Assembly (NCBI GenBank): GCA_001804285.1 | Contig: MHFR01000048.1 | Coordinates: 43,622 to 107,621, forward strand | DNA: 64,000 nucleotides | Direction: 5' to 3' | From: Candidatus Danuiimicrobium aquiferis | GTDB taxonomy: Bacteria > Omnitrophota > Omnitrophia > Omnitrophales > Danuiimicrobiaceae | Shown: positions 1 through 64,000 of the stretch, one piece after another | Numbering within the stretch: the stretch's first letter is position 1 | Layout of the letters: each line of letters opens with the position of its first letter | The notes under the pieces: generated by a model | Databases searched by the model: none | The model's input: the letters and a program-made list of their open reading frames with translations, nothing else | What the model was told of the DNA's origin: nothing | Translations under genes and position numbers: made by a program

Positions 1-1
1 T

Positions 2-1252
2 GGATTTAAAGAAAAGCCGGATGAAATATTGCCGCGCATTATTCCCGATAATCTGGATGAACTCGAGTATCTCTTAGTTTCTAAAATTTACCGGATGACA
101 CTTGCCGAAACGCCGAAAATCGGCGTGATTGCGCCTGAGCGGGAAATGAGCGTTGATCCGCAAATGCAGGCGTTGATGCAGCAAATGGGCCAGGCAGTTC
201 CGCCGGCACAAAAAATTGATGAATACCGCTTGATCCCGATGGCGCTTGAATATGAGGGTTATCAAACGGAACGGATTGATTTGAAAGAAAAAAGCACCAT
301 CCCCGACGATATTCGGACCTTGGTGGTTTTGGAACCGACCGACTTAACTGATGATCAGCGGTTTCAAATTAATAAATTTCTTGTTCAGGGCGGGTCGCTC
401 TTCTTAGCGGCGCAAAATTATTTCTTTGAATATGCGCCAGCCGGGCGCGGTTCGATTCAAGTTGTTCCGCAAGCGAAAAATCCCGGCGTCGGGTCGCTCC
501 TCGAACCTTGGGGGCTTGGCATTGAAGATCAATTTCTCATGGATGAGAAGCAGGAAATTTTGAGTATTTCCAGCGGCCAGCAAATGGGCCCTTTTCAGCT
601 TTCGATTCCGCTCAAACTTCCGGTGCATGTCCGTATCGACCCGGAAGGGATGAATCATGATTTATCCATTACGTCCCGGCTTCCGTCACTTCTCTATTTG
701 TGGGGTTCGGCGCTGAAAGTGGATGCGAAAAAATTAGCGGAACTGAAGTTGACCGACAAAATTCTTTTAAGTTCAAGTAGGGATTCATGGATGGTTCCGT
801 CCCAGACGACGCCGCTTTCTCCTTTTCTGATGCGGCCGACGGCATCGTATAAAAAAGGCCCGTTCCCGCTTGCCGTGTTTGTCGAAGGGCAATTTCCGAA
901 TGCATATGCGGCAGAACGGCCGAATGAAATCTTAACGCCGAAACCGGGGAAATTGATTTTAGTGGGCGCGACCACTATGTTCCAGGAACAATTACTCAGG
1001 AAGGGCGGGCATTTGAATTTCATTTTAAATTCAATGGATGCAGTCAGCTTAGGCGAAGATTTAATGCAGATCCGTTCGAAGCAACCGATTGACCGGTCGA
1101 TTAAACGGGTTTCCGCCGCCGGTAAAGTTTGGTGGAAATTCTTTGCATCCCTTTTAATTCCGATTTTGATTACGATCATCGGAGGCATGCGCATTTTCTT
1201 AAGAAAACAAATTAAAGATAATTATTTGAAACTAGTGAGAGTTGTGTCATGA
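2..1252 (+). CDS. GldG-like ABC-transporter auxiliary (gliding-motility-associated) protein, 5'-truncated at window edge
   Basis: ORF open from window start in this frame. C-terminal hydrophobic TM helix FFASLLIPILITIIGGM. Followed by an overlapping DUF4340-like gene (stop/start overlap ATGA at 1249-1252), the usual GldG neighbourhood. Family assignment by gestalt only. Confidence 0.45.
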   Translation, partial: GFKEKPDEILPRIIPDNLDELEYLLVSKIYRMTLAETPKIGVIAPEREMSVDPQMQALMQQMGQAVPPAQKIDEYRLIPMALEYEGYQTERIDLKEKSTIPDDIRTLVVLEPTDLTDDQRFQINKFLVQGGSLFLAAQNYFFEYAPAGRGSIQVVPQAKNPGVGSLLEPWGLGIEDQFLMDEKQEILSISSGQQMGPFQLSIPLKLPVHVRIDPEGMNHDLSITSRLPSLLYLWGSALKVDAKKLAELKLTDKILLSSSRDSWMVPSQTTPLSPFLMRPTASYKKGPFPLAVFVEGQFPNAYAAERPNEILTPKPGKLILVGATTMFQEQLLRKGGHLNFILNSMDAVSLGEDLMQIRSKQPIDRSIKRVSAAGKVWWKFFASLLIPILITIIGGMRIFLRKQIKDNYLKLVRVVS

Positions 1253-2835
1253 GCAAAAGGCAAATTTTTATTTTACTTGGGATTTTAGTTGTTTTTGGCG
1301 TTGCCATTTTTGTTAAAAAGCTTCATAAGCCTGTGGAATATCAAACTGAAGCGGGAAGCTCCCTGGTAATTCAGTTTGATGAAAATGTGGTTGACCGGAT
1401 TGTAATGAAGAAAATAAAGCAACAAGATGCGAAAGTGGAAGAAGCAAAAACCGAAGTTCCTACGGAGAAAAAAGCGGAAGTGGACACGAAAACTGGCGAC
1501 GCCGCAAAAACCGAAAAAGGAAAAGAAGCGAAGTCTGCGACTCCATCGGCGGAAAGCGAAAAACCAAAAGAAGTAGTTGAACAAGTGGAATTAATCAAAA
1601 CGGATGGGCAGTGGAAGATTCCCGGCAAATGGGATTCGAAAGCTGACGCAGAAAGGATTAAACGTTTGTTCAAGAGCCTTTCGGAGCTCAAAGGGGAAGA
1701 GCGTGGTAGCTCGGAAGATCTTTATGGTGACTTTGGCATCAAGGACGAGCAGGCGCTTCATGTCGTTCTTTATTCGGGGAGTAACGAAGCGCTGCACCTT
1801 CTGTTTGGCCAGAAAAAAGCCGGTTTTCAGGACTTTTTTGTCCGAAAGACAGGCTCAAATTCTGTTTATCTCGCGAGCGGAAGTCTTCTTTCGGATTTGG
1901 GGATCTATGGTGAAATAAAAGATGCGGAACTGAAGGCGGATTCGTGGCTTGATTTGAAATTGCTTGGACTTAAACCGGAATCGATTAAGAAAATCGAAAT
2001 TAAAGAAAAAGGAAAAGGAAAAGATTGGCGTGAAATCGGAGTGAATTTGCCGTTTGAAAAAGACGAAGCAAAAATAAAAGATTATTTTGCGCGGGTGGCC
2101 AATTTAAGAGCAACGGGCGTTGAAGATCCCGGCGGACTAAAAGAAAAGGTCTTTGGATTCGAAGCACCGGAAGTCGAAGCGAAAATTACAGACATGGAAA
2201 ATAAAACCATTACGATTACGGTTGGTGCGGCAAAAAAAGAATCATCAAGCGACAGTTATCTCCAGGTTTCCGGCACCCCTCAAGTTTATACCGCTTCCCG
2301 GTATGCACTTGAAACATTTAGTGTAAATGAGGCGACTTTAGTCAAAGCGAATCCGCTCGGCATCGATAAAGCGAACTTGGAATCACTTGTGGTTCACACA
2401 GCTTCTAAAGAATATGTGCTCTCGCCGAAAAAAGATTCCTGGCCCAAGTTAGATGAGTATATTTCAAAGCTGGCTTCGTTTAGCGTGAGCGGCACGGATG
2501 CTTCTATAGCGACAGCCGTACTTCCTGATTGGATTGAGATCAAGGCAGAAGGCGGTGAGCCTCTTAAAATTTCCTGTGAAACACTCGTCAAAGATGCAAA
2601 AGACGTGCTTTGCAAAAATGAGAAGAAAAAACTTTCGTTTAAAATCAGCGATGTTACCTATAAAGATTTGTTTGAAGATTTAACCCGCCTTGAAAAACCA
2701 AAGCCCGAGACTCCGGCGCCAACGGCGACGGAAGTCAAAAAAGAGGAAGTTCCCGCAGTAGCGGCAGCCCCGGTTGTAAAGCCGGAAGAGCCGAAAGCAG
2801 ATCAGAAAAAAGCAGAAAAAAAGAAAAAGAAATAA
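1249..2835 (+). CDS. DUF4340-like membrane-anchored protein with K/E-rich low-complexity regions
   Basis: N-terminal TM helix (ILLGILVVFGVAIFV). Lysine/glutamate-rich linker segments. Typical partner directly downstream of GldG-type genes. Confidence 0.45.
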   Translation: MSKRQIFILLGILVVFGVAIFVKKLHKPVEYQTEAGSSLVIQFDENVVDRIVMKKIKQQDAKVEEAKTEVPTEKKAEVDTKTGDAAKTEKGKEAKSATPSAESEKPKEVVEQVELIKTDGQWKIPGKWDSKADAERIKRLFKSLSELKGEERGSSEDLYGDFGIKDEQALHVVLYSGSNEALHLLFGQKKAGFQDFFVRKTGSNSVYLASGSLLSDLGIYGEIKDAELKADSWLDLKLLGLKPESIKKIEIKEKGKGKDWREIGVNLPFEKDEAKIKDYFARVANLRATGVEDPGGLKEKVFGFEAPEVEAKITDMENKTITITVGAAKKESSSDSYLQVSGTPQVYTASRYALETFSVNEATLVKANPLGIDKANLESLVVHTASKEYVLSPKKDSWPKLDEYISKLASFSVSGTDASIATAVLPDWIEIKAEGGEPLKISCETLVKDAKDVLCKNEKKKLSFKISDVTYKDLFEDLTRLEKPKPETPAPTATEVKKEEVPAVAAAPVVKPEEPKADQKKAEKKKKK

Positions 2836-2890
2836 ATTTTCAAAATTTTTAAAACAGGGACAAACATTGCTTATGCTTGTCCCCGTTTTA

Positions 2891-4108
2891 TTAGGAAATA
2901 TATTCCCGGATAAGTTTCTGGTGAGGGACCGGAAACGAGAGGAGAACTAAGGTTTTTTGATCGACCCAGCGGGCAGATTGAAGGTTCTTTGCTTTTTCCC
3001 TCACCCTCTCCCTTAGGGAGAGGGTGAGGGGTAAATCCATTCTCCTATATTCCCGCTTTTCCGCCCAACAGGACGGCGGATTCGCCAGTTCTCGCCAAAC
3101 AGCGCAGCGAGTCCGACGCGTATTTTGGTGGATGTTAGGTGGACGCGGGGATGACATATGAACCACAACCGGCTCAATCCATAATGTTCGGTGAGTTAAT
3201 TGATGACGAAGTACTGGCAGTTTCTTTTCGATTTCAACTTGCATTCCGTAAGCCAATTTAAATTCCTGTTGAATCGCGTCTTCGGCTGACTCACCTTTTT
3301 GCCGGATGACACTCGGAAGTTCCCACAATCCGCCCCAAATGCCGTGGTTTGGTCGCTTGCGGACGAGGAGTCGTCCGCCGTTTTGAAGAATCGCCGCCGC
3401 CATTTTTATTTCTTTAATTGCCACATTTCGAGATTTTACCGGGACGTTTAATTCTTTCCCGCATTGATAGGCTTTGCACAATTGACGGACGGGACAAATG
3501 GCGCACCGGGGATTTTCCGGGACACAAATGATAGCGCCTAACTCCATTAACGCCTGGTTGAAATCCCCCGGTTTTTTTTGAGGAACGATTTTTTCGGCAA
3601 TGGTAAACATTATTTTAATGGTGTCAGGTTTTGAAATATCTTTTCGAATATAAAAAATTCTTGAAAAGACACGCGCTACGTTTCCGTCAACCAGGGGCAC
3701 GGGTTTTTGAAATGCGATGCTTGCGATTGCGCCGGCTGTGTACCGGCCGATTCCGGGTAGTTGCCGAAGTAATGCGGGATCGGATGGAATATGGCCGCCA
3801 AATTGATTCACAATCATTTTCGCGGCCTTGTGGAGATTCCGGGCTCGCGAATAATAGCCAAGCCCCTCCCAGAGTTTTAATACACGGTCAACCGGCGCGC
3901 GGGCGAGTACCCGGATATTTGAAAACGCTTTCAGCCAGCGGTCGTAGTAGGGAAGGACCGTTTTGATTTGAGTTTGCTGGAGCATGATTTCAACGACAAA
4001 GATGCGGTACGGGTCGACGTTCGGAATCCGCCACGGCAGCCGGCGCTTATTTTTTCCGAACCAGCGTAAAAGCTTAAATTGAAATGACTTATAATTAAAG
4101 CGTTTCAT
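2891..4108 (-). CDS. mutY: A/G-specific adenine DNA glycosylase MutY
   Basis: HhH-GPD motifs (LPGIGRYTAGAIASIAF, VDGNVARV) and a 4Cys FeS loop (CxxxxxxCxxCxxxxxC: CVPENPRCAICPVRQLC). N-terminus LLRWFGKNKRRLPWR matches the MutY start, so the start is placed at M of MKRFNYKS (4108) rather than the longer track ORF. C-terminal ~55 codons read through a palindromic repeat (2998-3031). Confidence 0.85.
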   Translation of the reverse strand: MKRFNYKSFQFKLLRWFGKNKRRLPWRIPNVDPYRIFVVEIMLQQTQIKTVLPYYDRWLKAFSNIRVLARAPVDRVLKLWEGLGYYSRARNLHKAAKMIVNQFGGHIPSDPALLRQLPGIGRYTAGAIASIAFQKPVPLVDGNVARVFSRIFYIRKDISKPDTIKIMFTIAEKIVPQKKPGDFNQALMELGAIICVPENPRCAICPVRQLCKAYQCGKELNVPVKSRNVAIKEIKMAAAILQNGGRLLVRKRPNHGIWGGLWELPSVIRQKGESAEDAIQQEFKLAYGMQVEIEKKLPVLRHQLTHRTLWIEPVVVHMSSPRPPNIHQNTRRTRCAVWRELANPPSCWAEKREYRRMDLPLTLSLRERVREKAKNLQSARWVDQKTLVLLSFPVPHQKLIREYIS

Positions 4109-4230
4109 GTGTCCGAGTTTAACATGTCCGATATTATAATTGATAGAGCAATTGACCTTCGATTCTTGGGCCATTATAATCAAACCATTAGAATCATTCA
4201 GCTCAATTTATAAAAAATCGGAGAAAAAGA

Positions 4231-4788
4231 ATGGCAAAATTAGATGAACTGAAAGCCCAACTCTTACCCTTTGTTAAACAGCATGCACATATTAAACTTT
4301 CCCAGCCGATTCAATTAGCTTCGGGGAAAATGAGCAATACCTATTTTGACGGGCGACAGGTCACTTTACATCCGGAAGGGATGTCTTTATTCGCCCGTTC
4401 GATTCTCGAAGTCGCATTGCTCAGCGAAATTCACGCGGTCGGGGGTCCGTCTATCGGCGCGGATCCGATTGCGACGGCGGTATCACTTTTCGCCTGGCTT
4501 GACCGGAAGATTACGCTTCCCGCATTCTTAGTCCGGAAAGAACCGAAAAAGCACGGACTTCAGCGACAAATCGAGGGGCCCGAATTAAAACCGGGAATGA
4601 GGGTGTTGGTGGTTGAAGATGTCATCACGTCCGGCAAGTCGGTTTTACAGGCGATTTCAGCGATTGAAACACTTGGGGCCATAGTGGCGCAGGTGGTGTG
4701 TCTTGTGGACCGGAATGAAGGCGGCCGGGAAGCGCTTTCCAAATATGTGTATCAGCCGATTTTTACGAGAGATGAGGTTGAGAAATAA
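4231..4788 (+). CDS. pyrE: orotate phosphoribosyltransferase (short form)
   Basis: PRPP-binding motif VLVVEDVITSGKS. Conserved QVVCLVDRNEGG. Length ~185 aa. Confidence 0.8.
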   Translation: MAKLDELKAQLLPFVKQHAHIKLSQPIQLASGKMSNTYFDGRQVTLHPEGMSLFARSILEVALLSEIHAVGGPSIGADPIATAVSLFAWLDRKITLPAFLVRKEPKKHGLQRQIEGPELKPGMRVLVVEDVITSGKSVLQAISAIETLGAIVAQVVCLVDRNEGGREALSKYVYQPIFTRDEVEK

Positions 4789-4893
4789 TATGTATTTTCA
4801 AGCAAAACAAAATACCCGGGGCTCAGCACGGACTTTCATTGAAAACAATCAAATGTTTTCTTATCGGCAGTCAGTGCAGCCCTTGAGCTTTCC

Positions 4894-5334
4894 ATGAATC
4901 TCTTTAATGGAGCTCAATGGGCAGACAGCGGCTGTCGCCGAACTCGCCGCGGGTATTTTGTTCTGCTTGCTGCATCTACAATTTTGTGTTTAATGATTAA
5001 TTATCCGATTTCTGCTGCTTCGGAGATTACGAAAAAAGTGGATGGGCGGGTAATCCGTGTGAATGCGCCTGCGAATATGTTTGCAATTGAATATGAACAT
5101 CCGGCGACAGGCGAGCATATTGAACAGGAATTTTTGATCGATGAGCACACACGCCTTAAGAACGTAAAGAGCCTGGAAAAATTAAAAAAAGCCGCCATCA
5201 TCACTGTCGACTATCGTGTGGTTGACGGGAAGGCGAAAGCGTTTTATGTCGATCTTGTGCTGACCCAAGTTCAGTATGTGAAGCCCGAAGAATTGGCTGC
5301 CTTGATTCTTAAAATAAAACCGGAAAAAAAGTAA
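4894..5334 (+). CDS. small secreted hypothetical protein
   Basis: Signal-peptide-like N-terminus (RRTRRGYFVLLAASTILCLMINYPISAASE). No recognisable domain. Confidence 0.35.
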   Translation: MNLFNGAQWADSGCRRTRRGYFVLLAASTILCLMINYPISAASEITKKVDGRVIRVNAPANMFAIEYEHPATGEHIEQEFLIDEHTRLKNVKSLEKLKKAAIITVDYRVVDGKAKAFYVDLVLTQVQYVKPEELAALILKIKPEKK

Positions 5335-5383
5335 AAATTTTCAATTCAGACAGAATCGATTAAAATTTGGCGAAATCAATCAT

Positions 5384-6469
5384 ATGAAAAGGAGTAGAGT
5401 CGCTTTAAGTATGTTGCTGATGAGTTTGACTTTCGCTTCATGGGGTTGGACCGAGTTTCCCCCTGTGAGTCATCGCAGGGAATCGCTTCTTCAGGATGCT
5501 CTCGAGCATCGGGGAAAAGGTGAGTATGATTTAGCGATTGAGAACTATCAAAAATTGAGCAAAGAAAATCCCAACGATGCAAAACTGATACGCGAGCTTG
5601 GGGTTCTTTATTTTGAAACAAATAACTATCAGGAAGCGTTAAATTCGTTCGGAAGAAGCCTCGAATTGAATCCCAACGATGCCGAAACGGAATATAATTT
5701 GGGACAAACGTATTTGGGAATGAATGATTTATCGCGTGCGCGTTCGCATTTTGAACGGGCCTGTGAATTAAAACCCGAACATTTGGGAGCGACCTACGGA
5801 CTTGGTTTGGTATTGGATGCGACGGGCGATCCGGCTGCTGCGCAAATGTTCCGGAAGGTGATTGCGAAGGATCCGCAAATGGCAGACGCGCATTTTCATT
5901 TGGGATCGATTTATTACGGGACGAATAGATATCTTGAGGCGGAAAATGAGTTTCAACAAGCCGTCACACTTCAGCCGGCAAATATATCCGCATATTACAA
6001 TCTTGGTCTTGCCCGGATTCAACAGGAAAAATGGGAATCCGCGCGTGAAGCGTTCAAACAAATGCTCGAAGATTCGGCCATGAGGCCAAAAGCGTTATAT
6101 CAAATTGCATTTTCTTATGAAGCTCAAGGGTTTAATGAAGAAGCGGCTCAATATTACGAGGAAGTGATTCTGCTGGATCCATCGGATTTGGATGCGCAGG
6201 AACATTTGCAGGCGCTTCGGGAACATCGTTCTCTTCCGCGGGATGCCGTGAATGAAGAATCAGCGGATTTTTCTGATGGCTGGCAGGGCGGAGCGCCAAA
6301 CCAACGCACCTATGATGCAATGTTTCCAGATCCTTCCTATGAAGCGGGTTACGGGCAACAGGAATCCGGAATGGGTGGGATTAACGATGCCAAAGGGGCG
6401 CTGCTTCAGTCCGGAATTTCGATGTTGACACAAATGTTAAGTTCAAAAATGGGAAGCAAGGATGAATAG
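5384..6469 (+). CDS. tetratricopeptide-repeat protein with signal peptide
   Basis: Signal peptide MKRSRVALSMLLMSLTFASW. Multiple TPR units (xAxxYxxLGxxYxxxxxYxxAxxxF) repeated about 7 times. Confidence 0.7.
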   Translation: MKRSRVALSMLLMSLTFASWGWTEFPPVSHRRESLLQDALEHRGKGEYDLAIENYQKLSKENPNDAKLIRELGVLYFETNNYQEALNSFGRSLELNPNDAETEYNLGQTYLGMNDLSRARSHFERACELKPEHLGATYGLGLVLDATGDPAAAQMFRKVIAKDPQMADAHFHLGSIYYGTNRYLEAENEFQQAVTLQPANISAYYNLGLARIQQEKWESAREAFKQMLEDSAMRPKALYQIAFSYEAQGFNEEAAQYYEEVILLDPSDLDAQEHLQALREHRSLPRDAVNEESADFSDGWQGGAPNQRTYDAMFPDPSYEAGYGQQESGMGGINDAKGALLQSGISMLTQMLSSKMGSKDE

Positions 6470-6493
6470 AATGCAAGCGAACAGGAACACAAT

Positions 6494-7192
6494 ATGACCA
6501 TTAAAACCATCTTCTTCGATGCCGGTGGAACACTTTTTAAACCGTATCCGTCTGTCGGCGGGCTTTATGCGAAAATGGCTGCACCTTTCGGAAAAGAATT
6601 TGATCCTGATATCTTGGAAAAAAAGTTTCAAGCTGCCTGGCAAAAACGCGGAGGCCTGGCGTCTCTCGGATCGGAAACAAGCGAGGAAAAAGAACGCCAT
6701 TGGTGGGTGACGCTCGTGGAAGAAGTGTTTGAGCCGTTTGGCGGGATGCCGCATTTCGAGCAGTTTTTTGAAAAGCTCTATCAGGCGTTTGAAGAAAAAG
6801 AGTCGTGGGAAATTTTTCCAGAAGTGCTTGAGACGTTAAAAGAACTTCGTTCGAAAAAGTTGACACTTGGTATTGTTTCAAATTGGGATTTAAGGCTTCA
6901 CAAGGTGCTTAAGAGTTTGGATTTAATACAGTATTTTGATTTTATTGTCGGTTCAAGCTATGTCGGCGCGACCAAACCCCACCGGAAAATATTCGAGGAG
7001 GCGCTTTCAAAATCCGCAAGCAAACCGCATGAAGTGATTCATGTCGGAGACAGTTATCCGGAAGATATTATGGGCGCCGAGCCCCTTGGTATTCGGGCTT
7101 ATCTGATTGAACGGAACGGATCGGCCCTCAAAAATCCGGAAGTCAGAACAATCCGCTCGCTCAAAGAACTTTGTAAGCTGATTGAAGAATAG
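6494..7192 (+). CDS. HAD-superfamily hydrolase (subfamily IA-like)
   Basis: Motif I FFDAGGTL. Motif III/IV region (IVSNWD; HVGDSYPEDIMGA). Confidence 0.75.
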   Translation: MTIKTIFFDAGGTLFKPYPSVGGLYAKMAAPFGKEFDPDILEKKFQAAWQKRGGLASLGSETSEEKERHWWVTLVEEVFEPFGGMPHFEQFFEKLYQAFEEKESWEIFPEVLETLKELRSKKLTLGIVSNWDLRLHKVLKSLDLIQYFDFIVGSSYVGATKPHRKIFEEALSKSASKPHEVIHVGDSYPEDIMGAEPLGIRAYLIERNGSALKNPEVRTIRSLKELCKLIEE

Positions 7193-7405
7193 CGAACCAC
7201 CCAAATAATCATTTAGCCGATTCCCGATTTCCCCCCGAATGTTCCTTTTTTGATATTGTCATCTCCGTGGAAACGGGGATCTATCAGAATCTAAAAACTG
7301 CACGGATAGATTCCCGCCTAAAGCTTGCGGGAATGACACTAAGAAAAGGGGACACTCACGAATGTGGATGCCCTCTTTTTTGTGTGCGCCCGGCAGGGCG
7401 ATATG
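7193..7405. repeat. inserted repeat block: double-hairpin MITE core (7265-7338, minus orientation) plus a degenerate terminator-like hairpin (7346-7383)
   Basis: Contains GATCCCCGTTTCCACGG and GATTCCCGCCTAAAGCTTGCGGGAATGACA. Also AAAAGGGGACA...TGCCCTCTTTTTT. Flanked by diverged direct copies of the HAD 3' end (7130-7192 and 7406-7471). Confidence 0.6.
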
Positions 7406-7496
7406 GTGAAAAATCTTGCTACGAAAAAGATCCGATCGCTCAAAGAATTATGCAAGTTGATTGAGGATTAATGTGATGCTGTTCCGCTCGTGACAA

Positions 7497-8294
7497 TTAC
7501 TCTACAATGCTTTCGCCGCCGTCGATTCGGATCGTGTTTCCAGTCATCCAGCCTGTTTCTTCGCGGGAAAAAAGCGAGATAACTTTTGCAATATCTTCCG
7601 GAACGGTAGACCTTCCGCCCGGGTTTTTCCGAAGGGAGATTTCAAGCATTTTTTCATAACCGGGAATTTTTCGAAGCGCCGGTGTGTCCGTAACGCCGGC
7701 AAGAATGGCATTGGCCGTAATTCCGAGAGGCGCAAGTTCAAGCGCAAGCTGGCGGATATGGGATTCAAGAGCGGCTTTTGCGGCCGATACGGCTCCGTAA
7801 CTTTTCCAAACCCGGCTGCTTCCGGCACTCGTCATCGCGAAAATCCGCCCGCCTTTCGACATTAACTTTTTCGCAACTAATTTTTGCACCCAATAAACAA
7901 GACTATTTGCCATCACGTCGATCGTGGTATCCATTCTTCCTTTTGGCATTTCCTCCGCCGGATTTTCAGAAATGAAAGGTTTTAGAGATCCAAACGCAAG
8001 GGAATGCAATAAGACTTGGATGGTTGAACCGGGTATTGCTTCAAACTTTTTTTCGATGGCGGTTACGATTTCAACCATGTTGGATTCTTCGGCAGCGTTG
8101 CAATTGAAGAAAACCGCTTCGACATTTTGGCTTTGAATTTGGCGGATCACTTCTTCGGCATGCGCAATGGTTGCTTTGAGATCGAGGTGAACGCCAAAGA
8201 TATTCATACCGTCTTTGGCAAGCTGAATGGCTGTGGCTGCGCCAAATCCGCTGGATGCTCCGAGAATCAGTGCCCAACGATTTATTTTTTCCAT
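7497..8294 (-). CDS. short-chain dehydrogenase/reductase (SDR) family oxidoreductase
   Basis: N-terminal Rossmann motif ALILGASSGFGAATA. Catalytic YxxxK (SYGAVSAAK). Lies immediately downstream of etfBA. Confidence 0.7.
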   Translation of the reverse strand: MEKINRWALILGASSGFGAATAIQLAKDGMNIFGVHLDLKATIAHAEEVIRQIQSQNVEAVFFNCNAAEESNMVEIVTAIEKKFEAIPGSTIQVLLHSLAFGSLKPFISENPAEEMPKGRMDTTIDVMANSLVYWVQKLVAKKLMSKGGRIFAMTSAGSSRVWKSYGAVSAAKAALESHIRQLALELAPLGITANAILAGVTDTPALRKIPGYEKMLEISLRKNPGGRSTVPEDIAKVISLFSREETGWMTGNTIRIDGGESIVE

Positions 8295-8320
8295 AGTGGT
8301 TATTTAAAATTATTGGGTTT

Positions 8321-9355
8321 TTATTTTTTTGTGAGTAATTCGGTTACTTTTGTCATGACTTGAAACGCATCGGCTACATAAAGAACATCTGCTTTCCCTT
8401 GCGCCCATCCGCAATTTGGATCCAAATTGACTGCGCGACGTTCATTGATAAACCGCCAGCCGACCGTATGAGGTTCTTCTCCGTGACAACACGCGGCCAA
8501 CCCTTTCGGATGGCGCGGTGTCGAACCGGTTTGCCCCACTTGGTTCAGATGGCTTAAAAACGGCAACACTTCTTCGCCTTCGCTTCCCTGATCGACAAGC
8601 GATTTACTGCTTCCGAGGGAAGCGTTTGAAGAATTCAGAAAATCAAGAATGATCCGTTCAGCGTCTTTGATATGGATTTGGCCGTCGGCTTGTTTTTTTG
8701 TCCAACCGGCGCCTGCCACAAAAAGAAGAGCGGCGTCGGGCCGAATGGTTTGCGCGGTTGTTTGCGGTGCTTGAAGGCCGACTACTTTTGTTTTCTTTTT
8801 CGACTCGTCAAGCTTCATATCAATTTTTTGAAGTGTGGCAGAACCCGTTTGTGCCTGAAAAGCCGGGTAAATTCCGGAATCGACGAGAAGCAGCCAAGGC
8901 CGTTGTGTACGGCTCATCGAAGCAACCATGCGCTGACGGTAATACCAGCGCTGAATTTCTAATTTTCCGCTTCCCGTTTCAAATCCGCTCACGTGCGTAT
9001 CAATGAGGCCTTTTAACCGGTAAGCGACGCCTGGCATTGCCCGGCAAAAGCGGGAAGTGGAGGATGCGAGAACAATCGTTGCGTTTGCGGTGCGGATTAA
9101 AATTTCAAGGGCGGCAACGTCGCTTGCGTAACGGGAGCTGCCAAAATCCGCGCCCTCAACGGCATAGAATTTTGAAGCGCCGCAATTTGAAACAGCGTTT
9201 ACGGCTGATTGGACATTTTCGCCGATGAGGCCCGCGACAAATGTTGCGCCGGCAAGTTTTTTCGCGAGGTCAGAAGCCGCGGTTAATGTTTCCATGCTTG
9301 CTTTTGATAGACTGCCGTTTGATTCTGTATGTGCTATATAAAGGATTGTTTCCAT
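8321..9355 (-). CDS. etfA: electron transfer flavoprotein alpha subunit
   Basis: C-terminal FAD-binding region (LLFVAGAGW...; QVGQTG; IAVGISGA-like PKGLAACCHGEEPHTVGW; ADVLYVADAF). Confidence 0.85.
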   Translation of the reverse strand: METILYIAHTESNGSLSKASMETLTAASDLAKKLAGATFVAGLIGENVQSAVNAVSNCGASKFYAVEGADFGSSRYASDVAALEILIRTANATIVLASSTSRFCRAMPGVAYRLKGLIDTHVSGFETGSGKLEIQRWYYRQRMVASMSRTQRPWLLLVDSGIYPAFQAQTGSATLQKIDMKLDESKKKTKVVGLQAPQTTAQTIRPDAALLFVAGAGWTKKQADGQIHIKDAERIILDFLNSSNASLGSSKSLVDQGSEGEEVLPFLSHLNQVGQTGSTPRHPKGLAACCHGEEPHTVGWRFINERRAVNLDPNCGWAQGKADVLYVADAFQVMTKVTELLTKK

Positions 9356-9403
9356 AATCTGCTTTCACGTTATGGTACCGGAGTTCCGGGTACCGAGGTT
9401 CTT

Positions 9404-10216
9404 TCAACTTTTAATCCACTCGACAATATCCCGGGCAATCTCATCGACCGGAACGTCTTTCACGATTTTTGTTTGCCGTTGCTGCTGAGGCAGTTTTACG
9501 CTTGCGAAGGTAACGCCTTCGGCGCCAACTTTGGCCGCTTGCGCTTTCTGAAGCGCCGGCATGATGGTCCTCATATTCACCATTCCGATTTGCGGATTAT
9601 TCGGCGGTTCGGGCAGATTTCCCGTCGCCCAGCCGATAGCAATTGGAAGCGCGGAACAAACCGAAACTTGATATTGTCCGGCTTCAACACGTTCGAGAAT
9701 TTTAAACGAGCCGTCATTTTGAACCGTGAATTCGTCTACGGCGAGAAATTGATCGGTAATTCCCAAATGTTCGCCGATCAATTGGATGGTTGCACCGGCA
9801 TCGCGGGATGCGGAAGAACATCCGCCAAAAACCAGCAAGCGGGATTTGTCGAGGCCCGGAATTTTTTCGATTGCCCCGGCAAGGGTTTGTGCTACTTCCG
9901 CGGAGTCGGTAAATCCGCTTGAGGATCCGTCAATCGCGACGAGTTCAAATGCGGCTTTTTGCGCCATGGTCATCATTAATTGTTGAAGTTTTGCTTTCGG
10001 TCCGAGACTGACAAGCCAAACCTTACTGTCCCCACCGGTTTTTTTTGCCAAGTTGGCAGCTTCGTAAAGCGCGTGAGCGGCCCACGGATCGAGGACGGCC
10101 GGAAGCATCATTTCATTTTTGAGGGCCGGGCCCGTCGGGCTTTGAATCGGTTCAAGAGTTTGAAGCGGGTCCGGAACCAGACTTCCGCAGACGACGATAT
10201 GAAATCCTTGTGCCAT
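9404..10216 (-). CDS. etfB: electron transfer flavoprotein beta subunit
   Basis: EtfB-like sequence (GFHIVVCGSLVPDP...; VDEFTVQNDGSFKILER). Start placed at MAQGFHIV (10216). The longer track ORF extends into a MITE (10263-10382). Confidence 0.8.
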   Translation of the reverse strand: MAQGFHIVVCGSLVPDPLQTLEPIQSPTGPALKNEMMLPAVLDPWAAHALYEAANLAKKTGGDSKVWLVSLGPKAKLQQLMMTMAQKAAFELVAIDGSSSGFTDSAEVAQTLAGAIEKIPGLDKSRLLVFGGCSSASRDAGATIQLIGEHLGITDQFLAVDEFTVQNDGSFKILERVEAGQYQVSVCSALPIAIGWATGNLPEPPNNPQIGMVNMRTIMPALQKAQAAKVGAEGVTFASVKLPQQQRQTKIVKDVPVDEIARDIVEWIKS

Positions 10217-10262
10217 TGTCATATTCTCCTTATGAATGATGTTATGTAATTCTTGTTTTTTG

Positions 10263-10382
10263 TCATTGCGAAGCGGCAAACCGTAGAGGATATCGCTTCC
10301 GCCGAAGGCGGATCCGCCTCTGGCGGAGAAGCAATCTAAGGACCGGGATTGCTTCTCCCGCCTTTGGCGGGATCACAATGAT
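10263..10382. repeat. MITE with GTCATTGCGA...TCACAATGA(C) inverted termini
   Basis: GTCATTGCGAAGCGG...GGGATCACAATGAT. A second copy lies at 20328-20437 and a partial copy at 52966-52975. Confidence 0.6.
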
Positions 10383-10508
10383 GTGTGAGAGTGTAATTAT
10401 ATTCATGAAATCAAATTTGGCCAGCTTCTTTTATGGTGAATTTGGGGTGAGGCTTATTATTTTTAATGTTAAGCATATAAAGCTGATAGACGACATATTA
10501 TTCAGAGT

Positions 10509-10656
10509 GTCTGTTTACCGTTTTGAAGTAATTATCTACCTGTTTTTCTGTCATTCCCGCGAAAGCGGGAATCCAGAATCTATGGATGCCCGCTGAAAAC
10601 ATGCGGGCATGACACAAGTGGGCGTATCCGCCACTTCAAAATGCTAAACAAATATT
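10509..10656. mobile_element. composite MITE: TIR framework (TGTTTACCGTTTTGAAGT ... CACTTCAAAATGCTAAACAAATA) carrying a double-hairpin core (10549-10613)
   Basis: Core GTCATTCCCGCGAAAGCGGGAATCC...GGATGCCCGCTGAAAACATGCGGGCATGACA. Same TIR framework as the elements at 18596, 19002, 19803 and 50636. Confidence 0.6.
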
Positions 10657-10733
10657 ATTCGTATAGGATTTAGCTGCAGGCACAATCAATTTTATATAAA
10701 AGTGATCATGGTTTAAAAAAGGGTTCCCTTTTT

Positions 10734-12572
10734 ATGGAATATCGCGTTGTTTTATATGAGTTGAATAAATGGTTAAATGACGAAGATGTCCTGAGAACCA
10801 TCGAAAGCGTCGGCGTTCCCAGCCGTAAAGAAGTTCTTAACCTGATCAAGCGCAATCGAGTGCTTTATATTAAAAGTCTTGAAGAATCAAAAGCCAGGGC
10901 GCTTGCCGATTTTTTTAAAGGCCGAGGAATTGATTGTGATCTTGAGCCGATGGAGCTCGACGATACGGTTCGAAATTGGATTTTAGAAGAAGGGAAGAAA
11001 TGGCTCAAACGGAGCTTTGTTTATCCTCATCATTTAGTGAGTATTTGGCGGAATTATGGATTAGAAGCGGCCGGTTCGGTTCTCCCGCCCGTTAAGGCAA
11101 AAGATCCTAAATCTCTCATTAAAACAATTCTCACCATCGGGGCGGTACTGATTGGGCTTGGCATTATTTTATTCATTGCTTCGAATTGGCAACGTTTTCC
11201 CAACAGCATGAAAATTATAGGCTCGACTGTTTCGACCCTTGCATTTCTTCACGCCGGTTATTATGTGAGAGAGAAATCGTTTGGTCCGAAGCATTTGACG
11301 AATGCGCTTTTTCTTATTTCCATTTTTAGCATTGGCAGCACGATTGCTTTAATTTCACAGATTTACCACGTTGAAGCCGATTCTTATATATTGCCGCTTA
11401 TCTGGGGATTCTTAGCCTTGCCGGTTTTCTTTTTCTTGGATTATTTTCCGGCTATTTATATCGCAAGTGGTTTATGGCTTTTAGCGAATGTTTTATATCA
11501 ATCTCTGATCGGGACGGCGCCCTGGTTTTATCCTTTATTGCTGCTTGGTTTTTTATTGCCTTATAGCGCTCGAAAAAAAGACGAAAACTTTTTTAATGTC
11601 AATTTGGTTTTTTTGATGGTGGCATTATCGATGACGACTATTGTCAAGGATTTCGTTGCAAGCTCAATTTGGGTTTTATCCCTAACGTATCTTCTTAAGC
11701 GGAAGAAAACAGAATTATATGAATATCTGGTAATGGCGGGGTTTTTTATTTGGAATATTAACTTCGTTCAAAATTTCGGACGGTTCCCGAACCTGCTCTA
11801 TCTGGTTATTCTTTTCTATTTTGTGAAGCGTGCCTTGAGTTTGCGGTCAAACGAAATGATGATTGTTTCCATTTTTAATGGGTTGTACTGGCTGTCGAGT
11901 TTTTATTGGCAGGCGGAGCGACGATTTAATCTTACTCCGCCGGATGGTTCGGATATTATTCTATATTTGATGAGCGTCGGAATGATTTTTTATGGAGCCG
12001 GGAAAAGAATACTTTCGAAAAGTGAGTGGAAAACGCTCGCGAATTTTTTATGTTACGGGGGGCTTGTTTTGGTGGCGTTGATGGTCTATGTTATGTCTTT
12101 CCGTTTTTATTCGTCGAGGGACAATTTCTTCCAATCCATTCCGTATCTGTTTAGTACGTTGTGTTTTACGGTTCTTAGTGTTTATTTAGCGCTTCCTTCT
12201 CTCGTGAAGGATTTCCAGACAGATCCCAGGAAAAAAGACGAAATTGGAATTTACGCGTTTACGGCAGGCGGGTTAATTTTGACGGTTCTTGTTCCGCCTT
12301 ACGCGGGCATTCATGTTGTTTTGTTTAATTTAATTCTTTTTTTTATGGCATTTATGTTTATGACAAAGGGACACCGGGAACAACGGATTGCATTTTACAA
12401 TTGGGGAATTGCGCTTTTTATTGTTTTGATTATTTCACGTTATACGGATACGTTGTGGGCGTTTTTATCCCGTTCAATATTTTTTATTTTAGGGGGTGTC
12501 TTTTTAATTTGTTGGGCGATCTTTATTGACCGGGAAAAGAAACGTATGGGAAAGGCGCAATCGGATGATTAA
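10734..12572 (+). CDS. polytopic membrane protein (DUF2157/DUF4401-like) with ~110-aa N-terminal soluble domain
   Basis: About 14 predicted TM helices after a soluble N-terminus. A GDYXXLXY-type gene lies directly downstream, a conserved pairing. Confidence 0.5.
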   Translation: MEYRVVLYELNKWLNDEDVLRTIESVGVPSRKEVLNLIKRNRVLYIKSLEESKARALADFFKGRGIDCDLEPMELDDTVRNWILEEGKKWLKRSFVYPHHLVSIWRNYGLEAAGSVLPPVKAKDPKSLIKTILTIGAVLIGLGIILFIASNWQRFPNSMKIIGSTVSTLAFLHAGYYVREKSFGPKHLTNALFLISIFSIGSTIALISQIYHVEADSYILPLIWGFLALPVFFFLDYFPAIYIASGLWLLANVLYQSLIGTAPWFYPLLLLGFLLPYSARKKDENFFNVNLVFLMVALSMTTIVKDFVASSIWVLSLTYLLKRKKTELYEYLVMAGFFIWNINFVQNFGRFPNLLYLVILFYFVKRALSLRSNEMMIVSIFNGLYWLSSFYWQAERRFNLTPPDGSDIILYLMSVGMIFYGAGKRILSKSEWKTLANFLCYGGLVLVALMVYVMSFRFYSSRDNFFQSIPYLFSTLCFTVLSVYLALPSLVKDFQTDPRKKDEIGIYAFTAGGLILTVLVPPYAGIHVVLFNLILFFMAFMFMTKGHREQRIAFYNWGIALFIVLIISRYTDTLWAFLSRSIFFILGGVFLICWAIFIDREKKRMGKAQSDD

Positions 12573-13089
12573 ATTCAGTTTGAAACAAGGCCTTTGGCTG
12601 ACGACCCTGATTTGGGTATTAACCGTTGGCGGGGTGTGGGCTTCGCATGAATATGAACTCAGCCACGGCCGGGAAATCGTTTTAAAAACGATCCCGGTTG
12701 ATCCGATAGATTTTTTCCGGGGAGAGTATGTTAACTTGCGTTACGATATTTCTTCATTGGACCGGAAATTGATGCCTATGTTTTACGGGCAATCTTTTCC
12801 AAGAATGAGCCGGGACGCAAAAATTTATGCCAAACTTATTGAGAAAGATGGCGTATGGAATTCCGAGGGGTTTGTGTTTGAACGCCCTAAAGACGGAGTT
12901 TATTTACGGGGAAGAGTTTCTCTCTATGGCACGCCGCAGCTTAGGGTTAACTATGGGATCGAAAGTTATTTTGTCCCCGAAGGTGAAGCAAAAAAATATG
13001 AGGCTGCTCAAAATCAGAAACGTTTATATGCGGTGATTAATGTTACCTCTAAAGGCGTTGGCAAATTAAAACACCTCGAAATCCGCTGA
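12565..13089 (+). CDS. GDYXXLXY-domain protein
   Basis: N-terminal TM helix (LWLTTLIWVLTVGGVWA). Motif RGEYVNLRYDI (GDYxxLxY with D>E). Overlaps the upstream membrane-protein gene. Confidence 0.55.
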   Translation: MIKFSLKQGLWLTTLIWVLTVGGVWASHEYELSHGREIVLKTIPVDPIDFFRGEYVNLRYDISSLDRKLMPMFYGQSFPRMSRDAKIYAKLIEKDGVWNSEGFVFERPKDGVYLRGRVSLYGTPQLRVNYGIESYFVPEGEAKKYEAAQNQKRLYAVINVTSKGVGKLKHLEIR

Positions 13090-13112
13090 AAAAACTGCCA
13101 GAATTAATAATC

Positions 13113-13138
13113 AATTCTCTGCAGAATGTAATCCGCCG
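13113..13138. repeat. 26-bp direct repeat, copy 1 (AATTCTCTGCAGAATGTAATCCGCCG)
   Basis: Identical to 14260-14285, which is the last 8 codons plus stop of the ETF-QO gene. The two copies bracket the PD40 gene. Confidence 0.8.
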
Positions 13139-13175
13139 AAGCGCCGGCGCTTCGCCAGCCAATTTTTCGAGAGGC

Positions 13176-14222
13176 TTAGGTTTTTCTCGCGGGGATCCAA
13201 ACCGGATATTTATCGCTTTTCGGATGGGTTGTTACTTTGAACACCGACGTTCCGTCGGCTTTCATCACCAAAATATCGTCAAGACTATTTTTCGGATCTG
13301 GCGCCTGGTAAAATGCGGAAAAAACAACAAATTGTCCGTCCGGAGAAAACGAGGGAAGAAATTCCGCCCACTCGGAATGTTTTCCGCTTTGGCTTAAATC
13401 GACGACGGATTTCCCGTCGCGGTCGACTTTCAAAATATGCCAAATCCCGTTGCCCCAATTTTCACCCTTTGAACTCGTTGCCCGTTCAAAAACAATCCAT
13501 TGATCATCAGGGCTCCACTCGGGATCATAATTTCCTGCCGGAAAGACGGGCGTTGAAACGCCGGGACCGCCATCGTAGACGGTCCTGATATTTTTTCCTT
13601 GAGAATCCATGATTTTGATGACGAACCGGGGTGTCTTTTGATCGAGATACGCGAAAACGATTTCCTTCCCCGAATGCGACCATGCGGGATCCCCTTCGAT
13701 TGCGGCCGGTGTGTCCGTCAATGGCGTTAACTGTGTACCGTCCCGTTTGATTTTATAAATGTCGCTTTGTTCTTTGCCCTTTCGCTTCATGAGGAACACG
13801 ATCCACTCGCCGTCGGGGGAAAAGCTGTCACCCTCAGCGTGGTTTTTCGAATCCGTCAAACGTTGTTCAAGTTTGTTTTTTGTGTCAATGATCCACAGAG
13901 ATCGTTTATCCTCATCGCCCAAACCTTTGGGGGCCGTTGTGTCTTCTGCAGCCCTCGAGGCGACGATATATTGAGTCGTTTGATCAACACCAAGGATGAA
14001 ATGATGATATTTCGAATAGGTGATTCTGGTGGCGCCGCTTCCGTCGGTATTGATTGCGTAGATTTCAGACCGCCGGTCTTTGGTGTCGCGATTTGATGTT
14101 ATCAAGATATGCGCATTTTTGGGGATGGGCGTAATTTTAGCTTTTTTCGGTTGTTCGCCGTAAAGTGTTTTACCGGAGAGCAAGAAAAGCATCAAAAATA
14201 TGACAGATAGTTTTTTCATCAT
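13176..14222 (-). CDS. periplasmic PD40/WD40-like beta-propeller repeat protein (TolB-like)
   Basis: Signal peptide MMKKLSVIFLMLFLLSG. Repeated PD40 motifs (SFSPDGEWIVF, EWSPDDQWIVF, SFSPDGQFVVFSA). Confidence 0.6.
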   Translation of the reverse strand: MMKKLSVIFLMLFLLSGKTLYGEQPKKAKITPIPKNAHILITSNRDTKDRRSEIYAINTDGSGATRITYSKYHHFILGVDQTTQYIVASRAAEDTTAPKGLGDEDKRSLWIIDTKNKLEQRLTDSKNHAEGDSFSPDGEWIVFLMKRKGKEQSDIYKIKRDGTQLTPLTDTPAAIEGDPAWSHSGKEIVFAYLDQKTPRFVIKIMDSQGKNIRTVYDGGPGVSTPVFPAGNYDPEWSPDDQWIVFERATSSKGENWGNGIWHILKVDRDGKSVVDLSQSGKHSEWAEFLPSFSPDGQFVVFSAFYQAPDPKNSLDDILVMKADGTSVFKVTTHPKSDKYPVWIPARKT

Positions 14223-14257
14223 GATTCCTTTCTGACTTTATATTGTCAACGCTAATG

Positions 14258-16123
14258 CTAATTCTCTGCAGAATGTAATCCGCCGGAACCGGCACGGAAG
14301 TTGACGTTGGTGCGTTCCGGGTCAGTGTCATGGGGTTTTGCGCAAGTCCACATGCACGCGCCGCAGTGAATACATTTCTCGCGGTCGAATTGAGGCACCT
14401 GACCGTCTTCGCCGGGCGTGATGGCTTGGCCGGAGCAAATCTCAATACAGACTTTTGTTTTGCAGTCTTTGCACAGTTTTGTGTTAAGAAATGTGACATG
14501 GTCCGCAAAACCGCCCGCTGCCTGAACCTTGCCGCCCATGAGGAGTGCATCCTGATGCGAAACAAGCAATTTCCCGTCATATTGGATTTTGGGCCAGCCC
14601 GCTTTTTCCATTAAGGCGCTGTTGAGATATGTACCGGCACGAACGGTTTCCTCACGGGTTTTCGAGATTTCTTCGGGGCTGATAAGCCCTTTGTAATAGT
14701 CTTCAAGAGACGGAAAATGTTCATACAGGCGTTTTGATTTTCCGGAGAGATTCAATTTCCCACCGGTGAATCCGGAAATCGCCATTCCGATAAATCCTTT
14801 GACGAAGCCGTCATCAAATCCGTCCCGCGATTTTTCAGCCACTTTGGCTTCTTCTTCAATCCAGCTTGAGCGTCGCCGGTTCTCATACGCTTCCTGCAAA
14901 TTTTCTTTTGAGAAGGGTTTACCCGCCTTACAAAGTTCAATCACACCTTCCGCGAGTTGAATGCCCGTCATCCACGCTTCATCAACCCCGGAACCCGTTA
15001 AGACATTCGTGCTTCCGGAACCTTCGCCGATTCGGGCATATCCATCGCCCACGAGGAATGGTTCGCCGCGTTTTCCGGATTCCTGAAGCGATTTCGCGCC
15101 CCACGATTTCATGGTGCCGCCTTTTACATAACGCCAAATGTAGGGATGCATGAGCCAATATTGTAAATACCGGTAACTTGTCCGCGTGGGAGTGTTCATC
15201 CACGATGGAATAAACACGCCGACGGAAGCGAGGCGGTTCGGATACACATAGAAGAACCCGAAAATTTCCGGTTCTGGATATCCGAAAGTGTGAAATACGG
15301 TTCCCGGTTTGAGCGGGCAATCCTCGGGTAGTTCAATCACCATTTTCATTCCGACGGCCCATTCGCGCTGGTGATGATCTTTCGGCAATCCAAAATGTTG
15401 ATCGAGTTGTTGGCCGACGGCGCCGACGGGCCCGTCTCCCACGACCGTCAGATCGGCACGGATATCCATGCCGGGCATATAGCCTGCGTCCGGATTTCCG
15501 GCCTTGTCCGTTCCCTGATCCACTAACCGGATTCCGGAAACTTTTCCCCCGTCAAAAAATGCCGATTTAGCGGGCATTCCCGGCCAAACTTGAACGGCCC
15601 CGGAGGCCATGAGCTGCGAACCAACCCACGTATTGAATTGGCCGATTGAGAATACAAAACCGCCGTGTTTATTCATGAACGGAGGAATAAAGGGAACTTC
15701 AAATCCGTGTTTTTTGTAAAAAGGATTGATGCATTTTGTGGCGTTGATCAAGAAATCTGCGATCTTCAGGAGAGGAGACCTTCGGCTTTTTCCAATCGGG
15801 TCGAGCAAATAAATAAGTTTTTCGGAGGTCACGGGTGCGGCCATCGGAATTTGAGAAAGTTCTTCTGTGGTAAACGACTCACGGATTCCGCGTGCTTTCG
15901 TGACAACACCGGACGCGCCGAAACCGATATCGTCGGCGCGTTCATAGCAAATGACTTGTAACGGCATTCCCGGCATGGCTTTGCTTTGAAGGATGGGTTG
16001 AAGCGCCGGGTCCTGGAGTGCTTTTGAAAGGGTGGTGAGGAATCCGCCGGTTGCTGGGCCGAATCCGACACAGACGATATCGACGTTCATGCTTTGCCGT
16101 TCAATAGATGGCTCTGACTTCAT
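14258..16123 (-). CDS. electron-transfer-flavoprotein:quinone oxidoreductase (FixC-FixX-like fusion)
   Basis: FAD GxGxxG (VDIVCVGFGPATGG). C-terminal 4Fe-4S ferredoxin motif CIHCGACMWTC. Start may be the internal MNVDIV (16090). Confidence 0.85.
   Translation of the reverse strand: MKSEPSIERQSMNVDIVCVGFGPATGGFLTTLSKALQDPALQPILQSKAMPGMPLQVICYERADDIGFGASGVVTKARGIRESFTTEELSQIPMAAPVTSEKLIYLLDPIGKSRRSPLLKIADFLINATKCINPFYKKHGFEVPFIPPFMNKHGGFVFSIGQFNTWVGSQLMASGAVQVWPGMPAKSAFFDGGKVSGIRLVDQGTDKAGNPDAGYMPGMDIRADLTVVGDGPVGAVGQQLDQHFGLPKDHHQREWAVGMKMVIELPEDCPLKPGTVFHTFGYPEPEIFGFFYVYPNRLASVGVFIPSWMNTPTRTSYRYLQYWLMHPYIWRYVKGGTMKSWGAKSLQESGKRGEPFLVGDGYARIGEGSGSTNVLTGSGVDEAWMTGIQLAEGVIELCKAGKPFSKENLQEAYENRRRSSWIEEEAKVAEKSRDGFDDGFVKGFIGMAISGFTGGKLNLSGKSKRLYEHFPSLEDYYKGLISPEEISKTREETVRAGTYLNSALMEKAGWPKIQYDGKLLVSHQDALLMGGKVQAAGGFADHVTFLNTKLCKDCKTKVCIEICSGQAITPGEDGQVPQFDREKCIHCGACMWTCAKPHDTDPERTNVNFRAGSGGLHSAEN
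14260..14285. repeat. 26-bp direct repeat, copy 2 (3' end of ETF-QO gene)
   Basis: Identical to 13113-13138. Confidence 0.8.
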
Positions 16124-16135
16124 TTTTTTTCTCTT

Positions 16136-16300
16136 TTGTTATGCGCGCATAAGTGCACAAGTGCACAGGGGCGCAAGGAAAATCGCGACAAAAAAGGGGA
16201 CAGGCAATTGCTTAATATGAGTCATATGCCTGTCCCCTTTTTTGTTTCTTCATTGTTTCAACTTGTGCACTTGTGTTCTTGTGAGCCTGTGCGCTTATTC
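16136..16300. promoter_or_regulatory. intergenic composite: inverted GTGCACAAGTGCACA-type repeats flanking a terminator-like hairpin (16192-16246)
   Basis: Left GCGCATAAGTGCACAAGTGCACAGGGGCGC. Right CAACTTGTGCACTTGTGTTCTTGTGAGCCTGTGCGC. Centre AAAAAAGGGGACAGGCA-N21-TGCCTGTCCCCTTTTTT. Confidence 0.5.
16192..16246 (-). terminator. intrinsic-terminator-like hairpin downstream of acyl-CoA dehydrogenase gene (repeat family D)
   Basis: 11-bp GC-rich stem GGGGACAGGCA/TGCCTGTCCCC. T-tracts on both sides. Confidence 0.55.
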
Positions 16301-16313
16301 AATAACGACTTAA

Positions 16314-18401
16314 TTACGCCGGATAGTCCAAGGCTTCGGGAATCATCACCTGGCTGACGGCAAGCGCTGCGCGTTCCTTCGCCAAGCGATATCCTTTAAT
16401 GGATATGTCAACTTTTTCGCGAAGCTTTGAAAATGTCGAAATTTCTTCGTTTGTCAAATTCGGGTTGTAACCATAAACCAATTCCGCACAAATTCTTGCC
16501 GCTTCTTCACTGGCCCGTGCTGATTGAACTCTCGCCAAATCGGAAAAGAAAGTGACGAGCCCCGCCAAGCCTTCGGCGACAACCGGATTTTCAGGCCCTT
16601 TTGCTTTTAGTTCAAGCACGTCTATGATTTGACAATAGGAAGCAAGCAGCCAGCAAAGCGCATCTGCAAGCGGGAAAGTGACGCCTTGGCGCTGACCGTG
16701 GTAAACAGTTTTACCGTTCCAGTCTTTAGCGGTTTCGAGGTGTTTGAATGCCCAATACCAAACTTCCATTCCCGCGGCAAGCGCTCCGGCTCCGAGATCC
16801 GGATTCGCACCGTTGATTTTTTCAAGGTCCTTAATCCAGTTTTGAAGTTGCTGGAGAAACAGTGGGCTCGTCATGGTCACCGAAAGTTGCCGGCGTTGAA
16901 CGGCTTCCGGCCCTTCATAGGTGGCCTCAAGTTGCGAATCCATCCATTTTTGGCCGAGAAATCCGGGGCAATCTTCGGTGATGCCGTATCCGCCCATTAA
17001 ACTGACGGCTTCGCGCATAACGGTTGCGCCATAGCCTGTGTTCCAAAGTTTGCAGGCCGGGCAGAGAACGTTTGCGAGAGAATCTTGGACAACGAATTGA
17101 ACAAGCGGATCATTTCCCAATTCCTGGAATCGTTTTGCATCGCGTTTGTTCTCCGCAAGCTGTAACATTTTTAAATATTCGAGCGCATCTTCCTGCGGTT
17201 TTTTAAGCGCTTTCATTTGTGCGCGTGCTCCGGCAATTCCTTGTGCTTTGAAAATTTCTTCTTTCTTCGTTTCAACCGGATCGAATTCATCAAAGAGCCG
17301 TGCGGCTGTGAAACCGAGAGAAGCGCTTGCTTCGCCGGTTGCCCATATATCAACAAGACGTTGCACGGCATCTTCTTTCTGCTGAAGCCCCAAATCAAAA
17401 CGAGGAGTTCCAGCTGAAATTGAAGAGCCTCCCCGGAAACGGTTTCTTTGGTATCGAATCACAGGTTCAACCGCGGAAAGCAGTTTTGCAGAAGTCATAA
17501 TGCCGACCGTGACGCGCGTTCTGCGAAAGACAGCTTCAATGACTTCTGAATGTGAAAAGTTAGGAATAATCACGCCGTCTTTAACGGTGTATCCGCCGAT
17601 GATGCGGTTAGCGGGAACTTTGAGGCTGAAAATCGGATCATGGGTTGAAGAAAGCTGATGAACTAACTTGAGCGTTGGTGCGCCGCGATCATAAACGCCT
17701 GGATCTCCTTCTTCAAGAATGATCATGCAGCTTGTTTTAATTTTCGGATCATCCGTATCGACGGCGGCCGTGACAAAATTTGCAAAACCCATATTGGTGA
17801 TAAATCGTCCGCGTTTTTCGACGTGGAGAATCGGCTCTTTTCCTTCTTTCCATTCTGCAATGCGGACTTTTCCGGAAACAACTCCGGTATCGACGCCAAC
17901 GAACGGAAGCGGTTCGGTCAACGCAAAAGCGCCGCGCCAAGGTTTTTTATTTTTGTCGGAAGGGACGCAGAGGCTCATGTAGTGTTTCTTCTGTTCCGGC
18001 GTGCTTTTTTCGTGAATCGGCGAAAGGGCCAGATTTCCGGCCAAACTGCCGGTGGCAGCGCCCGCATCGACCCAGGAGAGTTCAAAAGCGACAAGCGCAA
18101 GTGCCATATTTTTCGGGCCTTCGATGAATCCGCCTTCATCCGGATCCATAAAAACGGAAGTGATACCGGCTTCATCCAGCGTAGTTAAAAGCTTGGCTTT
18201 TTCCGGCGTCCAATCATGCGTATTCCGGGCCCCGTCAGCTACTAAGCGTGCTACAATTCCGCGCGCGACTGAACGGGCGGATTGGACGACCATTTGAAGG
18301 TCGTAGCGATCCCGAAACCGCCACATAATTTGCCGGACGTCATCGCCGGGTAACGTGCTGAGTAAAGCTGTTGTGTTTTTTTCAGAACTTGCTGTGCTCA
18401 T
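16314..18401 (-). CDS. large acyl-CoA dehydrogenase family protein
   Basis: ACAD-type N- and middle-domain sequence. Length ~695 aa with C-terminal extension. In an operon with ETF-QO. Confidence 0.75.
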   Translation of the reverse strand: MSTASSEKNTTALLSTLPGDDVRQIMWRFRDRYDLQMVVQSARSVARGIVARLVADGARNTHDWTPEKAKLLTTLDEAGITSVFMDPDEGGFIEGPKNMALALVAFELSWVDAGAATGSLAGNLALSPIHEKSTPEQKKHYMSLCVPSDKNKKPWRGAFALTEPLPFVGVDTGVVSGKVRIAEWKEGKEPILHVEKRGRFITNMGFANFVTAAVDTDDPKIKTSCMIILEEGDPGVYDRGAPTLKLVHQLSSTHDPIFSLKVPANRIIGGYTVKDGVIIPNFSHSEVIEAVFRRTRVTVGIMTSAKLLSAVEPVIRYQRNRFRGGSSISAGTPRFDLGLQQKEDAVQRLVDIWATGEASASLGFTAARLFDEFDPVETKKEEIFKAQGIAGARAQMKALKKPQEDALEYLKMLQLAENKRDAKRFQELGNDPLVQFVVQDSLANVLCPACKLWNTGYGATVMREAVSLMGGYGITEDCPGFLGQKWMDSQLEATYEGPEAVQRRQLSVTMTSPLFLQQLQNWIKDLEKINGANPDLGAGALAAGMEVWYWAFKHLETAKDWNGKTVYHGQRQGVTFPLADALCWLLASYCQIIDVLELKAKGPENPVVAEGLAGLVTFFSDLARVQSARASEEAARICAELVYGYNPNLTNEEISTFSKLREKVDISIKGYRLAKERAALAVSQVMIPEALDYPA

Positions 18402-18595
18402 GAAAATAGCCCCTTTTTAATAGGATTAACAGTTTAAAAATTACGCTTTTAATGATGGTATCTATATGAAAACCAGGCCTTTATGGCCCGCATATATTAA
18501 TGATGAATGCTTTGCGATGCAAGCGAAAAGCCACACCGGGCATATGTTTTTCCGTGACGGGCGGATAAGCTAAGATTATAATAACAAAAATTTTT

Positions 18596-18702
18596 GTATC
18601 TGTTTAGCGTTCTGAAGTTGACTTTCCTCCCTCACCCCTGCCCTCTCCCTCGGGGAGAGGGCAGGGGTGAGGGGGATTTGTTAATCTCTTCAAAATTTTA
18701 GA
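18596..18702. mobile_element. MITE: TIR framework (GTATCTGTTTAGCGTTCTGAAGTTGAC ... CTCTTCAAAATTTTAG) with palindromic core CCCTCACCCCTGCCCTCTCCC-TCGG-GGAGAGGGCAGGGGTGAGGGGG
   Basis: Near-perfect 25-bp palindrome arms. Related copies at 2998, 19803, 27246, 29117 and 50636. Confidence 0.7.
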
Positions 18703-18739
18703 TGTATTTCCTATTTTTAAATTGAAGGAAAATGAATAG

Positions 18740-18949
18740 GTGAATATGAGCGCGACGAATTTAATAGCGGGAATTATCTTTGGGGGAATAGGATTTGTCG
18801 CTTTTATTTATGGAAAAAAGCAAGCCAGTTGGAAACCGCTTGCGATCGGCATCGCTTTAATGGCCTATCCTTATTTTGTTTCCAATACCATTGCGCTTTA
18901 CGCGATCGGAGGGCTTCTCACCCTTTCGTTATTCTTTTTTCATGATTAA
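18740..18949 (+). CDS. small two-TM membrane protein (69 aa), hypothetical
   Basis: Two hydrophobic helices (LIAGIIFGGIGFVAFIY; NTIALYAIGGLLTLSLFFF). Flanked on both sides by MITEs. GTG at 18740 or ATG at 18746. Confidence 0.35.
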   Translation: MNMSATNLIAGIIFGGIGFVAFIYGKKQASWKPLAIGIALMAYPYFVSNTIALYAIGGLLTLSLFFFHD

Positions 18950-19001
18950 ATTCTACTTGAAAAGAATGCCCGGCTCTGGGAAACTTAACCTTTCATTCTG
19001 T

Positions 19002-19156
19002 GTCTATTTAGCGTTTTGAAGTGGTGAACACGCCAGTTCGTGTCATGCCCGCATGCTTTAAGCGGGCATCCATAGTTGCTGGATTCCCGCTTTCGCGGGA
19101 ATGACAAAAAAGCGGACGACCTTTTATAGATAATCACTTCAAAGCGCTAAACAAAT
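19002..19156. mobile_element. composite MITE: TIRs TCTATTTAGCGTTTTGAAGTG ... CACTTCAAAGCGCTAAACAAATA with double-hairpin core (19042-19106)
   Basis: Core GTCATGCCCGCATGCTTTAAGCGGGCATCC...GGATTCCCGCTTTCGCGGGAATGACA. Confidence 0.7.
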
Positions 19157-19191
19157 ACTTCATTCTTAAATCGTCTCGGGAATAAGGATAT

Positions 19192-19785
19192 ATGGCAAAC
19201 AATAAACTGGTTTTAGATCTTGAAACGCAGAGGACGTTTGATGAAGTGGGGCGGGAAAACCTTCACAAGCTAAAGGTTTCGGTTGTCGGTGTGTATGATT
19301 ACGGGACGGATCGCTATCAAATTTATGGGGAATCCGAAATTCCCGAACTTGAAAAACGGATGCAGGCGGCGGAGCTGATCATCGGGTTTAATATTAAACG
19401 GTTTGACATGGTGGTGCTGCAACCGTATCTTTTTGCATCGGCTGAGCGATTTCCGGTGCTGGATTTAATGGAAGAAATCGAAAAAGTTCGCGGACATCGC
19501 GTGAGCCTGCAAAGCGTTGCGCAAGCGACACTTGGAGTAGGGAAAAGCGGGCATGGAATGGATGCGGTTCATTATTGGCGCGAAGGGAAAATGGAAGAAT
19601 TAAAGAAATATTGCTTAGATGATGTTAAGATTACAAAGGAAGTATACGAATACGGTTGTGCAAATCAGCGGATTTATTTTGTGTCAAACCGGGACTGGAA
19701 AAAATATGAAGTTCCGATTGCCTGGGGATCGGTTCCTGAGCCGGTAAAAGAAATAAAATCAGATTTCCCGAGCAGTTTATTTTAA
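19192..19785 (+). CDS. RNase H-like / DnaQ-like 3'-5' exonuclease domain protein
   Basis: N-terminal acidic motif LVLDLETQ. Later IGFNIKRFD and YCLDDVKITKEVYEY (Y..D motif), consistent with a DEDDy-type exonuclease fold. Weakly supported. Confidence 0.45.
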   Translation: MANNKLVLDLETQRTFDEVGRENLHKLKVSVVGVYDYGTDRYQIYGESEIPELEKRMQAAELIIGFNIKRFDMVVLQPYLFASAERFPVLDLMEEIEKVRGHRVSLQSVAQATLGVGKSGHGMDAVHYWREGKMEELKKYCLDDVKITKEVYEYGCANQRIYFVSNRDWKKYEVPIAWGSVPEPVKEIKSDFPSSLF

Positions 19786-19802
19786 TGGAAAACATGAACC
19801 AG

Positions 19803-19917
19803 CTATTTAGCGTTCTGAAGTTAGCTATTGTCCCTCACCCTAACCCTCTCCCTAAGGGAGAGGGAAAATTCAAAGCGGGGGGTGAGGGGGATTAGTTAAC
19901 CGCTTCAAAACGCTACA
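19803..19917. mobile_element. MITE, TIR framework with palindromic core (interrupted)
   Basis: TATTTAGCGTTCTGAAGTTAGC...CCCTCACCCTAACCCTCTCCCTAAGGGAGAGGG...GGGGTGAGGGGGATTAGTTAACCGCTTCAAAACGCTA. Confidence 0.7.
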
Positions 19918-19945
19918 TGAACTGTTCCCAACTCTATAAAAAAAT

Positions 19946-20320
19946 ATGCATAAACCGATTTGTTTAATCTATTTGAATGAACTGGAATTTAAAGCAAACC
20001 TTAAAACTTGGGCGGAAGAGTTCGGGATCGAATGTTATTTCGTGATGCAAGGAGAGCAGCTTTATCAGCTCGTCAAAAATTGGGCGCCGTTCATGATTTT
20101 AGTTGATTTAACAGCGGCGGACACAGAGTGGCTTTATAAACACATTGCGATGATTCAATTATTCAAGCCCGGATTCCCGATGCTTGCGATTGTGCCCGAA
20201 CACCAAGAGCGTCCCCGTCAGCGGGCGGAAGGTTACGGCTGTAAATTTGTTTTAACGAGAGCGGAATTTGTAAAGAAGGCTCCGAAATTGATTGAGAAAA
20301 TTTTAAATAAACAGATGTAG
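19946..20320 (+). CDS. hypothetical protein, possibly degenerate CheY-like receiver fold
   Basis: Alpha/beta pattern with MILVDL...; no clear conserved Asp pair. Weak. Confidence 0.35.
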   Translation: MHKPICLIYLNELEFKANLKTWAEEFGIECYFVMQGEQLYQLVKNWAPFMILVDLTAADTEWLYKHIAMIQLFKPGFPMLAIVPEHQERPRQRAEGYGCKFVLTRAEFVKKAPKLIEKILNKQM

Positions 20321-20327
20321 AAATATT

Positions 20328-20437
20328 GTCATTGCGAGGAGGCCTTGGGCCGACTTGCCCGCCACATATCATGGCGGGCGGGCAATCTCTGAACACAGAT
20401 TGCTTCTCTGCCACAGTTCTTGGCGGATCGCAATGAC
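20328..20437. repeat. MITE (GTCATTGCGAGG...GATCGCAATGAC)
   Basis: Inverted termini. Internal GGCGGGCGGGCAA hairpin. Related to 10263-10382. Confidence 0.6.
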
Positions 20438-20453
20438 GGAGATGGTGAAATCG

Positions 20454-21629
20454 ATGAAATTGCCGATTTATTTAGATTATCAAGCGACAACGCCGATGGA
20501 TCCGAGGGTTCTGGAAGCGATGCTCCCTTATTACAAGGAATATTTCGGAAACGCCGCCAGCCGTCACCATCCTTTTGGTTTAAAAGCGAAACAGGCGGTT
20601 GAAGATGCGCGCGCAAAAATTGCTTCTTTCATCAATGCCGAAGATCCGGAGGAAATTATTTTTACAAGCGGCGCGACGGAATCAAATAATTTTGCGATTC
20701 GTGGCATTGCTGAGATGTATCGCGAAAAAGGAAATCACATGATTACGGTTGCGACCGAACATAAATCCGTTCTTTCGGTTTGTCAACATTTGGAAGAAAA
20801 AGGTTTCAAAGTGACTTATCTTCCGGTCGATCGCGAAGGATTGATAAACCTTTGCGAATTAAAAACGGCCATCACCGGAAACACCATTTTGATTTCTGTG
20901 ATGCACGCCAACAATGAAATCGGTGTGATTCAGCCGATTGCGGAGATCGGAGAAATGGCGAAAGCGGCCGGCATATTTTTTCACTGCGATGCGGTTCAAA
21001 GTGCCGGAAAAATCCCCTTTGATGTTCGGGCAGCAGGCATTCATCTTGCGAGTATTTCGGCGCATAAAATGTATGGGCCGAAAGGAATCGGTGCGCTGTA
21101 TGTGCGAAAACAAAATCCGCGCGTCCGGCTTGCGCCGCTCGTTTACGGCGGCGGGCAGGAAATGAATTTGCGCGGCGGGACATTAAATGTTCCGGCCATC
21201 GTAGGTTTCGGTGAAGCGGTTCGGATTGCGAAAACGGAAATGGCTGAAGAAGCAAAACGGGTTCTTGGTTTGCGAACCGAACTTCATTCGATGATTTGCA
21301 AAGGGCTCGATTGTGTTGATCTTCACGGAAGCCTTGAGAAAAGGCTCCCCGGCAATCTCAATGTGAGTTTTGAATTTATTGAAGGAGAATTATTATTTAA
21401 GTTGATTAACCAGGAACTTGCCGTGTCTTCCGGGTCCGCATGTTCTTCGACAAGCCTTGAGCCGTCTTATGTCTTGAAGGCATTGGGCGTGCGCGAAAGT
21501 TTGATTCATACATCCGTCCGCTTTAGTCTGGGCCGCTTTACGACTTCAGAAGAAATTGATTACGCGGCGAATAAAATTGTAAGTGTGGTGCAAGAGTTGC
21601 GGGAGAAATCGCCGTTTTATAAGAAATGA
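20454..21629 (+). CDS. iscS: cysteine desulfurase (IscS/NifS family)
   Basis: MKLPIYLDYQATTP start. PLP-lysine motif SAHKMYGPKGIGALY. Active-site loop SSGSACSS. Start chosen downstream of the MITE at 20328-20437. Confidence 0.85.
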   Translation: MKLPIYLDYQATTPMDPRVLEAMLPYYKEYFGNAASRHHPFGLKAKQAVEDARAKIASFINAEDPEEIIFTSGATESNNFAIRGIAEMYREKGNHMITVATEHKSVLSVCQHLEEKGFKVTYLPVDREGLINLCELKTAITGNTILISVMHANNEIGVIQPIAEIGEMAKAAGIFFHCDAVQSAGKIPFDVRAAGIHLASISAHKMYGPKGIGALYVRKQNPRVRLAPLVYGGGQEMNLRGGTLNVPAIVGFGEAVRIAKTEMAEEAKRVLGLRTELHSMICKGLDCVDLHGSLEKRLPGNLNVSFEFIEGELLFKLINQELAVSSGSACSSTSLEPSYVLKALGVRESLIHTSVRFSLGRFTTSEEIDYAANKIVSVVQELREKSPFYKK

Positions 21630-21639
21630 TTAAAAAAAA

Positions 21640-21750
21640 TGACCAATGGCCAAGCACGCAATGACCAAGAAAGTTTCCAATGTTTCAAATCCACATTGGA
21701 ATTTAATTTTTTAGGATTTATTTGCGGCATTGGTGTTTGGCCATTGAGAC
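21640..21750. repeat. MITE-like repeat (family F; TTGGAATTTAATTTTTTMGGATTTATTTG core)
   Basis: Shares ~50 bp with 49601-49709. Inverted ends TGACCAATGGCCAAGC / GTTTGGCCATTGAGAC. Confidence 0.5.
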
Positions 21751-21771
21751 TTTTGAACTGGAGGAACTAAC

Positions 21772-22095
21772 GTGATCCAAATAACACCCAGTGCAGTCAC
21801 AGAAATTAAAAAGCTGCTTGCTGAACAAAATCAGCCGAACATGGGTCTTAGAGTCGCTGTTTTTTCAGGCGGTTGTTCCGGCATGTCGTATCGGTTGGTG
21901 TTTGATGAAAAACAGGAGCATGATCAAATCCAGGATTTTGACGGCTTGAAGGTGTTTATTGATGAGCAGTCGAACACTTTGCTCGAAGGAACTTCAATTG
22001 ACTTTGTCGATAGCGCGGAAGAACGGGGGTTCAAGTTTTCAAATCCCAATATTCCGAAAGAGCCCGATTGCGGCGGCTGTCGCGGATGTCATTAA
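21772..22095 (+). CDS. HesB/IscA-family iron-sulfur cluster insertion protein
   Basis: GGCSGMSY motif and C-terminal CGGCRGCH cysteines. GTG start with GGAGGA RBS 7 nt upstream. Confidence 0.6.
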   Translation: MIQITPSAVTEIKKLLAEQNQPNMGLRVAVFSGGCSGMSYRLVFDEKQEHDQIQDFDGLKVFIDEQSNTLLEGTSIDFVDSAEERGFKFSNPNIPKEPDCGGCRGCH

Positions 22096-22234
22096 ATTAA
22101 TTGAGCCCTTGGAAGTTCTTTAATCTTGACCAAGGGCTCATCCCAGAAGCCAGCAAAGCTGGCGACGCGGGAACTCCTTAATTTTATAAAGGGGAAAGGG
22201 GTGAGAACACCCCGACCCCTCATTTAATTCAATC

Positions 22235-22684
22235 ATGCAAATGATTCGCATCAGGTTCAAATCCAAGTTAGCGGCGTTTGCCGTTTTTTGTTTTCTCGTC
22301 TACGGGCTTTACTATTATCTCTGGGGCCGTTATACATTTTTGGTGACGGCCTACTGTAATTGTCCTATTTGTATTAATGTTCCCGAGTTTTACGACGGAA
22401 AATTTGCAAGCGGGAAAAAAATTTATTGGGGCGGAATCGCCGCTGACAAAAAATATAAATTCGGGACCCAAATGGAATTAGTCCCGTTTTTTCCGCAGGA
22501 TTCACTTGCGATTTTCTCTATTCTTCGGGGGCGTCGGAACTTTATTGTCGAAGACTGCGGCGGAAAAATCCGGAACCGGCATATAGACCTTTTTATCCCA
22601 GACAAATTCGGCGGCCATCAGGAGGCGAAAGAGTGGGGTGCCCGCTGGATGCGCGTCAAGGTCAACGGAAAGTGGGCGGAGTGA
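22235..22684 (+). CDS. 3D-domain (MltA/RlpA-like) protein with N-terminal membrane anchor
   Basis: VTAYCNCPIC...GGIAAD...FIVEDCGGKIRNRHIDLF matches the 3D domain signature (three conserved Asp). Confidence 0.55.
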   Translation: MQMIRIRFKSKLAAFAVFCFLVYGLYYYLWGRYTFLVTAYCNCPICINVPEFYDGKFASGKKIYWGGIAADKKYKFGTQMELVPFFPQDSLAIFSILRGRRNFIVEDCGGKIRNRHIDLFIPDKFGGHQEAKEWGARWMRVKVNGKWAE

Positions 22685-22785
22685 CGTTAGGGAATCTTGT
22701 AGCGATTCCGGATAAGAACCGAAAGAGGTAAAAGCCGTCAAATTTCATGCGAAAGGGTGCATACCACTTCATCCAGTACTTTTAT

Positions 22786-22853
22786 GTCATCCCGAGAGAA
22801 GTCGAGGGGTCAAGATCCCTCGGCTCATTCACTTGTCACACCCGCTCGGAATG
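22786..22853. repeat. MITE variant (GTCATCCCGAGAGAAGTCGAGGGG...CTCGGAATGAC)
   Basis: Inverted termini. Internal GAGGGGTCAAGATCCCTC hairpin. Confidence 0.55.
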
Positions 22854-22965
22854 ACTGGATGAAATAATAATTGTCGCGTAAAATTATTGTTTCTTTTTGG
22901 TTCCTTTATGAGGTAAGATAATTTTCAGCGGGACGCGAAATTGCGCGCCGCGAAAGGAAAAGAGA

Positions 22966-23301
22966 ATGAAAACAAGCCTCAAAACAAAAGAAAAAACCGC
23001 ATTAGCCGAGTTTGTTTCCAAGGTCAAGCGATCGTTGGGCAAAGATTTAGTCAGCCTTCATTTATTTGGATCAAAAGCGCGGAGCGCGTCTCAAAAAGGT
23101 TCTGATGTGGACGTGTTGGTGGTTGTTTCTCGTTTTTCGGCTGATATTAAGAATGCCGTTATTGACATTGCATTTGACGTCAATTTGAAATTTGACGTTT
23201 ACATATCTCCCCGTGTCGTTCCCGCACGCATTTTTTCAGCTCGGGTATGGCGGATCACTCCTTTCGTTCAAAATATCCGGCGTGAAAGCATTCCTTTATG
23301 A
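22966..23301 (+). CDS. nucleotidyltransferase-domain protein (MNT-type antitoxin-like)
   Basis: hG[GS]x9-13Dh[DE]h motif: LHLFGSKARSASQKGSDVDVLVV. Confidence 0.7.
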   Translation: MKTSLKTKEKTALAEFVSKVKRSLGKDLVSLHLFGSKARSASQKGSDVDVLVVVSRFSADIKNAVIDIAFDVNLKFDVYISPRVVPARIFSARVWRITPFVQNIRRESIPL

Positions 23302-23696
23302 CAGACGAAGTTTGTTCTTTGATTCAATTCCGGTTTAAGCGGGCAAGAACGGCTTTTCGGGATGGTGTATCTCTCATGCGGCGGAAATCTTTTGAAAGCG
23401 CAGTGAACCGTTTTTATTACGGCGCTTTTTATGCTGCGCGGGCGCTTCTTGCGACGAAGGGATTGGATGCTTCCAAACATAGCGGTGTTATTTCTTTGTT
23501 CCATCAACATTTTGTCAAAAGCGGTTTGTTTGACAAAGAAATTGCGCGCGCTCTTTCCAGAAGTTTTGAACGCCGGATCGATAGCGATTACGGAGATTTC
23601 TTGGTTGTCAACGGTTCCGAGGCGCTTCAAGTTCAGAAAGAAGTGGAGCAGTTCATTTCAGCATGCAGAAGTTTTTATAGGCAACAAGCAAAGTAA
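23298..23696 (+). CDS. HEPN-domain protein (toxin-like partner of MNT)
   Basis: 4-bp overlap with upstream MNT gene. HEPN-like helical sequence with R(x)4-6H-like region (FERRIDSDYGDF). Confidence 0.65.
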   Translation: MTDEVCSLIQFRFKRARTAFRDGVSLMRRKSFESAVNRFYYGAFYAARALLATKGLDASKHSGVISLFHQHFVKSGLFDKEIARALSRSFERRIDSDYGDFLVVNGSEALQVQKEVEQFISACRSFYRQQAK

Positions 23697-24059
23697 CAAA
23701 GAATAAAACCCCTCATTTTTGATCGCGTTTTTCCTTTTCAAACAGATCATCTACTCCTTCTACGGTCAATCGATCGAGTTCTTTTTTAATATTCCATTTG
23801 TCATTCGTCATTTCCCGCCGTAGATATGTCGGCGCGCGCCTCTGCGAAGCGTTTATTCTGCTACAGCGGAGCGGGGGATCCGCCCCGTTGTTTGACGGAG
23901 GCCTTTGACATTTCTTTCTCCTTATTTCGCTTTTTAAACTCCGGAAATAAGCTGAATTATTTTCGCCTCTGGTTTGCAAACCATATGAGGGGGGGGTAGA
24001 CTTCAGGCAGTGATGTTAATTATTCTGAAAAAAATTCCATTTCCGGGGAGGAACTAAAA

Positions 24060-26288
24060 ATGAAAGCATTTTCTTTTGGGGTAAAATTTTTTGTTTTAGT
24101 CGTGTTATTAAATTTTTTTTCTCCATTTCTAATTTTGGCGGAAGATCCGCTGCCCGCGCCGCAGCTTCTTCCGGGTTGGCCGATCTCGACCGGTGAAGAA
24201 GTTCGGCAGACCCCTACGCTGGCCGATTTGGATGGAGATGGCCAAGTGGATATTGTAGCGGCATCTTTTGACGGAAAAGTTTATGTATGGAATATGGCAG
24301 GGCAAGCTCTCCCGGGGTGGCCGAAAGACCGCGGCTCCCAAAACCCTCCTTCTTTCATCAATTGGGGTTCTTCTCCGGCAGTGGTTGATATGGATGGAGA
24401 CGGCAGTTTGGAAGTTGTGGTTGGCAGTTATGAAGGTAAAGTATATGCATGGAAAAAAGACGGGTCAGACGTTTCGGGATGGCCAAAAGACACAGGCGAA
24501 GAAATTGTTGCGTCACCTGCTGTTGGCGATATTGATCCGAATTATCCAGGCCTCGAAACGGTTATCGCTACGAGTGCGGGGGCATATCCAAACTTTACAG
24601 CCAAAATTTATGTTTGGCATGCAGATGGAACAGAGGTAACCGGCTTCCCCAAGGTATACGAAAATATGTGGGGAGAATCGACGCCTGCCATCGCGGACTT
24701 GGATCCAAATTATTTTGGTTTTGAGATTATCCTGCCCCTATCGGATGCTCAAACCGGAGGCTCACAAGTGCATGTTTTACATCAAGATGGTACAGAGATG
24801 ACGGGTTGGCCAATCGGAATTAGCTATTCCGAACGGACTCCGGTCGTTGCGGATTTTGATGGGGATGGTGATTTAGAAGTCATTACTGGCGCAGGCTCGA
24901 CCGGCGGACAAATCTATGCATGGCACCACGATGGATCTGTTCTGAATGGCTGGCCCAAGCAGATGCCAAAGGCAGTTGTAGCTTCTCTATCAGCAGGTGA
25001 TATTGACCCTTTGTTTCCGGGGCAGGAAATCGTTGCTGGTTTGATGGCCAAAAATATTTACAACTTAGACGGTACGATAAAGACGATAGTTCCAAACATA
25101 TATGTATATCATTGCGATGGGACCATCGTTTCGGGTTGGCCCCAAGCCACGGGAAAATATATATATTCATCGCCAGCAGTTGGCGATATTGACGGTGACG
25201 GGAATTTGGACATTTTGTTTGGTTCAGATGATAAAAATCTTTATGCGTTTCATGGGGATGGAACGGCAGTCCAAGGATTTCCACTTCAAACTCAAGGACT
25301 GATCCATGCAAGCCCTGTGATTGCCGATTTGAATCACGACGGCAAGCTGGAAATTGTAACTGGTTCACGAGATAAAAATATTTACGCATGGACCATGCCG
25401 TTTCAATCTCTTCTTGATGAAAGTCCGTGGCCGACGTTTCACCATGATGCACAGCGAACGGGCCTTTATACGCCAACGAATCACAAACCTGAAATTACAA
25501 TCACGCCTGCTTCTGTATCAGGATCTGAAGGTGAAGAAATTACATTTCAAGTTTCGGCAACGGATCCTGATGGTGATCAGGTTAACATTTCTTTGGACGA
25601 GAACACGAAACCGAAAGGCGCATCTTTTGAAGCTGATCCTCAAAATCCGGGGAATTATCAATTTTCCTGGACACCGATTTATCATCAGGCCGGAACGTAT
25701 TCGGTCAAAATTACAGCTTCAGACGGAAAAGACACAGCGGTTAAAGATGTTTTCATTACCGTTGAGCCCGGGCCGGTGCCGCAACTTTTAAAGGCGAGCT
25801 CTGGAAAAACACATGGAACTGCCGGAAAATTTTACATTGATAGCAATACAGGGCCGTCGGAACTTGTGTTAACCGAACCTCGGCTAGGCGGTCCGACAGA
25901 AGTCATTCTCACGTTTGATAAAGCTATTGACCCTGATACGGTTAGAGTGGAGCTTTCGAGCGGTAGCGTAACTTCCAAGACGGCCATTGACGCTGGATTA
26001 ATTCTCGGGATGAAAGATGTGGCGAATAATCAATGTCTCAATATTAATATCAGAGATTTTGCAGGGAATTTAATCGGCCATGCAAAAATTAAAGCGCTTC
26101 TCGGCGACGTGAACGGTGACGGCCGCGTCAACAATTTCGATATCCTCGCTCTGCGAGCAAAGTTGAATGCTGTCGTAACGGAGGGAACCTTCAAATATGA
26201 TATCAATCCCACTGGAAGGATTGACAATTTCGATGTCCTTTTAATGCGGGGGAATATTGATTCCGATGCAAATTTGCAGAATTGTTAG
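24060..26288 (+). CDS. secreted FG-GAP/VCBS beta-propeller repeat protein with Ig-like domain and C-terminal dockerin-like repeats
   Basis: Signal peptide. At least 8 repeats of DxDGDGxxDIvxxsxDGKVYAWxxDGSxxxGWP. Cadherin/Ig-like segment (PEITITPASVSGSEGEEITFQVSATDPDGD). Two dockerin-type Ca-binding loops (DVNGDGRVNNFDIL; DINPTGRIDNFDVL). Confidence 0.7.
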   Translation: MKAFSFGVKFFVLVVLLNFFSPFLILAEDPLPAPQLLPGWPISTGEEVRQTPTLADLDGDGQVDIVAASFDGKVYVWNMAGQALPGWPKDRGSQNPPSFINWGSSPAVVDMDGDGSLEVVVGSYEGKVYAWKKDGSDVSGWPKDTGEEIVASPAVGDIDPNYPGLETVIATSAGAYPNFTAKIYVWHADGTEVTGFPKVYENMWGESTPAIADLDPNYFGFEIILPLSDAQTGGSQVHVLHQDGTEMTGWPIGISYSERTPVVADFDGDGDLEVITGAGSTGGQIYAWHHDGSVLNGWPKQMPKAVVASLSAGDIDPLFPGQEIVAGLMAKNIYNLDGTIKTIVPNIYVYHCDGTIVSGWPQATGKYIYSSPAVGDIDGDGNLDILFGSDDKNLYAFHGDGTAVQGFPLQTQGLIHASPVIADLNHDGKLEIVTGSRDKNIYAWTMPFQSLLDESPWPTFHHDAQRTGLYTPTNHKPEITITPASVSGSEGEEITFQVSATDPDGDQVNISLDENTKPKGASFEADPQNPGNYQFSWTPIYHQAGTYSVKITASDGKDTAVKDVFITVEPGPVPQLLKASSGKTHGTAGKFYIDSNTGPSELVLTEPRLGGPTEVILTFDKAIDPDTVRVELSSGSVTSKTAIDAGLILGMKDVANNQCLNINIRDFAGNLIGHAKIKALLGDVNGDGRVNNFDILALRAKLNAVVTEGTFKYDINPTGRIDNFDVLLMRGNIDSDANLQNC

Positions 26289-26323
26289 CAATTGAAAAGA
26301 GACAAGGGAAAAGAGCTCTAGTA

Positions 26324-26345
26324 GGGAACAGGCATGCCTGTCCCC
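26324..26345. terminator. bidirectional terminator-like hairpin between convergent genes (GGGAACAGGCATGCCTGTCCCC; repeat family D)
   Basis: Perfect 11-bp palindrome stem between the 24060..26288(+) and 26345..27202(-) genes. Confidence 0.55.
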
Positions 26346-27202
26346 TACAGGACAAATTTTATTAATTCCTGGACTGATTGGCATACATAGTCCGCGCCGG
26401 CGGATTTTAAATTTGTTTCCATTTCTTTTAGCGAAGTTGAGGCAATCAGAAATCCGCACGATTTAATGTTTATTTGTTTCTTAGCTGCTTCGGCTGCCAG
26501 AATATCGTCCGGTAAATCGCCGACATAAAGATAACGTAAATTTTTCCCGAAAATTTTTGCAACCCTCAGCAATCCAAAGGGATCCGGTTTTTTCCGGCCC
26601 GGCGGTGTCTCATCTGTAGTCGTCATCGCATCGATGAATGAATCAATTTGAAACCTTCGAAGCGCGAAATTGGCTTCCTCCCGGTTCCGGCCTGTGACAA
26701 TTCCGATTTTAAGGCCTTTTTGCTTCATTTTCCTGAAGTAAATTTTGGGAATCAGCAGTTTTTCGTTCCACACGTATTCGTTTAAATAATAATGTTGGAA
26801 GATTTTTGAAATTTGGGGGAGGAGGGGCAATTCATGAATTGCCCTTACGGTTTTTGTGAGCATCGTTTCAATTCCTTTTACGCCGAGCGGCCGATCCCTC
26901 ACCGAATTTACAAATTCGGAAATATTCTTTTCCTTAATCAATTCGCGAACCGCATGCCTTGCCGGTTTTAGCGACAACGCATAAAGCAGAAGTCCGTAGC
27001 AGGTGTCCCAATCGTCGTTGAAGCCACCAAGCGACTTAAATTGTTCGACGTCAAGCCGCGTGAATAAGGGTTTGCGCGACGGTGAGAAGCGAAGGACTGT
27101 TTTAAGATATTCATCCACGGTTTTCCGGATGCAGTCGGTGTAAGACGCGCGTGTATCGACGAGGACATTGTCGATATCAAAAATAATAGCGTTGTAAGGC
27201 AT
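26345..27202 (-). CDS. HAD-like hydrolase with large cap domain
   Basis: Motif I AIIFDIDNVLVD. Motif III IGIVTGRNREE. Motif IV YVGDLPDDILAA. Start set at MPYNAIIF (27202). Upstream track extension overlaps a palindromic repeat (27246-27320). Confidence 0.65.
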   Translation of the reverse strand: MPYNAIIFDIDNVLVDTRASYTDCIRKTVDEYLKTVLRFSPSRKPLFTRLDVEQFKSLGGFNDDWDTCYGLLLYALSLKPARHAVRELIKEKNISEFVNSVRDRPLGVKGIETMLTKTVRAIHELPLLPQISKIFQHYYLNEYVWNEKLLIPKIYFRKMKQKGLKIGIVTGRNREEANFALRRFQIDSFIDAMTTTDETPPGRKKPDPFGLLRVAKIFGKNLRYLYVGDLPDDILAAEAAKKQINIKSCGFLIASTSLKEMETNLKSAGADYVCQSVQELIKFVL

Positions 27203-27245
27203 AGATTTTAGCACTTTGTTCAACAAATTCGTACCGACTTCCATT

Positions 27246-27320
27246 CCCCTCACCCTAACCCTCTCCCGCGGGGAGCGGGCAGGAGTGAGGGGGATCTGTT
27301 GATCACTTCAAAATCAGAAA
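27246..27320. repeat. half MITE (palindromic core + right TIR CACTTCAAAATCAG)
   Basis: CCCTCACCCTAACCCTCTCCCGCGGGGAGCGGGCAGGAGTGAGGGGGATCTGTTGATCACTTCAAAA. Confidence 0.6.
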
Positions 27321-27433
27321 TGATTACATTCATATTTCGACTGATAAAACAGAAACTTAACTTTTTAACCGCTTAGATCTCGCAAACTATTTAATTGCAA
27401 CAAGTTAGAGTAATTAAAAAGTTTAACTTAGCC

Positions 27434-27462
27434 TTGTATTCTTATTATCTGTCGGGTATAAT
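27434..27462 (+). promoter_or_regulatory. candidate sigma-70-like promoter for the giant gene (TTGTAT-N17-TATAAT)
   Basis: Seen in an AT-rich region ~190 nt upstream of ATG 27654. Only meaningful if the host uses canonical -35/-10 promoters. Confidence 0.3.
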
Positions 27463-27611
27463 TAAACATCCTACCGATAAGGAGTACAGAGTTCATTAAA
27501 TTATAGAGTTTTCGAGCCAAGGGGAAAACATTCCCGTTTCATATTTAAAGTTTTGAAAGTAGTTTAGCAAAAAATTTATCAGTTTTTTAGGAGGTAAATA
27601 ACCGCCGATCT

Positions 27612-27650
27612 ATGTTTATTTCTTTTGGAAACATGGCGGTTAAACGGTAA
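27612..27650 (+). other. 12-codon uORF (MFISFGNMAVKR) ending 3 nt before the giant-gene ATG
   Basis: ATG 27612 and TAA 27648-27650, same phase as the giant ORF. Its stop overlaps the only SD-like purine tract (TAAAGG) of the giant gene. Confidence 0.3.
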
Positions 27651-27653
27651 AGG

Positions 27654-30600
27654 ATGCATTTTGGGATTAAACAAAAAAACAAATCATTTAATCTAAGCGT
27701 AAAACGAGCCACTCTCTCTATTTTTTCATCCCGTTTTCTTCGTTCAATTGCCCTTGTTGTGTTGATTTGTTTTGTGACGACGAATATCACATGGGCAGAT
27801 GTGAGCGTTGGCGCATCGATCACCACCCTTCAAAATGAAATCCAATCGCTTGCCCTCAAGCCCTTTGCGATTCCCCGGGAAGCCGGACGGATCGAAGAAT
27901 TGTTTCTTCCTGACGGAATGTCCCCGGAAACACCGCTGATCGTCTATTTGCAGGATGCTCATACCAACTTGGGCGCGCAAGAGAATATCCAAAAAATTGT
28001 GCAGGAATTAGCGCCGAAACTCAAAATTGACACGGTCCTTGTCGAAGGCGGTACGGGCGAAATCGATTTGTCGGAATTGAAATCCTATCCGGATGAAAAA
28101 ATTAAAACCAACGTTACGCAGTTCTGGATGAAAGAAGCGGTTCTGAACGGAATCGAGCGCGCTGCGATATTAAGCAAAGCCAATTTCCGCCTCATTGGAA
28201 TTGAAGACAAGAATCTTTATGAAGAAGCCGGAAAGCACTTTGTAACGGCCAAGCAGGAATCGCAGGCATTTCTTGCCGAACTTGAGCCACGCTTGAAATT
28301 GATCAACGAAAAACGGAAAGCAAAATTCAATCAAGATTTGATGGTGTTCGATGATTTGACAAATATGTTCGAAAAGAAGCAGGAGCTCATGCCTCTTGTG
28401 AGCGTGATTGCCAATGAAGCCAGGAACCGCCATCTTGACCGCTGGAAATACGCGCAAGTTGAGAAGTTTATCAGTTTGATGCTGTTTGAAATTCGCGGTG
28501 GCAATCAGCAGCAACTTCTCAGAGCGAAAAAAGATTTAGACGCAAAACAATTTTTCAAAGAGCTTGAAGCTTTAAAACAAGAAGTCAAAGAATCGCTGTT
28601 TCAGAATGACGAAGAACGCGCGATTGACGCAGAGGCGCAGGGACTAAAGTTATTGCGCGATTTGGTGTCGCTCGAAGCCACGCCGGAGCAATATCAAAAT
28701 TTTCTGAAGGACCGCGAAAAGATTGAAAGATTGATTGAAAATAATTTTGGAATTCTGTCATCCCCGCATGCAGTAGGCGGGGATCCATGGATTCCCGCTT
28801 CCGCGGGAATGACAAAACCTCAAACGAATTCATCACTCGCCCTTGAATCCGCCATCGAATTTTACGAATCCGCAATTAAACGCGACGACATCTTATTTCA
28901 AAACCTGCAGGCGGCTCTATCAAAGCAATCTTCCAAACACATTTTTCTCGTCACCGGCGGATTTCATACGCCCGGCATTGTTGAAAAGTTGAAAAGCGCG
29001 AAGCTTTCGTACGTGCTCATTTCGCCGCAAGTGAGCGAAGAAGACAACGCCAGGCAATATTTAGAACGTGTCGCTGGCAAGCGCGCCGATTTGGAGGAAT
29101 TTAAATCAAAATACGGCCCTCACCCTAACCCTCTCCCTGAGGGAGAGGGCAGTCCAAATTTCTACAGGCAGTCCTCGCAGCGAAGCGGAGAGGGGAAGTT
29201 TAAGGGGACGGGTGAGGGGGAAACGTATGCCGTGCCCTCGGTCAGCCGGGCTGAAGTTGGAATCATCCGCGAATCCTTTGATTGGGCGGCAGAGCGATCT
29301 GGGGAGATCGACAATAGTCACTGGTCACCAGTCAATAGTGCCCCTTTTTCTACGAATGTCATCCCCGCAAAAGCGGGGATCCAGCGGGATTCCCGCCTCC
29401 GCGGGAATGACACAATATTCCGCTCCGAAGCGCGAAGTACGCAGAATCATGATCAGTACGATACCCCGGCCTATAGTCTTAATTCCGGTTTTGATTCAGA
29501 TGATACTGATGAAATTCAACGAATTTTGAGCGAGTTTCGCCGCATTTCCGGCATTTCTCGGAAAACGGTCCAACAATTTGCGAAGGAAGCTATTCAATCT
29601 GCAGGCAGCAAAGAGTTGCGGAGACTTCGCTTTGAATCAACGCCTCGCGAAAGATCAATATATTACTGGACTCTTTTGATTCTTGGCTGCATCACCGTCG
29701 GTTTAGGTGCCGCTTCAGCAGGTTGGGCGTGGTCCGCGGCCATCTTGCGGGATATGGGACAGAAGGATCATGTTTCATTTTGGACATCCGTTATTCCCAT
29801 GGCGATTGGGCTTGGGATTTTCATTGTCGGAGTCATTGTTTTAATTGCGCTTAACAGACCGTACCCGCTTAATGAAAAAAGTGTCTATGAACTCGCGTTG
29901 CGGTTTAAGTATCTTGATGGCGAAACATTTCGAAAACCATCCGATTCGGCAAACCTTCTCGCCCGTTCCGAAGTGCGTGGCGAAAGTGAAGCAAAAAAAC
30001 CGATTATTGATGTTCGCCGCCTTGAAGATCAGCACCATCGGCGATTTCAGGAACTCGTCGGGCTGTATCAAAAAATAAAACCCCAATCTGTAGCGGCTGA
30101 GATCAGGCTGTTTATTTTTGGCGCGATTTCTTTCATCAGTATGATAGTCGGTTTTTTTATGATGAGTAGTATCGAAAACCCCCGAGACCTTGTCACAATG
30201 ATAATGCCGTCTATCGCCATATCTCTTACGGCGCTTATGCCCACCATTTATTTTATGTGGAAAGCTAAAAAATTGGGGACACTTTTAAATAACATTCTGG
30301 GCAATTTCAGCGGCATGGAACTGACGAAAGAGGAACGCTCACAAAAACCGAAAAAATTAGAGCAGTTTTCTTTGAGATGGGGCGAGCGGTTTGATTTCGA
30401 GAGAAAACGGGGCAAACAATATCAGACGCCCAAATTGATTGAAGGCGGGCGGATGTTTGAAGAGGAAGGAGAATTTTTTTCATTGGATCAGAGGACGATC
30501 AATGATTTGGGTGTCGAATCGCTTTTGGAAAAACAGGATAGGACAAAGACAGGATTCGGACAGTCGCGGCTCGAATGGCTCATTAAACATCCGCTTCTAA

Positions 30601-33600
30601 CGCCGGGAAAAATCCGGGAACGGCAGGCGTCTATCGGTGAATTTATCCAAAATGAATCATTCCGGAAGATTATGGAAGAAAAATTTACACAATTGGGAGA
30701 AAAAATTCGAGACCGTGCCTTTTGGAGTTTTGACGTGCCGGATTTTCGCTACCGGCCGAATAAATGGATGGCGCTCGGGTTGACATTATGCAAATTTCTG
30801 CTGATTCCGGCGGGTATTTTATTGGCCGGCTATTCGTGGAAAATGCTTCCCGTTCCCTTTGTTTTGTTTTTAATGATTCGCAGCGCGTATCTGAATGAAA
30901 AAGTCATTCGAAGAGAATGGAAGGCGGTCGGAAAGTTTATCAATGAAATATTACCCGAACTTCGGCAAGCCGAATCGCCGTTACTTCAGAAAATTTACTC
31001 CGTGCTAAAGGATGCCGTCGATCCGCATGGCTCGGCCGGCATCGCTTCTTTTATCAACCGTCCCGGCATGTTGAATGGCGCGTGGGCGTATTTAAACAAA
31101 AGAAAAGAGTTACAGAGTGTCCTCGGCGCGATTGGCGAGCTTGAGAGCTTGTATTCCCAAGGGCAGGCGGCCGTTGACAATTTGGGATATCATGATTTTC
31201 CCGAAATATTGGATCGTGATACTTCCGTTTCTGGGCCAGAACAAGGCCGGCCGGTATTAAAGTTTGAAACGGAAAAATTGCATCATCCGGCCATTCCGTT
31301 TGAGAAATCCGTCGGAAATCCGGTCCGGTTCGCTTCGGATCATTCCTTTATGATTTTAACCGGCGCGAACATGGGCGGAAAATCGACCTTTCTCAAAACA
31401 TTGGCGCTTGCGATCATTCTCGCGCAAACGGGCGGGCCGATCCGCGGGTTCAACATGAAACTGACACCGGTCAAACTCATGACGCTTTTTGATGTCAGAG
31501 ATGACATTGCGGCAGGAAAGTCCAAATATGACGCACAGACAGACCGGCTCAAAGAAATGACTGATTTAGCGGCGTCAGATCCGAGAGTGATGTTATTTTT
31601 TGATGAAATGTTAAACGGAACCAACCCGGAAGATCATCTTGTGATCGAAGAAGGCACGATCCTCTACTTGGTGAAGCTCGGGATTTTCGGCATGTTAGCC
31701 ACGCATGATTTGGAAGTGACGGAACTCGAAACAGTCGAAAAGCAACCCGGCGTTTTCAATATGCATTTTGACGAAAAATTGGATGCCGACAGGAAGCCGC
31801 AAGCGGATTATGAGTTAAGCCAGGGACCCGTTGAAGGTTCAAACGCGATTTCCATTCTTGAAAGAAAAGGATATCCTCCGGAAATTATTGACGAAGCCAA
31901 ACGCCGCGCTCTGGTGAGACTGGAGAAAAAAGCAAAAGGGCAAGCACGGGCCGAAGTGCGCCACCTTGAAAATAGTGGCAAGGCGATTATTAATCGAGGC
32001 GCACGAGAGTCCTCGATACTTTCCAAGGGGCTTGTATCGAGGGCCGAAGTTCGTAACCTTGAGAATACAGAAGTCAGAAGTCAGAAGTCAGATATGTCAT
32101 TCCCGCAGGCTTCTGGCGGGAATCTGCGTTTGCTCGCCAGAGGCGAATTTGTCTTTGGCAGAGATTCCCGACAACAGATTTCGGGAATGACACCAGAATA
32201 TCGTTCCGAAGCCCGTGCGGATTCGGATTCCGACACGCCGGCTTATGTGTTGGATCCCGGTTTCGATCCAGAACAATATCCAGACGAAGTTCATACAATT
32301 CAACGAGCATTAACTAAAATTCGCCAAATCACAAACAAAAGCCAGGCAGAAGTTCAAACGGAAGCGAATAAACATATTCGCTTTAGCAATAATTATCCAT
32401 ACGCGCTATTGTGGCATAGCGAACCGGGATTATTTAACTTTGCCAGGGCAAAATGGAAATTTTTTCTGCTTGCCGGATTATGCCTCGCTTGTTTGCCATC
32501 TGCTGTGGCAATGTTTATATATTGGATTGCTCGACCTTTCAGTACCATACAGGAAGGAAGTGAATTTCATCACTCAAAATTCATTTTGTATTTTGGGCTT
32601 TTTCTTACTTTTGCGGGATATTATTTTTTACAAACATTTTTTGCTGCGCTGCCCGTGACGGAAGCGAATGTTTTCGCCATTTTTCGCGGAATCGATTTCA
32701 TCACGAAAGATGAATATCGGGATTTGACGTTAACTCTAAAGTCGTCGAACCCTTCTGCTGAAACTAGGGCTGAAGCGCGCGCGGAACCTGATTATGACAC
32801 GCCGGGATATAATTTAAGGCCGGGATTCGATGGCGACCAAATCAATACGCTTCAAGGCGCGTTAACCACAGTTCGGAAAGTAACGAAAAAGAGCAAGGAC
32901 GAAGTTCAGCGGGCCGCGAACAAATATCTCTGGCCATATCGCTTCCGTTTTTTCTCTTACTATGATGAAACGGGATTGTTCGACATCGCTCGTTTTAGAA
33001 ATCCGCCGGGAAAGATTCCCAATTATCTGCGTGCCTTTTTGAGTCCATCCGGACTTTTTTCCTTATTAGCCGCTTTGATTTTTGCGCTTGTTTTTGCCAT
33101 TCCTGTTGCTTTAGCGCAACGCTCTTTTATGAGAATGGTCCATGATGTCATGACAACGCTTACTTTCCCGCTCGGAATACAAATAGATGACGCGGCCGAA
33201 AGATTGCCTGCCTATACGCGCATGATTACCAATCCCTATTGGTGGGGAATTGTCTTTTTTATGGCCAATATATGGGCGGCAGCAACAGTGCTGAAATTGT
33301 TACGGGTCACGGAAGCGAACATTTATACCATTTTGTACCGTGTCGGATTCCTCACGAAAGACGAATATGAAGATTTGCTGAAAACTCTGGAATCGTCGCA
33401 ACCTCTTGGTCAAGAAACGCTTTCCGGGTCACGTTCTGCGGACAAACGGAAAATCGGGAGAAGGTCGCCCATTGAAGCGGCTTCCAATTATCTTTTGATG
33501 GGATTCGCCGAAGCGCGGCATCTTGCGCGCCTCCACCAACAAGCCATGCGCCTATCCGCTGCCGGGAGATATGTGCCCGCAAGAAACTTGCGTTTAAAAA

Positions 33601-36600
33601 CGATGATTTGGCGGGGAATTGTTATTAAGGGCGGAAAATGGATTGATATTTTTCAGTTGGTCAAAGAGTTCATGCGGGGATGGTTCGATATTTTTGATCT
33701 GCCCAAGAAGTTAATTAATCAACAAAGCATTCAGTTTCTTTCCTATGAATATTTAGGCGAAAGATATCATCGAGAAATGTTTCTTGATAGCGAAGAAGGA
33801 AATGCTCTCTACGGATTATTGGATGAAATGAAAAATGATCCGAAACGGTTTCCGGGAATTGATTGGTCGAAACATTCGGCCATTTATGGACATTGGGAAG
33901 TGTCGAGTTACCGGTATGAACGTTCCGAAGTTCGTAACCTTGCGCCGGAAAAGGGGACAGGCATATCCCTCAAAAGCGAACGATTGCCTGTCCCCTTTTC
34001 TGTTTTGACTTATGCTCCTGTGCTCTCGGCGGCGAAGTCCGCCGCCCGTTCCGAAACCCGCGCAGGAGCGGAAAAAGATCCGATCGGGCTGAGGAAAATA
34101 GAACAGATTGCCAGGGGATATAAAGATATCAGACGTTCGCGGCGAATGATTTATCCGAACATTATTCTTGATCGATGGCAATTGCCACCCGCTTTTGAAC
34201 CATACCAGGACGCCGTTCTCAACAGAAGAGCTCCCGAGTTTGAGGCGGGGATGGGCGTTGCTTTGATTGTGCCAGGTGAAGATATTAAAGCGGCGCTTCG
34301 AAAGAAGAAAGAACCAGAGGAACGGGTACAAGCGTTAATACGCCTCATCGAAACGATGGTAATTAAGGGGATCATGAAAGCGTGGCACGCGCGTGTTTTG
34401 AAATTCGGGTTAAAAGATGAAAAAAATCAATGGTCCGAAAAAGCGTTAAACAAGCCAGAAATCTTGCAAGTCGTGTTACAGGAATTGAGCGGTGAAAAAC
34501 TGGAAATTCTGAAACAATGCGTTGATATTTGGTTCAAGCGAATTCGAGAAGGACCGGAAGGGCGGTTGGGTAGCGGCTTGGTGTTGATTCAGAAAGACGC
34601 AGAACTTCTTTATGATTACCTCCGCAACGTTCATGCGCCTCATCAAAATTTGACGGGCTATCACAATATCGCAGGAAGCATTGTCGAATCTATTTTTCGG
34701 GGTGATATAGCGGCTAAAGTTCATTCTCTGGATGAATATGTTAAACAGTCCTGGGCGATGGAATTAACGGACGCGCTGCATACGTTAGAAACGCCAGCCA
34801 ATGCTTCGATTGCGGAAGCGGCCGTTGAACGAGTGACTCAAATTGCAGAACAATCGAAGAACAACCGGATCATCACGCTCGCCGGAAGTTTGGAAGATGC
34901 TTTAGCAGATGAAGAGCGGAAAAACAAATTGATTGCCAGAATCAAAACCATTTTGATAGATGAAAAATTAAAAGTGCTGGACTTTGCATTTTCCCGCCTG
35001 GAAGAAGCTGAAAAGCGCTTGCATGAAATGGAAGAATTCCAGCGTGAGCATCGGCACATGTTCACTATGCAAACCGACTATTATGCATTTGCGGATATTG
35101 CGGAAGGATATACGCGGCGCGTTGAAGAAATGTTCGGCCAAACGCCTAAGGATTATTCCGGACGCCGCATGAAGATGTTGATGAAAAATTTTGAAGAGAT
35201 GGAATTCCGGAACTTGGGAAGAAGCCAGCGTCAGGGTGGGGGACTACCTTTTACGACAGGTCTTCAGGTTGCAAAATTGTTGTGGGCGAGAGAGCGAAAG
35301 CCCGTTCGTGTATTGCGGGCTTTTAATCGCCTGATCAATAAGCAAGAATTGTTGGAAGCCGTAAAAGGTGTGAAAACCAGATCGAATGGTACCGCGAGGC
35401 CAGAAGAAGCAAAATCGCCGAAAGCGTATGTCGAGTTTCTGGGAGAGCACCGGATGAGTGCGATTGCTTTAGAGCTGGTGTATTACGGAATCGGAGAGGT
35501 GGCGCAGCAGCTCAGAGAAGATCTCGGGACCCACGCACAGGATGTCCTTGCTTATTTGAATAAAATGGAAATGCCTGCATTTCAGGGTGAGGGGGAATGG
35601 AAGGAAAAGTTGCATAAGCAAACAGCTGCCATTTTGAAGGCGTTGCGAGACATCGAGGGCATATTTGAAAAAGATGATGCAGAAAAAGATATATCTAAAA
35701 AACTATCGATTAACAAACGGGCTTCGATTGTATTCGAGCACGCGGCCAGGCTTCACCAAGAAATGGATCCAAGCTGGTTTCCGAATGATCGCACGATTGA
35801 TTTACTTCTACTTTACTGGACGAATACGTTTAAGGTGGGCGGAGCGGACCGTATTCACGAAGCGCTCGGCTCTATTTTGGAAAACGATTTATTCTATGAT
35901 TTCGAAGACGGAAAACGGAAACAAAAATCACCGGATGAAATTCTCAAGTTACTTGACACAAACCGCGCCCTTTCCCAATTGGCAACATTTGAGAGGAGGC
36001 AGCTTAAAAGCGTGCTATTTGAATTGGGCTTGATTAATCCCGAAGACGTGTATCCCGCCATGTTTAAATATGTGATGGAAAAAATCGGAACTGCAAAACC
36101 GCGCATGGTTGTTTTTTACGACCGGCATCTTCCGCTTGAAAACTCTTCCCCCATTATTGAAAGGATCGTCAAATCCGGGAAATATTCTTCCGATGATATT
36201 ATTTTTGTTCCATGGCCGGAATATACGACACCGCTTGGAGAGACGGTTGCTATTGCTGACGGGCTGATGGACTTGATGCGGCAAATGGCAAATCCGGAAC
36301 GGGGCAAACAGGTGCTTCCGGTTAAAAAATATTCGGTACGAGATCAACAATGGTTTGGAGAATTTGTGATCCGGGAAATTGCCGGAAAAATTTTCGAGCC
36401 GGAGGAACAAACAGCCCTTTTTCAGCAACAACAAAGGATCGGGACGAAATCATGGGGAGATATCGGGCCAATGCTCAAGAGTAGGCTGGGGAGTTTAGTC
36501 ATGAAGCCGTTATTGGCGGAAGCGGAAAAAAGAATCAAAGCAATTCATAGACCTGCGACTCAAGAAACGGGGGAAGGGGACGAGGAGACTCGAAGGTATG

Positions 36601-39600
36601 AGAGAGCTCTTTGGGATCGGTCTGGCGCTGTGACGAGGGAGACGAAACGGTTGATCGAAAAATTTTATGGTATGTTAAATGACGTGATGAACCGGATCGA
36701 TATCGGGAAACAGGCGGGCATTGAAGATGTTGAATTTCCGCCGAGCGAAGAACAATTCATTTATGCGCTGTTCCTCTATATGATGAAAAAAAGTTATCCG
36801 GACATGTTGTTTGTTTCTGTTCACCGTGATGTCATAATCAAAAAATCCGAAGATATTCAGTGGACGCTCGAAGAACTCCAGCAAGGTTTCCGATTGGTTA
36901 CGACCGACAAGGCAAAAGAAATTCATCAAGGACTCGAAATTCCGCAATTGTCGTGGAGAAAAAGATCACGGCAGGCGCATATTCATTTGGCGGTGGAGCA
37001 ACTTGTTTCTGCCAGGCGTGTCAATGCAGAAGTTCCTATTGTTTTTGTTGAGCTCAAACAGGATGCGCAAAAAATAGAATCAGTGCCGCAAGAAACATTG
37101 GCAAAGGCAATTTTGGGTTTATATGCTTTGAGCCTGTCGAATTTTGCTTCCTATTTTACTATTAGAGATGTTGTCCCTTCCCGAAGTGGTGTTTTGGGTG
37201 ACCCATATCGGATAGCGGATTATTTGTTAAGACCGGAGCCGGAAACAGAGGCGCAAATTGAACAAGGGGCAAAGGCTCTTGGGGAAAATTATTTCGATCG
37301 TGTTCTAACAAAAATGAAAGGGCAAGCCCGGGCCGAAGCGCGGAGTGATTTGAAGAGGCGGTCATTTGCCGAGGTTTTGTGGAATTATTTGTGGATGCCG
37401 AAGGAGGCCATTCAACTTGCAAAGTTGCATGCTGAAGCAAGAAAACTGGCACATGCGGGAAAATTTGATCAAGCCCGGGAACTTCGGATCAAGATATTTA
37501 TTTGGAGAGAAGTTGTTCTCGAAAAAGATCGTTGGTTAGGACCGGATCAATTTCGTGAAGCGATGTTTGGAGATTCTTCAATCGATTCTTTATTCATGAA
37601 TTTTGTTCAACATAAAATGCATCATGATGCGCCGACCCACTCAGATCAGATTGAAACGGTTGTCGATTTACTTTGGGAGGTTGAAAGCGATCACGTACAT
37701 TTTCCGGGATTCAGGGTGATTGTAGATGTCCGGAAAGGCCCGCAGGGGGTTGCGTGCCGTTATGATGAAAAGAAGCGATCAGAAGCGAGAAACGGAGAAG
37801 TCGCGAAGGAAATCCCTGAGGAGTTGGATTTTTACATTAAAGAGTTTTTATCGATTTTGCCGGAAAATAAACGTCCGAATATTAAAAAATTCAAAGCCGC
37901 AAATCAAGTGATCCGGACGAACTTGAACGATCCGGTACGTATTAAATATAAATTGCCGGTTACCATTGTTTTTAGACCCGAGTTTTTTATCCGCGGATTG
38001 CCGCCCGATTTACAACCCCGGGGGATGCCGTGGCAATTGGTATATACCAATCACGATTTGGCGGATGAGGCTTTTGAGTCTTTATTGGTTATCCACGGGA
38101 ATAAGGAAATTGAGGAGGTCAATCTTTCACAGGGCCCTGTGGATTATTTCATTTCTTCAAGCGAAAAGGCTTACCGGCATAAACGCCGGTCGATTTTGAG
38201 TTTTACACCGCTTGAAGGAAGAACCATGGATGACGTAAACCAGGGCACCAGTTATTTAGACGGTGCGTTTTCGGCGATTGTTGCAAAACCAATCAAAAGC
38301 AAAGGGGAATTAACAGAAAAACAACTTCAGAAAAAAACAGATGAACAGAAAAGAAAAATCATTGAGTTGTGGACGAAGTCGCTGGTAAATATTGGGATTT
38401 TGGGACAGGTATACATTGCGTCAACCGGAAACTTGATGCAGGCGGAAGAAATGGATTTGATTATCCAGTATGCATATGACATGGAATCTCTCGAGGAAGC
38501 AGAACAGAGACAGATGGCGCGTGGACAGCCATCCGGGGCAGTGGATTATCAGCCGGTATTTGGCCGAAGAGATTTACCTCCCGCGGTCGGAGTTTCCGAT
38601 GTAAATTTAGGAATTCCAAAGAAGAAATGGAAAATTCAAGGAATTGGCCCCGTGAATGCGATTCTTGCGCTGATCAAACATCCTGTGATTCAAAAAAAAT
38701 ATTTCGGGGGACAAGAACCGCCGCAAGTCAATGTCGGATTCTTTGGCTTTGGTCGTGTGGCCGCTCAAATGGCGAGTGTGGTGATATACGATTATGCGAA
38801 TATAACCCCCATTCAATTTAGCGGAATTATTGATGAAGCCCGGCAAATTTATTCGAAATGGGGAGAACTTCCCGTGCCCGTTCTTCAGGAATTGATTCGA
38901 CGGGTGAATCAGCGAGCAGATAGTCCGTTGCAAAAGTTGGCGCGCAGATTCCGGCGTTATGGTGTGCGAGAGCTTTCCAGCAATTCGGTACAACAAAAAG
39001 TATTGTCGGAAAATATTGATGTGCTTGTGCTTGCTTCGCCGCCGCAAACATTTGGAGAGAAAGAGGCCGAACGTTTTGAGGGGAAAATAGTTATCGAAGC
39101 CAACCAAAATGTGGCGACGAAAAAAGCCATTCAGATATTGAATCAACGAGGGATTAAATTTGTACCTTATTCGACGGTCAATATCGGAGAATCCTACGCT
39201 GCGCGCCATGAATTTGCGAATCCCTTTATGAAAGCCCCACGTTACGATAAAGAGTTTTATGTACTTAACGGAATCGTCGGGCATACATTCGCCAATATTT
39301 GGATGGGACTCGAATCGTTTGAGAAAAACCGTCTAAATCAGTGGAAAACGCTGATTCTATGGATTGTATCAGCTGCGCTGATTGGAACTGCCAGCGGATG
39401 GCTGGGAGGAATCCTTTTATCGATTCCCTTGATTGGAATTTCTGTCGGTTTTTCCCTTGGAACGATTGCTGGACTGATTGCGGCTTATATATTCGAGCCG
39501 CAAGCCGCGAAATCCATGGTTCAAACCGTGGGTGAACTCAATGAACGGATGAATCGTGAAATCGATGCGCTTGTTGTCGAAATGTATCACTTAACGCCGG

Positions 39601-42600
39601 AACTACATGATTTCAAACAAGACGAACAGAATAAAACCCAGTTGAGGGCTATTTGCAATAGACTTTTATCGAGGATTAAAGAGAAGAAATTAAGCGCGGA
39701 GCAAAAGAGGCAGTATTATCGCATTTTGGGGAAGATATACTTGCTAATGAGCCAAAAGGGAAGAAATGAGACTTATATGCCTTATGTTGTGGCATTAAAA
39801 ATTGCTGTGTTTCAGGAAGTTAATGCCGTGATTATCTCAAAAAGTTACGATTTAAAAAAATTGAAAGAACATCTTCGGTATCCCCAAAAATCAGATGCGA
39901 TTCAAAAACGAGTTGCGGCATTCGTAATCGGACAAGCGCGGCATGAGCCGAAGGATATTCCCGAAATCGTTGAGGCGTTGGGGGATCAGCTGATTAAAAG
40001 CGATGATTATCATGTCAGAGCAGAATGCGCGAAAGCTCTTGGATTAATCCGGCATTCAAAGGGGAAATCTTATTTGTTCATGTCGTTTTTTAGCACGAAG
40101 GAAACAGATTCAAGCGTGAAGGAATGGGTGGAATGGGCACTTGCCAGATATAATGTTAATTGGGAAGCGAATGCCGAGGCATATTATGAGAAAGAGCTTT
40201 TACCGATCCAGAGAAGAATTGAACAATTTGAAAGAATAACGGATTTGCGGAAAAGCACCCAACCCCGGCCGGCTTTTTGGGAACAAATCAAAGAAGGGCT
40301 GCAGTCTTTTCAGTCTTTATATAGAAAAGCCGGGCAGACTTATTTTGAATATGCACAAATGAAGCGGATGGAAGGGGATGATGAAACGGCTCTTAAACAT
40401 TATAAAGAAGCGATCAATTTGCTCGGCAAAGCGGGGTGGGAGGGCAATGCATTTCCATTTATTGTTCAACAGGAAATCGCTGAAATCTATTGGACGTTAA
40501 ATCAACCGGCGAAAATGCGTGAAGCACTTTTAAAGATGATTTTACCCGGCGCAGCATTTGAATTGGTCAAAGGCAAGGAGATAAAAGAGCAACGAAACAT
40601 TCAAGATTTCTTGATGCCGATTGAAATATACCAGCGATTGGCGTTTGAGCGGTTTTTCATCTGGAATGGATTTAAACCGGAAACGGCAGAAGTGATGGCG
40701 GCCGCGCTGAATCATTATATTGAGAGGAAATATAATGAACTCATACACGATTTTGGTTATGTCGGCAAAATGGACGAAGTCGATGCCAGGGAGCAACTGA
40801 TTCGAAAAGATATTGAAATTCTTGAAGAAATTAATAAAAAAATTATCCCAAAACTTTACATCGAAGATGAAAAAGCAGGAAAAATTCCATTTCTCAAATT
40901 AATGATTCTGGTGACAACCAATATGTATTATCAGCGCTTTCCCAAACTCATGCAATGGATTGTTCAAACTTTGAGCGAAGAAAAAATTCCACCGGAAATT
41001 CAAAAGCCGACCAATCCGGAAGCAAAATTCCTTCAGGATCTTTTTGTGGAAATTGGGCTTATCCAGGGTTCGAACGAGGGGGCGGCCGGCGGACGTAGCG
41101 AAATCCGTTCAAAAGGGGAAGAGTATCTTAATAGGCATGCGTTGATCAATGAATTTGGGACATTCAAAAGAGCGAATTTAGAAAAAGAATTTATGCCATT
41201 CCTGAATCAGCTGAAGTCGCAAGACTCCGTGCTGATTGAACGTGGATTCGAGAACATCAAACAACATTTAAATGCGGAGCTTAAACGGGCGAAGCAGCTT
41301 AGCAGACAGGATGAAGCGAAACGAGTGCGTTCGTTTGTGGCCGGAAGACTCGTTGCGATGATCCCGAGAATGAAGGAAAGATACATTCCGAATGTAGTCG
41401 AACTCTATGAAATACTTTTAGGGTCGATGACTTATTCCGTTTCCAGGTATCTTGGGTCGGGCGTCGCGCGTGACCCGGAAACGCAGATCCGTATCCGTCT
41501 TTTAAAGATTCTGCAGAAAGGCTCTGAAACCGGCACGCGGCCAAATATTGCAATCAGTATTCTTAAAAGTGAAACATTCGCAGGCAGTCGCGGTTTATTA
41601 AAGACTGAACCGGAAAAAGAATATTTGAAAATTGTTGATCAAACTATTTTAAAACGGATCGCGAAGGCATTCCGCGCGGGAGATGCGAGGCAACGTTTGT
41701 CGCTACTTCAGGACCTGCTCGAAGGAGTGCGCGCGTCGAAAGGTTTCGCAATCGAAGTTTCAAATCAGTCTTTATCCTCGCTTTTGGTCGGGGTTCTTGG
41801 CCGTTTCCGTTTTTCAGTTGAGGAATCAATCATCATGAATGAAATTAAAAAGACCGTGGAAAACCAGGCAGCTTCTCCGCTCATCCGGCAAGTTCGTAGG
41901 GCGATGGTTTTCGGGATGCTCAATCCGCCTGTCTATCAAAATCTTGACGATATATATTTTTATGATTCCGACCGGGCCATCTATCACGCGGCTATTCTTT
42001 TGGAGCATGGATTGATTCCGTTGATTCATTTGCCTGTTTTTGCATCGGGCATACAAGACAAAAATGATTTGCATAAAGAGCAGAAATATTCCGAACAAAT
42101 TTTTTCCGGGATTAAACGGCTAAGAAAAGAAAATCCAAAAGCGCTTTTGGCGGTGGGTGGAATTAAAAATTTTCAAGCCGCAATGAGAGCTGTCGAAAAC
42201 GGAGTGAATGTATTATTTGTTTCAAAATCACTGTCTTCGAGGCAGATTAAAAAATTAAAGTGGTATGCGGAAAAAATTCATCCGGAAAATCCGGATATTT
42301 TGGTCCTTTCAGGTGTTGAACGGGGTAAGAAAATGACACGGGGGCTAAATCGGCAAACAGGCGGCGGATTTCTGGCGCTCGATAAGCCTGAGGAAGCTGC
42401 GGTAAACGAAGATGAGATTCAGCGGCTGAAAAGGCTTCAAGAAAAACGCCCGCAAAATGTCTTCGGTTTTTATTGGTTGTTTTTAAACCGAGCGGTTGAA
42501 GAAGCTATGAAAACACCGGCCGATTTTATAGTGGTAGATGCGGAATTTTCTTTAGGGACTCAAGCCGAGATCACTGCGCAATGGCTCGAAAATTTGAAGA

Positions 42601-45600
42601 ATGAAACGATCCAACAGAGAATACGCCAGCGCCGACTGGATAAAAGAACGGTTTCTGGAAAACCGGAAGGACGGGCCGAGGTTCGTAACCTTGAAAGTAA
42701 TTCCAATCGGTTATCAACAGGGACGAACGAAAGTACTTTTAAACTTCCGAAGAGAAGTTTAAAACGTGCCGAAGCTCGGTCCCCGATAGCTGATTTGGCG
42801 AAAAAAGGTCAAGTAGCGAACATGTTTTCCGAGGAAGATCCGTCTGTGGTTTATTTGGCGGCGAAAAAAATGAAAGATGCGGCGGGAACCGTTCTTGCCC
42901 ACCGGATGAGTGCGATCGATAAAGACTTGGTTGGGCCAGTTTTTGGATTGGTGATCGAAACGGATGAGGGGCAATCCTTTCTGATTCAACGGTTGGCTGA
43001 AGGAACTTTTGACGAGAACATTCAAACCAGAGAATGGATTGCGGTTCATACGGTTCAGGAAACCCGCGCCGGACCGGAAACAGACGATCAAAGTTGGACG
43101 ATTATTTCAGAGCAGCCTCAGTATCTTACCACACCGGAAGCCATTCAAAATATCCGCTTAGGCGAACATGTTCAAATTGCTTATCAGCAAAAAACAGAAA
43201 AAAATCAGGCAGCAATTATTTTAACCGCACCCAATTCAACAGATCGCCGGAAACTAACCATTTATTCAGTTGAGATTCTTCCGGAAGGAATTCAAGCGGT
43301 AGACTCGACGGCTGATGACGCGGAGGCTATAGATCCTTATTTATATGATTTTCAAGATCAAGAACCGGGGAGCGCTGTTGTAGAAGAGAGAGCGCCGAAG
43401 CGAACGGTTCCTGATTTTTCTGATACCTTAGCGCCAAAAGCCAAAAAGGCGCCTCGTTCTTTTGCTTCGGCTAAGAAAAGAATTTTCCGCGCGTTGAAAC
43501 GAATTCCGTTTTTATTCTTTGTTTTTCTGATTGGCGGAAGCGTTGTCCTTTCTTATTTTTATATTCACAGCCTTGAAACAGAAACGATGCGAGGCGTTAC
43601 ATATCAGCATCTTCCTTTTGTTGCAAGCCAGATTGAATGGAAAGATTTAACTCGCGAAAGATATTTATCCAATAATCCGAATTCAACGGTAGATGATGTG
43701 TTGACGTCCGAACTTGCCGAGCCCATACGAATGCTTGCCCAATATAATCAGCAACGGTGGCTTCAGATTTACCGGATTGAAATTGCGAATGCAAAAGTTC
43801 CCGTATCTCAGCCGGCGCAAACCGGAAACAATTTTCGTGTCGGGGCAACTCCTGTTTCCAACGAAACAAAACCAGCCCTTCAAATCGGTGTTTTTCATGA
43901 CCGGACATTGGGGGAACCCAACCCGCCATTTCCGCAGGAAACGATTGTCTCCCTTGATCCGTTAGATCGTAAAGCACTGCATCAGTTTAAAGTGGCGGTG
44001 TATGGGAAGCCGGCCGCGCAATACAACTTGGATTTTGCTCGTCAGCAAAAAGATGCCATTACCTATTGGACATATTTTTATTTATTTGCCGGTGTCATTA
44101 TTTTTGCCGCGGGATTGGTCAGTGAATTTGTATTCCGCAAAAGCCGAATTATCAGGCGTGAAAATATTCGCGCGGACCGACGAGAGAGAAACGCACGCGA
44201 ATTCCGGCAAGCCGAAGGTCATTCGGGGCGAACAGAAGGCGGTGAACGAGGAAGGGCCGAAGTGCGTGCCGCGAAAAACGTTTTTAGATTAAAGGTAGTT
44301 GTGGTCCCGGGGCTTAGCCGGTACCGTGAAATTGAAGGCCATCAGGTTTTTACAAAGCCTTTGGCGGATATGACGGATGAGATGAGGCGGAAACTCAACG
44401 AATGGTTTAAGCCGTTTATGGGAGAAGGCTTTTATCAATTTGTGACAACAACCGGAATGCCGGATTTTATATTTTTGACGAAAGTACAAATTGTGTCGGG
44501 AAATGTGATCAAGCAAACGTTGGAAGATGAGTCCGGCGCCGAGCCGGCGGAGGCTGACCAAAGCTATCAACTCATCACGTTTATTCCGCTAACACCTTTT
44601 GCTGTCCAGCAAACCGGTTTATTTAAAACATTGGTTCGCGAATATATGAAACAAGCCAATATAAAAGAGCCTATTTATTTTTTACGGAGCCATGTTTATC
44701 GGACAACCACTCCTGAAGTGAATATAGAACAAAAGGAAGAATCAAGAGAAATTACCATTACGCGTTCAGGGCATTCAAGCCTTGTGATTGAAGAAATGGG
44801 GCGTGCCGAAGGTCGCAACCTTGCACCGGAAAAGGGAACAGGCATATTACTCAAAAGAGAACAATTGCCTGTCCCCTTTTCCGGTAAATCCGAGCTGCGC
44901 CACATTGAAAATAGTTCCGAGTTTTCAGTTCCGAGTTTCAGGTTAGGACGAATGGATCAACTCGAAACTCAATTCAGGGCCGAAGCCCGTAACGAAATTG
45001 CTGCGGAACTCAATCCGGGATTGGAAGCAGTTTTTATCCGGGCGCCGAAGAACGTGCTGGCAGGTATTGTAAAAGAGCTTTATCCAACCGATGATGCACG
45101 CCGGACCGGATTCCTGAATTTAATCCAAAATCCGGAAGCGGATCACGATCGCTGGCTCCCCGTAGGCCATCGATTACTTCTCGGCTGGTGGAGAGAAGCG
45201 CCTTATGCGGGGACGATGGTTTTGACATTTGATTTGCGAAAATTAAATGCCGCGCAAATTCGGGAATTCAAGCGTAAACGCGAAGGAAAGCACGCACTTG
45301 AAGGTGATTTCTGGCTTTACATTAATCGGGTTATCAGACGGATAACTGGCCAATCGATTGAGTTAGGCGGGGTTGAATCTGACGATAAGACGCTTTCTCC
45401 TGAAGAATTGCTTTTGCGATTGAAAATTCTTGAGCCAACCTGGACTTCCGGGAATATTGACGCACTGATTCACGTCGGAAATTTTTTCCGGGCAAAAGGA
45501 GATTTGGGACGTGCAGAGTTTTTTCTCAGAAAAGCAGCGGAGCTTCTTCCGGAAAACGAAGATTCGTTTTGGCGGGATCAACAGGCGAAAAAAATAATTA

Positions 45601-48600
45601 ATATTCTCACGGCTGCTTATGAAAATGTGGCAACAGAATATATTAAAATCGGGGATCGCGACAGTTTGCAAAAAGCCAGAACGCTTTTGGATTTTGTCTT
45701 CTATGGATTACTTAATCAATATCCTTTAAAGGATTCAGTTGCCCGCGTGGCCGGTCGTTATAATCAGCTCGTCGGTATTTTATATCACAGAGATTTAAGA
45801 GATGCAGGGGATGCGTTAAAGAAAGAAATCAGTTTGCTTAGGCAATATCGGGTGGCATCGCGGGTACCCGAACAGGCAAAATATGTGTTTGGAACAACCT
45901 TGAAATTAATTCGGGCATACTGGGGAGAATCGCCGTCGACATGGGGTCTTCGCACTTATCAAAATAGACACGAAGGAGCGATGCGTAGGCGTGACGATGC
46001 GATCGAATGGATGAAAATAGCGGAAACATTAACGGGAGATCCCGAATTTAGGGCTCATATGACGGATGCGCAAATCCGGGATTTTGAAAAAATGAAAACA
46101 TATTATGGCGGTTTGCAAGGGGAGTTCAGCTGGATCACAAATGGTGACTATGGCACTCCCGGACATATGATGCTGGAATTCCGGGGTGCAATGCATCATC
46201 AGGATATTCAAGCGATTCAGCGGCGTTCACCTTTAGTGTTAAAGCATATTGAGTATTGCAGGAATAATAGAACAAACAGGAGATTACAGCCCCAAGAGCG
46301 GCTGATCATGCGCGAAATTCGTTCGTTTGAGAAACGGCATGAGTGGGATGATGTTAACCGTTCAGAAGACGAAACGCGGAGGTCGGAAGCGCGCGAGGAA
46401 TCTGCCGAGAAACGCGAACTTCCCGAAGAAATACAAGCGGCGGTTGAATTAATTCGTCAGGCAATGGAATCATTCCAAGCCGGAACAAAAGAACGGGAGC
46501 GAATGAAATGGGCTTATCAGTATTTTACGGAATTATTTCAAAAAGGAAAACTCCGGATTGAAATTATCGAAGGCTATGAGACATTTGCAAGTAAAGGCAG
46601 TACGGATCATGACCCAATGGTGATCAAGGTCGGGGCGCAAAATCTCGCAAGCCCCGAAATTACGGCGCGGGCGCTTATTGTTGGATTTTATTTGCTGTAT
46701 TTAAAGCCGGAAAATAAAACGGAACCGGTCTTTAAAAAGACGGTAATTGGAAAAGCAAAGTGGTTAACGGAAAAGACGGATTTTCATTTTCCTAAAACGC
46801 CGGCAGAAAAAAGCGAAGAAGGGGCGTTGCGGGCAATTGGGCCTCAAACGGTAAAAGAGTTGGGTGAACTTAAAGATCATTTGGCGTCGATCCGGTCGGA
46901 GTCCGCAAAAGAAGCGGCGCGTGATGCAAGGAATGTTCAAGTTGATCCTGTGATGGTTCAGGCCTTGCAACAGTTTGCGAATGAGAGCAAAGGCAATCTT
47001 ACGGAGGCGTGGCGGCTTTATGCCGAAATTCTGAATGAACATCTTGAACACCGGCAATCGGAAAAACTGGTTCAGTTTTTGACGCAATTTTTAAATACGT
47101 TTTTAATTGTGGTTGCCAAAAGGAGTACATTCCAGGACCTATTCTTAGAAGTCCCCGAATCATTTGCTGAAACGCTCATTGATTATTTTAATTCTCCCGC
47201 GCCGGGGCAGGGAGGGATTGATGATTACCGTGCATTACTTCTGGAATCAATTCGGTCCATTAATCCGGACGCATTGGACCGTTTCATCGGTAACAAAGCG
47301 CTTTTGTTTGGGATTGCAAAGATGATTGAATCGGCCGAGGTCAGTGTGAAAATTGCCCGCGGAAAAATATCATCGTCCCGGATTTCGGCAACTGCGGCCG
47401 CAGGCCGGCAAACATTAAGAGAATTAGCGGCCCAAGCGGGCGGAAATTTACTCCCGTTACTCGAAGGGGCGAGAGTGATTACGGATACAGGTCGTTTGCT
47501 TCCAGGTCCGGAACCGAGTGGTGCCGGTGCTGATGGTGTGCTGGCTCCGGGGACTGTCCGGCCCGTAAAAGATCATCTTCCCGTAAACGCGGAATATAAG
47601 GGTTTTCAGGCAGCGCTTCGAAATGCGCTTAAAGCGGCTTTAAAGAAAAAACCAATTCCGTCGTTTGTTGAATTTGCAGAACGCGAAGTCCCAAGGCTCC
47701 TTGAAAATATGCATCACGCATTTGAGCAAAGAGAGAACAAGATTCGCGGAGGGCTGGACGAGCTTTCTGAGTGGCTGAAATTCTTGCATAATCAGGTTGC
47801 GGGTGGCGGCCCCCTGAATGGGGATTGGGCAACTTTTATTTCTAAAACCGAGGGAGCAGAATTTCAAGGGGCCGGAAAAGATTTGGGAAAAGAAAAATTA
47901 TCCGAACTTTATACCGTTATTTTCCTTGCGCAAACGATTTATGCCTATTTGCATGCCGGCCGGTATCAAACGACTGCTGCCGATGCTCGCAATGAAATTA
48001 ATAATCGTTTAAAAGCGCTGGCTGAGAGCGAAGGGCCTCCTGTTTTTAGCGCGGTTCAGCAGTGGTTTACGCGTTTTGAGCATGACGTTCAAACGGCCGA
48101 AACGCAAGCGGCAACACAGGCATCGATTATTCAAGCAAGACGGGACGATTATGAAGCGCGGACAACCAAAGTGCGAAGGCCGAAAGAAGGGGCAGGGGCG
48201 GCGGCTCACGTGGAATCAAACGCTATTCCGGTGGCGGAAGAACCGCAGGCCATTGCTCAGGAGCCGACGTTTAAAGGATTTCAGCAACGGTTGGTCCATG
48301 CGAAACTGAATGCGACGATATTAAATGCGGACCGCGAAAAAGCAATGGCGACTTTGGTTTTCTTGGTTGCGGGTGAGGAGAAAAAAGGGCTTGAAGCCAT
48401 GCCGGCATATCTGGCAAGGACAAAAGACAATTATGACAAGGGACGGAGAACTTTGTTGATGCAGCTTCACCCGGATCGGTTAAGAAGAAAACCTACGGCG
48501 GTAGAACAGAAAATATATCAATTTTTTGATCAATACAAAGATTTTCCGGGAACCGGACAAGGATTTAAAACGGGCGGGGATTTCGGGACGCAGTTGGTTG

Positions 48601-49532
48601 ACATTCAGAAATTGTTGACGGACGAAGAAGCTGCAGCAAAAGACGTAGCGGCCACCCGGGAGCGGGAACTGGCGGAAAAAATGGCGGGCCTTCCGGACCG
48701 GGTTGCGGCGCTTGAAGTTTTAGCGAAGAAAATAGAGGCTCAAGTGGCACAGTTTGGATCGCAGATTGAGACTTTCGGAAAATACGTGGCTCAAGCAACG
48801 GACATGCTTCAGCGCATGGAAGCGATGCAAACAAAGTTAGATCAATCGCAAAAACGGCGGGCAGAGGTGAGAACGGACATTCCGGTGGAAATCCATTCCG
48901 CTACGCGTTCTACGATGTCGGCTAATGTTGCGCAACAGCCCAAACGCATGATTGTGATGCTTGATTCGCTTAAATCCCCGGAATTTCGGAAAACATTTAT
49001 CCAGATGTTGGAGCAGACGAAAGCGGATCGATCGCTCGAGGTTGCGGTGGTGGCGTCATATGAAAATGAACTTTTAATTGAGCCGTATATTTTTGATTGG
49101 TTCGGGGATGCGAAATTTTTTACGAAGTATCAACAAGTCCAGCTTTATTCCGTGAACCGGTTGCTTCAGGGGCAAGATTCTCAGATTTCTCCGGAACGGA
49201 TGCGTCAGATGTTCGGCGTTCAAATGGAGGACAGCCGTTTCATCAGCCAGTTGATTGATCAAAAGAAGAAAGAGGCTCAAGCAAATGCGTTATCAACGCG
49301 CGTGGTTGTCATTGGAAACGCACAAATTTTCGAAAAAATTAAACGGCGTGATACGCCAAAACTTCTTGATGCGCCGGAGGCTTTAAAAGCAGCGCTGTTG
49401 TTATTTGATCTCGACGGTGCGATTGACTGGGTGAAAATGGCTCCTCAAGGTTATATTGATCCGACAACGACGATGATGCAGTCGCTTGAGAGTGCGATCG
49501 CCGGACAGATAAGGATCGGGACGGCAGCGTAA
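27654..49532 (+). CDS. giant (7,292 aa) membrane-anchored multi-domain protein: TraB/GumN-like domain, TM bundles, MutS core+ATPase, GDH-like NAD-binding domain, HEAT/TPR-like repeats; multiple in-frame repeat-element insertions
   Basis: Uninterrupted 21,879-nt ORF; chance ORFs of this length do not occur at this GC. N-terminal signal anchor (IALVVLICFVTT). MutS Walker A TGANMGGKST, Walker B LFFDEMLNGT and ATHD. Several TM clusters. Terminator-like repeat directly after the stop. Confidence 0.8.
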   Translation: MHFGIKQKNKSFNLSVKRATLSIFSSRFLRSIALVVLICFVTTNITWADVSVGASITTLQNEIQSLALKPFAIPREAGRIEELFLPDGMSPETPLIVYLQDAHTNLGAQENIQKIVQELAPKLKIDTVLVEGGTGEIDLSELKSYPDEKIKTNVTQFWMKEAVLNGIERAAILSKANFRLIGIEDKNLYEEAGKHFVTAKQESQAFLAELEPRLKLINEKRKAKFNQDLMVFDDLTNMFEKKQELMPLVSVIANEARNRHLDRWKYAQVEKFISLMLFEIRGGNQQQLLRAKKDLDAKQFFKELEALKQEVKESLFQNDEERAIDAEAQGLKLLRDLVSLEATPEQYQNFLKDREKIERLIENNFGILSSPHAVGGDPWIPASAGMTKPQTNSSLALESAIEFYESAIKRDDILFQNLQAALSKQSSKHIFLVTGGFHTPGIVEKLKSAKLSYVLISPQVSEEDNARQYLERVAGKRADLEEFKSKYGPHPNPLPEGEGSPNFYRQSSQRSGEGKFKGTGEGETYAVPSVSRAEVGIIRESFDWAAERSGEIDNSHWSPVNSAPFSTNVIPAKAGIQRDSRLRGNDTIFRSEARSTQNHDQYDTPAYSLNSGFDSDDTDEIQRILSEFRRISGISRKTVQQFAKEAIQSAGSKELRRLRFESTPRERSIYYWTLLILGCITVGLGAASAGWAWSAAILRDMGQKDHVSFWTSVIPMAIGLGIFIVGVIVLIALNRPYPLNEKSVYELALRFKYLDGETFRKPSDSANLLARSEVRGESEAKKPIIDVRRLEDQHHRRFQELVGLYQKIKPQSVAAEIRLFIFGAISFISMIVGFFMMSSIENPRDLVTMIMPSIAISLTALMPTIYFMWKAKKLGTLLNNILGNFSGMELTKEERSQKPKKLEQFSLRWGERFDFERKRGKQYQTPKLIEGGRMFEEEGEFFSLDQRTINDLGVESLLEKQDRTKTGFGQSRLEWLIKHPLLTPGKIRERQASIGEFIQNESFRKIMEEKFTQLGEKIRDRAFWSFDVPDFRYRPNKWMALGLTLCKFLLIPAGILLAGYSWKMLPVPFVLFLMIRSAYLNEKVIRREWKAVGKFINEILPELRQAESPLLQKIYSVLKDAVDPHGSAGIASFINRPGMLNGAWAYLNKRKELQSVLGAIGELESLYSQGQAAVDNLGYHDFPEILDRDTSVSGPEQGRPVLKFETEKLHHPAIPFEKSVGNPVRFASDHSFMILTGANMGGKSTFLKTLALAIILAQTGGPIRGFNMKLTPVKLMTLFDVRDDIAAGKSKYDAQTDRLKEMTDLAASDPRVMLFFDEMLNGTNPEDHLVIEEGTILYLVKLGIFGMLATHDLEVTELETVEKQPGVFNMHFDEKLDADRKPQADYELSQGPVEGSNAISILERKGYPPEIIDEAKRRALVRLEKKAKGQARAEVRHLENSGKAIINRGARESSILSKGLVSRAEVRNLENTEVRSQKSDMSFPQASGGNLRLLARGEFVFGRDSRQQISGMTPEYRSEARADSDSDTPAYVLDPGFDPEQYPDEVHTIQRALTKIRQITNKSQAEVQTEANKHIRFSNNYPYALLWHSEPGLFNFARAKWKFFLLAGLCLACLPSAVAMFIYWIARPFSTIQEGSEFHHSKFILYFGLFLTFAGYYFLQTFFAALPVTEANVFAIFRGIDFITKDEYRDLTLTLKSSNPSAETRAEARAEPDYDTPGYNLRPGFDGDQINTLQGALTTVRKVTKKSKDEVQRAANKYLWPYRFRFFSYYDETGLFDIARFRNPPGKIPNYLRAFLSPSGLFSLLAALIFALVFAIPVALAQRSFMRMVHDVMTTLTFPLGIQIDDAAERLPAYTRMITNPYWWGIVFFMANIWAAATVLKLLRVTEANIYTILYRVGFLTKDEYEDLLKTLESSQPLGQETLSGSRSADKRKIGRRSPIEAASNYLLMGFAEARHLARLHQQAMRLSAAGRYVPARNLRLKTMIWRGIVIKGGKWIDIFQLVKEFMRGWFDIFDLPKKLINQQSIQFLSYEYLGERYHREMFLDSEEGNALYGLLDEMKNDPKRFPGIDWSKHSAIYGHWEVSSYRYERSEVRNLAPEKGTGISLKSERLPVPFSVLTYAPVLSAAKSAARSETRAGAEKDPIGLRKIEQIARGYKDIRRSRRMIYPNIILDRWQLPPAFEPYQDAVLNRRAPEFEAGMGVALIVPGEDIKAALRKKKEPEERVQALIRLIETMVIKGIMKAWHARVLKFGLKDEKNQWSEKALNKPEILQVVLQELSGEKLEILKQCVDIWFKRIREGPEGRLGSGLVLIQKDAELLYDYLRNVHAPHQNLTGYHNIAGSIVESIFRGDIAAKVHSLDEYVKQSWAMELTDALHTLETPANASIAEAAVERVTQIAEQSKNNRIITLAGSLEDALADEERKNKLIARIKTILIDEKLKVLDFAFSRLEEAEKRLHEMEEFQREHRHMFTMQTDYYAFADIAEGYTRRVEEMFGQTPKDYSGRRMKMLMKNFEEMEFRNLGRSQRQGGGLPFTTGLQVAKLLWARERKPVRVLRAFNRLINKQELLEAVKGVKTRSNGTARPEEAKSPKAYVEFLGEHRMSAIALELVYYGIGEVAQQLREDLGTHAQDVLAYLNKMEMPAFQGEGEWKEKLHKQTAAILKALRDIEGIFEKDDAEKDISKKLSINKRASIVFEHAARLHQEMDPSWFPNDRTIDLLLLYWTNTFKVGGADRIHEALGSILENDLFYDFEDGKRKQKSPDEILKLLDTNRALSQLATFERRQLKSVLFELGLINPEDVYPAMFKYVMEKIGTAKPRMVVFYDRHLPLENSSPIIERIVKSGKYSSDDIIFVPWPEYTTPLGETVAIADGLMDLMRQMANPERGKQVLPVKKYSVRDQQWFGEFVIREIAGKIFEPEEQTALFQQQQRIGTKSWGDIGPMLKSRLGSLVMKPLLAEAEKRIKAIHRPATQETGEGDEETRRYERALWDRSGAVTRETKRLIEKFYGMLNDVMNRIDIGKQAGIEDVEFPPSEEQFIYALFLYMMKKSYPDMLFVSVHRDVIIKKSEDIQWTLEELQQGFRLVTTDKAKEIHQGLEIPQLSWRKRSRQAHIHLAVEQLVSARRVNAEVPIVFVELKQDAQKIESVPQETLAKAILGLYALSLSNFASYFTIRDVVPSRSGVLGDPYRIADYLLRPEPETEAQIEQGAKALGENYFDRVLTKMKGQARAEARSDLKRRSFAEVLWNYLWMPKEAIQLAKLHAEARKLAHAGKFDQARELRIKIFIWREVVLEKDRWLGPDQFREAMFGDSSIDSLFMNFVQHKMHHDAPTHSDQIETVVDLLWEVESDHVHFPGFRVIVDVRKGPQGVACRYDEKKRSEARNGEVAKEIPEELDFYIKEFLSILPENKRPNIKKFKAANQVIRTNLNDPVRIKYKLPVTIVFRPEFFIRGLPPDLQPRGMPWQLVYTNHDLADEAFESLLVIHGNKEIEEVNLSQGPVDYFISSSEKAYRHKRRSILSFTPLEGRTMDDVNQGTSYLDGAFSAIVAKPIKSKGELTEKQLQKKTDEQKRKIIELWTKSLVNIGILGQVYIASTGNLMQAEEMDLIIQYAYDMESLEEAEQRQMARGQPSGAVDYQPVFGRRDLPPAVGVSDVNLGIPKKKWKIQGIGPVNAILALIKHPVIQKKYFGGQEPPQVNVGFFGFGRVAAQMASVVIYDYANITPIQFSGIIDEARQIYSKWGELPVPVLQELIRRVNQRADSPLQKLARRFRRYGVRELSSNSVQQKVLSENIDVLVLASPPQTFGEKEAERFEGKIVIEANQNVATKKAIQILNQRGIKFVPYSTVNIGESYAARHEFANPFMKAPRYDKEFYVLNGIVGHTFANIWMGLESFEKNRLNQWKTLILWIVSAALIGTASGWLGGILLSIPLIGISVGFSLGTIAGLIAAYIFEPQAAKSMVQTVGELNERMNREIDALVVEMYHLTPELHDFKQDEQNKTQLRAICNRLLSRIKEKKLSAEQKRQYYRILGKIYLLMSQKGRNETYMPYVVALKIAVFQEVNAVIISKSYDLKKLKEHLRYPQKSDAIQKRVAAFVIGQARHEPKDIPEIVEALGDQLIKSDDYHVRAECAKALGLIRHSKGKSYLFMSFFSTKETDSSVKEWVEWALARYNVNWEANAEAYYEKELLPIQRRIEQFERITDLRKSTQPRPAFWEQIKEGLQSFQSLYRKAGQTYFEYAQMKRMEGDDETALKHYKEAINLLGKAGWEGNAFPFIVQQEIAEIYWTLNQPAKMREALLKMILPGAAFELVKGKEIKEQRNIQDFLMPIEIYQRLAFERFFIWNGFKPETAEVMAAALNHYIERKYNELIHDFGYVGKMDEVDAREQLIRKDIEILEEINKKIIPKLYIEDEKAGKIPFLKLMILVTTNMYYQRFPKLMQWIVQTLSEEKIPPEIQKPTNPEAKFLQDLFVEIGLIQGSNEGAAGGRSEIRSKGEEYLNRHALINEFGTFKRANLEKEFMPFLNQLKSQDSVLIERGFENIKQHLNAELKRAKQLSRQDEAKRVRSFVAGRLVAMIPRMKERYIPNVVELYEILLGSMTYSVSRYLGSGVARDPETQIRIRLLKILQKGSETGTRPNIAISILKSETFAGSRGLLKTEPEKEYLKIVDQTILKRIAKAFRAGDARQRLSLLQDLLEGVRASKGFAIEVSNQSLSSLLVGVLGRFRFSVEESIIMNEIKKTVENQAASPLIRQVRRAMVFGMLNPPVYQNLDDIYFYDSDRAIYHAAILLEHGLIPLIHLPVFASGIQDKNDLHKEQKYSEQIFSGIKRLRKENPKALLAVGGIKNFQAAMRAVENGVNVLFVSKSLSSRQIKKLKWYAEKIHPENPDILVLSGVERGKKMTRGLNRQTGGGFLALDKPEEAAVNEDEIQRLKRLQEKRPQNVFGFYWLFLNRAVEEAMKTPADFIVVDAEFSLGTQAEITAQWLENLKNETIQQRIRQRRLDKRTVSGKPEGRAEVRNLESNSNRLSTGTNESTFKLPKRSLKRAEARSPIADLAKKGQVANMFSEEDPSVVYLAAKKMKDAAGTVLAHRMSAIDKDLVGPVFGLVIETDEGQSFLIQRLAEGTFDENIQTREWIAVHTVQETRAGPETDDQSWTIISEQPQYLTTPEAIQNIRLGEHVQIAYQQKTEKNQAAIILTAPNSTDRRKLTIYSVEILPEGIQAVDSTADDAEAIDPYLYDFQDQEPGSAVVEERAPKRTVPDFSDTLAPKAKKAPRSFASAKKRIFRALKRIPFLFFVFLIGGSVVLSYFYIHSLETETMRGVTYQHLPFVASQIEWKDLTRERYLSNNPNSTVDDVLTSELAEPIRMLAQYNQQRWLQIYRIEIANAKVPVSQPAQTGNNFRVGATPVSNETKPALQIGVFHDRTLGEPNPPFPQETIVSLDPLDRKALHQFKVAVYGKPAAQYNLDFARQQKDAITYWTYFYLFAGVIIFAAGLVSEFVFRKSRIIRRENIRADRRERNAREFRQAEGHSGRTEGGERGRAEVRAAKNVFRLKVVVVPGLSRYREIEGHQVFTKPLADMTDEMRRKLNEWFKPFMGEGFYQFVTTTGMPDFIFLTKVQIVSGNVIKQTLEDESGAEPAEADQSYQLITFIPLTPFAVQQTGLFKTLVREYMKQANIKEPIYFLRSHVYRTTTPEVNIEQKEESREITITRSGHSSLVIEEMGRAEGRNLAPEKGTGILLKREQLPVPFSGKSELRHIENSSEFSVPSFRLGRMDQLETQFRAEARNEIAAELNPGLEAVFIRAPKNVLAGIVKELYPTDDARRTGFLNLIQNPEADHDRWLPVGHRLLLGWWREAPYAGTMVLTFDLRKLNAAQIREFKRKREGKHALEGDFWLYINRVIRRITGQSIELGGVESDDKTLSPEELLLRLKILEPTWTSGNIDALIHVGNFFRAKGDLGRAEFFLRKAAELLPENEDSFWRDQQAKKIINILTAAYENVATEYIKIGDRDSLQKARTLLDFVFYGLLNQYPLKDSVARVAGRYNQLVGILYHRDLRDAGDALKKEISLLRQYRVASRVPEQAKYVFGTTLKLIRAYWGESPSTWGLRTYQNRHEGAMRRRDDAIEWMKIAETLTGDPEFRAHMTDAQIRDFEKMKTYYGGLQGEFSWITNGDYGTPGHMMLEFRGAMHHQDIQAIQRRSPLVLKHIEYCRNNRTNRRLQPQERLIMREIRSFEKRHEWDDVNRSEDETRRSEAREESAEKRELPEEIQAAVELIRQAMESFQAGTKERERMKWAYQYFTELFQKGKLRIEIIEGYETFASKGSTDHDPMVIKVGAQNLASPEITARALIVGFYLLYLKPENKTEPVFKKTVIGKAKWLTEKTDFHFPKTPAEKSEEGALRAIGPQTVKELGELKDHLASIRSESAKEAARDARNVQVDPVMVQALQQFANESKGNLTEAWRLYAEILNEHLEHRQSEKLVQFLTQFLNTFLIVVAKRSTFQDLFLEVPESFAETLIDYFNSPAPGQGGIDDYRALLLESIRSINPDALDRFIGNKALLFGIAKMIESAEVSVKIARGKISSSRISATAAAGRQTLRELAAQAGGNLLPLLEGARVITDTGRLLPGPEPSGAGADGVLAPGTVRPVKDHLPVNAEYKGFQAALRNALKAALKKKPIPSFVEFAEREVPRLLENMHHAFEQRENKIRGGLDELSEWLKFLHNQVAGGGPLNGDWATFISKTEGAEFQGAGKDLGKEKLSELYTVIFLAQTIYAYLHAGRYQTTAADARNEINNRLKALAESEGPPVFSAVQQWFTRFEHDVQTAETQAATQASIIQARRDDYEARTTKVRRPKEGAGAAAHVESNAIPVAEEPQAIAQEPTFKGFQQRLVHAKLNATILNADREKAMATLVFLVAGEEKKGLEAMPAYLARTKDNYDKGRRTLLMQLHPDRLRRKPTAVEQKIYQFFDQYKDFPGTGQGFKTGGDFGTQLVDIQKLLTDEEAAAKDVAATRERELAEKMAGLPDRVAALEVLAKKIEAQVAQFGSQIETFGKYVAQATDMLQRMEAMQTKLDQSQKRRAEVRTDIPVEIHSATRSTMSANVAQQPKRMIVMLDSLKSPEFRKTFIQMLEQTKADRSLEVAVVASYENELLIEPYIFDWFGDAKFFTKYQQVQLYSVNRLLQGQDSQISPERMRQMFGVQMEDSRFISQLIDQKKKEAQANALSTRVVVIGNAQIFEKIKRRDTPKLLDAPEALKAALLLFDLDGAIDWVKMAPQGYIDPTTTMMQSLESAIAGQIRIGTAA
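27744..29063 (+). other. TraB/GumN/TIKI-like domain within giant protein (approximate bounds)
   Basis: C-terminal family motif HIFLVTGGFHTPGIVEKLKSAKLSYVLI (cf. FVAVGAGHL.G..G....L...GY.V). N-terminal PLIVYLQDAHTNLG. A MITE (28757-28814) sits inside. Confidence 0.4.
28757..28814. repeat. double-hairpin MITE core inside giant ORF, in frame (SSPHAVGGDPWIPASAGMT)
   Basis: GTCATCCCCGCATGCAGTAGGCGGGGATCCATGGATTCCCGCTTCCGCGGGAATGACA. Confidence 0.75.
29117..29221. repeat. palindromic-core repeat inside giant ORF, in frame (HPNPLPEGEGS...GTGEGE), with internal insertion
   Basis: CCCTCACCCTAACCCTCTCCCTGAGGGAGAGGGCAG ...(59 nt)... GGGTGAGGGGG. Confidence 0.7.
29316..29340. repeat. short repeat AGTCACTGGTCACCAGTCAATAGTG in giant ORF (SHWSPVNS)
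   Basis: Related to the intergenic repeat at 55761-55832 (GGTCACTGGACACCAGACACCAG...CTGGTGACTAGTGAC). Confidence 0.45.
29358..29412. repeat. double-hairpin MITE core inside giant ORF, in frame (VIPAKAGIQRDSRLRGND)
   Basis: GTCATCCCCGCAAAAGCGGGGATCCAGCGGGATTCCCGCCTCCGCGGGAATGACA. Confidence 0.75.
30472..31925 (+). other. MutS domain III (core/lever) + domain V (ABC-type ATPase) segment of giant protein, with TM hairpin in place of clamp domain IV
   Basis: LDQRTINDLGV...TKTGFGQSRLEWLIKHPLL...IRERQASIGEF matches MutS domain III. HPAIPFEK...ILTGANMGGKSTFLKTLALAIILAQTGGPI...LFDVRDDIAAGKS...MLFFDEMLNGTNPED...MLATHDLEVTEL...VFNMHFDE matches MutS domain V motif by motif. Confidence 0.8.
32097..32192. 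repeat. double-hairpin MITE variant inside giant ORF, in frame (MSFPQASGGNLRLLARGEFVFGRDSRQQISGMT)
   Basis: GTCATTCCCGCAGGCTTCTGGCGGGAATC...GATTCCCGACAACAGATTTCGGGAATGACA. Confidence 0.7.
33950..33999 (+). repeat. terminator-like hairpin (family D) inside giant ORF, in frame (EKGTGISLKSERLPVPFS)
   Basis: AAAAGGGGACAGGCA-N19-TGCCTGTCCCCTTTTCTGTTTTG. Preceded by the RSEVRNLAP motif. Confidence 0.7.
38590..39230 (+). other. Glu/Leu/Phe/Val-dehydrogenase-like NAD(P)-binding domain (degenerate) within giant protein
   Basis: KIQGIGPVNAIL...VGFFGFGRVAAQMA (GxGxxG/A) and DVLVLAS...KIVIEANQNVATKKAIQILNQRGIKFVPYSTVNIGESY. Compare the GDH signature KIVVEAANGPTT.EA..IL..RGI.VPD...N.GGV..SYFEW. Confidence 0.5.
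44830..44880 (+). repeat. second terminator-like hairpin (family D) inside giant ORF, in frame (EKGTGILLKREQLPVPFSG)
   Basis: AAAAGGGAACAGGCA-N20-TGCCTGTCCCCTTTTCC. Preceded by RAEGRNLAP. Confidence 0.7.
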
Positions 49533-49536
49533 CAAC

Positions 49537-49590
49537 AAAAAGAGGCAGGCAGCTGGGCGTATAGATACATGAATTGCCCGCCCCTTTTTA
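49537..49590 (+). terminator. diverged family-D hairpin immediately after giant-gene stop; likely its intrinsic terminator
   Basis: AAAAAGAGGCAGGCA-N23-TGCCCGCCCCTTTTTAT, starting 5 nt after TAA (49530-49532). Confidence 0.5.
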
Positions 49591-49600
49591 TTGAAAATTT

Positions 49601-49709
49601 CAATGTCCAAGTACCCAATGACGCAGGGAATTTCCAATTCCCAAATCACAATTGGAATTTAATTTTTTCGGGATTTATTTGGTCATTGCGTCCTTGGTCA
49701 TTGGACATT
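49601..49709. repeat. MITE-like repeat (family F) with AATGTCCAA...TTGGACATT inverted termini
   Basis: Shares an internal block with 21640-21750. Confidence 0.5.
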
Positions 49710-49767
49710 TATTACGCATCTTTTCTTTCTTGTTTCTACCAGTCCTTTATGCTTTAATAATTTCCAC

Positions 49768-50614
49768 TATGAACACCACGCCTTCTAATAAAATCCACTT
49801 TGGCCACAGCCCCGACCCTGACGATGCATTTATGTTTTATGCGATTGCAAACCAAAAAATCGATACCGCCGGATTTGAAATTGAACATGTTGTCGAAGAT
49901 ATTGAGTCGCTCAATCATCGCGCGATTCGCGGCGAACTTGAAGCCACCGCGGTTTCAGTCCACGCGTATGGACATGTCTCGGATCAATACGCGATTATGC
50001 GCTCTGGCGCGAGTGTCGGTGAAGGATACGGTCCCGTCGTCGTTTCTGCTAACCCTTTATCAATAAAAGATTTAGAAACCAAGACAATCGCTGTCCCCGG
50101 GATGCTCACGACTGCGTATTTGGTTTTGAAATTATGCCTGCATGATTTCCGGACGGTTGTGGTTCCTTTCGATCAAATTATGGATCATGTCTTTGAAGAA
50201 AAAGCGGATGCGGGTGTGATCATTCATGAAGGACAATTAACGTACGAAGACCGGCATCTTTATAAGGTTCTTGATTTGGGGGCGTGGTGGTTTTCGGAAA
50301 CAAAACTTCCGCTTCCTCTTGGGATTGACGTGATTCGTAAAGATCTCGGGTTTGATAAAATGAAAGCGCTTGCACGCGTTTTTCGGGAAAGCATTATTTA
50401 TTCTCTCGAACACCGGAAGGAAGCGCTTGAATATGCGCTTCCGTTCGGCCGCGGAATTTCGCGAACGGATGAAGACCGGTTTGTCGCGATGTATGTGAAT
50501 GATTTTACACGCGATATCGGTGAAAGAGGCGAAGCTGCGATCCGAGAACTTTTAAACCGTGGCGTAAAAACCGGAGTACTTGCAAAAAAAGTGGCGCCGG
50601 AATTTGTTGGATAA
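49768..50614 (+). CDS. MqnA/MqnD-family protein, most like 1,4-dihydroxy-6-naphthoate synthase (futalosine pathway)
   Basis: N-terminus KIHFGHSPDPDDAFMFYAIANQKID resembles the MqnD start (LGFSPCPNDTFIFYAL). Start set after the family-F repeat; the track ORF extends into the repeat. Confidence 0.55.
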
Positions 50615-50635
50615 GAGTTGAATGACAAATCAAAT

Positions 50636-50726
50636 GTATCTGTTTAGCGTTTTGAGGTTGACTATCGCCCCTCACCCTAACCCTCTCCCTCGGGGAGAGG
50701 GCAGGGGTGAGGGGACGCATTTGTTA
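50636..50726. mobile_element. MITE, TIR framework with palindromic core, between convergent genes
   Basis: GTATCTGTTTAGCGTTTTGAGGTTGAC...CCCCTCACCCTAACCCTCTCCCTCGGGGAGAGGGCAGGGGTGAGGGG... Confidence 0.7.
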
Positions 50727-50746
50727 TTACTTAGTTCGTCATTTCC

Positions 50747-51172
50747 TTACGGCACCGCTCCCGCGCAATCAACCGTATACTGATAATCGTTCCGCTCGCA
50801 TTCTTCGATGAACCTTACGCCGGCTTCAAAAATTCCGGTATCTAAATTTAATTTCCGCCAGGCGATTTCTGCGAGTAACCGGTTATCGGTGATTTTCAGC
50901 AGGGCATTGTAAGGAATGAGCTTTTTCAGTTTGTTTGCGTTGACCTGAAGAATGATTTGCGAATTTCTTTCAAGCGGCGCAAGCGTTGTAATTTTAATTC
51001 CGCCTTTTCCCAAATCTTTAATTTTTGCGGTTAGAAAAATTCCGGCAGTTTTCGAAAATTTGCTAAGGTCATAAATTTTAATTAATTCGCTAAAAGGAAT
51101 GCGTTTATGCCGTCTTCGTTCGGAGCCGAGGATTTTTCGGGTCACATTTCTTATTTCAGCTGTTTGAATCAT
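50747..51172 (-). CDS. PilZ-domain protein (putative c-di-GMP receptor)
   Basis: RRHKRIP (RxxxR) followed by DLGKGGI (D/NxSxGG-like). Confidence 0.5.
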   Translation of the reverse strand: MIQTAEIRNVTRKILGSERRRHKRIPFSELIKIYDLSKFSKTAGIFLTAKIKDLGKGGIKITTLAPLERNSQIILQVNANKLKKLIPYNALLKITDNRLLAEIAWRKLNLDTGIFEAGVRFIEECERNDYQYTVDCAGAVP

Positions 51173-51329
51173 TTGTCATATTTTATAGGACGAAAGCAAT
51201 TAAAAATCAAATCGTTCCACTATTTTTCTAAATTTTTAATTCCTTGCCATGTCTGACGAACGCTGTGATATTTGTTTATCGGCTGACGGGTCGGGAAACT
51301 GAATGCGGGGTGGGAGGTAATGCTGCCTT

Positions 51330-51590
51330 GTCATTCCCGCATGCTTCCCTCGGCAAAGCGAAGGCCAACCCTGTATTTCCAGGGTAGGCGGGAATCTGTT
51401 AAGCATGGATCCCCGACACCCAAGAAAAACTGGGGCCGGCCCTTTCTTTTCCAAGGGAAGCTTTCGGGGATCAAATTCGCGCGTTCAACTTTACATTTTG
51501 TCATTCCCGCATGCCTTAGGCGGGAATCGATGTTCATAGATCCCCGACAAAAGCTTTCGGGGATTAAATTCGCACATCGACTTACGTTCC
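51330..51590. repeat. two tandem copies of a ~125-165-bp double-hairpin MITE (51330-51495; 51500-51590)
   Basis: Each copy: GTCATTCCCGCATGC...GGCGGGAATC...GATCCCCGACA...TTTCGGGGAT(C/T)AAATTCGC. Confidence 0.7.
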
Positions 51591-51604
51591 GTAAGATCGA
51601 GTGC

Positions 51605-52738
51605 TCATTTAACTTCAAGTACTTTCCGGTATCGGGTCAAATTCCGGCAGCCGGTTTTGGTGACGGCGACCATGTCTTCGATTCGAACACCCCCAGTGCC
51701 CGGATAATAAAGGCCGGGTTCGACTGTGACAATATGTCCTTCGCGAAGAATATGATCGAGCACTGAAATCCGGGGCGATTCGTGGACGTCTAAGCCGATT
51801 CCGTGGCCTGTGCTGTGAAAAAATCCTTGCATCTTTCCGTTGATTTGCCCGGAAGGGAAACCCATTTTGTTAAAATAGTCCGTTACAGTTCGATGAATGA
51901 CTTTTGCATTGATGCCTTCTCGGATTAATTTGCATGCCAGAGTTTGAGCTTCTTTAACGGCGGCGTACATTTTTCTGATTTTTGGAGACGCTTTTCCTCT
52001 CACAAATGTGCGGGTCATGTCTGCGTGATATTTTGATTCATTGGATTGCGGGAAGACGTCGATGATGATCGGTTGGTGAGCGAGCAAAGGGCCTTTTCCG
52101 CGGTGATGAGGTTCTGTGGTCTGATTTCCGCAAGAGACAATGGTATGAGATGCCGAGCAACCCAATTCTAAAAGGGTGATGTCGATGATTTGTCTCAGTT
52201 TTTCTGACGTCAGCCGCTTTCCTTGATAAACAAGGTATTTTCCCCTGATGTTTGATTTTCTGAGTACGATTTCTGCTTTTCGAACGGCTTTTTCTGTTTT
52301 TCTTTGAGTGTTGGCAATCCATTTGATTTCCCGAGGCGTTTTGATTGCCCGTTCCTCGAAAAAAGGATCATCCTTTGGGCGGATCAAATATCCTTTTTTC
52401 CGAAGCCGGTCTGCAGAAGCAACCGGAAAATCCGAAGGGACGAGAAGATGGGAAACATGGTTCTCTGTTAAAATAAAATGAATGATTTCCGTCATGCTCG
52501 GATGATGATTTCCCGCGGCTTTCAGCTTGTTGCGGATTTCGGTACTTGAAATGATTTTGTGGACGCGCGCTTCTTTCCGCGCGCGGTCGATTTCGAGATC
52601 ATTCATGATCAGAATCTTCTTGCGGTCGATTTGAATGAAAGTGAATGGATCCGGCGCCAGAAAATGCGTTGCGTAATAAAGATTTGCGTTTTCTTCGCTT
52701 GATGCAATGATGAGTTTGGCTTCCTTTAATTTGCTCAT
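51605..52738 (-). CDS. M24-family metallopeptidase (Xaa-Pro aminopeptidase/prolidase-like)
   Basis: HSTGHGIGLDVHE. VEPGLYYPGTGGVRIEDMV. Start set at MSKLKEAKLII (52738). Confidence 0.8.
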   Translation of the reverse strand: MSKLKEAKLIIASSEENANLYYATHFLAPDPFTFIQIDRKKILIMNDLEIDRARKEARVHKIISSTEIRNKLKAAGNHHPSMTEIIHFILTENHVSHLLVPSDFPVASADRLRKKGYLIRPKDDPFFEERAIKTPREIKWIANTQRKTEKAVRKAEIVLRKSNIRGKYLVYQGKRLTSEKLRQIIDITLLELGCSASHTIVSCGNQTTEPHHRGKGPLLAHQPIIIDVFPQSNESKYHADMTRTFVRGKASPKIRKMYAAVKEAQTLACKLIREGINAKVIHRTVTDYFNKMGFPSGQINGKMQGFFHSTGHGIGLDVHESPRISVLDHILREGHIVTVEPGLYYPGTGGVRIEDMVAVTKTGCRNLTRYRKVLEVK

Positions 52739-53106
52739 AAACTCCCTTAGTGTATGGCCGTAGTATACCGTTTCTGAATCGAGAAAACGAGGGAAAACCG
52801 CAATGACCAAATCCCCCGCCAAAAAACTTGGCGGGCAGGCAATGACGCAAAGAAATTCCAAGTAATCAATTCCCAATATTTGAGATTTGAAATTTGAGAC
52901 TTCCTTGGCAATTGTCCGCCACTAAAGCGTTGGCGGAACCGACCACTTTTTTTGGCGGAGGATTTGGTCATTGCGATTTAAATGAGTTATTCCGTAAAAT
53001 TCATTGACGCTTTTCGGCAAAATGTTTATCATACGCAAGCCTTCCCAAGAGGAAGCTTTACAGCAAACAGGATTTTATCTTATAAAATTTAATCCCAAGG
53101 AATGAA

Positions 53107-53937
53107 ATGCAAGCATTACAAACGGAAGAATTGTGTCGGATAGCCAATGAAATGCGGAAGGATATCATCCGCATGCTTGCCGAGGCCGCATCCGGTCATC
53201 CGGGCGGATCTCTTTCGGTGACTGATATTCTTGCGGCACTTTATTTCAAAACCGCCCGCCACGATCCAAACAACCCCAATTGGCCCGACCGTGACAGAAT
53301 CATTTTAAGCAAAGGGCATGCCGCTCCGGCGCTTTATTCCGCATTGGCCAGGTCAGGATATTTCCCGGTTGATCAATTGATGACGTTAAGGAAATTAAAC
53401 AGCCCGCTTCAAGGACATCCCGACAGGCGAAGGCTTGCGGGGATTGAAATTTCAACAGGTTCTCTTGGACAGGGACTTTCCGTCGGGATTGGCATGGCTC
53501 TTGCGCGCCGGCTTGATCAGAAAAATTATTGGACGTATGTGATTACGAGTGACGGGGAAATGAATGAAGGGCAAACATGGGAAGCCGCGAGTTTTGCCTC
53601 CTTCCATAAAATGGATCATTTGATTGCGATTATGGATTACAACAAATTTCAGTTGGATGGCGCCGTCAAAGAAGTTCTTGATATGGAGCCGATGGTGGAC
53701 AAATGGAAATCTTTCGGCTGGTATACTTTCGAAATTGACGGCCACAACATGGAAGGAATTGTGAAGACGATTGAGTTGGCGAAGACGATTAAAAATGCAC
53801 CGGTGATGATTATCGCACATACGATTAAAGGGAAAGGTGTCTCGTTTATGGAAGGGAACAATCATTTCCATGGTGTTGCGCCGACAAAAGAAGAAGCCGA
53901 GAGGGCGTTAAAAGAGTTGGATAGTCATAAATTTTAG
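53107..53937 (+). CDS. transketolase, N-terminal (TPP-binding) subunit
   Basis: GHPGGSLSVTDILAALYF. GDGEMNEGQTWEA. Split-transketolase organisation. Confidence 0.85.
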   Translation: MQALQTEELCRIANEMRKDIIRMLAEAASGHPGGSLSVTDILAALYFKTARHDPNNPNWPDRDRIILSKGHAAPALYSALARSGYFPVDQLMTLRKLNSPLQGHPDRRRLAGIEISTGSLGQGLSVGIGMALARRLDQKNYWTYVITSDGEMNEGQTWEAASFASFHKMDHLIAIMDYNKFQLDGAVKEVLDMEPMVDKWKSFGWYTFEIDGHNMEGIVKTIELAKTIKNAPVMIIAHTIKGKGVSFMEGNNHFHGVAPTKEEAERALKELDSHKF

Positions 53938-54016
53938 ATCCGCCACAAAGCGTGGCGGATTCAATTCGGCCGCACAACTTGCGAATGGTAAATCTGCCGC
54001 AAGTTGTGGCCTCATT
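53938..54016. repeat. ~80-bp insertion with two hairpins (CCGCCACAAAGCGTGGCGG; GGCCGCACAACTTGCG...CGCAAGTTGTGGCC), flanked by diverged copies of the transketolase-N 3' end
   Basis: Copy 1 at 53890-53937 (EEAERALKELDSHKF*). Copy 2 at 54017-54064 (EEALRALRELEEKKF*). Confidence 0.6.
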
Positions 54017-54085
54017 GAAGAAGCCTTAAGGGCGTTAAGAGAGTTGGAAGAAAAAAAGTTTTAAACGAACGCGGAGAACGAATTC

Positions 54086-55039
54086 ATGCGTGAAAGAAAA
54101 ATGGGACTTGCGACGCGCGATGCGTACGGGAAAACGCTCGTTGAGCTTGGAAGGAAGAACCGCGATATTTTTGTGATGGACGCGGACCTTGCGAAATCCA
54201 CGAAAACGGATTTTTTTGCGAAAGAATTTCCGGACCGTTTTATAAATGTCGGCATTGCCGAAGCGAATTTAGTCGGAATTGCTGCCGGGCTTGCTGCTTG
54301 CGGAAAAATCCCGTTTATTTCGAGTTTTGCGTGTTTTCTCATTTGCAAAGGCTACGAGCAATTCCGGATGTCCGTTGCGTTTTCGGAATTGAATGTGAAA
54401 GTGGTTGTGTCACACGGCGGAATCAGCGTCGGTGAAGACGGAGCAAGTCAGCAATCCACAGAAGATTTCGCGTTGATGCTGAGCCTTCCTAAATTTGTGG
54501 TGATGAATCCTTCGGATGAAGTTTCTGCCAGAGCGCTTGTCGAACAAGCTGCGAAATATCAAGGTCCTGTGTTTATGCGGACCGGCCGGCCCAAGTATCC
54601 GGTTATCTATCATGAAGGAACGCAATTTGAAATCGGAAAAGGAATGTTACTTCGCGAAGGGGCCGACCTGACGATTGTCGCGACGGGAATCCTTGTTTTT
54701 GAAGCACTGATGGCATCCGATATTTTGGCGGAACGCGGAATTTCCGCTTCGGTCATTGATATTCACACCCTGAAACCGATTGACCGCGAGTTGCTTCGCC
54801 AGCAGGCGGAAAAAACCGGTGCGATGGTTTGTTGCGAAGAGCATTCGATTTATGGGGGATTGGGTAGCGTCGTGGCTTCCGTGATGGCGGAGGAATGTCC
54901 GGTGCCGATCGCGTATGTTGCGGTTCAGGATACATTTGCTGAATCAGGCCGGCCGGATGAACTCATCCAAAAGTACGGATTGACTGCGGCGAACATTGTT
55001 CAAACTGCCGAAAAAGTCCTTTCAAGAAAGCACAAATAA
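54086..55039 (+). CDS. transketolase, C-terminal (pyrimidine-binding) subunit
   Basis: Typical Tkt-C sequence (FINVGIAEANLVGIAAGLA; VVVSHGGISVGEDGASQQS). Confidence 0.85.
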   Translation: MRERKMGLATRDAYGKTLVELGRKNRDIFVMDADLAKSTKTDFFAKEFPDRFINVGIAEANLVGIAAGLAACGKIPFISSFACFLICKGYEQFRMSVAFSELNVKVVVSHGGISVGEDGASQQSTEDFALMLSLPKFVVMNPSDEVSARALVEQAAKYQGPVFMRTGRPKYPVIYHEGTQFEIGKGMLLREGADLTIVATGILVFEALMASDILAERGISASVIDIHTLKPIDRELLRQQAEKTGAMVCCEEHSIYGGLGSVVASVMAEECPVPIAYVAVQDTFAESGRPDELIQKYGLTAANIVQTAEKVLSRKHK

Positions 55040-55103
55040 TTTTTTTGTCGCTGCCCATTTTAATTTGCCAGCTTGACTCAATTCGCGCATCCCGATATCA
55101 TCT

Positions 55104-55748
55104 TTGTCCATGAAAACCTCATTATTCGTTAAGCAAATTCAAGTCGGGCCGATGGCAAATTTCGTTTATTTGGTTGGAGACATAAAAAATCACGAGACGT
55201 TTGTGGTTGATCCAGGATGGGAAGTAGAGAAAATTATTCAAGCGGCGAAAAAAGACGGATTCAAAATCATCGGAGCTTTGATGACGCATACTCATTTTGA
55301 TCATGCGGATGGTTTAAAAGAGCTTCTTCGGAAGACGGACGGGACGGCTTATATTCATGAGAAAGAAGCGGACTTTTTAACCGATGAAAAGCTCAAGCTC
55401 AAAAAAACGAAAGACGGCGATAAAATTCAAATCGGCGAAGTTGAAATTCAAGTGATTCACACGCCGGGGCACACACCGGGTTCTCAATGTTTTCTCGTTG
55501 ACGGAAATCTATTTTCAGGCGATACGTTATTTATCCAAGCGTGCGGCCGTTGTGATTTACCAGCGAGTAATCCGGAAGACATGTTTTACAGTTTGAAGCG
55601 GCTTTCCGGGTTGGATGATTCAACCGTTGTGTATCCCGGCCACGATTATGCGGATGAAACACAGTCGACAATCGGCAAAGAGAAAAGGAATAATCCGTAT
55701 ATGCAGATTCAGAACCTGGATGATTTCTTGCCGTTCCGGATGGGGTAG
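55104..55748 (+). CDS. MBL-fold metallo-hydrolase (glyoxalase-II-like)
   Basis: THTHFDHADG zinc motif. GHTPGS. Confidence 0.75.
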   Translation: MSMKTSLFVKQIQVGPMANFVYLVGDIKNHETFVVDPGWEVEKIIQAAKKDGFKIIGALMTHTHFDHADGLKELLRKTDGTAYIHEKEADFLTDEKLKLKKTKDGDKIQIGEVEIQVIHTPGHTPGSQCFLVDGNLFSGDTLFIQACGRCDLPASNPEDMFYSLKRLSGLDDSTVVYPGHDYADETQSTIGKEKRNNPYMQIQNLDDFLPFRMG

Positions 55749-55760
55749 GGAGGGAAAAAC

Positions 55761-55832
55761 GGTCACTGGACACCAGACACCAGTTACCGGTTAAGGACTT
55801 TACTGGTGACTAGTGACAAGTGTCTAGTGACT
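55761..55832. repeat. intergenic inverted-repeat element (GGTCACTGGACACCAGACACCAG...CTGGTGACTAGTGACAAGTGTCTAGTGAC)
   Basis: Inverted repeats of GTCACTGG/CCAGTGAC type. Short relative inside the giant ORF at 29316-29340. Confidence 0.5.
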
Positions 55833-55858
55833 TCTAATCGTTTAAGGAGTTTGTAAGA

Positions 55859-56362
55859 ATGACCAATAAAGGAAAGAAAAATTTCCCCAACAAGAAAAAA
55901 ATAGCGCGCGAGCTGCTTGAAAAAGGATACCAATTTCAAATCAGCGGGGACATCAATCACGCAATCGAGTATTACCGGAAATCGATTCTGGCTTTGCCGA
56001 CAGCTGAAGCGCACACATTTTTAGGATGGGCTTATAGTTTCCAAGGGCATTATGATGAAGCCATCCGGGAATGTCAAAAAGCCATTAAATTGGATCCGGA
56101 ATTCGGAAATCCCTATAATGATATCGGCGCTTATTTATTAGATAAAGGATGTTTAGACGAAGCAATTCCGTGGCTTGAAAAAGCGATCAACGCAAAACGC
56201 TATGACAGCTATTTTTATCCGCATTATAATTTAGGCAGAATTTATGAACAAAAAGGGATTTGGTCCCAAGCGGTCACGAATTATAAACGCGCGATTGAGC
56301 TGAAAACGGATTATCTTCTTGCGCGGAAAGCCTATAATCGGATTCTCGCACTACTGAATTAA
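55859..56362 (+). CDS. TPR-repeat protein
   Basis: Four to five TPR-like units (AIEYYRKSI, AIRECQKAIKLDP, NYKRAIELK). Confidence 0.6.
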   Translation: MTNKGKKNFPNKKKIARELLEKGYQFQISGDINHAIEYYRKSILALPTAEAHTFLGWAYSFQGHYDEAIRECQKAIKLDPEFGNPYNDIGAYLLDKGCLDEAIPWLEKAINAKRYDSYFYPHYNLGRIYEQKGIWSQAVTNYKRAIELKTDYLLARKAYNRILALLN

Positions 56363-56406
56363 GGCCGTTGTTCTCCGCCCTGGATTTGCGTTAAAGGATA
56401 AGCGAT

Positions 56407-57609
56407 TTGAATACAATGATTCTTGCTTTGGGTTTGTTTTCTTTTTTTCTCGGCAGCGCTTTTTTATTCGGAGTTTCACGGTTGATTAGCCTTGTTCCCG
56501 GGCAGATCCAAACCTTCTCGATTTTCATCATCCCGTCATTTCAAATTATTTCAAGCATCGGTTTCTTCTTCCGCCGGACATGGGGGCTTCAGTTAACCGT
56601 TTTCCTCCTTTGTTTTTATTTGTTTTTAGGTATTTTTATTTTAAGACAAAATATTTCAGCGGTGGATTTCTTGCCGCTCGCAACACTGATTGAATATATC
56701 CCCAGCAGCCTTCTTCGAGTTAATCTTCATTTCATGACGTGGATTTGCCTGATGTTTATCCCGCTTTTCATGCTTTCAGTCTTAAGCCTCAAACAATTCC
56801 AGGCTTGTTTTGAGTCAAAACGGGTGACTTGTGCCACTCCCTTCCCTCTTGTGTTAGCGGCGGGATTTATCTTTTCATACGGATGCTTAGCCAATTCTTC
56901 GCTTACCGAATTTATCACCGGCGGATCGCGCACTATTTTGGGAATAGCTATTTCTCCTTTGCAGGCAAAAGGATTGCGTTTTCTTGAATTAAATCTTCCG
57001 ATTTTTATCGCCATGGGGTTGGTTGAACAGAAACGGTTAAAAGGATGGATTCTGGCGTGGATTTTTTTCGGATATTATTGTTTGCCATTCTTTGGGATGA
57101 ACCGATGGGAAGCGCTCAAACAATTCAATTTTGTATTTTGGTTGATTTTATGGATTGCCTCGCTTGGGATCATTTCTTTTTACGCCTGCTTGTATTGGGG
57201 CAAAAAAGTGGTGAGTAAGAACTTGTCTCAAGAGGCTGCAAGTCCCAAAAAAAATATCAGCATTTTACGGATTGCGCTTGTTTCGAGCGCCGTTTTATTC
57301 ATTATTTTTTGGGTCCTTAAAAATGTTTTTTTGTTGCCCCCCAAAAATATTCCGGAAGTTTTAGCGCCTTCTGAAATTTCACAGTCTGCCGAAATTCCAA
57401 AACCGGACCGCGCGGTTAACTTTCGCCTCGAAGGAATATTTGTTGACCAGCACTTGAAATATGCTGTGATTTCCGGAAAAATTGTTAAAATCGGGGACTC
57501 AATGGGCGGGTTTTTAATTGAGGAAATAGAAAAATCCCGCGTGTTGCTATCCACTCCAGAGGAGCGATTCTGGCTGTCAGCATCGGATCAAACTTTTGAA
57601 GAGCGCTGA
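56407..57609 (+). CDS. polytopic membrane protein, hypothetical; C-terminal segment faintly GspB/PilP-like
   Basis: About 9 TM helices. C-terminus FRLEGIFVDQHLKYAVISGKIVKIGDSMGGFLIEEI. Confidence 0.45.
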   Translation: MNTMILALGLFSFFLGSAFLFGVSRLISLVPGQIQTFSIFIIPSFQIISSIGFFFRRTWGLQLTVFLLCFYLFLGIFILRQNISAVDFLPLATLIEYIPSSLLRVNLHFMTWICLMFIPLFMLSVLSLKQFQACFESKRVTCATPFPLVLAAGFIFSYGCLANSSLTEFITGGSRTILGIAISPLQAKGLRFLELNLPIFIAMGLVEQKRLKGWILAWIFFGYYCLPFFGMNRWEALKQFNFVFWLILWIASLGIISFYACLYWGKKVVSKNLSQEAASPKKNISILRIALVSSAVLFIIFWVLKNVFLLPPKNIPEVLAPSEISQSAEIPKPDRAVNFRLEGIFVDQHLKYAVISGKIVKIGDSMGGFLIEEIEKSRVLLSTPEERFWLSASDQTFEER

Positions 57610-57885
57610 TGCCGATTCATAAGACCTTGTATTTGAAGACACTCTTCGCTATTTTCGGCACTTAAATGGATATAACTTATTTTATATCAATCACTTAGAG
57701 TTATTTTATAAATTTAGTTAGATACCTTGAAATAAGGCAATAGAGCGGGTACTATTTAAAGTAAGGGGATGGGGTAGTTAGTGACTCGGGTTAGTATCAG
57801 CAATCAAAAAACCGTTGGCTTTTAAGAAAAGGAGTGGTTCTTTTTCTCTTGTTTAAAAAATCTATTCTAGAGATTCAATTTTCTT

Positions 57886-60800
57886 ATGGCACAAAAAGAA
57901 CTATTTAATGTTTTATTAATTGAAGATAACCCGCAAGATGCGCGGCTTCTGTCGGAGTTATTGCAACACGACGATTCCGTTTTTCCGCCATTTCATTTGG
58001 AGTGTGTGAACCGGCTCGCGACCGCAATCGACCGGCTGAAAACAGGGGCAACCTTCGATATCATTTTAGTAGATTTTACTCTTCCGGATAGTCATGGAAT
58101 CGAAACCTTCTCGAAAATAGTTGAATATGCACCTTCTCTTCCCATTGTCGTTGTGACCGGATTAAATGATAAGATGATTGCGCTCGAAGCAATGCGACAA
58201 GGCGCGCAGGACTATTTGGTGAAAGGGGAAATGGACGGAAAGTATCTTGCGCGAGTGATGCGTTATGCCATTGAACGAAAAGAGCTTGAGCAGAAAATTG
58301 TCCGGCACGAAAAGAATTTTCGAAAGATGGCCAATACCGCGCCTGCGATGTTGTGGATTTCGGGTTGGGATGGGAATTTTACGTTTTTTAATCAGCAATG
58401 GCTTGATTTTACGGGGAGAATATTGGATCAGGATTCCGGCGTTGGGTGGTTTGAATGTATCCATGCCGAAGATAGCAAATCAATTCAGGAAGCGTATTGG
58501 GCGGCTTTTCATGAACGAGCCGGTTTGAGAGCCGAGTTCAGGCTTAGACGGTTTGATGGAATATATTGCTGGATGCTTGCGACCGGTGCGCCGAGTTTTT
58601 CCGAAGACGGTGCTTTTACCGGCTTTATCGGATCTTGTATTGATATTACGGAATTGAAACAATCCGAAAAAGAATTAAAGTATCGCCTTGAGTTTGAGAA
58701 ATTGATCGCATCCATCTCCACGCATTTTATTAATTTAAAGTCAGATGAAATCGAAAAAGGGCTTAATCTCGCACTTCAAATCATAGGCGAATTTACCGGA
58801 GTTGATCGGAGTTATATTTTTCAATTTTCGGAAAACAGAGAAACAATGACTAATACCCAAGAATGGTGCCGTGCCGGAATTGAGCCTCAAATTCAAAATC
58901 TGCAATCGATATCCACGAAATTGTATGAATGGTTTATGGATCAGATTTGTAATTTTAAGAGTATCTATGTGCCAAAAGTTGAAGAACTGCCGGCGGAAGC
59001 AGGAGAGCTTAAAAAAGAACTCGAGCGGGAAAATGTTTGTTCGATGATTTGTGCCCCGCTTGTGCGTTCCGGGGCTGTCGTCGGGTTTTTGGGATTTGAT
59101 GCTGTCCGGCATCCGTCGACATGGACAGACGACGTTATTTCTCTTTTGAGAATTGTCGGAGAAATGTTTGTTAATGCGCTTGAGCGCAAGCGGAACGAAG
59201 AAGCTTTGCGGCAAGGCGAGGAGCGCCTTCGGATGTTTATTGAACACGCTCCGGCAGCGATAGCGATGTTTGACCGCGAAATGAAATATATGGTGGTGAG
59301 CCATCGGTGGGTGAGTGATTTTAATATTGACAGCGAAGATTTAATCGGGCGAAGCTTCTATGAGGTTTTTCCTGAAATTCCGGAACGGTGGAAAGAAATT
59401 CATCAGCGCTGTCTTTTGGGTGCGGTTGAAAAATGCGAGGAAGATATTTTTGAGCATGCAAACGGAACAGCGGATTGGCTTGAGTGGGAAATGCATCCTT
59501 GGCGGAGTGCGACTGGTGAAATCGGTGGAGTGGTGATGTTTACGGAAGTGATTACAAAACGCAAACAAACAGAAGCAGTCATTGTGGAAAGCGAAAGGCG
59601 TCTTCGCAGTTACTTTAATTTGTCACTCATCGGGATTGCGATTATTTCTCCCATGAAAGGCTGGGTGGAAGTCAATGACAAGCTTTGCGAGATTTTAGGT
59701 TATTCACATGATGAGTTAAAAAAAATGACATGGGTTGAATTGACCTATCCGGAAGATCTTGTTGAAGATTTAAAACAATTTGAGCTTCTTTTATCGGGAA
59801 GAATTGATAGCTATTCGATCGAGAAAAGATTTGTTCGAAAAGACGATAAAGTGGTTTATGCCAAGACAGATGTTCAGTGCGTGCGGAAGGCGGACGGATC
59901 CGTTAATTATTTTATTGCTGTCGTGGAAGATATTACCGCCAAAGTGGAAGTGGAGCAAGAATATGTGAAAACGGAGGAAAAATATCGCAGTCTTTACAAT
60001 TCCAGCCGTGACGGAATTCTTTTTGTGGATATGGCCGGGAAAATTCTTGAATCGAATCCCGCATTTCTCAATATGATCGGTTATTCCGCTGAAGAGCTTA
60101 AAAAAATACATTATCAAAAATTAACACCGGCAAGCTGGCGAGATCTCGAAGATAATATTATGAAGAATCAGATTTTAAAGAGAGGATACTCGGATATTTA
60201 TGAAAGAGAATATATCCGGAAAGAGGGATCTGTATTTCCGGCAACCATTAATTCCTGGATGGCAAGGGACAAAGAAGGGAACCCATTCGGAATTTGGTTT
60301 ACGGTGAGGGATGTTTCTGAAAGGAAAAAAGTTCAAGAGCAGCTGCGGCATCTCGTCTATCACGACGTTTTAACCGATCTTCCGAACAGGACTTTGTTCA
60401 TTGACCGTGTAGATCGCGCGATTGTTGCTGCGCGTTATAATCAGAAGCTGGTCAGCGTTTTATTTTTAGGGGTGGATCATTTCAAGAAAATCAATGATAC
60501 GCTCGGGCATGCCGTTGGAGACCGGTTGCTTCAAGCCGTATCGGGAAGATTGAGAGGCTATTTGCAGGAAACGGAAACGGTGACGCGAATCGGCGGCGAC
60601 GAATTCTCGATTTTACTTCCGAGCGTGGACCGGCTTGAGGATGCGATTAAAATTGCGGAAAAGCTTTTGCGTGCCATGCAGATTCCGTTCCTGATCCGCG
60701 GACATGAATTGTATTTGAGTTGCAGTATCGGCCTTAGTTTTTATCCGAATGACGGCGAAAAACCAGATTTATTACTTCGGAATGCCGATTCTGCGATGGA

Positions 60801-61644
60801 GCGTGCGAAAACCTTGGGAAGAAATAATTATCAACTTTATTCTGCCCTGATGAACGCAAAGGCGCTCGAACGGCTCGCGCTTGAAAATGGGCTTCGCCAT
60901 GCGCTCGAAAGAAAAGAATTTTGTGTTCATTACCAGCCGCAGGTGGATATTCAAACGGGAAAAATTATTGGGATGGAAGCGTTGATCCGCTGGCAGCATC
61001 CGGACCTCGGGCTTCTTTCGCCGGCAGAATTTCTTAATTTAGCGGAAGAGACGGGTTTGATTGTTGACATGGATGAATGGGTTTTGAAAGAAGCGTGCAA
61101 TCAGAATCGCCAGTGGCAAATAGCGGGTTTCACCCCGGTCCGGGTTTCGGTCAATTTAACGGCCCGTCAATTTCAACAAAAAGATATTTTTAAATCCATC
61201 GAGGGTATTTTGCAGGCGACAGGGTTGCCGGCTGAATTTCTTGAGCTTGAGTTAACGGAAGGATCGATCATGCAAAATCTCGAAGAAACGACGCAGATTT
61301 TGCAGAAATTAAGTGACCTTGGCGTCAAAATTTCAATCGATGATTTTGGGACAGGGTATTCTTCCTTGAGCCATCTCAGAAAGTTTCCGATTAACTCCTT
61401 AAAAATTGATCAATCGTTTGTTCGTGATATTCCCGTTAATTTGGAAGATACAGCCATCGTCAAAGCGATTATTTCCATGGCCCATAGCTTAAATTTGGAA
61501 GTGGTAGCGGAAAGTGTCGAAACGGAAGCGCAGCTTGATTTCCTGCGAACGGAAAATTGCGATAAAATGCAAGGTTTCCTATATAGCAAACCAATTTCTG
61601 CCGATAAGTTTACAGAGTTATTAATATCAGAAAAAAACGGATAA
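57886..61644 (+). CDS. hybrid c-di-GMP signalling protein: receiver-PAS-GAF-PAS-PAS-PAS-GGDEF-EAL
   Basis: Receiver domain (LLIEDNPQDARLL; DIILVDFTLPD; K-site VVVTG). GGDEF active site RIGGDEF. EAL motif EALIRW plus DDFGTGYSS. Confidence 0.9.
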   Translation: MAQKELFNVLLIEDNPQDARLLSELLQHDDSVFPPFHLECVNRLATAIDRLKTGATFDIILVDFTLPDSHGIETFSKIVEYAPSLPIVVVTGLNDKMIALEAMRQGAQDYLVKGEMDGKYLARVMRYAIERKELEQKIVRHEKNFRKMANTAPAMLWISGWDGNFTFFNQQWLDFTGRILDQDSGVGWFECIHAEDSKSIQEAYWAAFHERAGLRAEFRLRRFDGIYCWMLATGAPSFSEDGAFTGFIGSCIDITELKQSEKELKYRLEFEKLIASISTHFINLKSDEIEKGLNLALQIIGEFTGVDRSYIFQFSENRETMTNTQEWCRAGIEPQIQNLQSISTKLYEWFMDQICNFKSIYVPKVEELPAEAGELKKELERENVCSMICAPLVRSGAVVGFLGFDAVRHPSTWTDDVISLLRIVGEMFVNALERKRNEEALRQGEERLRMFIEHAPAAIAMFDREMKYMVVSHRWVSDFNIDSEDLIGRSFYEVFPEIPERWKEIHQRCLLGAVEKCEEDIFEHANGTADWLEWEMHPWRSATGEIGGVVMFTEVITKRKQTEAVIVESERRLRSYFNLSLIGIAIISPMKGWVEVNDKLCEILGYSHDELKKMTWVELTYPEDLVEDLKQFELLLSGRIDSYSIEKRFVRKDDKVVYAKTDVQCVRKADGSVNYFIAVVEDITAKVEVEQEYVKTEEKYRSLYNSSRDGILFVDMAGKILESNPAFLNMIGYSAEELKKIHYQKLTPASWRDLEDNIMKNQILKRGYSDIYEREYIRKEGSVFPATINSWMARDKEGNPFGIWFTVRDVSERKKVQEQLRHLVYHDVLTDLPNRTLFIDRVDRAIVAARYNQKLVSVLFLGVDHFKKINDTLGHAVGDRLLQAVSGRLRGYLQETETVTRIGGDEFSILLPSVDRLEDAIKIAEKLLRAMQIPFLIRGHELYLSCSIGLSFYPNDGEKPDLLLRNADSAMERAKTLGRNNYQLYSALMNAKALERLALENGLRHALERKEFCVHYQPQVDIQTGKIIGMEALIRWQHPDLGLLSPAEFLNLAEETGLIVDMDEWVLKEACNQNRQWQIAGFTPVRVSVNLTARQFQQKDIFKSIEGILQATGLPAEFLELELTEGSIMQNLEETTQILQKLSDLGVKISIDDFGTGYSSLSHLRKFPINSLKIDQSFVRDIPVNLEDTAIVKAIISMAHSLNLEVVAESVETEAQLDFLRTENCDKMQGFLYSKPISADKFTELLISEKNG

Positions 61645-61662
61645 AGAACAAGGATATCTGAT

Positions 61663-62583
61663 ATGCTTCTTTCGAGGAAGAGAAAAATTGATCATCAAGC
61701 CATCAAGACTGTGGTCATTAGCCGCGATGAAAGACTGCTTCAGTGGATGCGTAAAATTGCCGCGGAACATGATCAGGTTTTTATCGATTTTGAGTATATT
61801 TCCAATTTTGATTTTGGATTAGAACTCATTACCACTAAAAAAATGGATCTTGTTTTATTTGATTTATCTTCTTTTGAAGCCAACAAGATGGACTTAATGA
61901 TGAAGATCCTTGATCAGGCCGAAAATGTTCCCGTGATTGTCCTCGCTCAAATCAACGATGAAGCATGCGCCCTGGAAGCCATCGAAAAAGGGGCGCAGGA
62001 TTATTTGACGAAAGAACTGCTTGATCCGAATCAAGTTTTTCGTGCGATTCGCTGTGCGGTTCTCCGGCATGATATGATTCGAGAACTTCGTGTTTTGTCC
62101 ATGACGGATGAATTAACCGGTGTTCAGAACCGGAGAGGTTTTCATCATTTGGCGGAACAACAGATGAAGCTTGCGATAAGAGCAAAGCGCGGGCTTGTTT
62201 TGATTTTCGCGGATGTGGACAGGATGAAATGGATTAATGATGCTTACGGTCATCAAGCGGGAGATATGGCGCTTGCCGAAGCGACGGAAGTTTTACGGAA
62301 AACATTCCGCGGCTCGGACATTATCGGCCGGATCGGCGGAGATGAATTTGCCGTGCTTGCGATTGAGGCGCATAAAGAGAATGTTCCGATCCTGATGAGC
62401 CGTTTGAAATATACGCTTGAAGAACACAATCGCCAAAAAAAGCATAATTATGAGTTATCGCTCAGCATTGGGGCTGCATGGTATGACCCGACGGTGTCTC
62501 ATGTTTCTTTTGAAGATATGATGGCGCGTGCGGATGAGGCGATGTATGCGCACAAACTTGCCAAAATGCAATCGTATATATAA
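61663..62583 (+). CDS. response-regulator-like (degenerate receiver) GGDEF diguanylate cyclase
   Basis: DLVLFDL receiver-like aspartate. RIGGDEF with upstream RxGF (NRRGF). Confidence 0.8.
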   Translation: MLLSRKRKIDHQAIKTVVISRDERLLQWMRKIAAEHDQVFIDFEYISNFDFGLELITTKKMDLVLFDLSSFEANKMDLMMKILDQAENVPVIVLAQINDEACALEAIEKGAQDYLTKELLDPNQVFRAIRCAVLRHDMIRELRVLSMTDELTGVQNRRGFHHLAEQQMKLAIRAKRGLVLIFADVDRMKWINDAYGHQAGDMALAEATEVLRKTFRGSDIIGRIGGDEFAVLAIEAHKENVPILMSRLKYTLEEHNRQKKHNYELSLSIGAAWYDPTVSHVSFEDMMARADEAMYAHKLAKMQSYI

Positions 62584-62680
62584 TGCTTCATCAATTTTCC
62601 TTTCCCGAAGAAGCGGTTAGGGAGCCGGACAGATTGATCAGATAAGATCATCCAATCAAGAAAGATTATCAGGAGGAGTT

Positions 62681-64000
62681 ATGGATTTTCGGACGGAGAA
62701 AGATTCGATGGGGGAAGTTAAAGTTCCGAAAGATAAATATTATGGGGCGCAGTCTGAGCGTTCGCTTACGCATTTTAAGATTGGCGAAGAAAAATTCCCA
62801 AGGGTGTTTATTCATTCGTATGCAATTTTAAAAAAGGCGTGTGCCTTGGTGAACGCGGAGCTTAAAATCCTTCCGTCCGAAAAAAAAGATTTAATCGCGA
62901 GAGCATGCGATGAAGTTATTAGCGGAAAATGGGACGATCATTTTCCGCTATCCGTTTGGCAGACCGGAAGCGGGACTCAAACGAATATGAATGTGAATGA
63001 AGTCATTGCCAACCGCGCCATTGAACTCGCCGGAGGTGTGTTGGGAAGCAAGCAGCCGGTACATCCGAATGATGATGTCAACCTATCTCAATCCTCCAAT
63101 GACACGTTTCCGTCCGTGATGCATATTTCTGCGGTGATCGAGATACAAGAGCGGTTGATTCCGGCATTGAAAAAATTATGGGGAACATTTGAAAAAAAAG
63201 GGGATGCGTTTAAATCGATTGTCAAAGTTGGGCGGACGCATTTAATGGATGCGGTTCCTTTAACCATCGGGCAGGAATTTTCAGGGTATGTAACACAGTT
63301 GAAAAATGGGATTGCGAGGATTAACGGGTGTTTTCCGCGTTTATATGAATTGGCATTGGGAGGTACGGCTGTCGGGACAGGGCTTAATGCGCCGAAAGGT
63401 TTTTCAGAAAAAGCCGCGAAGAAAATTTCTGAATTGACAGGGTTTCCTTTTGTGTCGTCGCCCAATAAATTTGAATCGATAGCAAGCCATGACGCCATGG
63501 TTGAATTAAGCGGTGTATTAAAAACAATAGCCGCATCATTGTTTAAAATTGCAAATGACATCCGGTTGTCGGCATCCGGTCCTCGATGCGGAATCGGCGA
63601 ACTTAGCATTCCCGAAAATGAGCCGGGCTCGAGTATGATGCCCGGAAAAGTAAATCCCACTCAGTGCGAAGCGATGACGATGGTGGCGATTCAAGTCATG
63701 GGCAATGACGCAGCGGTTGGGTTTGGCGGTGCTTCCGGAAATTTCGAGTTAAATGCGTATAAGCCGCTCATGATTTATAATGTTCTTCAATCTCTTCGGT
63801 TGCTTTCTGATGCGTGCAATAGTTTTAATGATTTTTGTGTGGTCGGCATTGAGCCGAATATTCCTGTCATTCAAAATAATCTCAATCAGTCGTTTATGCT
63901 TGTGACAGCGCTTAATCCGCATATCGGCTATGATAAAGCGGCCCAGATTGCAAAAAAAGCATATCGAGAAAATATGACGCTGAAAGAAGCGGCGGTTAGT
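62681..64000 (+). CDS. fumC: class II fumarate hydratase, 3'-truncated at window end
   Basis: AGGAGG RBS 5 nt upstream of ATG. Signature [18 protein letters not shown]-terminal [21 protein letters not shown]. Confidence 0.85.

Follow-up and report, generated by a model that had tools for sequence, protein, structure and literature searches.

What is an ATPase of the MutS type doing inside a protein of 7,292 amino acids, and can it still be a mismatch repair enzyme? The question arises from a stretch of 64,000 nt (the 64-kb window, with positions counted from its first letter) of Omnitrophica bacterium RIFCSPLOWO2_12_FULL_44_17 (Ca. Danuiimicrobium aquiferis). A sequence-only reading had located segments of the MutS core (domain III) and ATPase (domain V) within a giant open reading frame, and every peptide that it quoted was found in its place; its structural claims were borne out. 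The MutS-like unit is a gene-sized cassette, lying in frame within the giant protein from aa 771 to aa 1436 (nt 29964-31961). The extent given originally (aa 940-1424) covered domains III to V but missed the N-terminal third (aa 771-930), which comprises an amphipathic helix and a putative first transmembrane (TM) hairpin. The parts of the cassette and its surroundings are as follows.

27654..49532, + strand: giant host ORF, open for 7,292 codons (OGW79760.1 / UniRef A0A1G1KV48)
29964..29978, + strand: upstream boundary motif RSEVR, aa 771-775, aligning with the start of stand-alone homologues
30003..30080, + strand: N-terminal helix of the cassette, aa 784-809, common to the ~600-aa stand-alone subfamily and the embedded clade (I-D...Q-H...F)
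30108..30260, + strand: putative first TM hairpin, aa 819-840 and 846-869 (Kyte-Doolittle hydropathy 2.37 and 1.69)
30444..30479, + strand: clade-specific motif GGRxFExEGEF, aa 931-942, directly N-terminal to domain III
30483..30707, + strand: N-terminal part of MutS core domain III, aa 944-1018, aligning with E. coli MutS ~263-340; contains LDQRTINDLGV (aa 944-954), TKTGFGQSRLEWLIKHPLL (aa 964-982) and IRERQASIGEF (aa 987-997)
30765..30893, + strand: putative central TM hairpin, aa 1038-1060 and 1064-1080 (peptides WMALGLTLCKFLLIPAGILLAGY / MLPVPFVLFLMIRSAYL), opposite the MutS lever tip and clamp
30894..31280, + strand: returning lever and C-terminal core helices, aa 1081-1209, containing LGAIGELESLYSQGQAAVDNLGY, the MutS helix that precedes domain V
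31281..31910, + strand: MutS domain V ABC-type ATPase with C-terminal helix-turn-helix (HTH), aa 1210-1419
31359-31388, + strand: Walker A, TGANMGGKST, aa 1236-1245
31500-31529, + strand: signature-like GKSKY, DDIAAGKSKY, aa 1283-1292
31593-31622, + strand: Walker B, LFFDEMLNGT, aa 1314-1323
31695-31709, + strand: TH histidine, LATHD, aa 1348-1352
31836-31910, + strand: HTH
31947..31961, + strand: downstream boundary motif RAEVR, aa 1432-1436; the cassette ends ~15 residues past the HTH
31962..32216, + strand: two short spacers of 31 and 54 aa, each ending in a further R[SA]E[AV]R; palindromic elements, elsewhere intergenic, recur in frame within the second spacer

Relationship to MutS

Pfam recognised MutS_V at aa 1233-1418 with an E-value of 6.6e-22 (78.8 bits, cutoff 30.2). 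The match to MutS_III (aa 955-1014, E 6.8e-8) was partial, covering profile positions 19-78 of 194, and at 33.5 bits it stayed 0.6 bit below the cutoff of 34.1. We assign domain III nevertheless, because other results agree on it: close relatives exceed the MutS_III cutoff with 42.9-60.2 bits; a profile-profile comparison (hhalign, family profile against E. coli MutS) gave a probability of 99.7% (E 2.2e-26) over MutS residues 263-798 including the HTH; and Foldseek with an AF2 model of the cassette (pLDDT 80.7, pTM 0.74) returned MutS, MSH2 and MSH3 as best matches (E ~5e-20, 520-630 aligned columns), all top matches being MutS or MSH proteins. Among solved structures, MutS2 (7vuf, 2.6e-17) was the best phmmer match, together with MutS (7ai6, 3.3e-17).

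The ATPase motifs described from the sequence are intact, from Walker A and Walker B to the signature-like serine and the TH histidine, and all columns that are invariant in the family (G-N-GK of Walker A, Ser520, DE of Walker B, GTN and TH) are kept in the window copy. The HTH, a dimerisation element in MutS proteins, and the signature Ser are conserved as well. Core domain III, domain V, the HTH and the ABC-type motifs together place the cassette in the MutS clade of ATPases. Domains for mismatch or DNA binding had been thought missing, and indeed Pfam matched neither MutS_I, MutS_II and MutS_IV nor Smr in the whole ORF, where PF01624, PF05188 and PF05190 gave no match at E<=0.1. A module that lacks the mismatch-binding, connector and clamp domains is not expected to be a mismatch repair enzyme, so that a function outside repair, as suggested earlier, seems likely. 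In agreement with the single module reported before, tblastn found no second MutS-like module within the 64-kb window.

Several more specific identities were considered and rejected. MutS1 is not compatible with the lack of domains I, II and IV or with NCBIfam scores of 105.6 bits against 480 (NF003810) and 99.4 against 641.7 (TIGR01070), nor is MutS2 with the lack of Smr and with 86.2 bits against a cutoff of 400 (TIGR01069). KamC, the lysine 5,6-aminomutase reactivase ATPase, matched in domain V only (NF052383, 77.4 bits against 300). Some homologues bear the JGI name of an ABC transporter with fused permease; there was no match to PF00005 or ABC_membrane, and the ATPase is of the MutS clade. 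PADLOC searches for an anti-phage defence ATPase gave matches at the level of the P-loop only (NsnB 6e-5, PtuA 0.008).

The hydrophobic hairpins

The central hairpin lies approximately opposite residues 400-480 of E. coli MutS (lever tip and clamp), as had been proposed; the profile alignment is of low confidence in this part. In the AF2 model it is formed by cassette residues 267-290 and 296-334, the second helix running on as one long helix, and in the window copy it is bordered by basic residues. Hydropathy, conservation in the family and the helical hairpin of the AF2 model suggest that both hairpins are TM elements. The two outcomes that would have contradicted the sequence-only reading, a lack of significant HMM matches to MutS III/V and a hairpin predicted as buried core, did not occur. 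The ATPase would then face the cytoplasm, and the hairpin turns, i.e. the periplasmic loops, would comprise only 3-6 residues, leaving no evident output domain for mechanotransmission.

It had been supposed that a MutS module was wired into a host membrane protein. This view has to be given up, since the TM segments belong to the MutS-like family itself. In an alignment of the cassette with 57 homologues, nearly all of them stand-alone proteins of 530-680 aa that match it end-to-end, hydrophobic segments at columns ~345-390 were present in 58/58 sequences, and most members also had one or two N-terminal TM helices. Across the family the hairpin has a mean of 46 residues with 0.6 acidic residues, and its sequence is little conserved. 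Because it occurs in all aligned members, the central hairpin is an old family trait, ancestral to the family, and no invention of the giant protein. With TM hairpins native to the family, the arrangement is less novel than the earlier interpretation implied.

Stand-alone and embedded relatives

Members of the family are built alike. An N-terminal helix and a TM hairpin come first; domain III follows, split by a second TM hairpin that takes the place of lever tip and clamp, and the chain continues through the remaining core helices to domain V and a C-terminal HTH. The stand-alone members are solitary "MutS-related" genes of 530-730 aa from many phyla. No conserved gene neighbours of these were found, so that context offers no functional hint, and a literature search revealed no experimental work on any family member. 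An exhaustive search for relatives yielded 170 representatives at E<1e-30. The best were a 7,467-aa protein (P0131, 45% identity) and a complete stand-alone gene of 733 aa (P0132, 40%); further ones were proteins of 2,639, 1,655, 1,420, 1,901 and 1,584 aa.

At least three further long proteins contain the cassette, each time bracketed by a short recurrent motif; one of them (P0134) is confirmed as Omnitrophota, as it originates from a Ca. Omnitrophota MAG. The ATPase motifs are degraded in embedded P0134 (Walker A NEDGKS), P0133 (RATN and IHE) and P0173 (NKNGKS). CPBP and SPase II domains were also seen in long relatives. P0131 and the window protein can be aligned only in the N-terminal Tiki/TraB-like domain and in the cassette, the latter with 42% identity over 684 columns; compared with the rest of the giant protein, the cassette is strongly conserved.

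Boundary motifs and the topology of the giant protein

The motif R[SA]E[AV]R occurs in 17 copies (0.2 expected) and, within the window, is confined to the frame of the giant ORF. Its codons differ at every position, which places the conservation at the protein level. The copies at aa 771 and 1432 mark the points where stand-alone homologues start and stop. Cassettes elsewhere are flanked similarly, by RSEMR at 1469 and 2154 in P0133 and by RSEVR at 670 and 1346 in P0134, while P0131 has a different motif, xGFGx, at 1202 and 1891 (14 copies, 0.1 expected). The motifs divide the chain into gene-sized segments (149-1,632 aa) and spacers of 31-58 aa with a motif at either end, and the short spacers hold in-frame copies of palindromes that are otherwise intergenic.

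The fold of the conserved N-terminal domain of the giant protein is Tiki/TraB/EreA/ChaN-like, and proteases are among the members of this superfamily. The chain has an N-terminal signal-like segment, and the TM helices upstream of the cassette are strictly paired. If the signal-like N-terminus is used and the chain stays intact, the ATPase would be placed outside the cell, where it could not function. Either the chain is processed, then, or its topology is less simple.

Processing would mean that the giant ORF encodes a precursor and that cleavage at R[SA]E[AV]R releases the cassette, which would then act as a free 4-TM homodimer like the stand-alone proteins. The excess of the motif, its conservation as protein, its coincidence with the ends of stand-alone homologues and its counterparts in P0133, P0134 and P0131 all favour this idea, as does the division of the chain into gene-sized segments and doubly bounded spacers. 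The N-terminal domain is a candidate hydrolase, proteases (CPBP, SPase II) reside in the long relatives, and cleavage would remove the problem of topological parity. Cleavage of Omnitrophota giants into several products has been proposed before, without cleavage sites (West-Roberts et al. 2023 preprint). On the other hand the motif is a candidate site only and may instead serve as a preferred flexible linker, for docking or as a target of modification. Moreover, the N-terminal domain apparently leaves the cytoplasm, the compartment in which the motifs beside the ATPase are expected, and neither R[SA]E[AV]R nor xGFGx accompanies the embedded cassettes of P0136, P0139 and P0173. We therefore regard a cleaved precursor as a tentative possibility.

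A putative membrane-anchored ATP switch

The explanation that we prefer, with a probability of roughly 0.65, is that aa 771-1436 represent a complete and probably active membrane-anchored MutS paralogue fused into an Omnitrophota mosaic giant protein. The most likely mechanism would be a homodimeric ATP switch at the cytoplasmic face of the membrane rather than mismatch repair. Two copies of the cassette would pair head to head, using domain V and the HTH as all MutS proteins do, and the dimer would sit at the cytoplasmic side of the membrane. Binding and hydrolysis of ATP would then shift the lever helices. Because these continue straight into TM helices, the consequence would be a rearrangement of the membrane bundle (4 TM helices per protomer, 8 per dimer) and not the closing of a DNA clamp.

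How do other explanations compare? That the MutS-like gene is in reality separate from the giant ORF, through an error of assembly or annotation, is hardly credible: the in-frame copies of otherwise intergenic elements could be taken as a hint, but chance cannot give 7,292 stop-free codons, the identical protein comes from two MAG deposits and 7 contigs, and independent relatives are embedded likewise. Nor does the cassette have a start codon of its own near aa 771-830, and promoter- and terminator-like sites are not in excess within the giant ORF (18 against 29 expected and 28 against 26.5 expected, respectively). A decayed gene, engulfed by the giant ORF and serving as spacer or membrane anchor only, would have parallels in the degraded motifs of P0134, P0133 and P0173. 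For the window copy this is very improbable, since all family-invariant residues are intact and the cassette is the best-conserved segment between two giants that otherwise cannot be aligned. There is also little reason to believe that the central hairpin is a buried core element or a monotopic, re-entrant anchor. TM3 contains a Lys, TM4 is short (17 residues) with an Arg, and the AF2 confidence is just 74-77 here, but two hydrophobic stretches of ~20 residues joined by a turn of 3-6 residues, with almost no acidic residues, recur in 58/58 sequences and are accompanied by further N-terminal TM helices, and in the AF2 model the hairpin prolongs the lever outside the globular core. A more serious contender, though still an unlikely one, is a membrane-tethered clamp in which DNA would pass through the gap left by the paired levers and the membrane surface; it might, for instance, hold the nucleoid or incoming DNA in place. 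The MutS core, the lever geometry and the HTH are kept, and the basic residues beside the hairpin would suit such a role. Lin et al. supposed that MutS3/4 act in DNA metabolism, and archaeal MutS5, which has the ATPase domain and lacks mismatch specificity, binds DNA non-specifically. Against this, domains I and IV, from which the DNA contacts of MutS derive, are absent, other paralogues have left DNA (MutS2, and KamC as the MutS-like aminomutase reactivase of NCBIfam), and neither DNA-related neighbours nor fused DNA-binding domains were found in the ORF, the long relatives or the stand-alone loci.

Comparison with known systems

The closest counterparts of the cassette are the stand-alone MutS-related proteins, such as those of Larkinella terrae (P0109) and Clostridium sp. 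(P0042) and P0132 on L004, which have an identical architecture end-to-end at 20-40% identity and share the invariant residues. They are also named 'MutS family DNA mismatch repair protein'. While each of these is a gene by itself, with a start and a stop codon, the cassette has neither and is set between RSEVR and RAEVR. Canonical MutS/MSH proteins (MutS1) have the core, ATPase, HTH and ABC-type motifs in common with it but possess domains I, II and IV, all of which the cassette lacks.

MutS2 (Smr endonuclease, RqcU), which senses collided ribosomes, likewise lacks domains I and II and is a precedent for a MutS ATPase outside mismatch repair; it still has the clamp and carries coiled-coil, KOW and Smr domains in addition, the last of which is missing from the cassette. 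MacB, FtsEX and LolCDE couple a dimeric ABC-type ATPase in the cytoplasm to 4 TM helices in each protomer. This likeness is a functional analogy only; their ATPases are of an unrelated clade and the cassette has no ABC_tran match, LSGGQ or external effector domain. MutS2 has been treated in a review on ribosome-coupled mRNA decay.

By domain content only, the membrane-anchored family fits MutS3 of Lin, Nei & Ma (2007, PMC2190696), a group with MutSac (domain V) close to the C-terminus, in which MutSd (core) is optional and MutS-I, MutS-II and Smr are absent; it is scattered over distant phyla and its function was given as unknown. The TM segments that characterise the present family are not mentioned in that paper. 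The mosaic giants of Omnitrophota (West-Roberts et al. 2023 preprint; 2026 complete-genome preprint) are of the same phylum and are similarly long, rich in TM helices and composed of unrelated gene-like modules. At 7.3 kaa the window protein falls under the size cut-offs of those studies (10 kaa and 30 kaa), and neither preprint mentions MutS domains or a recurrent boundary motif.

The membrane-anchored MutS-like family is widespread but uncharacterised, and here a whole copy of it resides inside a 7,292-aa protein. Since the cassette is one of only two modules common to two otherwise unrelated proteins of ~7,300 aa, its role probably has to do with the giant protein or with the membrane setting of that protein.

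Identity of the MutS-like cassette

The giant ORF at 27654..49532 (+) encodes a protein of 7,292 aa which carries, at aa 771-1436 (nt 29964-31961), a MutS-like unit here called the cassette. The sequence-only reading had described it as MutS core domain III and ATPase domain V combined with a transmembrane (TM) hairpin. This finding is real and its structural interpretation is right; all peptides quoted for it were found at their positions. Pfam MutS_V matched aa 1233-1418 (E 6.6e-22; 78.8 bits vs. a cutoff of 30.2). Pfam MutS_III covered the core only partially (aa 955-1014; 33.5 bits vs. a cutoff of 34.1), and the family profile spans it: in profile-profile comparison it aligned with residues 263-798 of E. 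coli MutS, from the first core residue to the end of the HTH, with a probability of 99.7% (E 2.2e-26). The DNA-binding domains are missing, as had been proposed, and Pfam gave no match to MutS_I, II or IV (nor to Smr) anywhere in the giant ORF. The claim that the module is single also held, no second MutS-like module being found in the 64-kb window.

PDB sequences of MutS2 and MutS matched the cassette at ~3e-17, and the NCBIfam models for MutS1, MutS2 and KamC matched the ATPase part only, far under their cutoffs. An AF2 model based on a 58-sequence alignment reached a pLDDT of 80.7 and a pTM of 0.74. In this model the hairpin consists of two helices (cassette residues 267-290 and 296-334), the second of them running on into a long helix. 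Foldseek searches against the PDB placed MutS, MSH2 and MSH3 at the top, with 520-630 aligned columns. The profile alignment, which is of low confidence in this stretch, places the hairpin opposite residues ~400-480 of E. coli MutS (lever tip and clamp); this position is consistent with the earlier suggestion that it replaces the DNA clamp. What has to be revised is where this replacement was made, since it was not created in the giant protein.

An old family of probably membrane-anchored MutS relatives

A word-indexed search revealed more than 250 clusters of stand-alone proteins of 360-780 aa, covering 87-95% of the query and named MutS-related where annotated at all. In an alignment of 58 sequences, aa 771-1436 of the window protein were collinear with the stand-alone proteins from the first to the last residue, and the invariant columns included the Walker A G-N-GK, Ser520, the Walker B DE, GTN and TH. 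Hydrophobic segments were present at columns ~345-390 in all 58 sequences (mean hairpin length 46 residues, with 0.6 acidic residues), and most sequences had one or two additional N-terminal TM helices. As these segments recur at identical columns in every aligned member, the hairpin is a trait of an old and widespread family. The cassette is best regarded as a member, here in fused form, of this existing, uncharacterised family of probably membrane-anchored MutS paralogues.

MutS is the textbook mismatch sensor, and its paralogue MutS2 senses collided ribosomes. In the branch described here, the position of the MutS DNA clamp is taken by the putative membrane hairpin. MutS2 is discussed in the literature in ribosome-associated roles. 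The MutS3 subfamily of Lin et al. (2007; PMC2190696) comprises proteins with domain V, with or without the core, that lack domains I, II and Smr, occur in scattered phyla and are of unknown function. Judged by domain content, the cassette family fits MutS3; it also has predicted TM segments, which that paper does not mention. Our literature searches for TM-bearing MutS proteins gave nothing relevant, and we found no published account of membrane segments or function for the hairpin branch. Four stand-alone homologues on long contigs were compared for their gene neighbourhoods, which had nothing in common and thus provide no operon clue. For the cassette PADLOC returned nothing beyond P-loop-level noise and hence no link to a known defence system.

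Embedded copies in other long proteins

Searched exhaustively with phmmer, 1.84 billion representatives yielded 16,874 matches, 170 of them at E<1e-30. A scan of genome contigs with the single cassette as query found nothing, and an alignment of the clade was required. Several of the matched proteins carry the cassette within a much longer chain.

Proteins best matched by the cassette
P0131: 7,467 aa; 45% identity; module at 1223-1888
P0132: 733 aa; 40% identity; complete solitary gene on contig L004
P0133: 2,639 aa; module at 1469-2148; co-fused protease domain at aa 399-503
P0134: 1,655 aa; module at 684-1338
P0136, P0139 and P0173: 1,420-1,901 aa; embedded cassette; co-fused protease domains in P0136 at aa 299-400 and 723-848

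The window copy clustered with P0131, P0132, P0133 and P0134 in a rough NJ tree. Embedding of the cassette in long proteins is recurrent, because P0136, P0139 and P0173 fall elsewhere in this tree. The ATPase motifs are canonical in the window copy and degraded in some relatives. P0133 and P0136 also contain a CPBP (Rce1-like) membrane protease fused to the cassette, and P0136 a signal peptidase II; the CPBP domain of P0133 lies within a 273-residue segment between two RSELR motifs.

Long ORFs occur in tandem on two of the contigs. The P0131 gene, on a 370-kb contig (L003; region 25374-28404), is followed by a gene for 5,382 aa whose start it overlaps. The P0134 gene sits in a Ca. Omnitrophota MAG (nzgw332, contig L009) and adjoins a 2,657-aa ORF; there the latter (6-7979), which also bears RSE[VL]R motifs, overlaps the MutS-bearing ORF of 1,661 aa (7976-12961) by 4 nt.

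The 170 cluster representatives at E<1e-30 also included a non-TM family of ~900-aa proteins. Its members, many of them Bacteroidota matches from the genome scan (Sphingobacterium, Pedobacter, Chitinophaga and Mucilaginibacter; L015, L016, L023, L024, L033, L039 and L041), represent a different family and were left out of the family description. They have no central hairpin and essentially no TM-like segments (at most one, isolated), with Walker A near residue 270-290. In the representative search the 2-4 matched stretches fell into two regions (~240-440 and ~670-875), suggestive of tandem copies of domain V. Some genomes contain several copies of this family.

When the window protein was compared with P0131 by BLAST only two segments aligned, and ~5,800 residues were unrelated. 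One segment is the cassette (aa 783-1429 vs. 1214-1888, 42% identity), the other the N-terminal domain (aa 28-508 vs. 11-475, 27% identity). The latter comes after a signal-peptide-like segment, has conserved QDAH and TGGFH motifs and gave an AF2 model with a pLDDT of 76.9. A stand-alone homologue of it matched Pfam Cofac_haem_bdg (Tiki/ChaN superfamily) at 8e-5, under the cutoff. Since the word-indexed search gave only four relatives of this domain, its association with the MutS-like cassette rests on two giant proteins only.

Structure of the giant ORF and its boundary motifs

Omnitrophica bacterium RIFCSPLOWO2_12_FULL_44_17 (Ca. Danuiimicrobium aquiferis) is the source of the window. The giant protein is identical to OGW79760.1 and OGW96844.1 and occurs on 7 contigs. 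Ordinary chromosomal genes flank it (aminotransferase, HAD hydrolase, menaquinone synthesis, transketolase and a PAS-GGDEF-EAL regulator). Upstream on the same strand, beyond an oppositely oriented HAD hydrolase gene (302 aa), lies a gene for a 742-aa protein with a type I dockerin, a domain type highlighted in the 'Dockerin-type' giant proteins of Omnitrophota.

Features of the giant ORF and its surroundings
24060-26288, +: 742-aa FG-GAP/Ig-like protein with C-terminal type I dockerin
29421-29963, 32202-32765 and 32766-~33350, + (aa 590-770, 1517-1704 and 1705-~1900): three paralogous small cassettes with two TM helices each
38742-39230, 39888-40145 and other parts of 37776-46379, +: further Pfam modules (dehydrogenase-like, HEAT, TPR)
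29421, 29964, 31947, 32040, 32202, 32766, 33921, 34047, 37329, 37776, 42672, 42765, 44253, 44802, 44976, 46380 and 48858, +: starts of R[SA]E[AV]R in the giant-ORF frame
28756-28817, 29116-29221, 29386-29415, 32095-32193, 33921-34000 and 44802-44881: palindromic elements read in frame within the giant ORF
7308, 10584, 18628, 19041-19109, 19831, 27246, 50668 and 51329-51569: other, intergenic copies of the palindromic elements

Seventeen copies of the pentapeptide R[SA]E[AV]R lie in the giant ORF, where 0.2 would be expected; their codons differ at each position, and no other frame of the 64-kb window contains the motif. Two of them, at aa 771 and 1432, enclose the cassette at the very points at which the stand-alone proteins start and stop. 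Equivalent borders are marked by RSE[VLM]R in relatives (RSEMR at 1469 and 2154 of P0133, RSEVR at 670 and 1346 of P0134) and by xGFGx in P0131 (at 1202 and 1891; 14 copies vs. 0.1 expected, again with varied codons). Were the window protein cut at the motifs, five short spacers (31-58 aa) with a motif at both ends would result besides gene-sized pieces (149-1,632 aa). R[SA]E[AV]R is a candidate processing or boundary site; literature searches, including one for RSEVR, found no description of such a motif in giant proteins.

Palindromic REP-like elements, otherwise intergenic in the window, also form part of the giant ORF, where they keep the reading frame and encode peptides such as HPNPLPEGEG, IPAKAGIQ..RLRGND and NLAPEKGTGISLKSERLPVPFS. 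Copies lie in two of the motif-bounded spacers and others in the first segment; one copy of an internal repeat of 80 nt is present in a further spacer. BLAST of the giant protein against itself (E<=1e-3) reported no internal repeats and missed the three small cassettes, which were detectable only by direct alignment. Each of these opens with D-(Y)-DTP(A/G)Y-L-x-GFD directly behind an RSEAR or RAEAR motif; the MutS-like cassette lies between the first and the second, and one of the three showed a weak Pfam match to CyanoTRADDas_TM (E 0.0017). HEAT and TPR repeats and a Glu/Leu/Phe/Val dehydrogenase-like NAD-binding region (E 6e-5, at the Pfam cutoff) were found among the other modules, and several long stretches, e.g. 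aa 2132-3225, had no Pfam match.

Possible function of the cassette

Whereas the cassette's identity, completeness, conservation and recurrence are established, its mechanism is inferred. Mismatch repair by the cassette is very unlikely because domains I, II and IV are missing. Like all MutS proteins the cassette probably dimerises head-to-head via domain V and the HTH, and both soluble parts would face the cytoplasm, as needed for access to ATP. The levers would lead into the TM helices, and therefore ATP-driven lever motion would rearrange an 8-TM bundle rather than a DNA clamp.

The giant ORF might be thought an operon-like array of genes, but promoter- and terminator-like sites are not in excess inside it and this explanation was dropped; the cassette also lacks a start codon of its own. 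Alternatively, the giant chain may be a polyprotein processed at the boundary motifs. With a signal-like N-terminus and only paired TM segments upstream (27654-31961), the ATPase of an uncut chain would come to lie outside the cell. Cutting at the motifs would remove this problem, which is an argument for a polyprotein and not a proof of it. The giant-gene literature has proposed proteolytic processing, with the cleavage points stated as unknown; MutS is not mentioned in the papers on Omnitrophota giant genes.

A bolder extension of the polyprotein explanation, to which we give a probability of roughly one in eight, is that the MutS-like ATPase and the exported Tiki/TraB-like N-terminal domain are the conserved engine, and not cargo, of a bacterial polyprotein system. 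Giant ORFs of Omnitrophota would in that case be made up of cassettes the size of genes, with pentapeptides that differ between lineages (RSEVR in one, xGFGx in another) as delimiters, and the hairpin-anchored ATPase dimer might act on the giant polypeptide itself, e.g. in membrane insertion, cassette sorting or the presentation of cleavage sites. If so, the MutS clamp would have been repurposed from the handling of DNA to that of protein.

Three aspects are new: the context in which the cassette is fused, its selective conservation in giant proteins and the motifs that mark the boundaries. That the cassette is selectively conserved in Omnitrophota giants offers a handle on the role of membrane-anchored MutS paralogues and on a possible processing of the giant ORFs into separate products. 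The recurrent motifs are candidates for the cleavage sites which the giant-gene literature states to be missing.

Follow-up and report, generated by a model that had tools for sequence, protein, structure and literature searches.

Small palindromic repeats have most likely been copied into a giant gene of Omnitrophota, where the copies that kept the reading frame, carried no stop codon, and fell into loops or linkers survived (probability about 0.8). The gene is an open reading frame on the plus strand (27654-49532, 7,292 aa) of the window, the whole 64-kb stretch of DNA that we analysed. An earlier note had placed five elements inside this frame without stop or frameshift; the frame was open throughout, and all five elements were present on the same strand within one base of the positions given: three head-to-head hairpin dimers (A1, A2, and A3), one palindrome (B), and one short element (G). 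A terminator-like hairpin has two further in-frame copies (C1 and C2) downstream. The elements are DNA-level copies that form stable hairpins, are read in more than one phase, and are present in some homologs and absent from others. The note was inconsistent about how many kinds of element there are, counting three families in its title and four kinds in its text.

The product of the giant gene begins with a transmembrane helix and an EreA/ChaN/TraB-like domain (aa ~75-487), continues with MutS III/V-like, ELFV-dehydrogenase-like, HEAT, and TPR modules, and closes with a C-terminal domain ending in ..GTAA. It is one of a family of very long modular proteins in Omnitrophota, in which the N-terminal helix and EreA/ChaN/TraB-like domain are followed by variable cargo modules and a conserved C-terminal domain, with poorly conserved linkers between modules. 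The relatives have the same N-terminal domain, quite different cargo, and frames that stay open for 2,400-3,900 codons or more, lower bounds because the ORFs extend past the edges of the fetched loci. No strict ortholog was found in any collection searched (best N-terminal identity, 48-50%), and the six closest homologs used for site comparison (44-50% identity) are relatives rather than strict orthologs. As a separate observation, the motif R-[AS]-E-x-R delimits the modules that come after the N-terminal domain (17 occurrences observed against 0.3 expected), and its fourth residue is lineage-specific. This module-border motif is more novel than the in-frame palindromic repeats.

The family A elements consist of dRS3/NTS-like (CGTC-type REP) hairpins. 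A1 (28757-28813; GTCATCCCCGC..GCGGGAATGAC) is translated as SSPHAVGGDPWIPASAGMT (aa 368-388) within a loop of the N-terminal domain, where it approximately replaces the ancestral loop instead of simply being added to it. An AF2 model has pLDDT below 50 exactly at residues 367-390, and the element peptide is predicted to be a disordered loop. A2 (29358-29411) is translated as VIPAKAGIQRDSRLRGND (aa 569-587), in a phase unlike that of A1 and A3, and ends 3 aa before an RSEAR motif (aa 590). A3 is a long dimer with a 36-nt internal hairpin; it was reported at 32097-32192 and lies one base earlier, at 32096-32191. It is read as SFPQASGGN...DSRQQISGMT (aa 1482-1513) in a 54-aa spacer running from RAEVR (1463) to RSEAR (1517), and immediately 5' of it is a heptanucleotide tandem repeat (GAAGTCA x3.3, 32070-32092) read as EVRSQKSD. 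Folded in the mRNA sense, A1, A2, and A3 gave -33.2 (z -4.1), -36.7 (z -5.8), and -49 kcal/mol (z -5.05), respectively.

Element B (29117-29221) is a TMECO-like G/C-rich palindrome (CCCTCACCCTAACCCTCTCCC..GGGAGAGGG..GGGTGAGGGGG) with an internal insert of ~55 nt. It is translated as PHPNPLPEGEG...GTGEGE (aa 488-523) directly after the N-terminal domain and folds at -52 kcal/mol (z -3.75). The short GTCACTGG element G (29317-29334; GTCACTGGTCACCAGTCA) is translated as SHWSPV and is related to an intergenic inverted repeat at 55762-55824 (4 matches against 0.02 expected). The strong RNA hairpins expected of the five elements were recovered for A1, B, A2, and A3, from -33.2 to -52 kcal/mol; G, with a weak hairpin (-6.6 kcal/mol, z -1.4), was the exception. 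The "two more repeats downstream" of the earlier note proved to be an 80-nt unit at 33921-34000 (C1) and 44802-44881 (C2), 89% identical and in the same phase, which joins an RSEVR-coding segment to a terminator-like hairpin (GGAAAAGGGGACAGGCA-N21-TGCCTGTCCCCTTTTC). The units are translated as RSEVRNLAPEKGTGISLKSERLPVPFS and RAEGRNLAPEKGTGILLKREQLPVPFS and fold at -36.2 (z -7.5) and -36.4 kcal/mol (z -8.2). Their stem is that of an intergenic bidirectional terminator-like hairpin (16190-16245; -37.7 kcal/mol, z -10.6), with the U-run reduced to U4. B, G, A2, A3, C1, and C2 all lie in unconserved linkers, and an R-x-E-x-R motif is at most 5 aa away for four of the six: A2, A3, C1, and C2 are 3-4 aa from the motif, the last three within short spacers that have it at both ends.

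The same families also occur between genes in the window, as had been stated, in copies 92-100% identical to those in the giant gene over 18-36 nt (E down to 5e-9). Family A copies were found at 7259-7337, 10550-10613, 19042-19105, and 51330-51565, the last within a cluster of A-type hairpins (51329-51569); those of family B are at 18629, 19832, 27247, and 50669. An outer inverted-repeat shell, TTTAGCGTTTTGAAGT, encloses both A and B in intergenic DNA (9 matches against 1.4 expected) and is lacking from the genic copies. It surrounds A dimers at 10507-10650 (TTTACCGTTTTGAAGT / ACTTCAAAATGCTAAA) and 19000-19155 (97% identical to A1 over 30 nt) and B palindromes at 18595-18704 and 19798-19920 (97% identical to genic B over 33 nt), while 50635-50715 has the left shell and B (91-96% identical to E. 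coli intergenic repeats) and 27244-27322, ~330 nt 5' of the giant ORF, has B and the right arm. The families had been called unrelated, which does not fully hold for A and B, given their common shell between genes. Within genes, the window has just one further case, the extended C-terminal tail of mutY (2998-3157, minus strand): its reading frame takes in a B palindrome (2998-3030) as well as a GTCATCCCCGC half-hairpin (about 3143-3157) and gives ..HMSSPRP..PLTLSLRERVRE... Element density was 2.12 per kb in intergenic DNA, 0.32 per kb in the giant gene, and 0.06 per kb in other genes (giant gene versus other genes, binomial p = 0.018). Neither the window nor 91 related loci showed a transposase, RAYT, or GIY-YIG gene.

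That the repeats are duplicative DNA and not protein repeats, as had been proposed, is borne out by empty homolog sites, two reading phases, near-consensus nucleotides, covariation, and strong hairpins. A1 and A3 read xxG TCA TYC CCG (SSP.., SFP..), and A2 reads GTC ATC CCC GCA (VIPAKAGIQ). Among 25 hairpins from eight sources (the window and seven loci), one stem pair was T-A in 14, C-G in 9, and G-C in 2, and another was C-G in 18 and A-T in 6. The four orientable genic dimers (two in the window, one each in loci L082 and L085; A3 cannot be oriented and was left out) all point the same way relative to the sense strand.

The ortholog check that had been suggested was carried out on the 44-50% identical relatives, and the A1, B, and A2/G sites were each empty in some. 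The A1 site was empty in L081, L084, and L085 and filled in the window, L082, and L001; the B site was empty in L081, L082, L085, and L001 and filled in the window and L084; the A2/G stretch was absent from L001. An empty site may equal a precise loss, since no strict ortholog was available. The filled states were not monophyletic on an NJ tree, which indicates repeated gain or loss, and the filling of the same two sites in non-sister lineages hints at targeting or function over random insertion and filtering. Window A1 and the copy at the same site in L082 share 83% of their nucleotides, compared with 60% in the coding flanks. The reverse case was also seen, with B-type elements in L001 at places that lack an element in the window. 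Among homologs, the same site is held by different element families, and other REP types are in frame elsewhere in family members L039, L050, L062, L029, L044, and L085 and, in a further case, at another site in the comparison of P0010 with P0006.

The genome is rich in small, structure-dependent REP-like palindromic repeats (~2 per kb of intergenic DNA), among them the dRS3/NTS-type head-to-head dimers, the TMECO-type G/C-rich palindrome, and two further kinds, one resembling a terminator hairpin and one built on a heptamer. We propose that copies also inserted into the giant gene, and that those surviving are the ones that kept the frame, introduced no stop, and reached a loop or linker tolerating 6-36 extra residues. 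Spread may involve a hairpin-recognising ssDNA mechanism, as in REP/RAYT or NTS/Ssn. Counting against this reading are the uniform polarity of the four orientable dimers, the nearness of four of six elements to the R-x-E-x-R motif, the replacement of an ancestral loop by A1, the filling of the same sites in non-sister lineages, and the lack of a transposase, RAYT, or GIY-YIG gene among the loci covered. The earlier note had offered a choice between strong selection on the frame and elements evolved for read-through; the former probably explains the in-frame state. Two to four of six frames are stop-free in intergenic copies, so purifying selection suffices and adaptation of the elements is unneeded.

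A less likely reading, which we nevertheless place ahead of the remaining alternatives, is that the hairpins were recruited for a function at the module borders of the 22-kb message and have been kept by selection instead of just being tolerated. They might protect upstream mRNA in the manner of REPs, serve RNase processing, attenuate transcription, pause translation for co-translational folding or for membrane insertion, or act as in-frame recombination joints for module shuffling; recombination between C1 and C2 would keep the frame, as they have the same phase. The proximity of A2, A3, C1, and C2 to the border motif, the very stable folds (-33 to -52 kcal/mol), the shortened U-run of C1/C2 beside an intergenic terminator stem, the non-sister lineages filled at the same sites, the covarying stems, and the common sense-strand polarity fit such a function, as does a spacer at 31960-32042 that folds better than shuffled sequence (z -3.2). 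However, other linkers fold unexceptionally (z -1.3, -0.02, and -0.07), most homologs lack elements at the same borders, one site can hold different families, and identical elements are far denser between genes. Stem covariation would be just as much expected if the hairpin were needed for propagation alone, and the samples are tiny (four dimers, six homologs). It is improbable that the linkers are instead fossil intergenic spacers, left when neighbouring genes fused by stop-codon loss and carried their resident REPs and terminators along. The elements are typically intergenic, the C hairpin equals an intergenic terminator, the modules resemble stand-alone enzymes (MutS-like, Glu/Leu dehydrogenase-like), and cargo differs widely in the family; yet A1 is within a conserved domain, not between modules, and homologs with the same domain-to-linker junction are empty at the B and A2 sites. 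C1 and C2 are 89% identical including the RSEVR-coding segment and are thus duplicates, not two independent old terminators, and the genic copies are near consensus, hence young relative to the 44-50% protein divergence.

We give very little weight to an assembly artefact, in which chimeric joins at dispersed repeats would have produced a continuous 21.9-kb ORF that is not real. Repeats of 30-100 nt do occur at several positions of the contig, which apparently comes from an uncultured Omnitrophota genome, but frame and homology run unbroken across A1, B, and A2 against five independent relatives, 7,292 stop-free codons at ~45% G+C would be impossible by chance, and the relatives too have long open frames behind a common N-terminal domain. 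Least credible of all is that the segments are ancestral or convergent low-complexity linker peptides resembling intergenic repeats by coincidence. Similar peptides (SSP..GDP, LDSRLRGND, PHPxPLP..GEG) do recur among homologous giant proteins, but presence varies among those homologs, compensatory changes in palindromes have no meaning at the protein level, and E. coli intergenic DNA matches B at 91-96% identity. Ancestral protein sequence is effectively refuted by one DNA giving different peptides in two phases and by the 92-100% nucleotide identity of untranslated copies.

Palindromic repeats inside genes have precedents. By sequence, family A appears to be dRS3/NTS, of the CGTC-type REP class that includes Rickettsia RPE-6. 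The two have the ATTCCC-N8-GGGAAT palindrome in common (PMC3733652, PMC11893778), and two intergenic copies (hairpin 10549-10576 and, on the minus strand, the copy in 19000-19155) match the 28-nt Neisseria NTS consensus at 27/28 positions (PMC11893778). Like CGTC-tagged REPs, family A occurs mostly as head-to-head dimers; PMC3733652 catalogues intragenic dimers encoding 20-30 aa, often in DNA-repair genes, and the carriers in the window are mutY and the MutS-like giant protein. In contrast to the known class, the 5' tag is TGTC in every window copy, the intergenic dimers are nested in an additional shell, and the 64-kb window showed no ssnA (GIY-YIG) or RAYT gene. Omnitrophota are not among the phyla named for these repeats in the available portions of PMC3733652 and PMC11893778.

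Family B appears to be the E. coli triplex motif TMECO (PMC4666352), with which it has the CCCTCTCCC-loop-GGGAGAGGG-NNN-GGGTGAGGG architecture in common. Sites 91-96% identical over 46-55 nt occur in 4,388 of 5,426 complete E. coli genomes, without overlap of an annotated feature among the five matches listed. TMECO in E. coli K-12 is "always located intergenically" (PMC4666352), whereas family B has two translated copies, one each in the giant ORF and the tail of mutY, and its window copies have an extra CCCTCACCC arm that makes a full palindrome. Family C is a dispersed hairpin like terminator-like mobile repeats such as SPRITE of S. pneumoniae (PMC10969869) and, like an intrinsic terminator, has a G/C-rich stem between A- and T-runs. 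Unlike those repeats, two of its three window copies are intragenic with a shorter T-run, and these three copies are the only sign of mobility.

The host protein resembles Archaeovorins and related proteins of Omnitrophota (bioRxiv 10.1101/2023.11.21.568195, 10.64898/2026.06.07.730766), which are also very long and membrane-associated and tile unrelated enzyme-like domains with HEAT/TPR. It differs from Archaeovorins in lacking C39 or S8 peptidase and dockerin and in its EreA/ChaN/TraB-like N-terminus. Term searches of the two papers gave no mention of palindromes or linkers in either, nor, in the latter, of hairpins, MITEs, or inverted repeats.

A close parallel is with Rickettsia RPEs, palindromic repeats found both intergenically and in frame in functional ORFs (Ogata et al. 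2000, 2002, via PMC10969869, PMC3733652), where they encode short additional peptides at surface positions that tolerate them and differ in presence from homolog to homolog. The window elements are alike in these respects, and RPE-6 and RPE-4 are themselves CGTC-type REPs of the family A superfamily (PMC3733652). RPE-1, as described there, is set apart by its ~150 bp and conserved encoded peptide. The RPE host is an obligate intracellular alphaproteobacterium and ours a free-living or episymbiotic member of Omnitrophota, in which several element families are piled into a single gene, chiefly in the linkers between modules. The phenomenon described in the earlier note is real and is less novel than it implied, as intragenic CGTC/GTAG REP dimers and RPEs have been published (PMC3733652, PMC10969869): intragenic hairpin repeats, now seen in an Omnitrophota giant gene, had earlier been described in Rickettsia and other bacteria.

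The window contains a giant gene (27654-49532, + strand; 7,292 codons), and Pfam searches assigned its product MutS domains III and V (aa 955-1418), a Glu/Leu/Phe/Val-dehydrogenase-like region, HEAT and TPR. The earlier note had claimed five inserted segments within the first 4.5 kb of this gene, and all five were located there: a hairpin dimer, A1, GTCATCCCCGC..GCGGGAATGAC (28757-28813); a G/C-rich palindrome, B, CCCTCACCCTAACCCTCTCCC...GGGTGAGGGGG (29117-29221); a short element, G, GTCACTGGTCACCAGTCA (29317-29334); a second hairpin dimer, A2 (29358-29411); and a long third dimer, A3 (32096-32191). Further downstream an 80-nt unit occurs twice (C1, 33921-34000; C2, 44802-44881; 89% identical), and the stem of its hairpin is shared with a terminator-like hairpin in intergenic DNA (16190-16245). 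The ORF stays open and in frame through the inserted elements, as in the palindromic elements (RPEs) of Rickettsia. Every family of genic element also has copies in the non-coding DNA of the window, with A copies outside the gene at 7259-7337, 10550-10613, 19042-19105, and 51330-51565, B copies at 18629, 19832, 27247, and 50669, and relatives of G at 55762-55824. Genic and intergenic copies were 92-100% identical over 18-36 nt when the gene was compared with the window by short-word BLASTN.

These segments had been interpreted as dispersed DNA elements translated in frame rather than as protein repeats. The observation itself is confirmed, and the insertion reading is supported by codon phase, stem covariation, empty sites in relatives, and the predicted fold around A1, four lines of evidence that together argue that the elements are insertions and not protein sequence. 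A1 and A3 are read in the phase xxG TCA TYC CCG (..SSPH.. and ..SFPQ..), while A2 is read as GTC ATC CCC GCA (VIPAKAGIQ). Among 25 true hairpins from eight sources (the window and seven related loci), both variable stem positions were always complementary, with no mispairs (T-A 14, C-G 9, and G-C 2 at one position; C-G 18 and A-T 6 at the other). A profile search of the N-terminal domain of the giant protein against PDB sequences gave no significant match, and only fold comparison was informative. In the AlphaFold2 model of aa 1-487 (mean pLDDT 76.7), confidence drops internally only in the coil at residues 367-390 (pLDDT <50), which coincides exactly with the A1 peptide and lies between long helices at 354-365 and 392-424. 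The modeled position of the A1 peptide would thus be a surface loop compatible with the fold; for the other elements, lack of conservation suggests a permissive position.

A search with the first 1,700 aa against 5.8 billion proteins returned remote relatives alone, none above 36% identity over 10% of the query, and did not recover the protein itself, the GTDB species genomes held no ortholog (the best locus, L001, had 37% identity by tblastn and 41-44% in alignments), and a first metagenome scan with a single protein query found no relatives. A second scan, with a two-sequence alignment as query, identified five relatives with N-terminal domains 45-50% identical in ungapped columns. In these relatives and L001, which at 44-50% identity are not strict orthologs, the presence/absence check that had been proposed for orthologs showed the A1 and B sites to be empty in some and filled in others. 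By protein alignment and DNA, L081, L084, and L085 have no insertion at the A1 site; L082 has the same hairpin dimer there, and L001 has elements of the GTCATCCTGAG/..CGCAATGAC type. At the B site, L084 carries G/C-rich palindromes and L001, L081, L082, and L085 carry none, and the stretch with A2 and G corresponds to a 23-aa gap in L001. The reverse case also occurs: L001 bears two B-type palindromes (L001:1150-1295) at a place that has none in the window. Relative to more distant members of the family, A1 is not a pure addition but approximately takes the place of an ancestral loop of ~25 residues.

In a neighbor-joining tree L082, with its A1 site filled, groups with L081 and L085, where the site is empty, so the filled state is not monophyletic. 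This points to more than one gain, or more than one precise loss, at the same permissive places. Nucleotide identity between the window A1 and its counterpart at the same site in L082 is 83%, against 60% for the flanking coding DNA. Comparison of filled and empty sites revealed no target-site duplication, the mark of classical MITEs, which fits REP-like rather than IS-derived elements. A GAATTC pair flanking A1 was considered as such a duplication, but its members are 76 nt apart and the filled/empty comparison gave it no support; we took it as chance. Other Omnitrophota family members carry in-frame REP-type elements at other positions, such as SFPRKRES in L039 and RHPERSEGS...GPQND in L050, with more in L062, L029, L044, and L085, and a SLRGRQSRPKQS insert is present in family protein P0010 and absent from its relative P0006. 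dRS3/NTS-like dimers were also seen on related contigs upstream of a giant gene (L082:4486-4568), in intergenic DNA (L084:485-545), and inside a linker of a giant ORF (L085:7393-7450).

To account for the open frame, either strong selection or the evolution of read-through-compatible elements had been offered. Intergenic copies already have two to four of six frames free of stops (three to five of six in genic copies), so no special adaptation to read-through is needed and we rejected that alternative as unnecessary; selection to keep the reading frame is sufficient. The mechanism would then be an ordinary one: frame-breaking insertions would have been eliminated, and selection would filter REP-type elements into permissive in-frame positions. 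The outer parts of the elements agree with this expectation. Intergenic A cores and intergenic B cores alike are surrounded by an outer shell of inverted repeats, TTTAGCGTTTTGAAGT ... ACTTCAAAGCGCTAAA (nine matches vs 1.4 expected; 10507-10650, 19000-19155, 18595-18704, 19798-19920, and 50635-50715), whereas genic copies lack it. Stop codons (TAG, TGA, and TAA) occur in most frames of the shell, and selection would therefore be expected to leave it out of the ORF. Two different REP families, A and B, thus occupy the center of one common larger palindrome.

Elements are densest in intergenic DNA, at 2.12 per kb. The giant gene has 0.32 per kb and the remaining 36 kb of genic sequence 0.06 per kb, and the difference between these two has a binomial p of 0.018. 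Apart from the giant gene, the one gene in the window that contains such elements is mutY, in its C-terminal tail (2998-3157, - strand). The mutY ORF (2891-4183, - strand) extends ~80 aa past the end of the NUDIX domain, and this tail consists of a B palindrome and a GTCATCCCCGC half-hairpin, read as ..HMSSPRP..PLTLSLRERVRE...

A functional role for the elements was kept as an alternative of low probability. It would draw on the reuse of the same two sites in lineages that are not sisters, on the single sense-strand polarity shared by all four genic dimers of assignable orientation, and on the association of the elements with borders marked by R-x-E-x-R. Strong hairpins in the mRNA had been expected of all the insertions, and in the mRNA sense this held for A1 (-33.2 kcal/mol, z -4.1), B (-52, z -3.75), A2 (-36.7, z -5.8), A3 (-49, z -5.05), C1 (-36.2, z -7.5), and C2 (-36.4, z -8.2) but not for G (-6.6 kcal/mol, z -1.4). 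We found no mobilizing enzyme (transposase, RAYT, or GIY-YIG) in the window or in 91 loci, with the search for ssnA and GIY-YIG covering both by Pfam on ORFs of at least 146 aa and a GIY-YIG regular expression.

The giant ORF has 17 in-frame matches to the strict motif R-[AS]-E-[AVIT]-R (29421-48872), compared with 0.31 expected in shuffles; an 18th site, RAEGR, fits the looser R[AS]ExR, and no R-[AS]-E-x-R occurs in the remaining five frames of the 64-kb window. The sites separate modules, and related lineages have uniform versions of their own (RAETR ten times in L085, RAEVR in L081, RAELR in L082, and RxELR in L001). We considered whether the motif is itself a DNA repeat and rejected this, as its codons vary (TCC, TCA, AGC, and TCG; GCC, GCT, and GCA) despite an NCC-GAA bias. 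The varied codons, and conservation of the motif in distant relatives with other codons, point to a mainly protein-level signal, and R-[AS]-E-x-R is a candidate processing or delimiter site. Pairs of motifs enclose short spacers of 31-58 aa, which is where most REP and terminator-like elements sit, A3, C1, and C2 among them. Paired motifs bounding such spacers are the pattern expected of polyprotein processing sites, and the giant protein might be a polyprotein cut at R-[AS]-E-x-R by its N-terminal EreA/ChaN/TraB(Tiki)-like hydrolase domain or by a co-evolving protease, with the spacers discarded, in which case insertions in them would be invisible to the mature proteins. Candidate catalytic residues of that domain (aa ~75-487) are H103, E131, and H438. 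We consider the polyprotein reading unlikely. The plainer view, in which the motif simply marks disordered linkers as the sole places where insertions survive, also fits.

Several features of the giant ORF were seen alongside these elements. C1 and C2 each contain a terminator-like hairpin with a 17-18 bp stem directly after an R-x-E-x-R motif and with the T-run cut to TTTTC, unlike the intergenic hairpin at 16190-16245, which has full A- and T-runs. A terminator scan of the window gave no more sites than shuffles; it detects loops of up to 8 nt, and the longer loops of C1 and C2 escaped it. At 32070-32092, 3.3 in-frame units of the heptanucleotide GAAGTCA are read as EVRSQKSD; gain or loss of a single unit would throw the 17 kb that follow out of frame, which makes the tract a possible slipped-strand switch. 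Three paralogous modules (29421-29960, 32202-32765, and 32766-33350; aa 590-770, 1517-1705, and 1705-~1900) begin with R[AS]EAR..D.DTP[AG]Y.L..GFD and contain predicted transmembrane helices, and the second and third copies form a repeat, D5, with 70% nucleotide identity.

Elsewhere in the window, shell-plus-core elements lie on both sides of each of two genes (18595-19925), a 69-aa membrane ORF (18740-18949) and a 3'-5' exonuclease-like gene (19192-19785; RNase_H_2/PolB-exo). A repeat of 47-71 nt (77% identical direct, 72% inverted) occurs just 3' of an aminotransferase gene (21634-21732) and just 3' of the giant ORF stop (49642-49713). At the 5' end of an aminopeptidase gene, a 37-nt inverted repeat (52795-52831/52943-52979) has arms 89% complementary and 111 nt apart; the ORF as listed is ~47 aa longer than its homologs, and this neighbor is at most 59% identical to Omnitrophica proteins. 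The source is a divergent Omnitrophota lineage that the searched collections lack. A scan of the window at Rfam gathering thresholds found no family, and no tRNA or tmRNA was found.

For annotation, these results mean that peptides like VIPAKAGIQ, SFPxxxSG, and PHPNPLPEGEG in Omnitrophota giant proteins represent read-through of REP-type DNA, not protein repeats or domains. The insertions are natural markers of permissive loops and linkers and, together with the R-x-E-x-R motif, offer a way to split giant proteins into modules for structure prediction. The motif and the module context may matter more than the repeats. Full-text literature searches returned nothing relevant for the element peptides or for RSEVR-type motifs; by term search, two papers on Omnitrophota giant genes (bioRxiv 10.1101/2023.11.21.568195 and 10.64898/2026.06.07.730766) do not mention palindromes or linkers, and the 2026 paper (10.64898/2026.06.07.730766) does not mention hairpins, MITEs, or inverted repeats either.

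The A hairpin is the 20-bp dRS3 palindrome, ATTCCC-N8-GGGAAT (10553-10572, 19083-19102, 28791-28810, and 29389-29408, for example), and variants with ATCCCC.. or ATGCCC.. still pair. Compared with the 28-nt Neisseria NTS consensus, CGTCATTCCCGCGMAVGCGGGAATCYRG (PMC11893778), the intergenic copies at 10549 (+) and 19106 (-) match at 27 of 28 positions, the genic copies at 28814 (-) and 29412 (-) at 25, and that at 29357 (+) at 24. According to that report, NTS-like Ssn-related motifs are hairpin repeats cut in single-stranded DNA by the GIY-YIG nuclease SsnA and occur in several phyla; the repeat-gene-repeat layout at 18595-19925 recalls NTS-ssnA-NTS, with a different enzyme. PMC3733652 places NTS-like motifs within the CGTC-tagged REP superfamily (CGTC-1 = dRS3 = Rickettsia RPE-6) and describes these repeats as mostly head-to-head dimers, with catalogued intragenic dimers that code for 20-30 aa, often in DNA-repair genes. 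All full A copies in the window are likewise inverted hairpin pairs, and their stems are kept by compensatory substitutions, as in CGTC-tagged REPs, dRS3, and NTS, across the 25 hairpins. The tag differs, as CGTC-tagged REPs carry CGTC at one end and the window A copies all start with TGTCAT, a one-base variant.

Judged by sequence, family B corresponds to TMECO, the intrastrand-triplex motif of E. coli; it fits the consensus CCCTCKCCC-loop-GGGGAGAGGG-NNN-GGGTGAGGG (Table 1 of PMC4666352) and is 91-96% identical to E. coli sites. A 55-nt window copy (50664-50718) matches 4,388 of 5,426 complete E. coli genomes; the best matches listed have 83-96% identity, and none of those listed overlaps an annotated feature. 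This conservation across phyla, from Omnitrophota to E. coli, is striking. In E. coli K-12 the location of TMECO is reported to be always intergenic (PMC4666352), unlike here, where one B copy lies within the giant ORF (29117-29221) and another within the tail of mutY (2998-3030). Both dRS3/NTS and TMECO, described in Proteobacteria, are thus nearly unchanged in Omnitrophota (27 of 28 positions and 91-96% identity, respectively). Accounts of how they spread, through Ssn/RAYT-like enzymes or by horizontal transfer, must cover this wider host range. The likeness to Rickettsia RPEs, which are defined by palindromic repeats lying in frame within genes (PMC10969869), is one of behavior (elements in frame in an open ORF, non-coding copies, presence or absence in homologs). 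The phenomenon is therefore already known from Rickettsia and the novelty is modest; what is new is the phylum and the type of host gene.

Follow-up and report, generated by a model that had tools for sequence, protein, structure and literature searches.

A terminator-like palindromic repeat in frame within a giant ORF of Candidatus Danuiimicrobium aquiferis

A hairpin that resembles an intrinsic terminator lies in frame inside a giant open reading frame (ORF) of Candidatus Danuiimicrobium aquiferis, which raises the question of whether it ends transcripts there or is present for another reason. We analysed the 64,000-nucleotide stretch of DNA that carries this ORF (hereafter the window; Table 1). 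A sequence-only reading had located the hairpin at 33913–33999 and proposed that it could be a programmed attenuation point giving an N-terminal product of ~2,100 residues. We consider it moderately likely that the hairpin instead stems from a small palindromic repeat, one copy of which inserted in frame into a spacer that the protein can do without and is passively translated.

Table 1. Coordinates of the features discussed, in positions of the window
Feature	Position	Strand	Remarks
Giant ORF, 7,292 codons, Candidatus Danuiimicrobium aquiferis (Omnitrophota)	27654–49532	+	18 R-[SA]-E-x-R motifs
Hairpin, in-ORF copy 1	33948–34000	+	Loop 33964–33984; encodes EKGTGISLKSERLPVPFS
T-rich tail of copy 1, TTTTCTGTTTTG	33996–34007	+	Overlaps 3′ arm
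5′ bracket motif RSEVR	33921–33935	+	
16-nt box GAAGTTCGTAACCTTG after 5′ motif	33927–33942		Common to five spacer starts
3′ bracket motif RSETR	34047–34061	+	Next module begins here
Spacer 2 with bracket motifs RAEGR (44802–44816) and RAEAR (44976–44990)	44802–44990	+	
Hairpin, in-ORF copy 2	44825–44885	+	20-nt arms, one A.C mismatch, no U-tract
Triple-motif junction RAEVR, RAEVR, RSEAR	31947–32216	+	Two structured spacers
31-nt-arm palindrome	32091–32201		Another repeat family; second spacer of triple-motif junction
Spacer between RAEVR and RAEAR	42672–42779	+	Two other hairpins, no U-tract
Intergenic family member, A6-stem-T6	16188–16245	.	Between two minus-strand genes, 68 nt past the upstream gene's stop
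Loop-less family member	26321–26348	.	Between convergent genes
Degenerate fifth family member	2856–2884	.	Between convergent genes
Degenerate look-alike hairpin with T-tract	49537–49590	+	4 nt past the giant ORF stop codon

The hairpin and its repeat family

The hairpin is present within the giant ORF. Its arms, GAAAAGGGGACAGGCA (33948–33963) and TGCCTGTCCCCTTTTC (33985–34000), are 16 nt long and 100% complementary, and they enclose a loop of 21 nt where 19 nt had been counted before. RNA folding of 33940–34012 gave −36.2 kcal/mol compared with −16.4±3.1 kcal/mol in shuffled sequences (z=−6.3), and none of the 200 shuffles folded as well. The core stem-loop has −24.5 kcal/mol and, with its A:U extension, −36 kcal/mol, as is characteristic of a stable GC-rich stem-loop. 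The first five bases of the T-rich tail (TTTTC) are part of the 3′ arm, where they are base-paired to the upstream GAAAA. The translation given previously proved correct: in frame 1 the hairpin encodes residues 2099–2116, preceded by RSEVRNLAP. The site is 6.3 kb into the translated ORF, with 15.5 kb left before the stop codon, and the frame is open.

The 11-mer GGGGACAGGCA of the stem occurs nine times in the window with at most one mismatch, compared with 0.54 expected. Five copies make up a dispersed family within the 64 kb (chance expectation <1); two are inside the giant ORF, and the three intergenic members (16188–16245, 26321–26348 and 2856–2884) follow stop codons at distances of 6–68 nt. 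The position of the first of these is consistent with a bidirectional terminator. The sequence-only reading had assigned three terminator hairpins to the family. For the one at 16188–16245 this holds. The one it placed at 26324–26345 is also a relative, yet it is a loop-less palindrome with one mismatch (26321–26348), and the one at 49537–49590 is related only loosely, as a degenerate look-alike (−18 kcal/mol, z=−2.4).

The two ORF copies are ~90% identical over roughly 80 nt, including the 5′ motif. Their stems differ solely by a synonymous G-to-A exchange in copy 2, which is uncompensated and breaks one pair. The loops of both ORF copies and of the intergenic member at 16188–16245 can be aligned (TAT..CTCA.A....A.C.AT), so the five copies in the window constitute a true dispersed repeat family with homology beyond similar, generic stems. 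Near-identical loops were also found in other metagenomic loci. That the 11-bp stem occurs across phyla above chance was not established by a rough estimate of hairpin numbers for 596 Gb.

The flanks of 17 copies had no MITE-type shared ends or target-site duplications and shared only A/T tracts; terminal inverted repeats beyond the palindrome itself were not found, and a non-exhaustive scan of ORFs recognised no transposase. The repeat may be mobile, judging from its distribution only. Contig ends of independent assemblies of the same population map to positions 34047, 28806 and 29458 of the window, at or adjoining in-ORF repeats, and such breaks are expected for multi-copy repeats.

The same family is found in frame in other MAGs, in a protoporphyrinogen oxidase (locus L065), DapF (L066), a radical-SAM-like protein (L011) and a methyltransferase-like protein (L121). 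In the protoporphyrinogen oxidase, a 20-residue gap in the alignment with PDB 3i6d coincides exactly with the hairpin-encoded segment. The window's own MutY has about 50 extra residues, which include an in-frame palindrome of another family (2993–3035). A homologue of the N-terminus of the giant protein, encoded by L124, carries a VIPAEAGIH-type element, and there is none at that place in the window protein. In all three of these comparisons (protoporphyrinogen oxidase, MutY, and L124 with the window N-terminus) the extra segment is missing from homologues.

Motif-bracketed spacers of the giant ORF

Recognisable modules of the giant ORF include a MutS-like ATPase, a Glu/Leu/Phe/Val-dehydrogenase-like domain and HEAT repeats. 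The pentapeptide R-[SA]-E-x-R occurs 18 times in it, compared with 0.43 expected, and is located at the boundaries of whole-protein-sized modules. Three other metagenomic giant ORFs have the same arrangement of motif and hairpin, with 6 (L116), 12 (L117) and 7 (L124) motif copies where ≤0.04 are expected; the motif is absent from ordinary genes. In L117, the hairpin likewise lies between RSEVR and RAEVR, which are 41 residues apart. Segment-against-segment BLAST showed that paralogous modules start at motifs, and at residue 3375 a paralogous junction lacks a spacer and carries just one motif.

The codons of the motif vary (Arg: CGT, CGC, CGG, CGA, AGG and AGA; Ser: TCC, TCA, TCG, TCT and AGC), which indicates that the pentapeptide is selected at the protein level and rules out a repeat of DNA or RNA. 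Despite the varied motif codons, the DNA sequence of the 16-nt box that follows the 5′ motifs is conserved. In the bracket pairs of the window, position 4 is usually V in the 5′ motif (four of five, plus one G) and A or T in the 3′ motif. Target-site duplication was considered as an origin of the motif pairs and rejected: the DNA identity within pairs is 9–11/15, and unpaired motifs reach up to 13/15.

Paired motifs bracket spacers of 26–53 residues, each of which holds a strong palindrome. Such spacers account for 2.6% of the ORF and contain both hairpin copies. When 120-nt windows of the ORF are ranked by folding stability, four of the top five fall within these spacers and the remaining one adjoins a motif. 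One peptide from inside the giant-ORF spacers is LPVPFSVLTYAPVLSAAK. An AlphaFold2 model of residues 1930–2330, made without an alignment, was uninformative as a whole (pLDDT 35, lowest in the spacer).

No relative of residues 1710–2899 was found by word-indexed search or by a back-translation scan of metagenomes, and exhaustive HMMER searches over 1.84 billion representatives gave no relative either, with one match at E=9×10−4. A divergent orthologue of the giant gene was found in none of the collections searched. Other assemblies of the species are all at least 99.3% identical.

Terminator function and alternative explanations

Programmed attenuation with a designed N-terminal product finds no support, given the short A4/T4 flanks, the lack of a U-tract in copy 2, the varying orientation and the insertions into enzymes. 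All six close-family copies inside ORFs (two in the window and those of L116, L117, L121 and L124) are exactly GAAAA...TTTTC, whereas the five intergenic copies have A5–8/T5–8 and higher terminator scores (Fisher's test, p about 0.002). The shorter tracts and lower scores indicate that the in-ORF copies are weaker terminators. The score is an approximate d'Aubenton-Carafa-type discriminant in which ViennaRNA energies replaced the original parameters. By this approximation the tail of copy 1, UUUUCUGUUUUG, which is the most U-rich among the in-ORF copies and has an interrupted U-tract, scored +13 (weakly positive), copy 2, which carries TTTTCCGGTAAA, scored −18, and the intergenic relatives scored +9 to +40. 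The element is oriented oppositely relative to the ORF in L116 and L117, and the palindromes of other giant-ORF spacers are without any U-tract.

The loop of copy 1 is only partly self-paired and is longer than the about 3–10 nt of an intrinsic terminator, the site is not reported by the consensus terminator scan, and its position inside the open frame is not that of a transcription-unit end. Upstream of copy 1, no antiterminator, riboswitch-like element, leader peptide or ligand-binding element was found. No Rfam family reached its gathering score in the window, and the only matches around copy 1 were two sub-threshold hairpin look-alikes of miRNA models (E about 0.1). Inside the ordinary enzymes of other MAGs, attenuation by the element makes no sense. 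We infer that copy 1 has no designed terminator role, although partial termination may occur there.

A broader role in RNA was considered, in which the hairpins punctuate the 22-kb transcript as partial terminators or pause sites, as RNase III-type sites or as 3′-exonuclease barriers, and their placement between modules would set the stoichiometry of N-terminal and C-terminal modules. We regard this as unlikely. The short spacers of the window, L116, L117 and L124 do fold strongly, with −0.29 to −0.47 kcal/mol per nt compared with an ORF background of about −0.2 to −0.25 (z-scores about −3 to −4.7), and sites of this kind hold hairpins from more than one family. The weakly positive score of copy 1 would also fit, and West-Roberts et al. 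(10.1101/2023.11.21.568195) leave open that giant transcripts are cut into smaller ones. However, the U-tract is confined to the GGGGACAGGCA family among the spacer hairpins and is shorter in ORFs than between genes, the orientation is unconserved, the sole stem difference between the ORF copies is pair-breaking without compensation, and the same element is found inside single-domain enzymes. Moreover, transcripts that end within the ORF would lack a stop codon and be substrates for ribosome rescue.

It also seems improbable to us that the hairpin is a relic of gene fusion, whereby the giant ORF was formed from neighbouring genes and its spacers are former intergenic regions that kept terminators or repeats in frame. 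Several observations agree with such an origin: the modules are whole-protein-sized, residues 771–1432 are collinear with a complete stand-alone MutS-related protein of 604 residues, a GNAT domain fills a 197-residue module of L117, a lipoprotein-signal-like sequence immediately follows L117 motif 2709, and the hairpin family marks gene ends elsewhere. The ORF copies, however, share their ~80 nt, motif included, although the flanking modules are unrelated; a unit that was duplicated or inserted accounts for this better than two separate relics would. Single-domain enzymes provide documented cases of de novo in-frame insertion by the family, and without some special cause a dozen junctions are unlikely to have lost their stop and start codons while keeping the frame. 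We give very little credence to selection for the encoded peptide EKGTG...LPVPFS (as a linker or recognition loop, for example) with an incidental RNA hairpin. All six close in-ORF copies encode PVPFS with their 3′ arm, and four of the six encode EKGTG with their 5′ arm, but the 5′ arm is read in three frames (EKGTG, KRGQA and KGDRH), further frames occur in L011, L065 and L066, and the loop-encoded residues differ freely. A search of 5.8 billion proteins found none that had as many as three 5-residue words in common with the spacer peptide.

We therefore favour the tolerated palindromic repeat. The repeat is about 55 nt long and comprises an A-tract, the GGGGACAGGCA stem, a loop of about 20 nt and a T-tract. 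Its usual site in this Omnitrophota lineage would be just downstream of genes, where it resembles a bidirectional intrinsic terminator, and it could also settle in frame in coding DNA where ~18 extra residues are tolerated. Polymerase and ribosome would simply read through copy 1, in a short spacer between modules, and the protein would gain a Gly/Pro-rich loop. The copy may persist because the spacer is dispensable, possibly as the flanking motifs are proteolytic cleavage sites that release it. A ribosome trailing the polymerase would normally keep the hairpin from terminating transcription, which is how attenuation and the translation-coupled suppression of intragenic terminators are established to work. 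A strong hairpin was seen in every short motif-bracketed spacer examined, which could mean that hairpins are needed there and not merely tolerated.

Known repeats, polyproteins and giant genes

Rickettsia palindromic elements (RPEs) are dispersed short palindromes; many copies lie in frame in unrelated protein-coding genes, where translation turns them into additional surface segments (Ogata et al. 2000, 2002, per PMC10969869). The Omnitrophota palindrome is likewise dispersed and in frame in unrelated genes without destroying the host protein, and copy 1, like the copies in the other genes, is an in-frame insertion into an intact ORF. RPEs are about 100–150 bp long and belong to Rickettsia, whereas the Omnitrophota element has about 55 nt and no sequence in common with them. 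Unlike RPEs, it has A/T tracts, is terminator-like at gene ends and is concentrated in the motif-bracketed spacers of giant ORFs. The resemblance is one of behaviour, not of membership.

SPRITE is also a repeated element with copies that resemble intrinsic terminators and lie mostly after genes, but it comes from another phylum and has another sequence, and copies placed in frame within giant genes are not known as a feature of it. REP/BIME elements are multi-copy stable hairpins near gene 3′ ends; they can end transcription or stabilise the mRNA that precedes them, and REP hairpins act as 3′-exonuclease barriers in operons. The Omnitrophota repeat is likewise multi-copy, stable and located near gene 3′ ends; however, REPs are extragenic by definition and linked to RAYT, and a non-exhaustive search found neither a RAYT gene nor a GTAG-type head here. 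Intragenic intrinsic terminators and attenuators likewise combine a GC-rich stem with a U-rich tract downstream of it in transcribed DNA, but the usual terminator loop has 3–8 nt, compared with the 21 nt and the interrupted U-tract of copy 1.

Viral polyproteins have short recurring cleavage motifs between whole proteins. The giant ORF resembles them in its short, conserved and recurring motif between whole-protein-sized units, each motif being a candidate site. Tentatively, R-[SA]-E-[VA]-R may be a processing signal of a bacterial polyprotein, one chain that is cut into about a dozen proteins while the inter-motif pieces of 26–53 residues are discarded. Discarded pieces would be sinks for palindromic repeats. 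In a stronger form of this proposal, motif and hairpin together would form a punctuation cassette that duplicates and has a further effect on the RNA. No protease domain was found in the giant ORF. An M24 peptidase gene is located 2 kb downstream of it; M24 enzymes are aminopeptidases.

As a long ORF tiled by unrelated enzyme-like modules, the gene resembles those of the giant multi-enzyme proteins of Omnitrophota, for which post-translational cleavage has been proposed (10.1101/2023.11.21.568195; 10.64898/2026.06.07.730766). According to West-Roberts et al. (10.1101/2023.11.21.568195), it is unknown whether and where giant transcripts or proteins are cut; cleavage points are not reported there, and the information is stated to be absent. 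Nielsen and Lui 2026 (10.64898/2026.06.07.730766) give no cleavage points, and the words motif and cleavage are absent from their paper. Literature searches for the motif strings with a module-boundary meaning, for the stem sequence in a bacterial context and for the species name found nothing. Punctuation by R-[SA]-E-[VA]-R with palindrome-filled spacers is described in neither of the two papers and looks new.

Taken alone, the hairpin is another case of selfish palindromic DNA tolerated within a gene, a phenomenon for which Rickettsia is the best-known example and which is seen here in Omnitrophota. Its motif context outweighs it, as it offers candidate cut sites in giant genes, an open puzzle of this phylum. 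The recurrence of the motif where modules meet, in four independent giant ORFs, provides a practical rule for splitting such ORFs before structure prediction.

Terminator-like hairpins in the giant ORF

Copy 1 of the hairpin is a perfect 16-bp inverted repeat (arms GAAAAGGGGACAGGCA and TGCCTGTCCCCTTTTC) with a loop of 21 nt, not 19 nt as given by the sequence-only reading. Its RNA folds at -36.2 kcal/mol, whereas shuffled sequences gave -16.4±3.1 kcal/mol (z -6.3). In-frame translation of the hairpin gives EKGTGISLKSERLPVPFS (residues 2099-2116); RSEVRNLAP comes before this peptide, and a T-rich stretch follows. Position, fold and frame bear out the terminator-like hairpin proposed within the giant ORF, and translation confirmed the RSEVRNLAP placed ahead of its peptide.

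With up to one mismatch, GGGGACAGGCA occurs nine times in the window (0.54 expected) and supplies the arms of five hairpins (Table). The loops of both ORF copies and of the copy at 16188 can be aligned, so these elements form one repeat family. The proposed kinship with hairpins at 16192-16246, 26324-26345 and 49537-49590 holds for the first two, which are family members, and more loosely for the third, a weaker look-alike. Copies 1 and 2 have ~80 nt in common (~90% identity, from the RxExR codons to the 3′ arm), and the sequence beyond this unit is unrelated.

Features of the window (nucleotide coordinates)
Feature	Position	Strand	Context
Giant ORF	27654-49532	+	7,292 codons
GGGGACAGGCA-family hairpin	2856-2884		between convergent genes
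GGGGACAGGCA-family hairpin	16188-16245		68 nt past stop codon
GGGGACAGGCA-family hairpin	26321-26348		between convergent genes
GGGGACAGGCA-family hairpin, copy 1	33948-34000		within giant ORF
GGGGACAGGCA-family hairpin, copy 2	44825-44885		within giant ORF
Weaker look-alike hairpin	49537-49590		past giant ORF stop codon
R-[SA]-E-x-R starts 1-9	29421, 29964, 31947, 32040, 32202, 32766, 33921, 34047, 37329	+	
R-[SA]-E-x-R starts 10-18	37776, 41094, 42672, 42765, 44253, 44802, 44976, 46380, 48858	+	
16-nt box GAAGTTCGTAACCTTG	31953-31968, 32046-32061, 33927-33942, 42678-42693, 44808-44823		
Further in-frame palindromic elements, other repeat families	28758-28823, 29115-29240, 29355-29420, 32091-32201		within giant ORF

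The four elements of other families each fold at -28 to -54 kcal/mol and include a 'VIPAKAGIQ' type (GTCATTCCCGC...GCGGGAATGAC) and a 'PLPEGEG' type (CCCTCACCC...GGGTGAGGG). The MutY gene (2891-4183, minus strand) encodes ~50 residues more than solved MutY structures, between the NUDIX-like core and the C-terminal strand, and this segment includes an in-frame palindrome with 21-nt arms (2993-3035) of the CCCTCACCC family. A CCCTCACCCC...GGGGTGAGGG palindrome is intergenic, just past genes (18629-18673, 19820-19900, 50668-50714), and is a second terminator-position repeat family of this genome.

Motifs, modules and spacers

R-[SA]-E-x-R matches the giant ORF 18 times (0.43 expected from composition); the window's remaining long ORFs have a single weak match between them (RAEFR). 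Many different Arg and Ser codons are used, which indicates protein-level conservation of the pentapeptide. The motifs sit at module boundaries. Three paralogous membrane-spanning modules (residues 590-770, 1517-1704 and 1705-1926; 25-34% identical) each open with RSEAR or RAEAR and then a D(Y)DTP(A/G)Y segment, two paralogous helical modules (1927-2068 and 3226-3352) both terminate in RY(E/D)..RSE(V/A)R, and a complete stand-alone MutS-related protein of 604 residues aligns collinearly with the stretch from motif 771 to motif 1432.

Five spacers of 26-53 residues are each enclosed by two motifs. On their 5′ side the motif is mostly RxEVR, then NL[EA]; on the 3′ side RxEAR or RxETR leads straight into the next module. 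Folding stability within the giant ORF is highest in these spacers, two of which contain the GGGGACAGGCA hairpin and the others palindromes from different families. All five open with the 16-nt box (0-3 mismatches), which encodes E-V-R-N-L in constant codons after variable Arg and Ser/Ala codons; it has seven matches in the window (0.43 expected) and none in 133 fetched loci. Directly upstream of the second-spacer palindrome, the heptamer GAAGTCA is repeated three times in tandem (32070-32090) and read as EVRSQKS.

Proteins neighbouring the giant gene have exact copies in several Rifle groundwater assemblies, including NCBI MAGs under the name Omnitrophica bacterium RIFCSP...; UniRef places such copies in Candidatus Danuiimicrobium aquiferis, phylum Omnitrophota. 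One gene caller also gives the giant gene 7,292 residues. Identity to the window is at least 99.3% in all available assemblies. Independent assemblies have contig ends at window 34047, 28806 and 29458, in each case at or next to an in-ORF palindrome, which is what multi-copy repeats should produce. In another MAG of the species (GCA_001804245.1, MHFP01000036.1) the giant gene is recorded as 4,841, not 7,292, residues, with one base differing over the 20.9 kb compared; the discrepancy must stem from a stop codon, a frameshift or an assembly difference around window 42177, where there is no motif.

In-frame copies in other loci

Neither the protein collections nor the first scan of metagenomes yielded a homologue of the region around copy 1. 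When metagenome DNA was scanned for the hairpin together with its loop ends, ten loci were retrieved; the pattern fixed the stem, so this set cannot show stem covariation. The comparison was small, drawing on four giant ORFs and on eleven hairpin copies of the close family. L116, L117 and L124 (with variants L123 and L125) are independent loci that each cover part of another giant ORF (935 to at least 2,998 open codons) with the hairpin in frame. These ORFs carry 6, 12 and 7 R-[SA]-E-x-R motifs, respectively (≤0.04 expected), and the remaining ORFs of these loci none in 14,725 residues. In L117 the hairpin lies between RSEVR and RAEVR, 41 residues apart. L124 shows ~30% identity to the N-terminal 480 residues of the window's giant protein and has an extra palindromic element where the latter has none.

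Ordinary enzymes elsewhere also have in-frame insertions of this stem family: DapF, a radical-SAM-like protein, a methyltransferase-like protein and a protoporphyrinogen oxidase, the last with a 20-residue gap against PDB 3i6d precisely over the residues that the hairpin encodes. More than 115 loci (L001-L115) of very different phyla contain the exact 11-bp stem GGGGACAGGCA/TGCCTGTCCCC, a number that may be at chance level in 596 Gb; hosts include Omnitrophota, Planctomycetota, Acidobacteriota, Lachnospiraceae, Coriobacteriia, Bacillaceae and Pseudoduganella. In several lineages the core GGGGACAGGCAC is flanked by lineage-specific short inverted repeats.

In L116 (open frame 3-2807), residues 7-369 are a tandem duplication of a 181-residue unit, each copy ending in RSEAR, a VIPAKAGIQ-type palindrome and RAEVR or RSEVR; a whole module was thus duplicated with its structured spacer. 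In L117 (open frame 1-8526), residues 2709-2782 hold a lipoprotein-signal-like KRNLSKLVFGFALAGFSGC straight after RSEAR; such an N-terminal signal could work only if its N-terminus were freed.

Proposed termination, insertion and punctuation

The intergenic members lie just past stop codons with A5-8 and T5-8 flanks and a discriminant of +9 to +40, and from these features would fit bidirectional terminators. In contrast, the close family has six independent in-ORF members, every one with exactly GAAAA...TTTTC (Fisher p ~0.002) and a score within -18 to +13, the score being an approximate d'Aubenton-Carafa discriminant with modern energy parameters in the old formula. Copy 1 has the top in-ORF score owing only to extra Ts further downstream, which copy 2 lacks. 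The short-tract rule is not universal, since in-ORF copies of another MAG (L065 and L066) have longer tracts.

A terminator hairpin within a gene cannot form when a ribosome is close behind the polymerase, and transcription stopped inside an ORF yields RNA with no stop codon. Given this logic, the weak in-ORF scores, the orientation of the element either way relative to the ORF, the remaining spacer hairpins without a U-tract, an uncompensated synonymous change as the sole stem difference between copies 1 and 2, and no sensor or antiterminator structure or Rfam match at the hairpin or in the window, we regard the suggested programmed attenuation as unsupported. Functional punctuation of the giant transcript by these RNA hairpins, as stable spacer folding might suggest, is unlikely given the orientation, U-tract and stem observations. 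Equally doubtful is an origin as relics of intergenic terminators left by gene fusion. Selection for the encoded peptide seems very improbable.

We favour, as the probable account of copy 1, a terminator-like palindromic repeat that would have entered a permissive inter-module spacer in frame, by insertion or duplication, and would be translated through. Rickettsia palindromic elements behave like the in-ORF hairpin, and SPRITE repeats share the terminator-like appearance of the GGGGACAGGCA family (PMC10969869). In-frame palindromic repeats are already known; as far as the searched literature shows, their occurrence in Omnitrophota, concentrated in motif-bracketed spacers of giant ORFs, is new.

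Because no protease was identified in the giant ORF, its reading as a polyprotein punctuated by R-[SA]-E-[VA]-R is offered as a tentative hypothesis. The cleavage points of giant Omnitrophota proteins are stated as unknown by West-Roberts et al. (10.1101/2023.11.21.568195), and the R-[SA]-E-[VA]-R punctuation may provide a concrete candidate for their cleavage signal.
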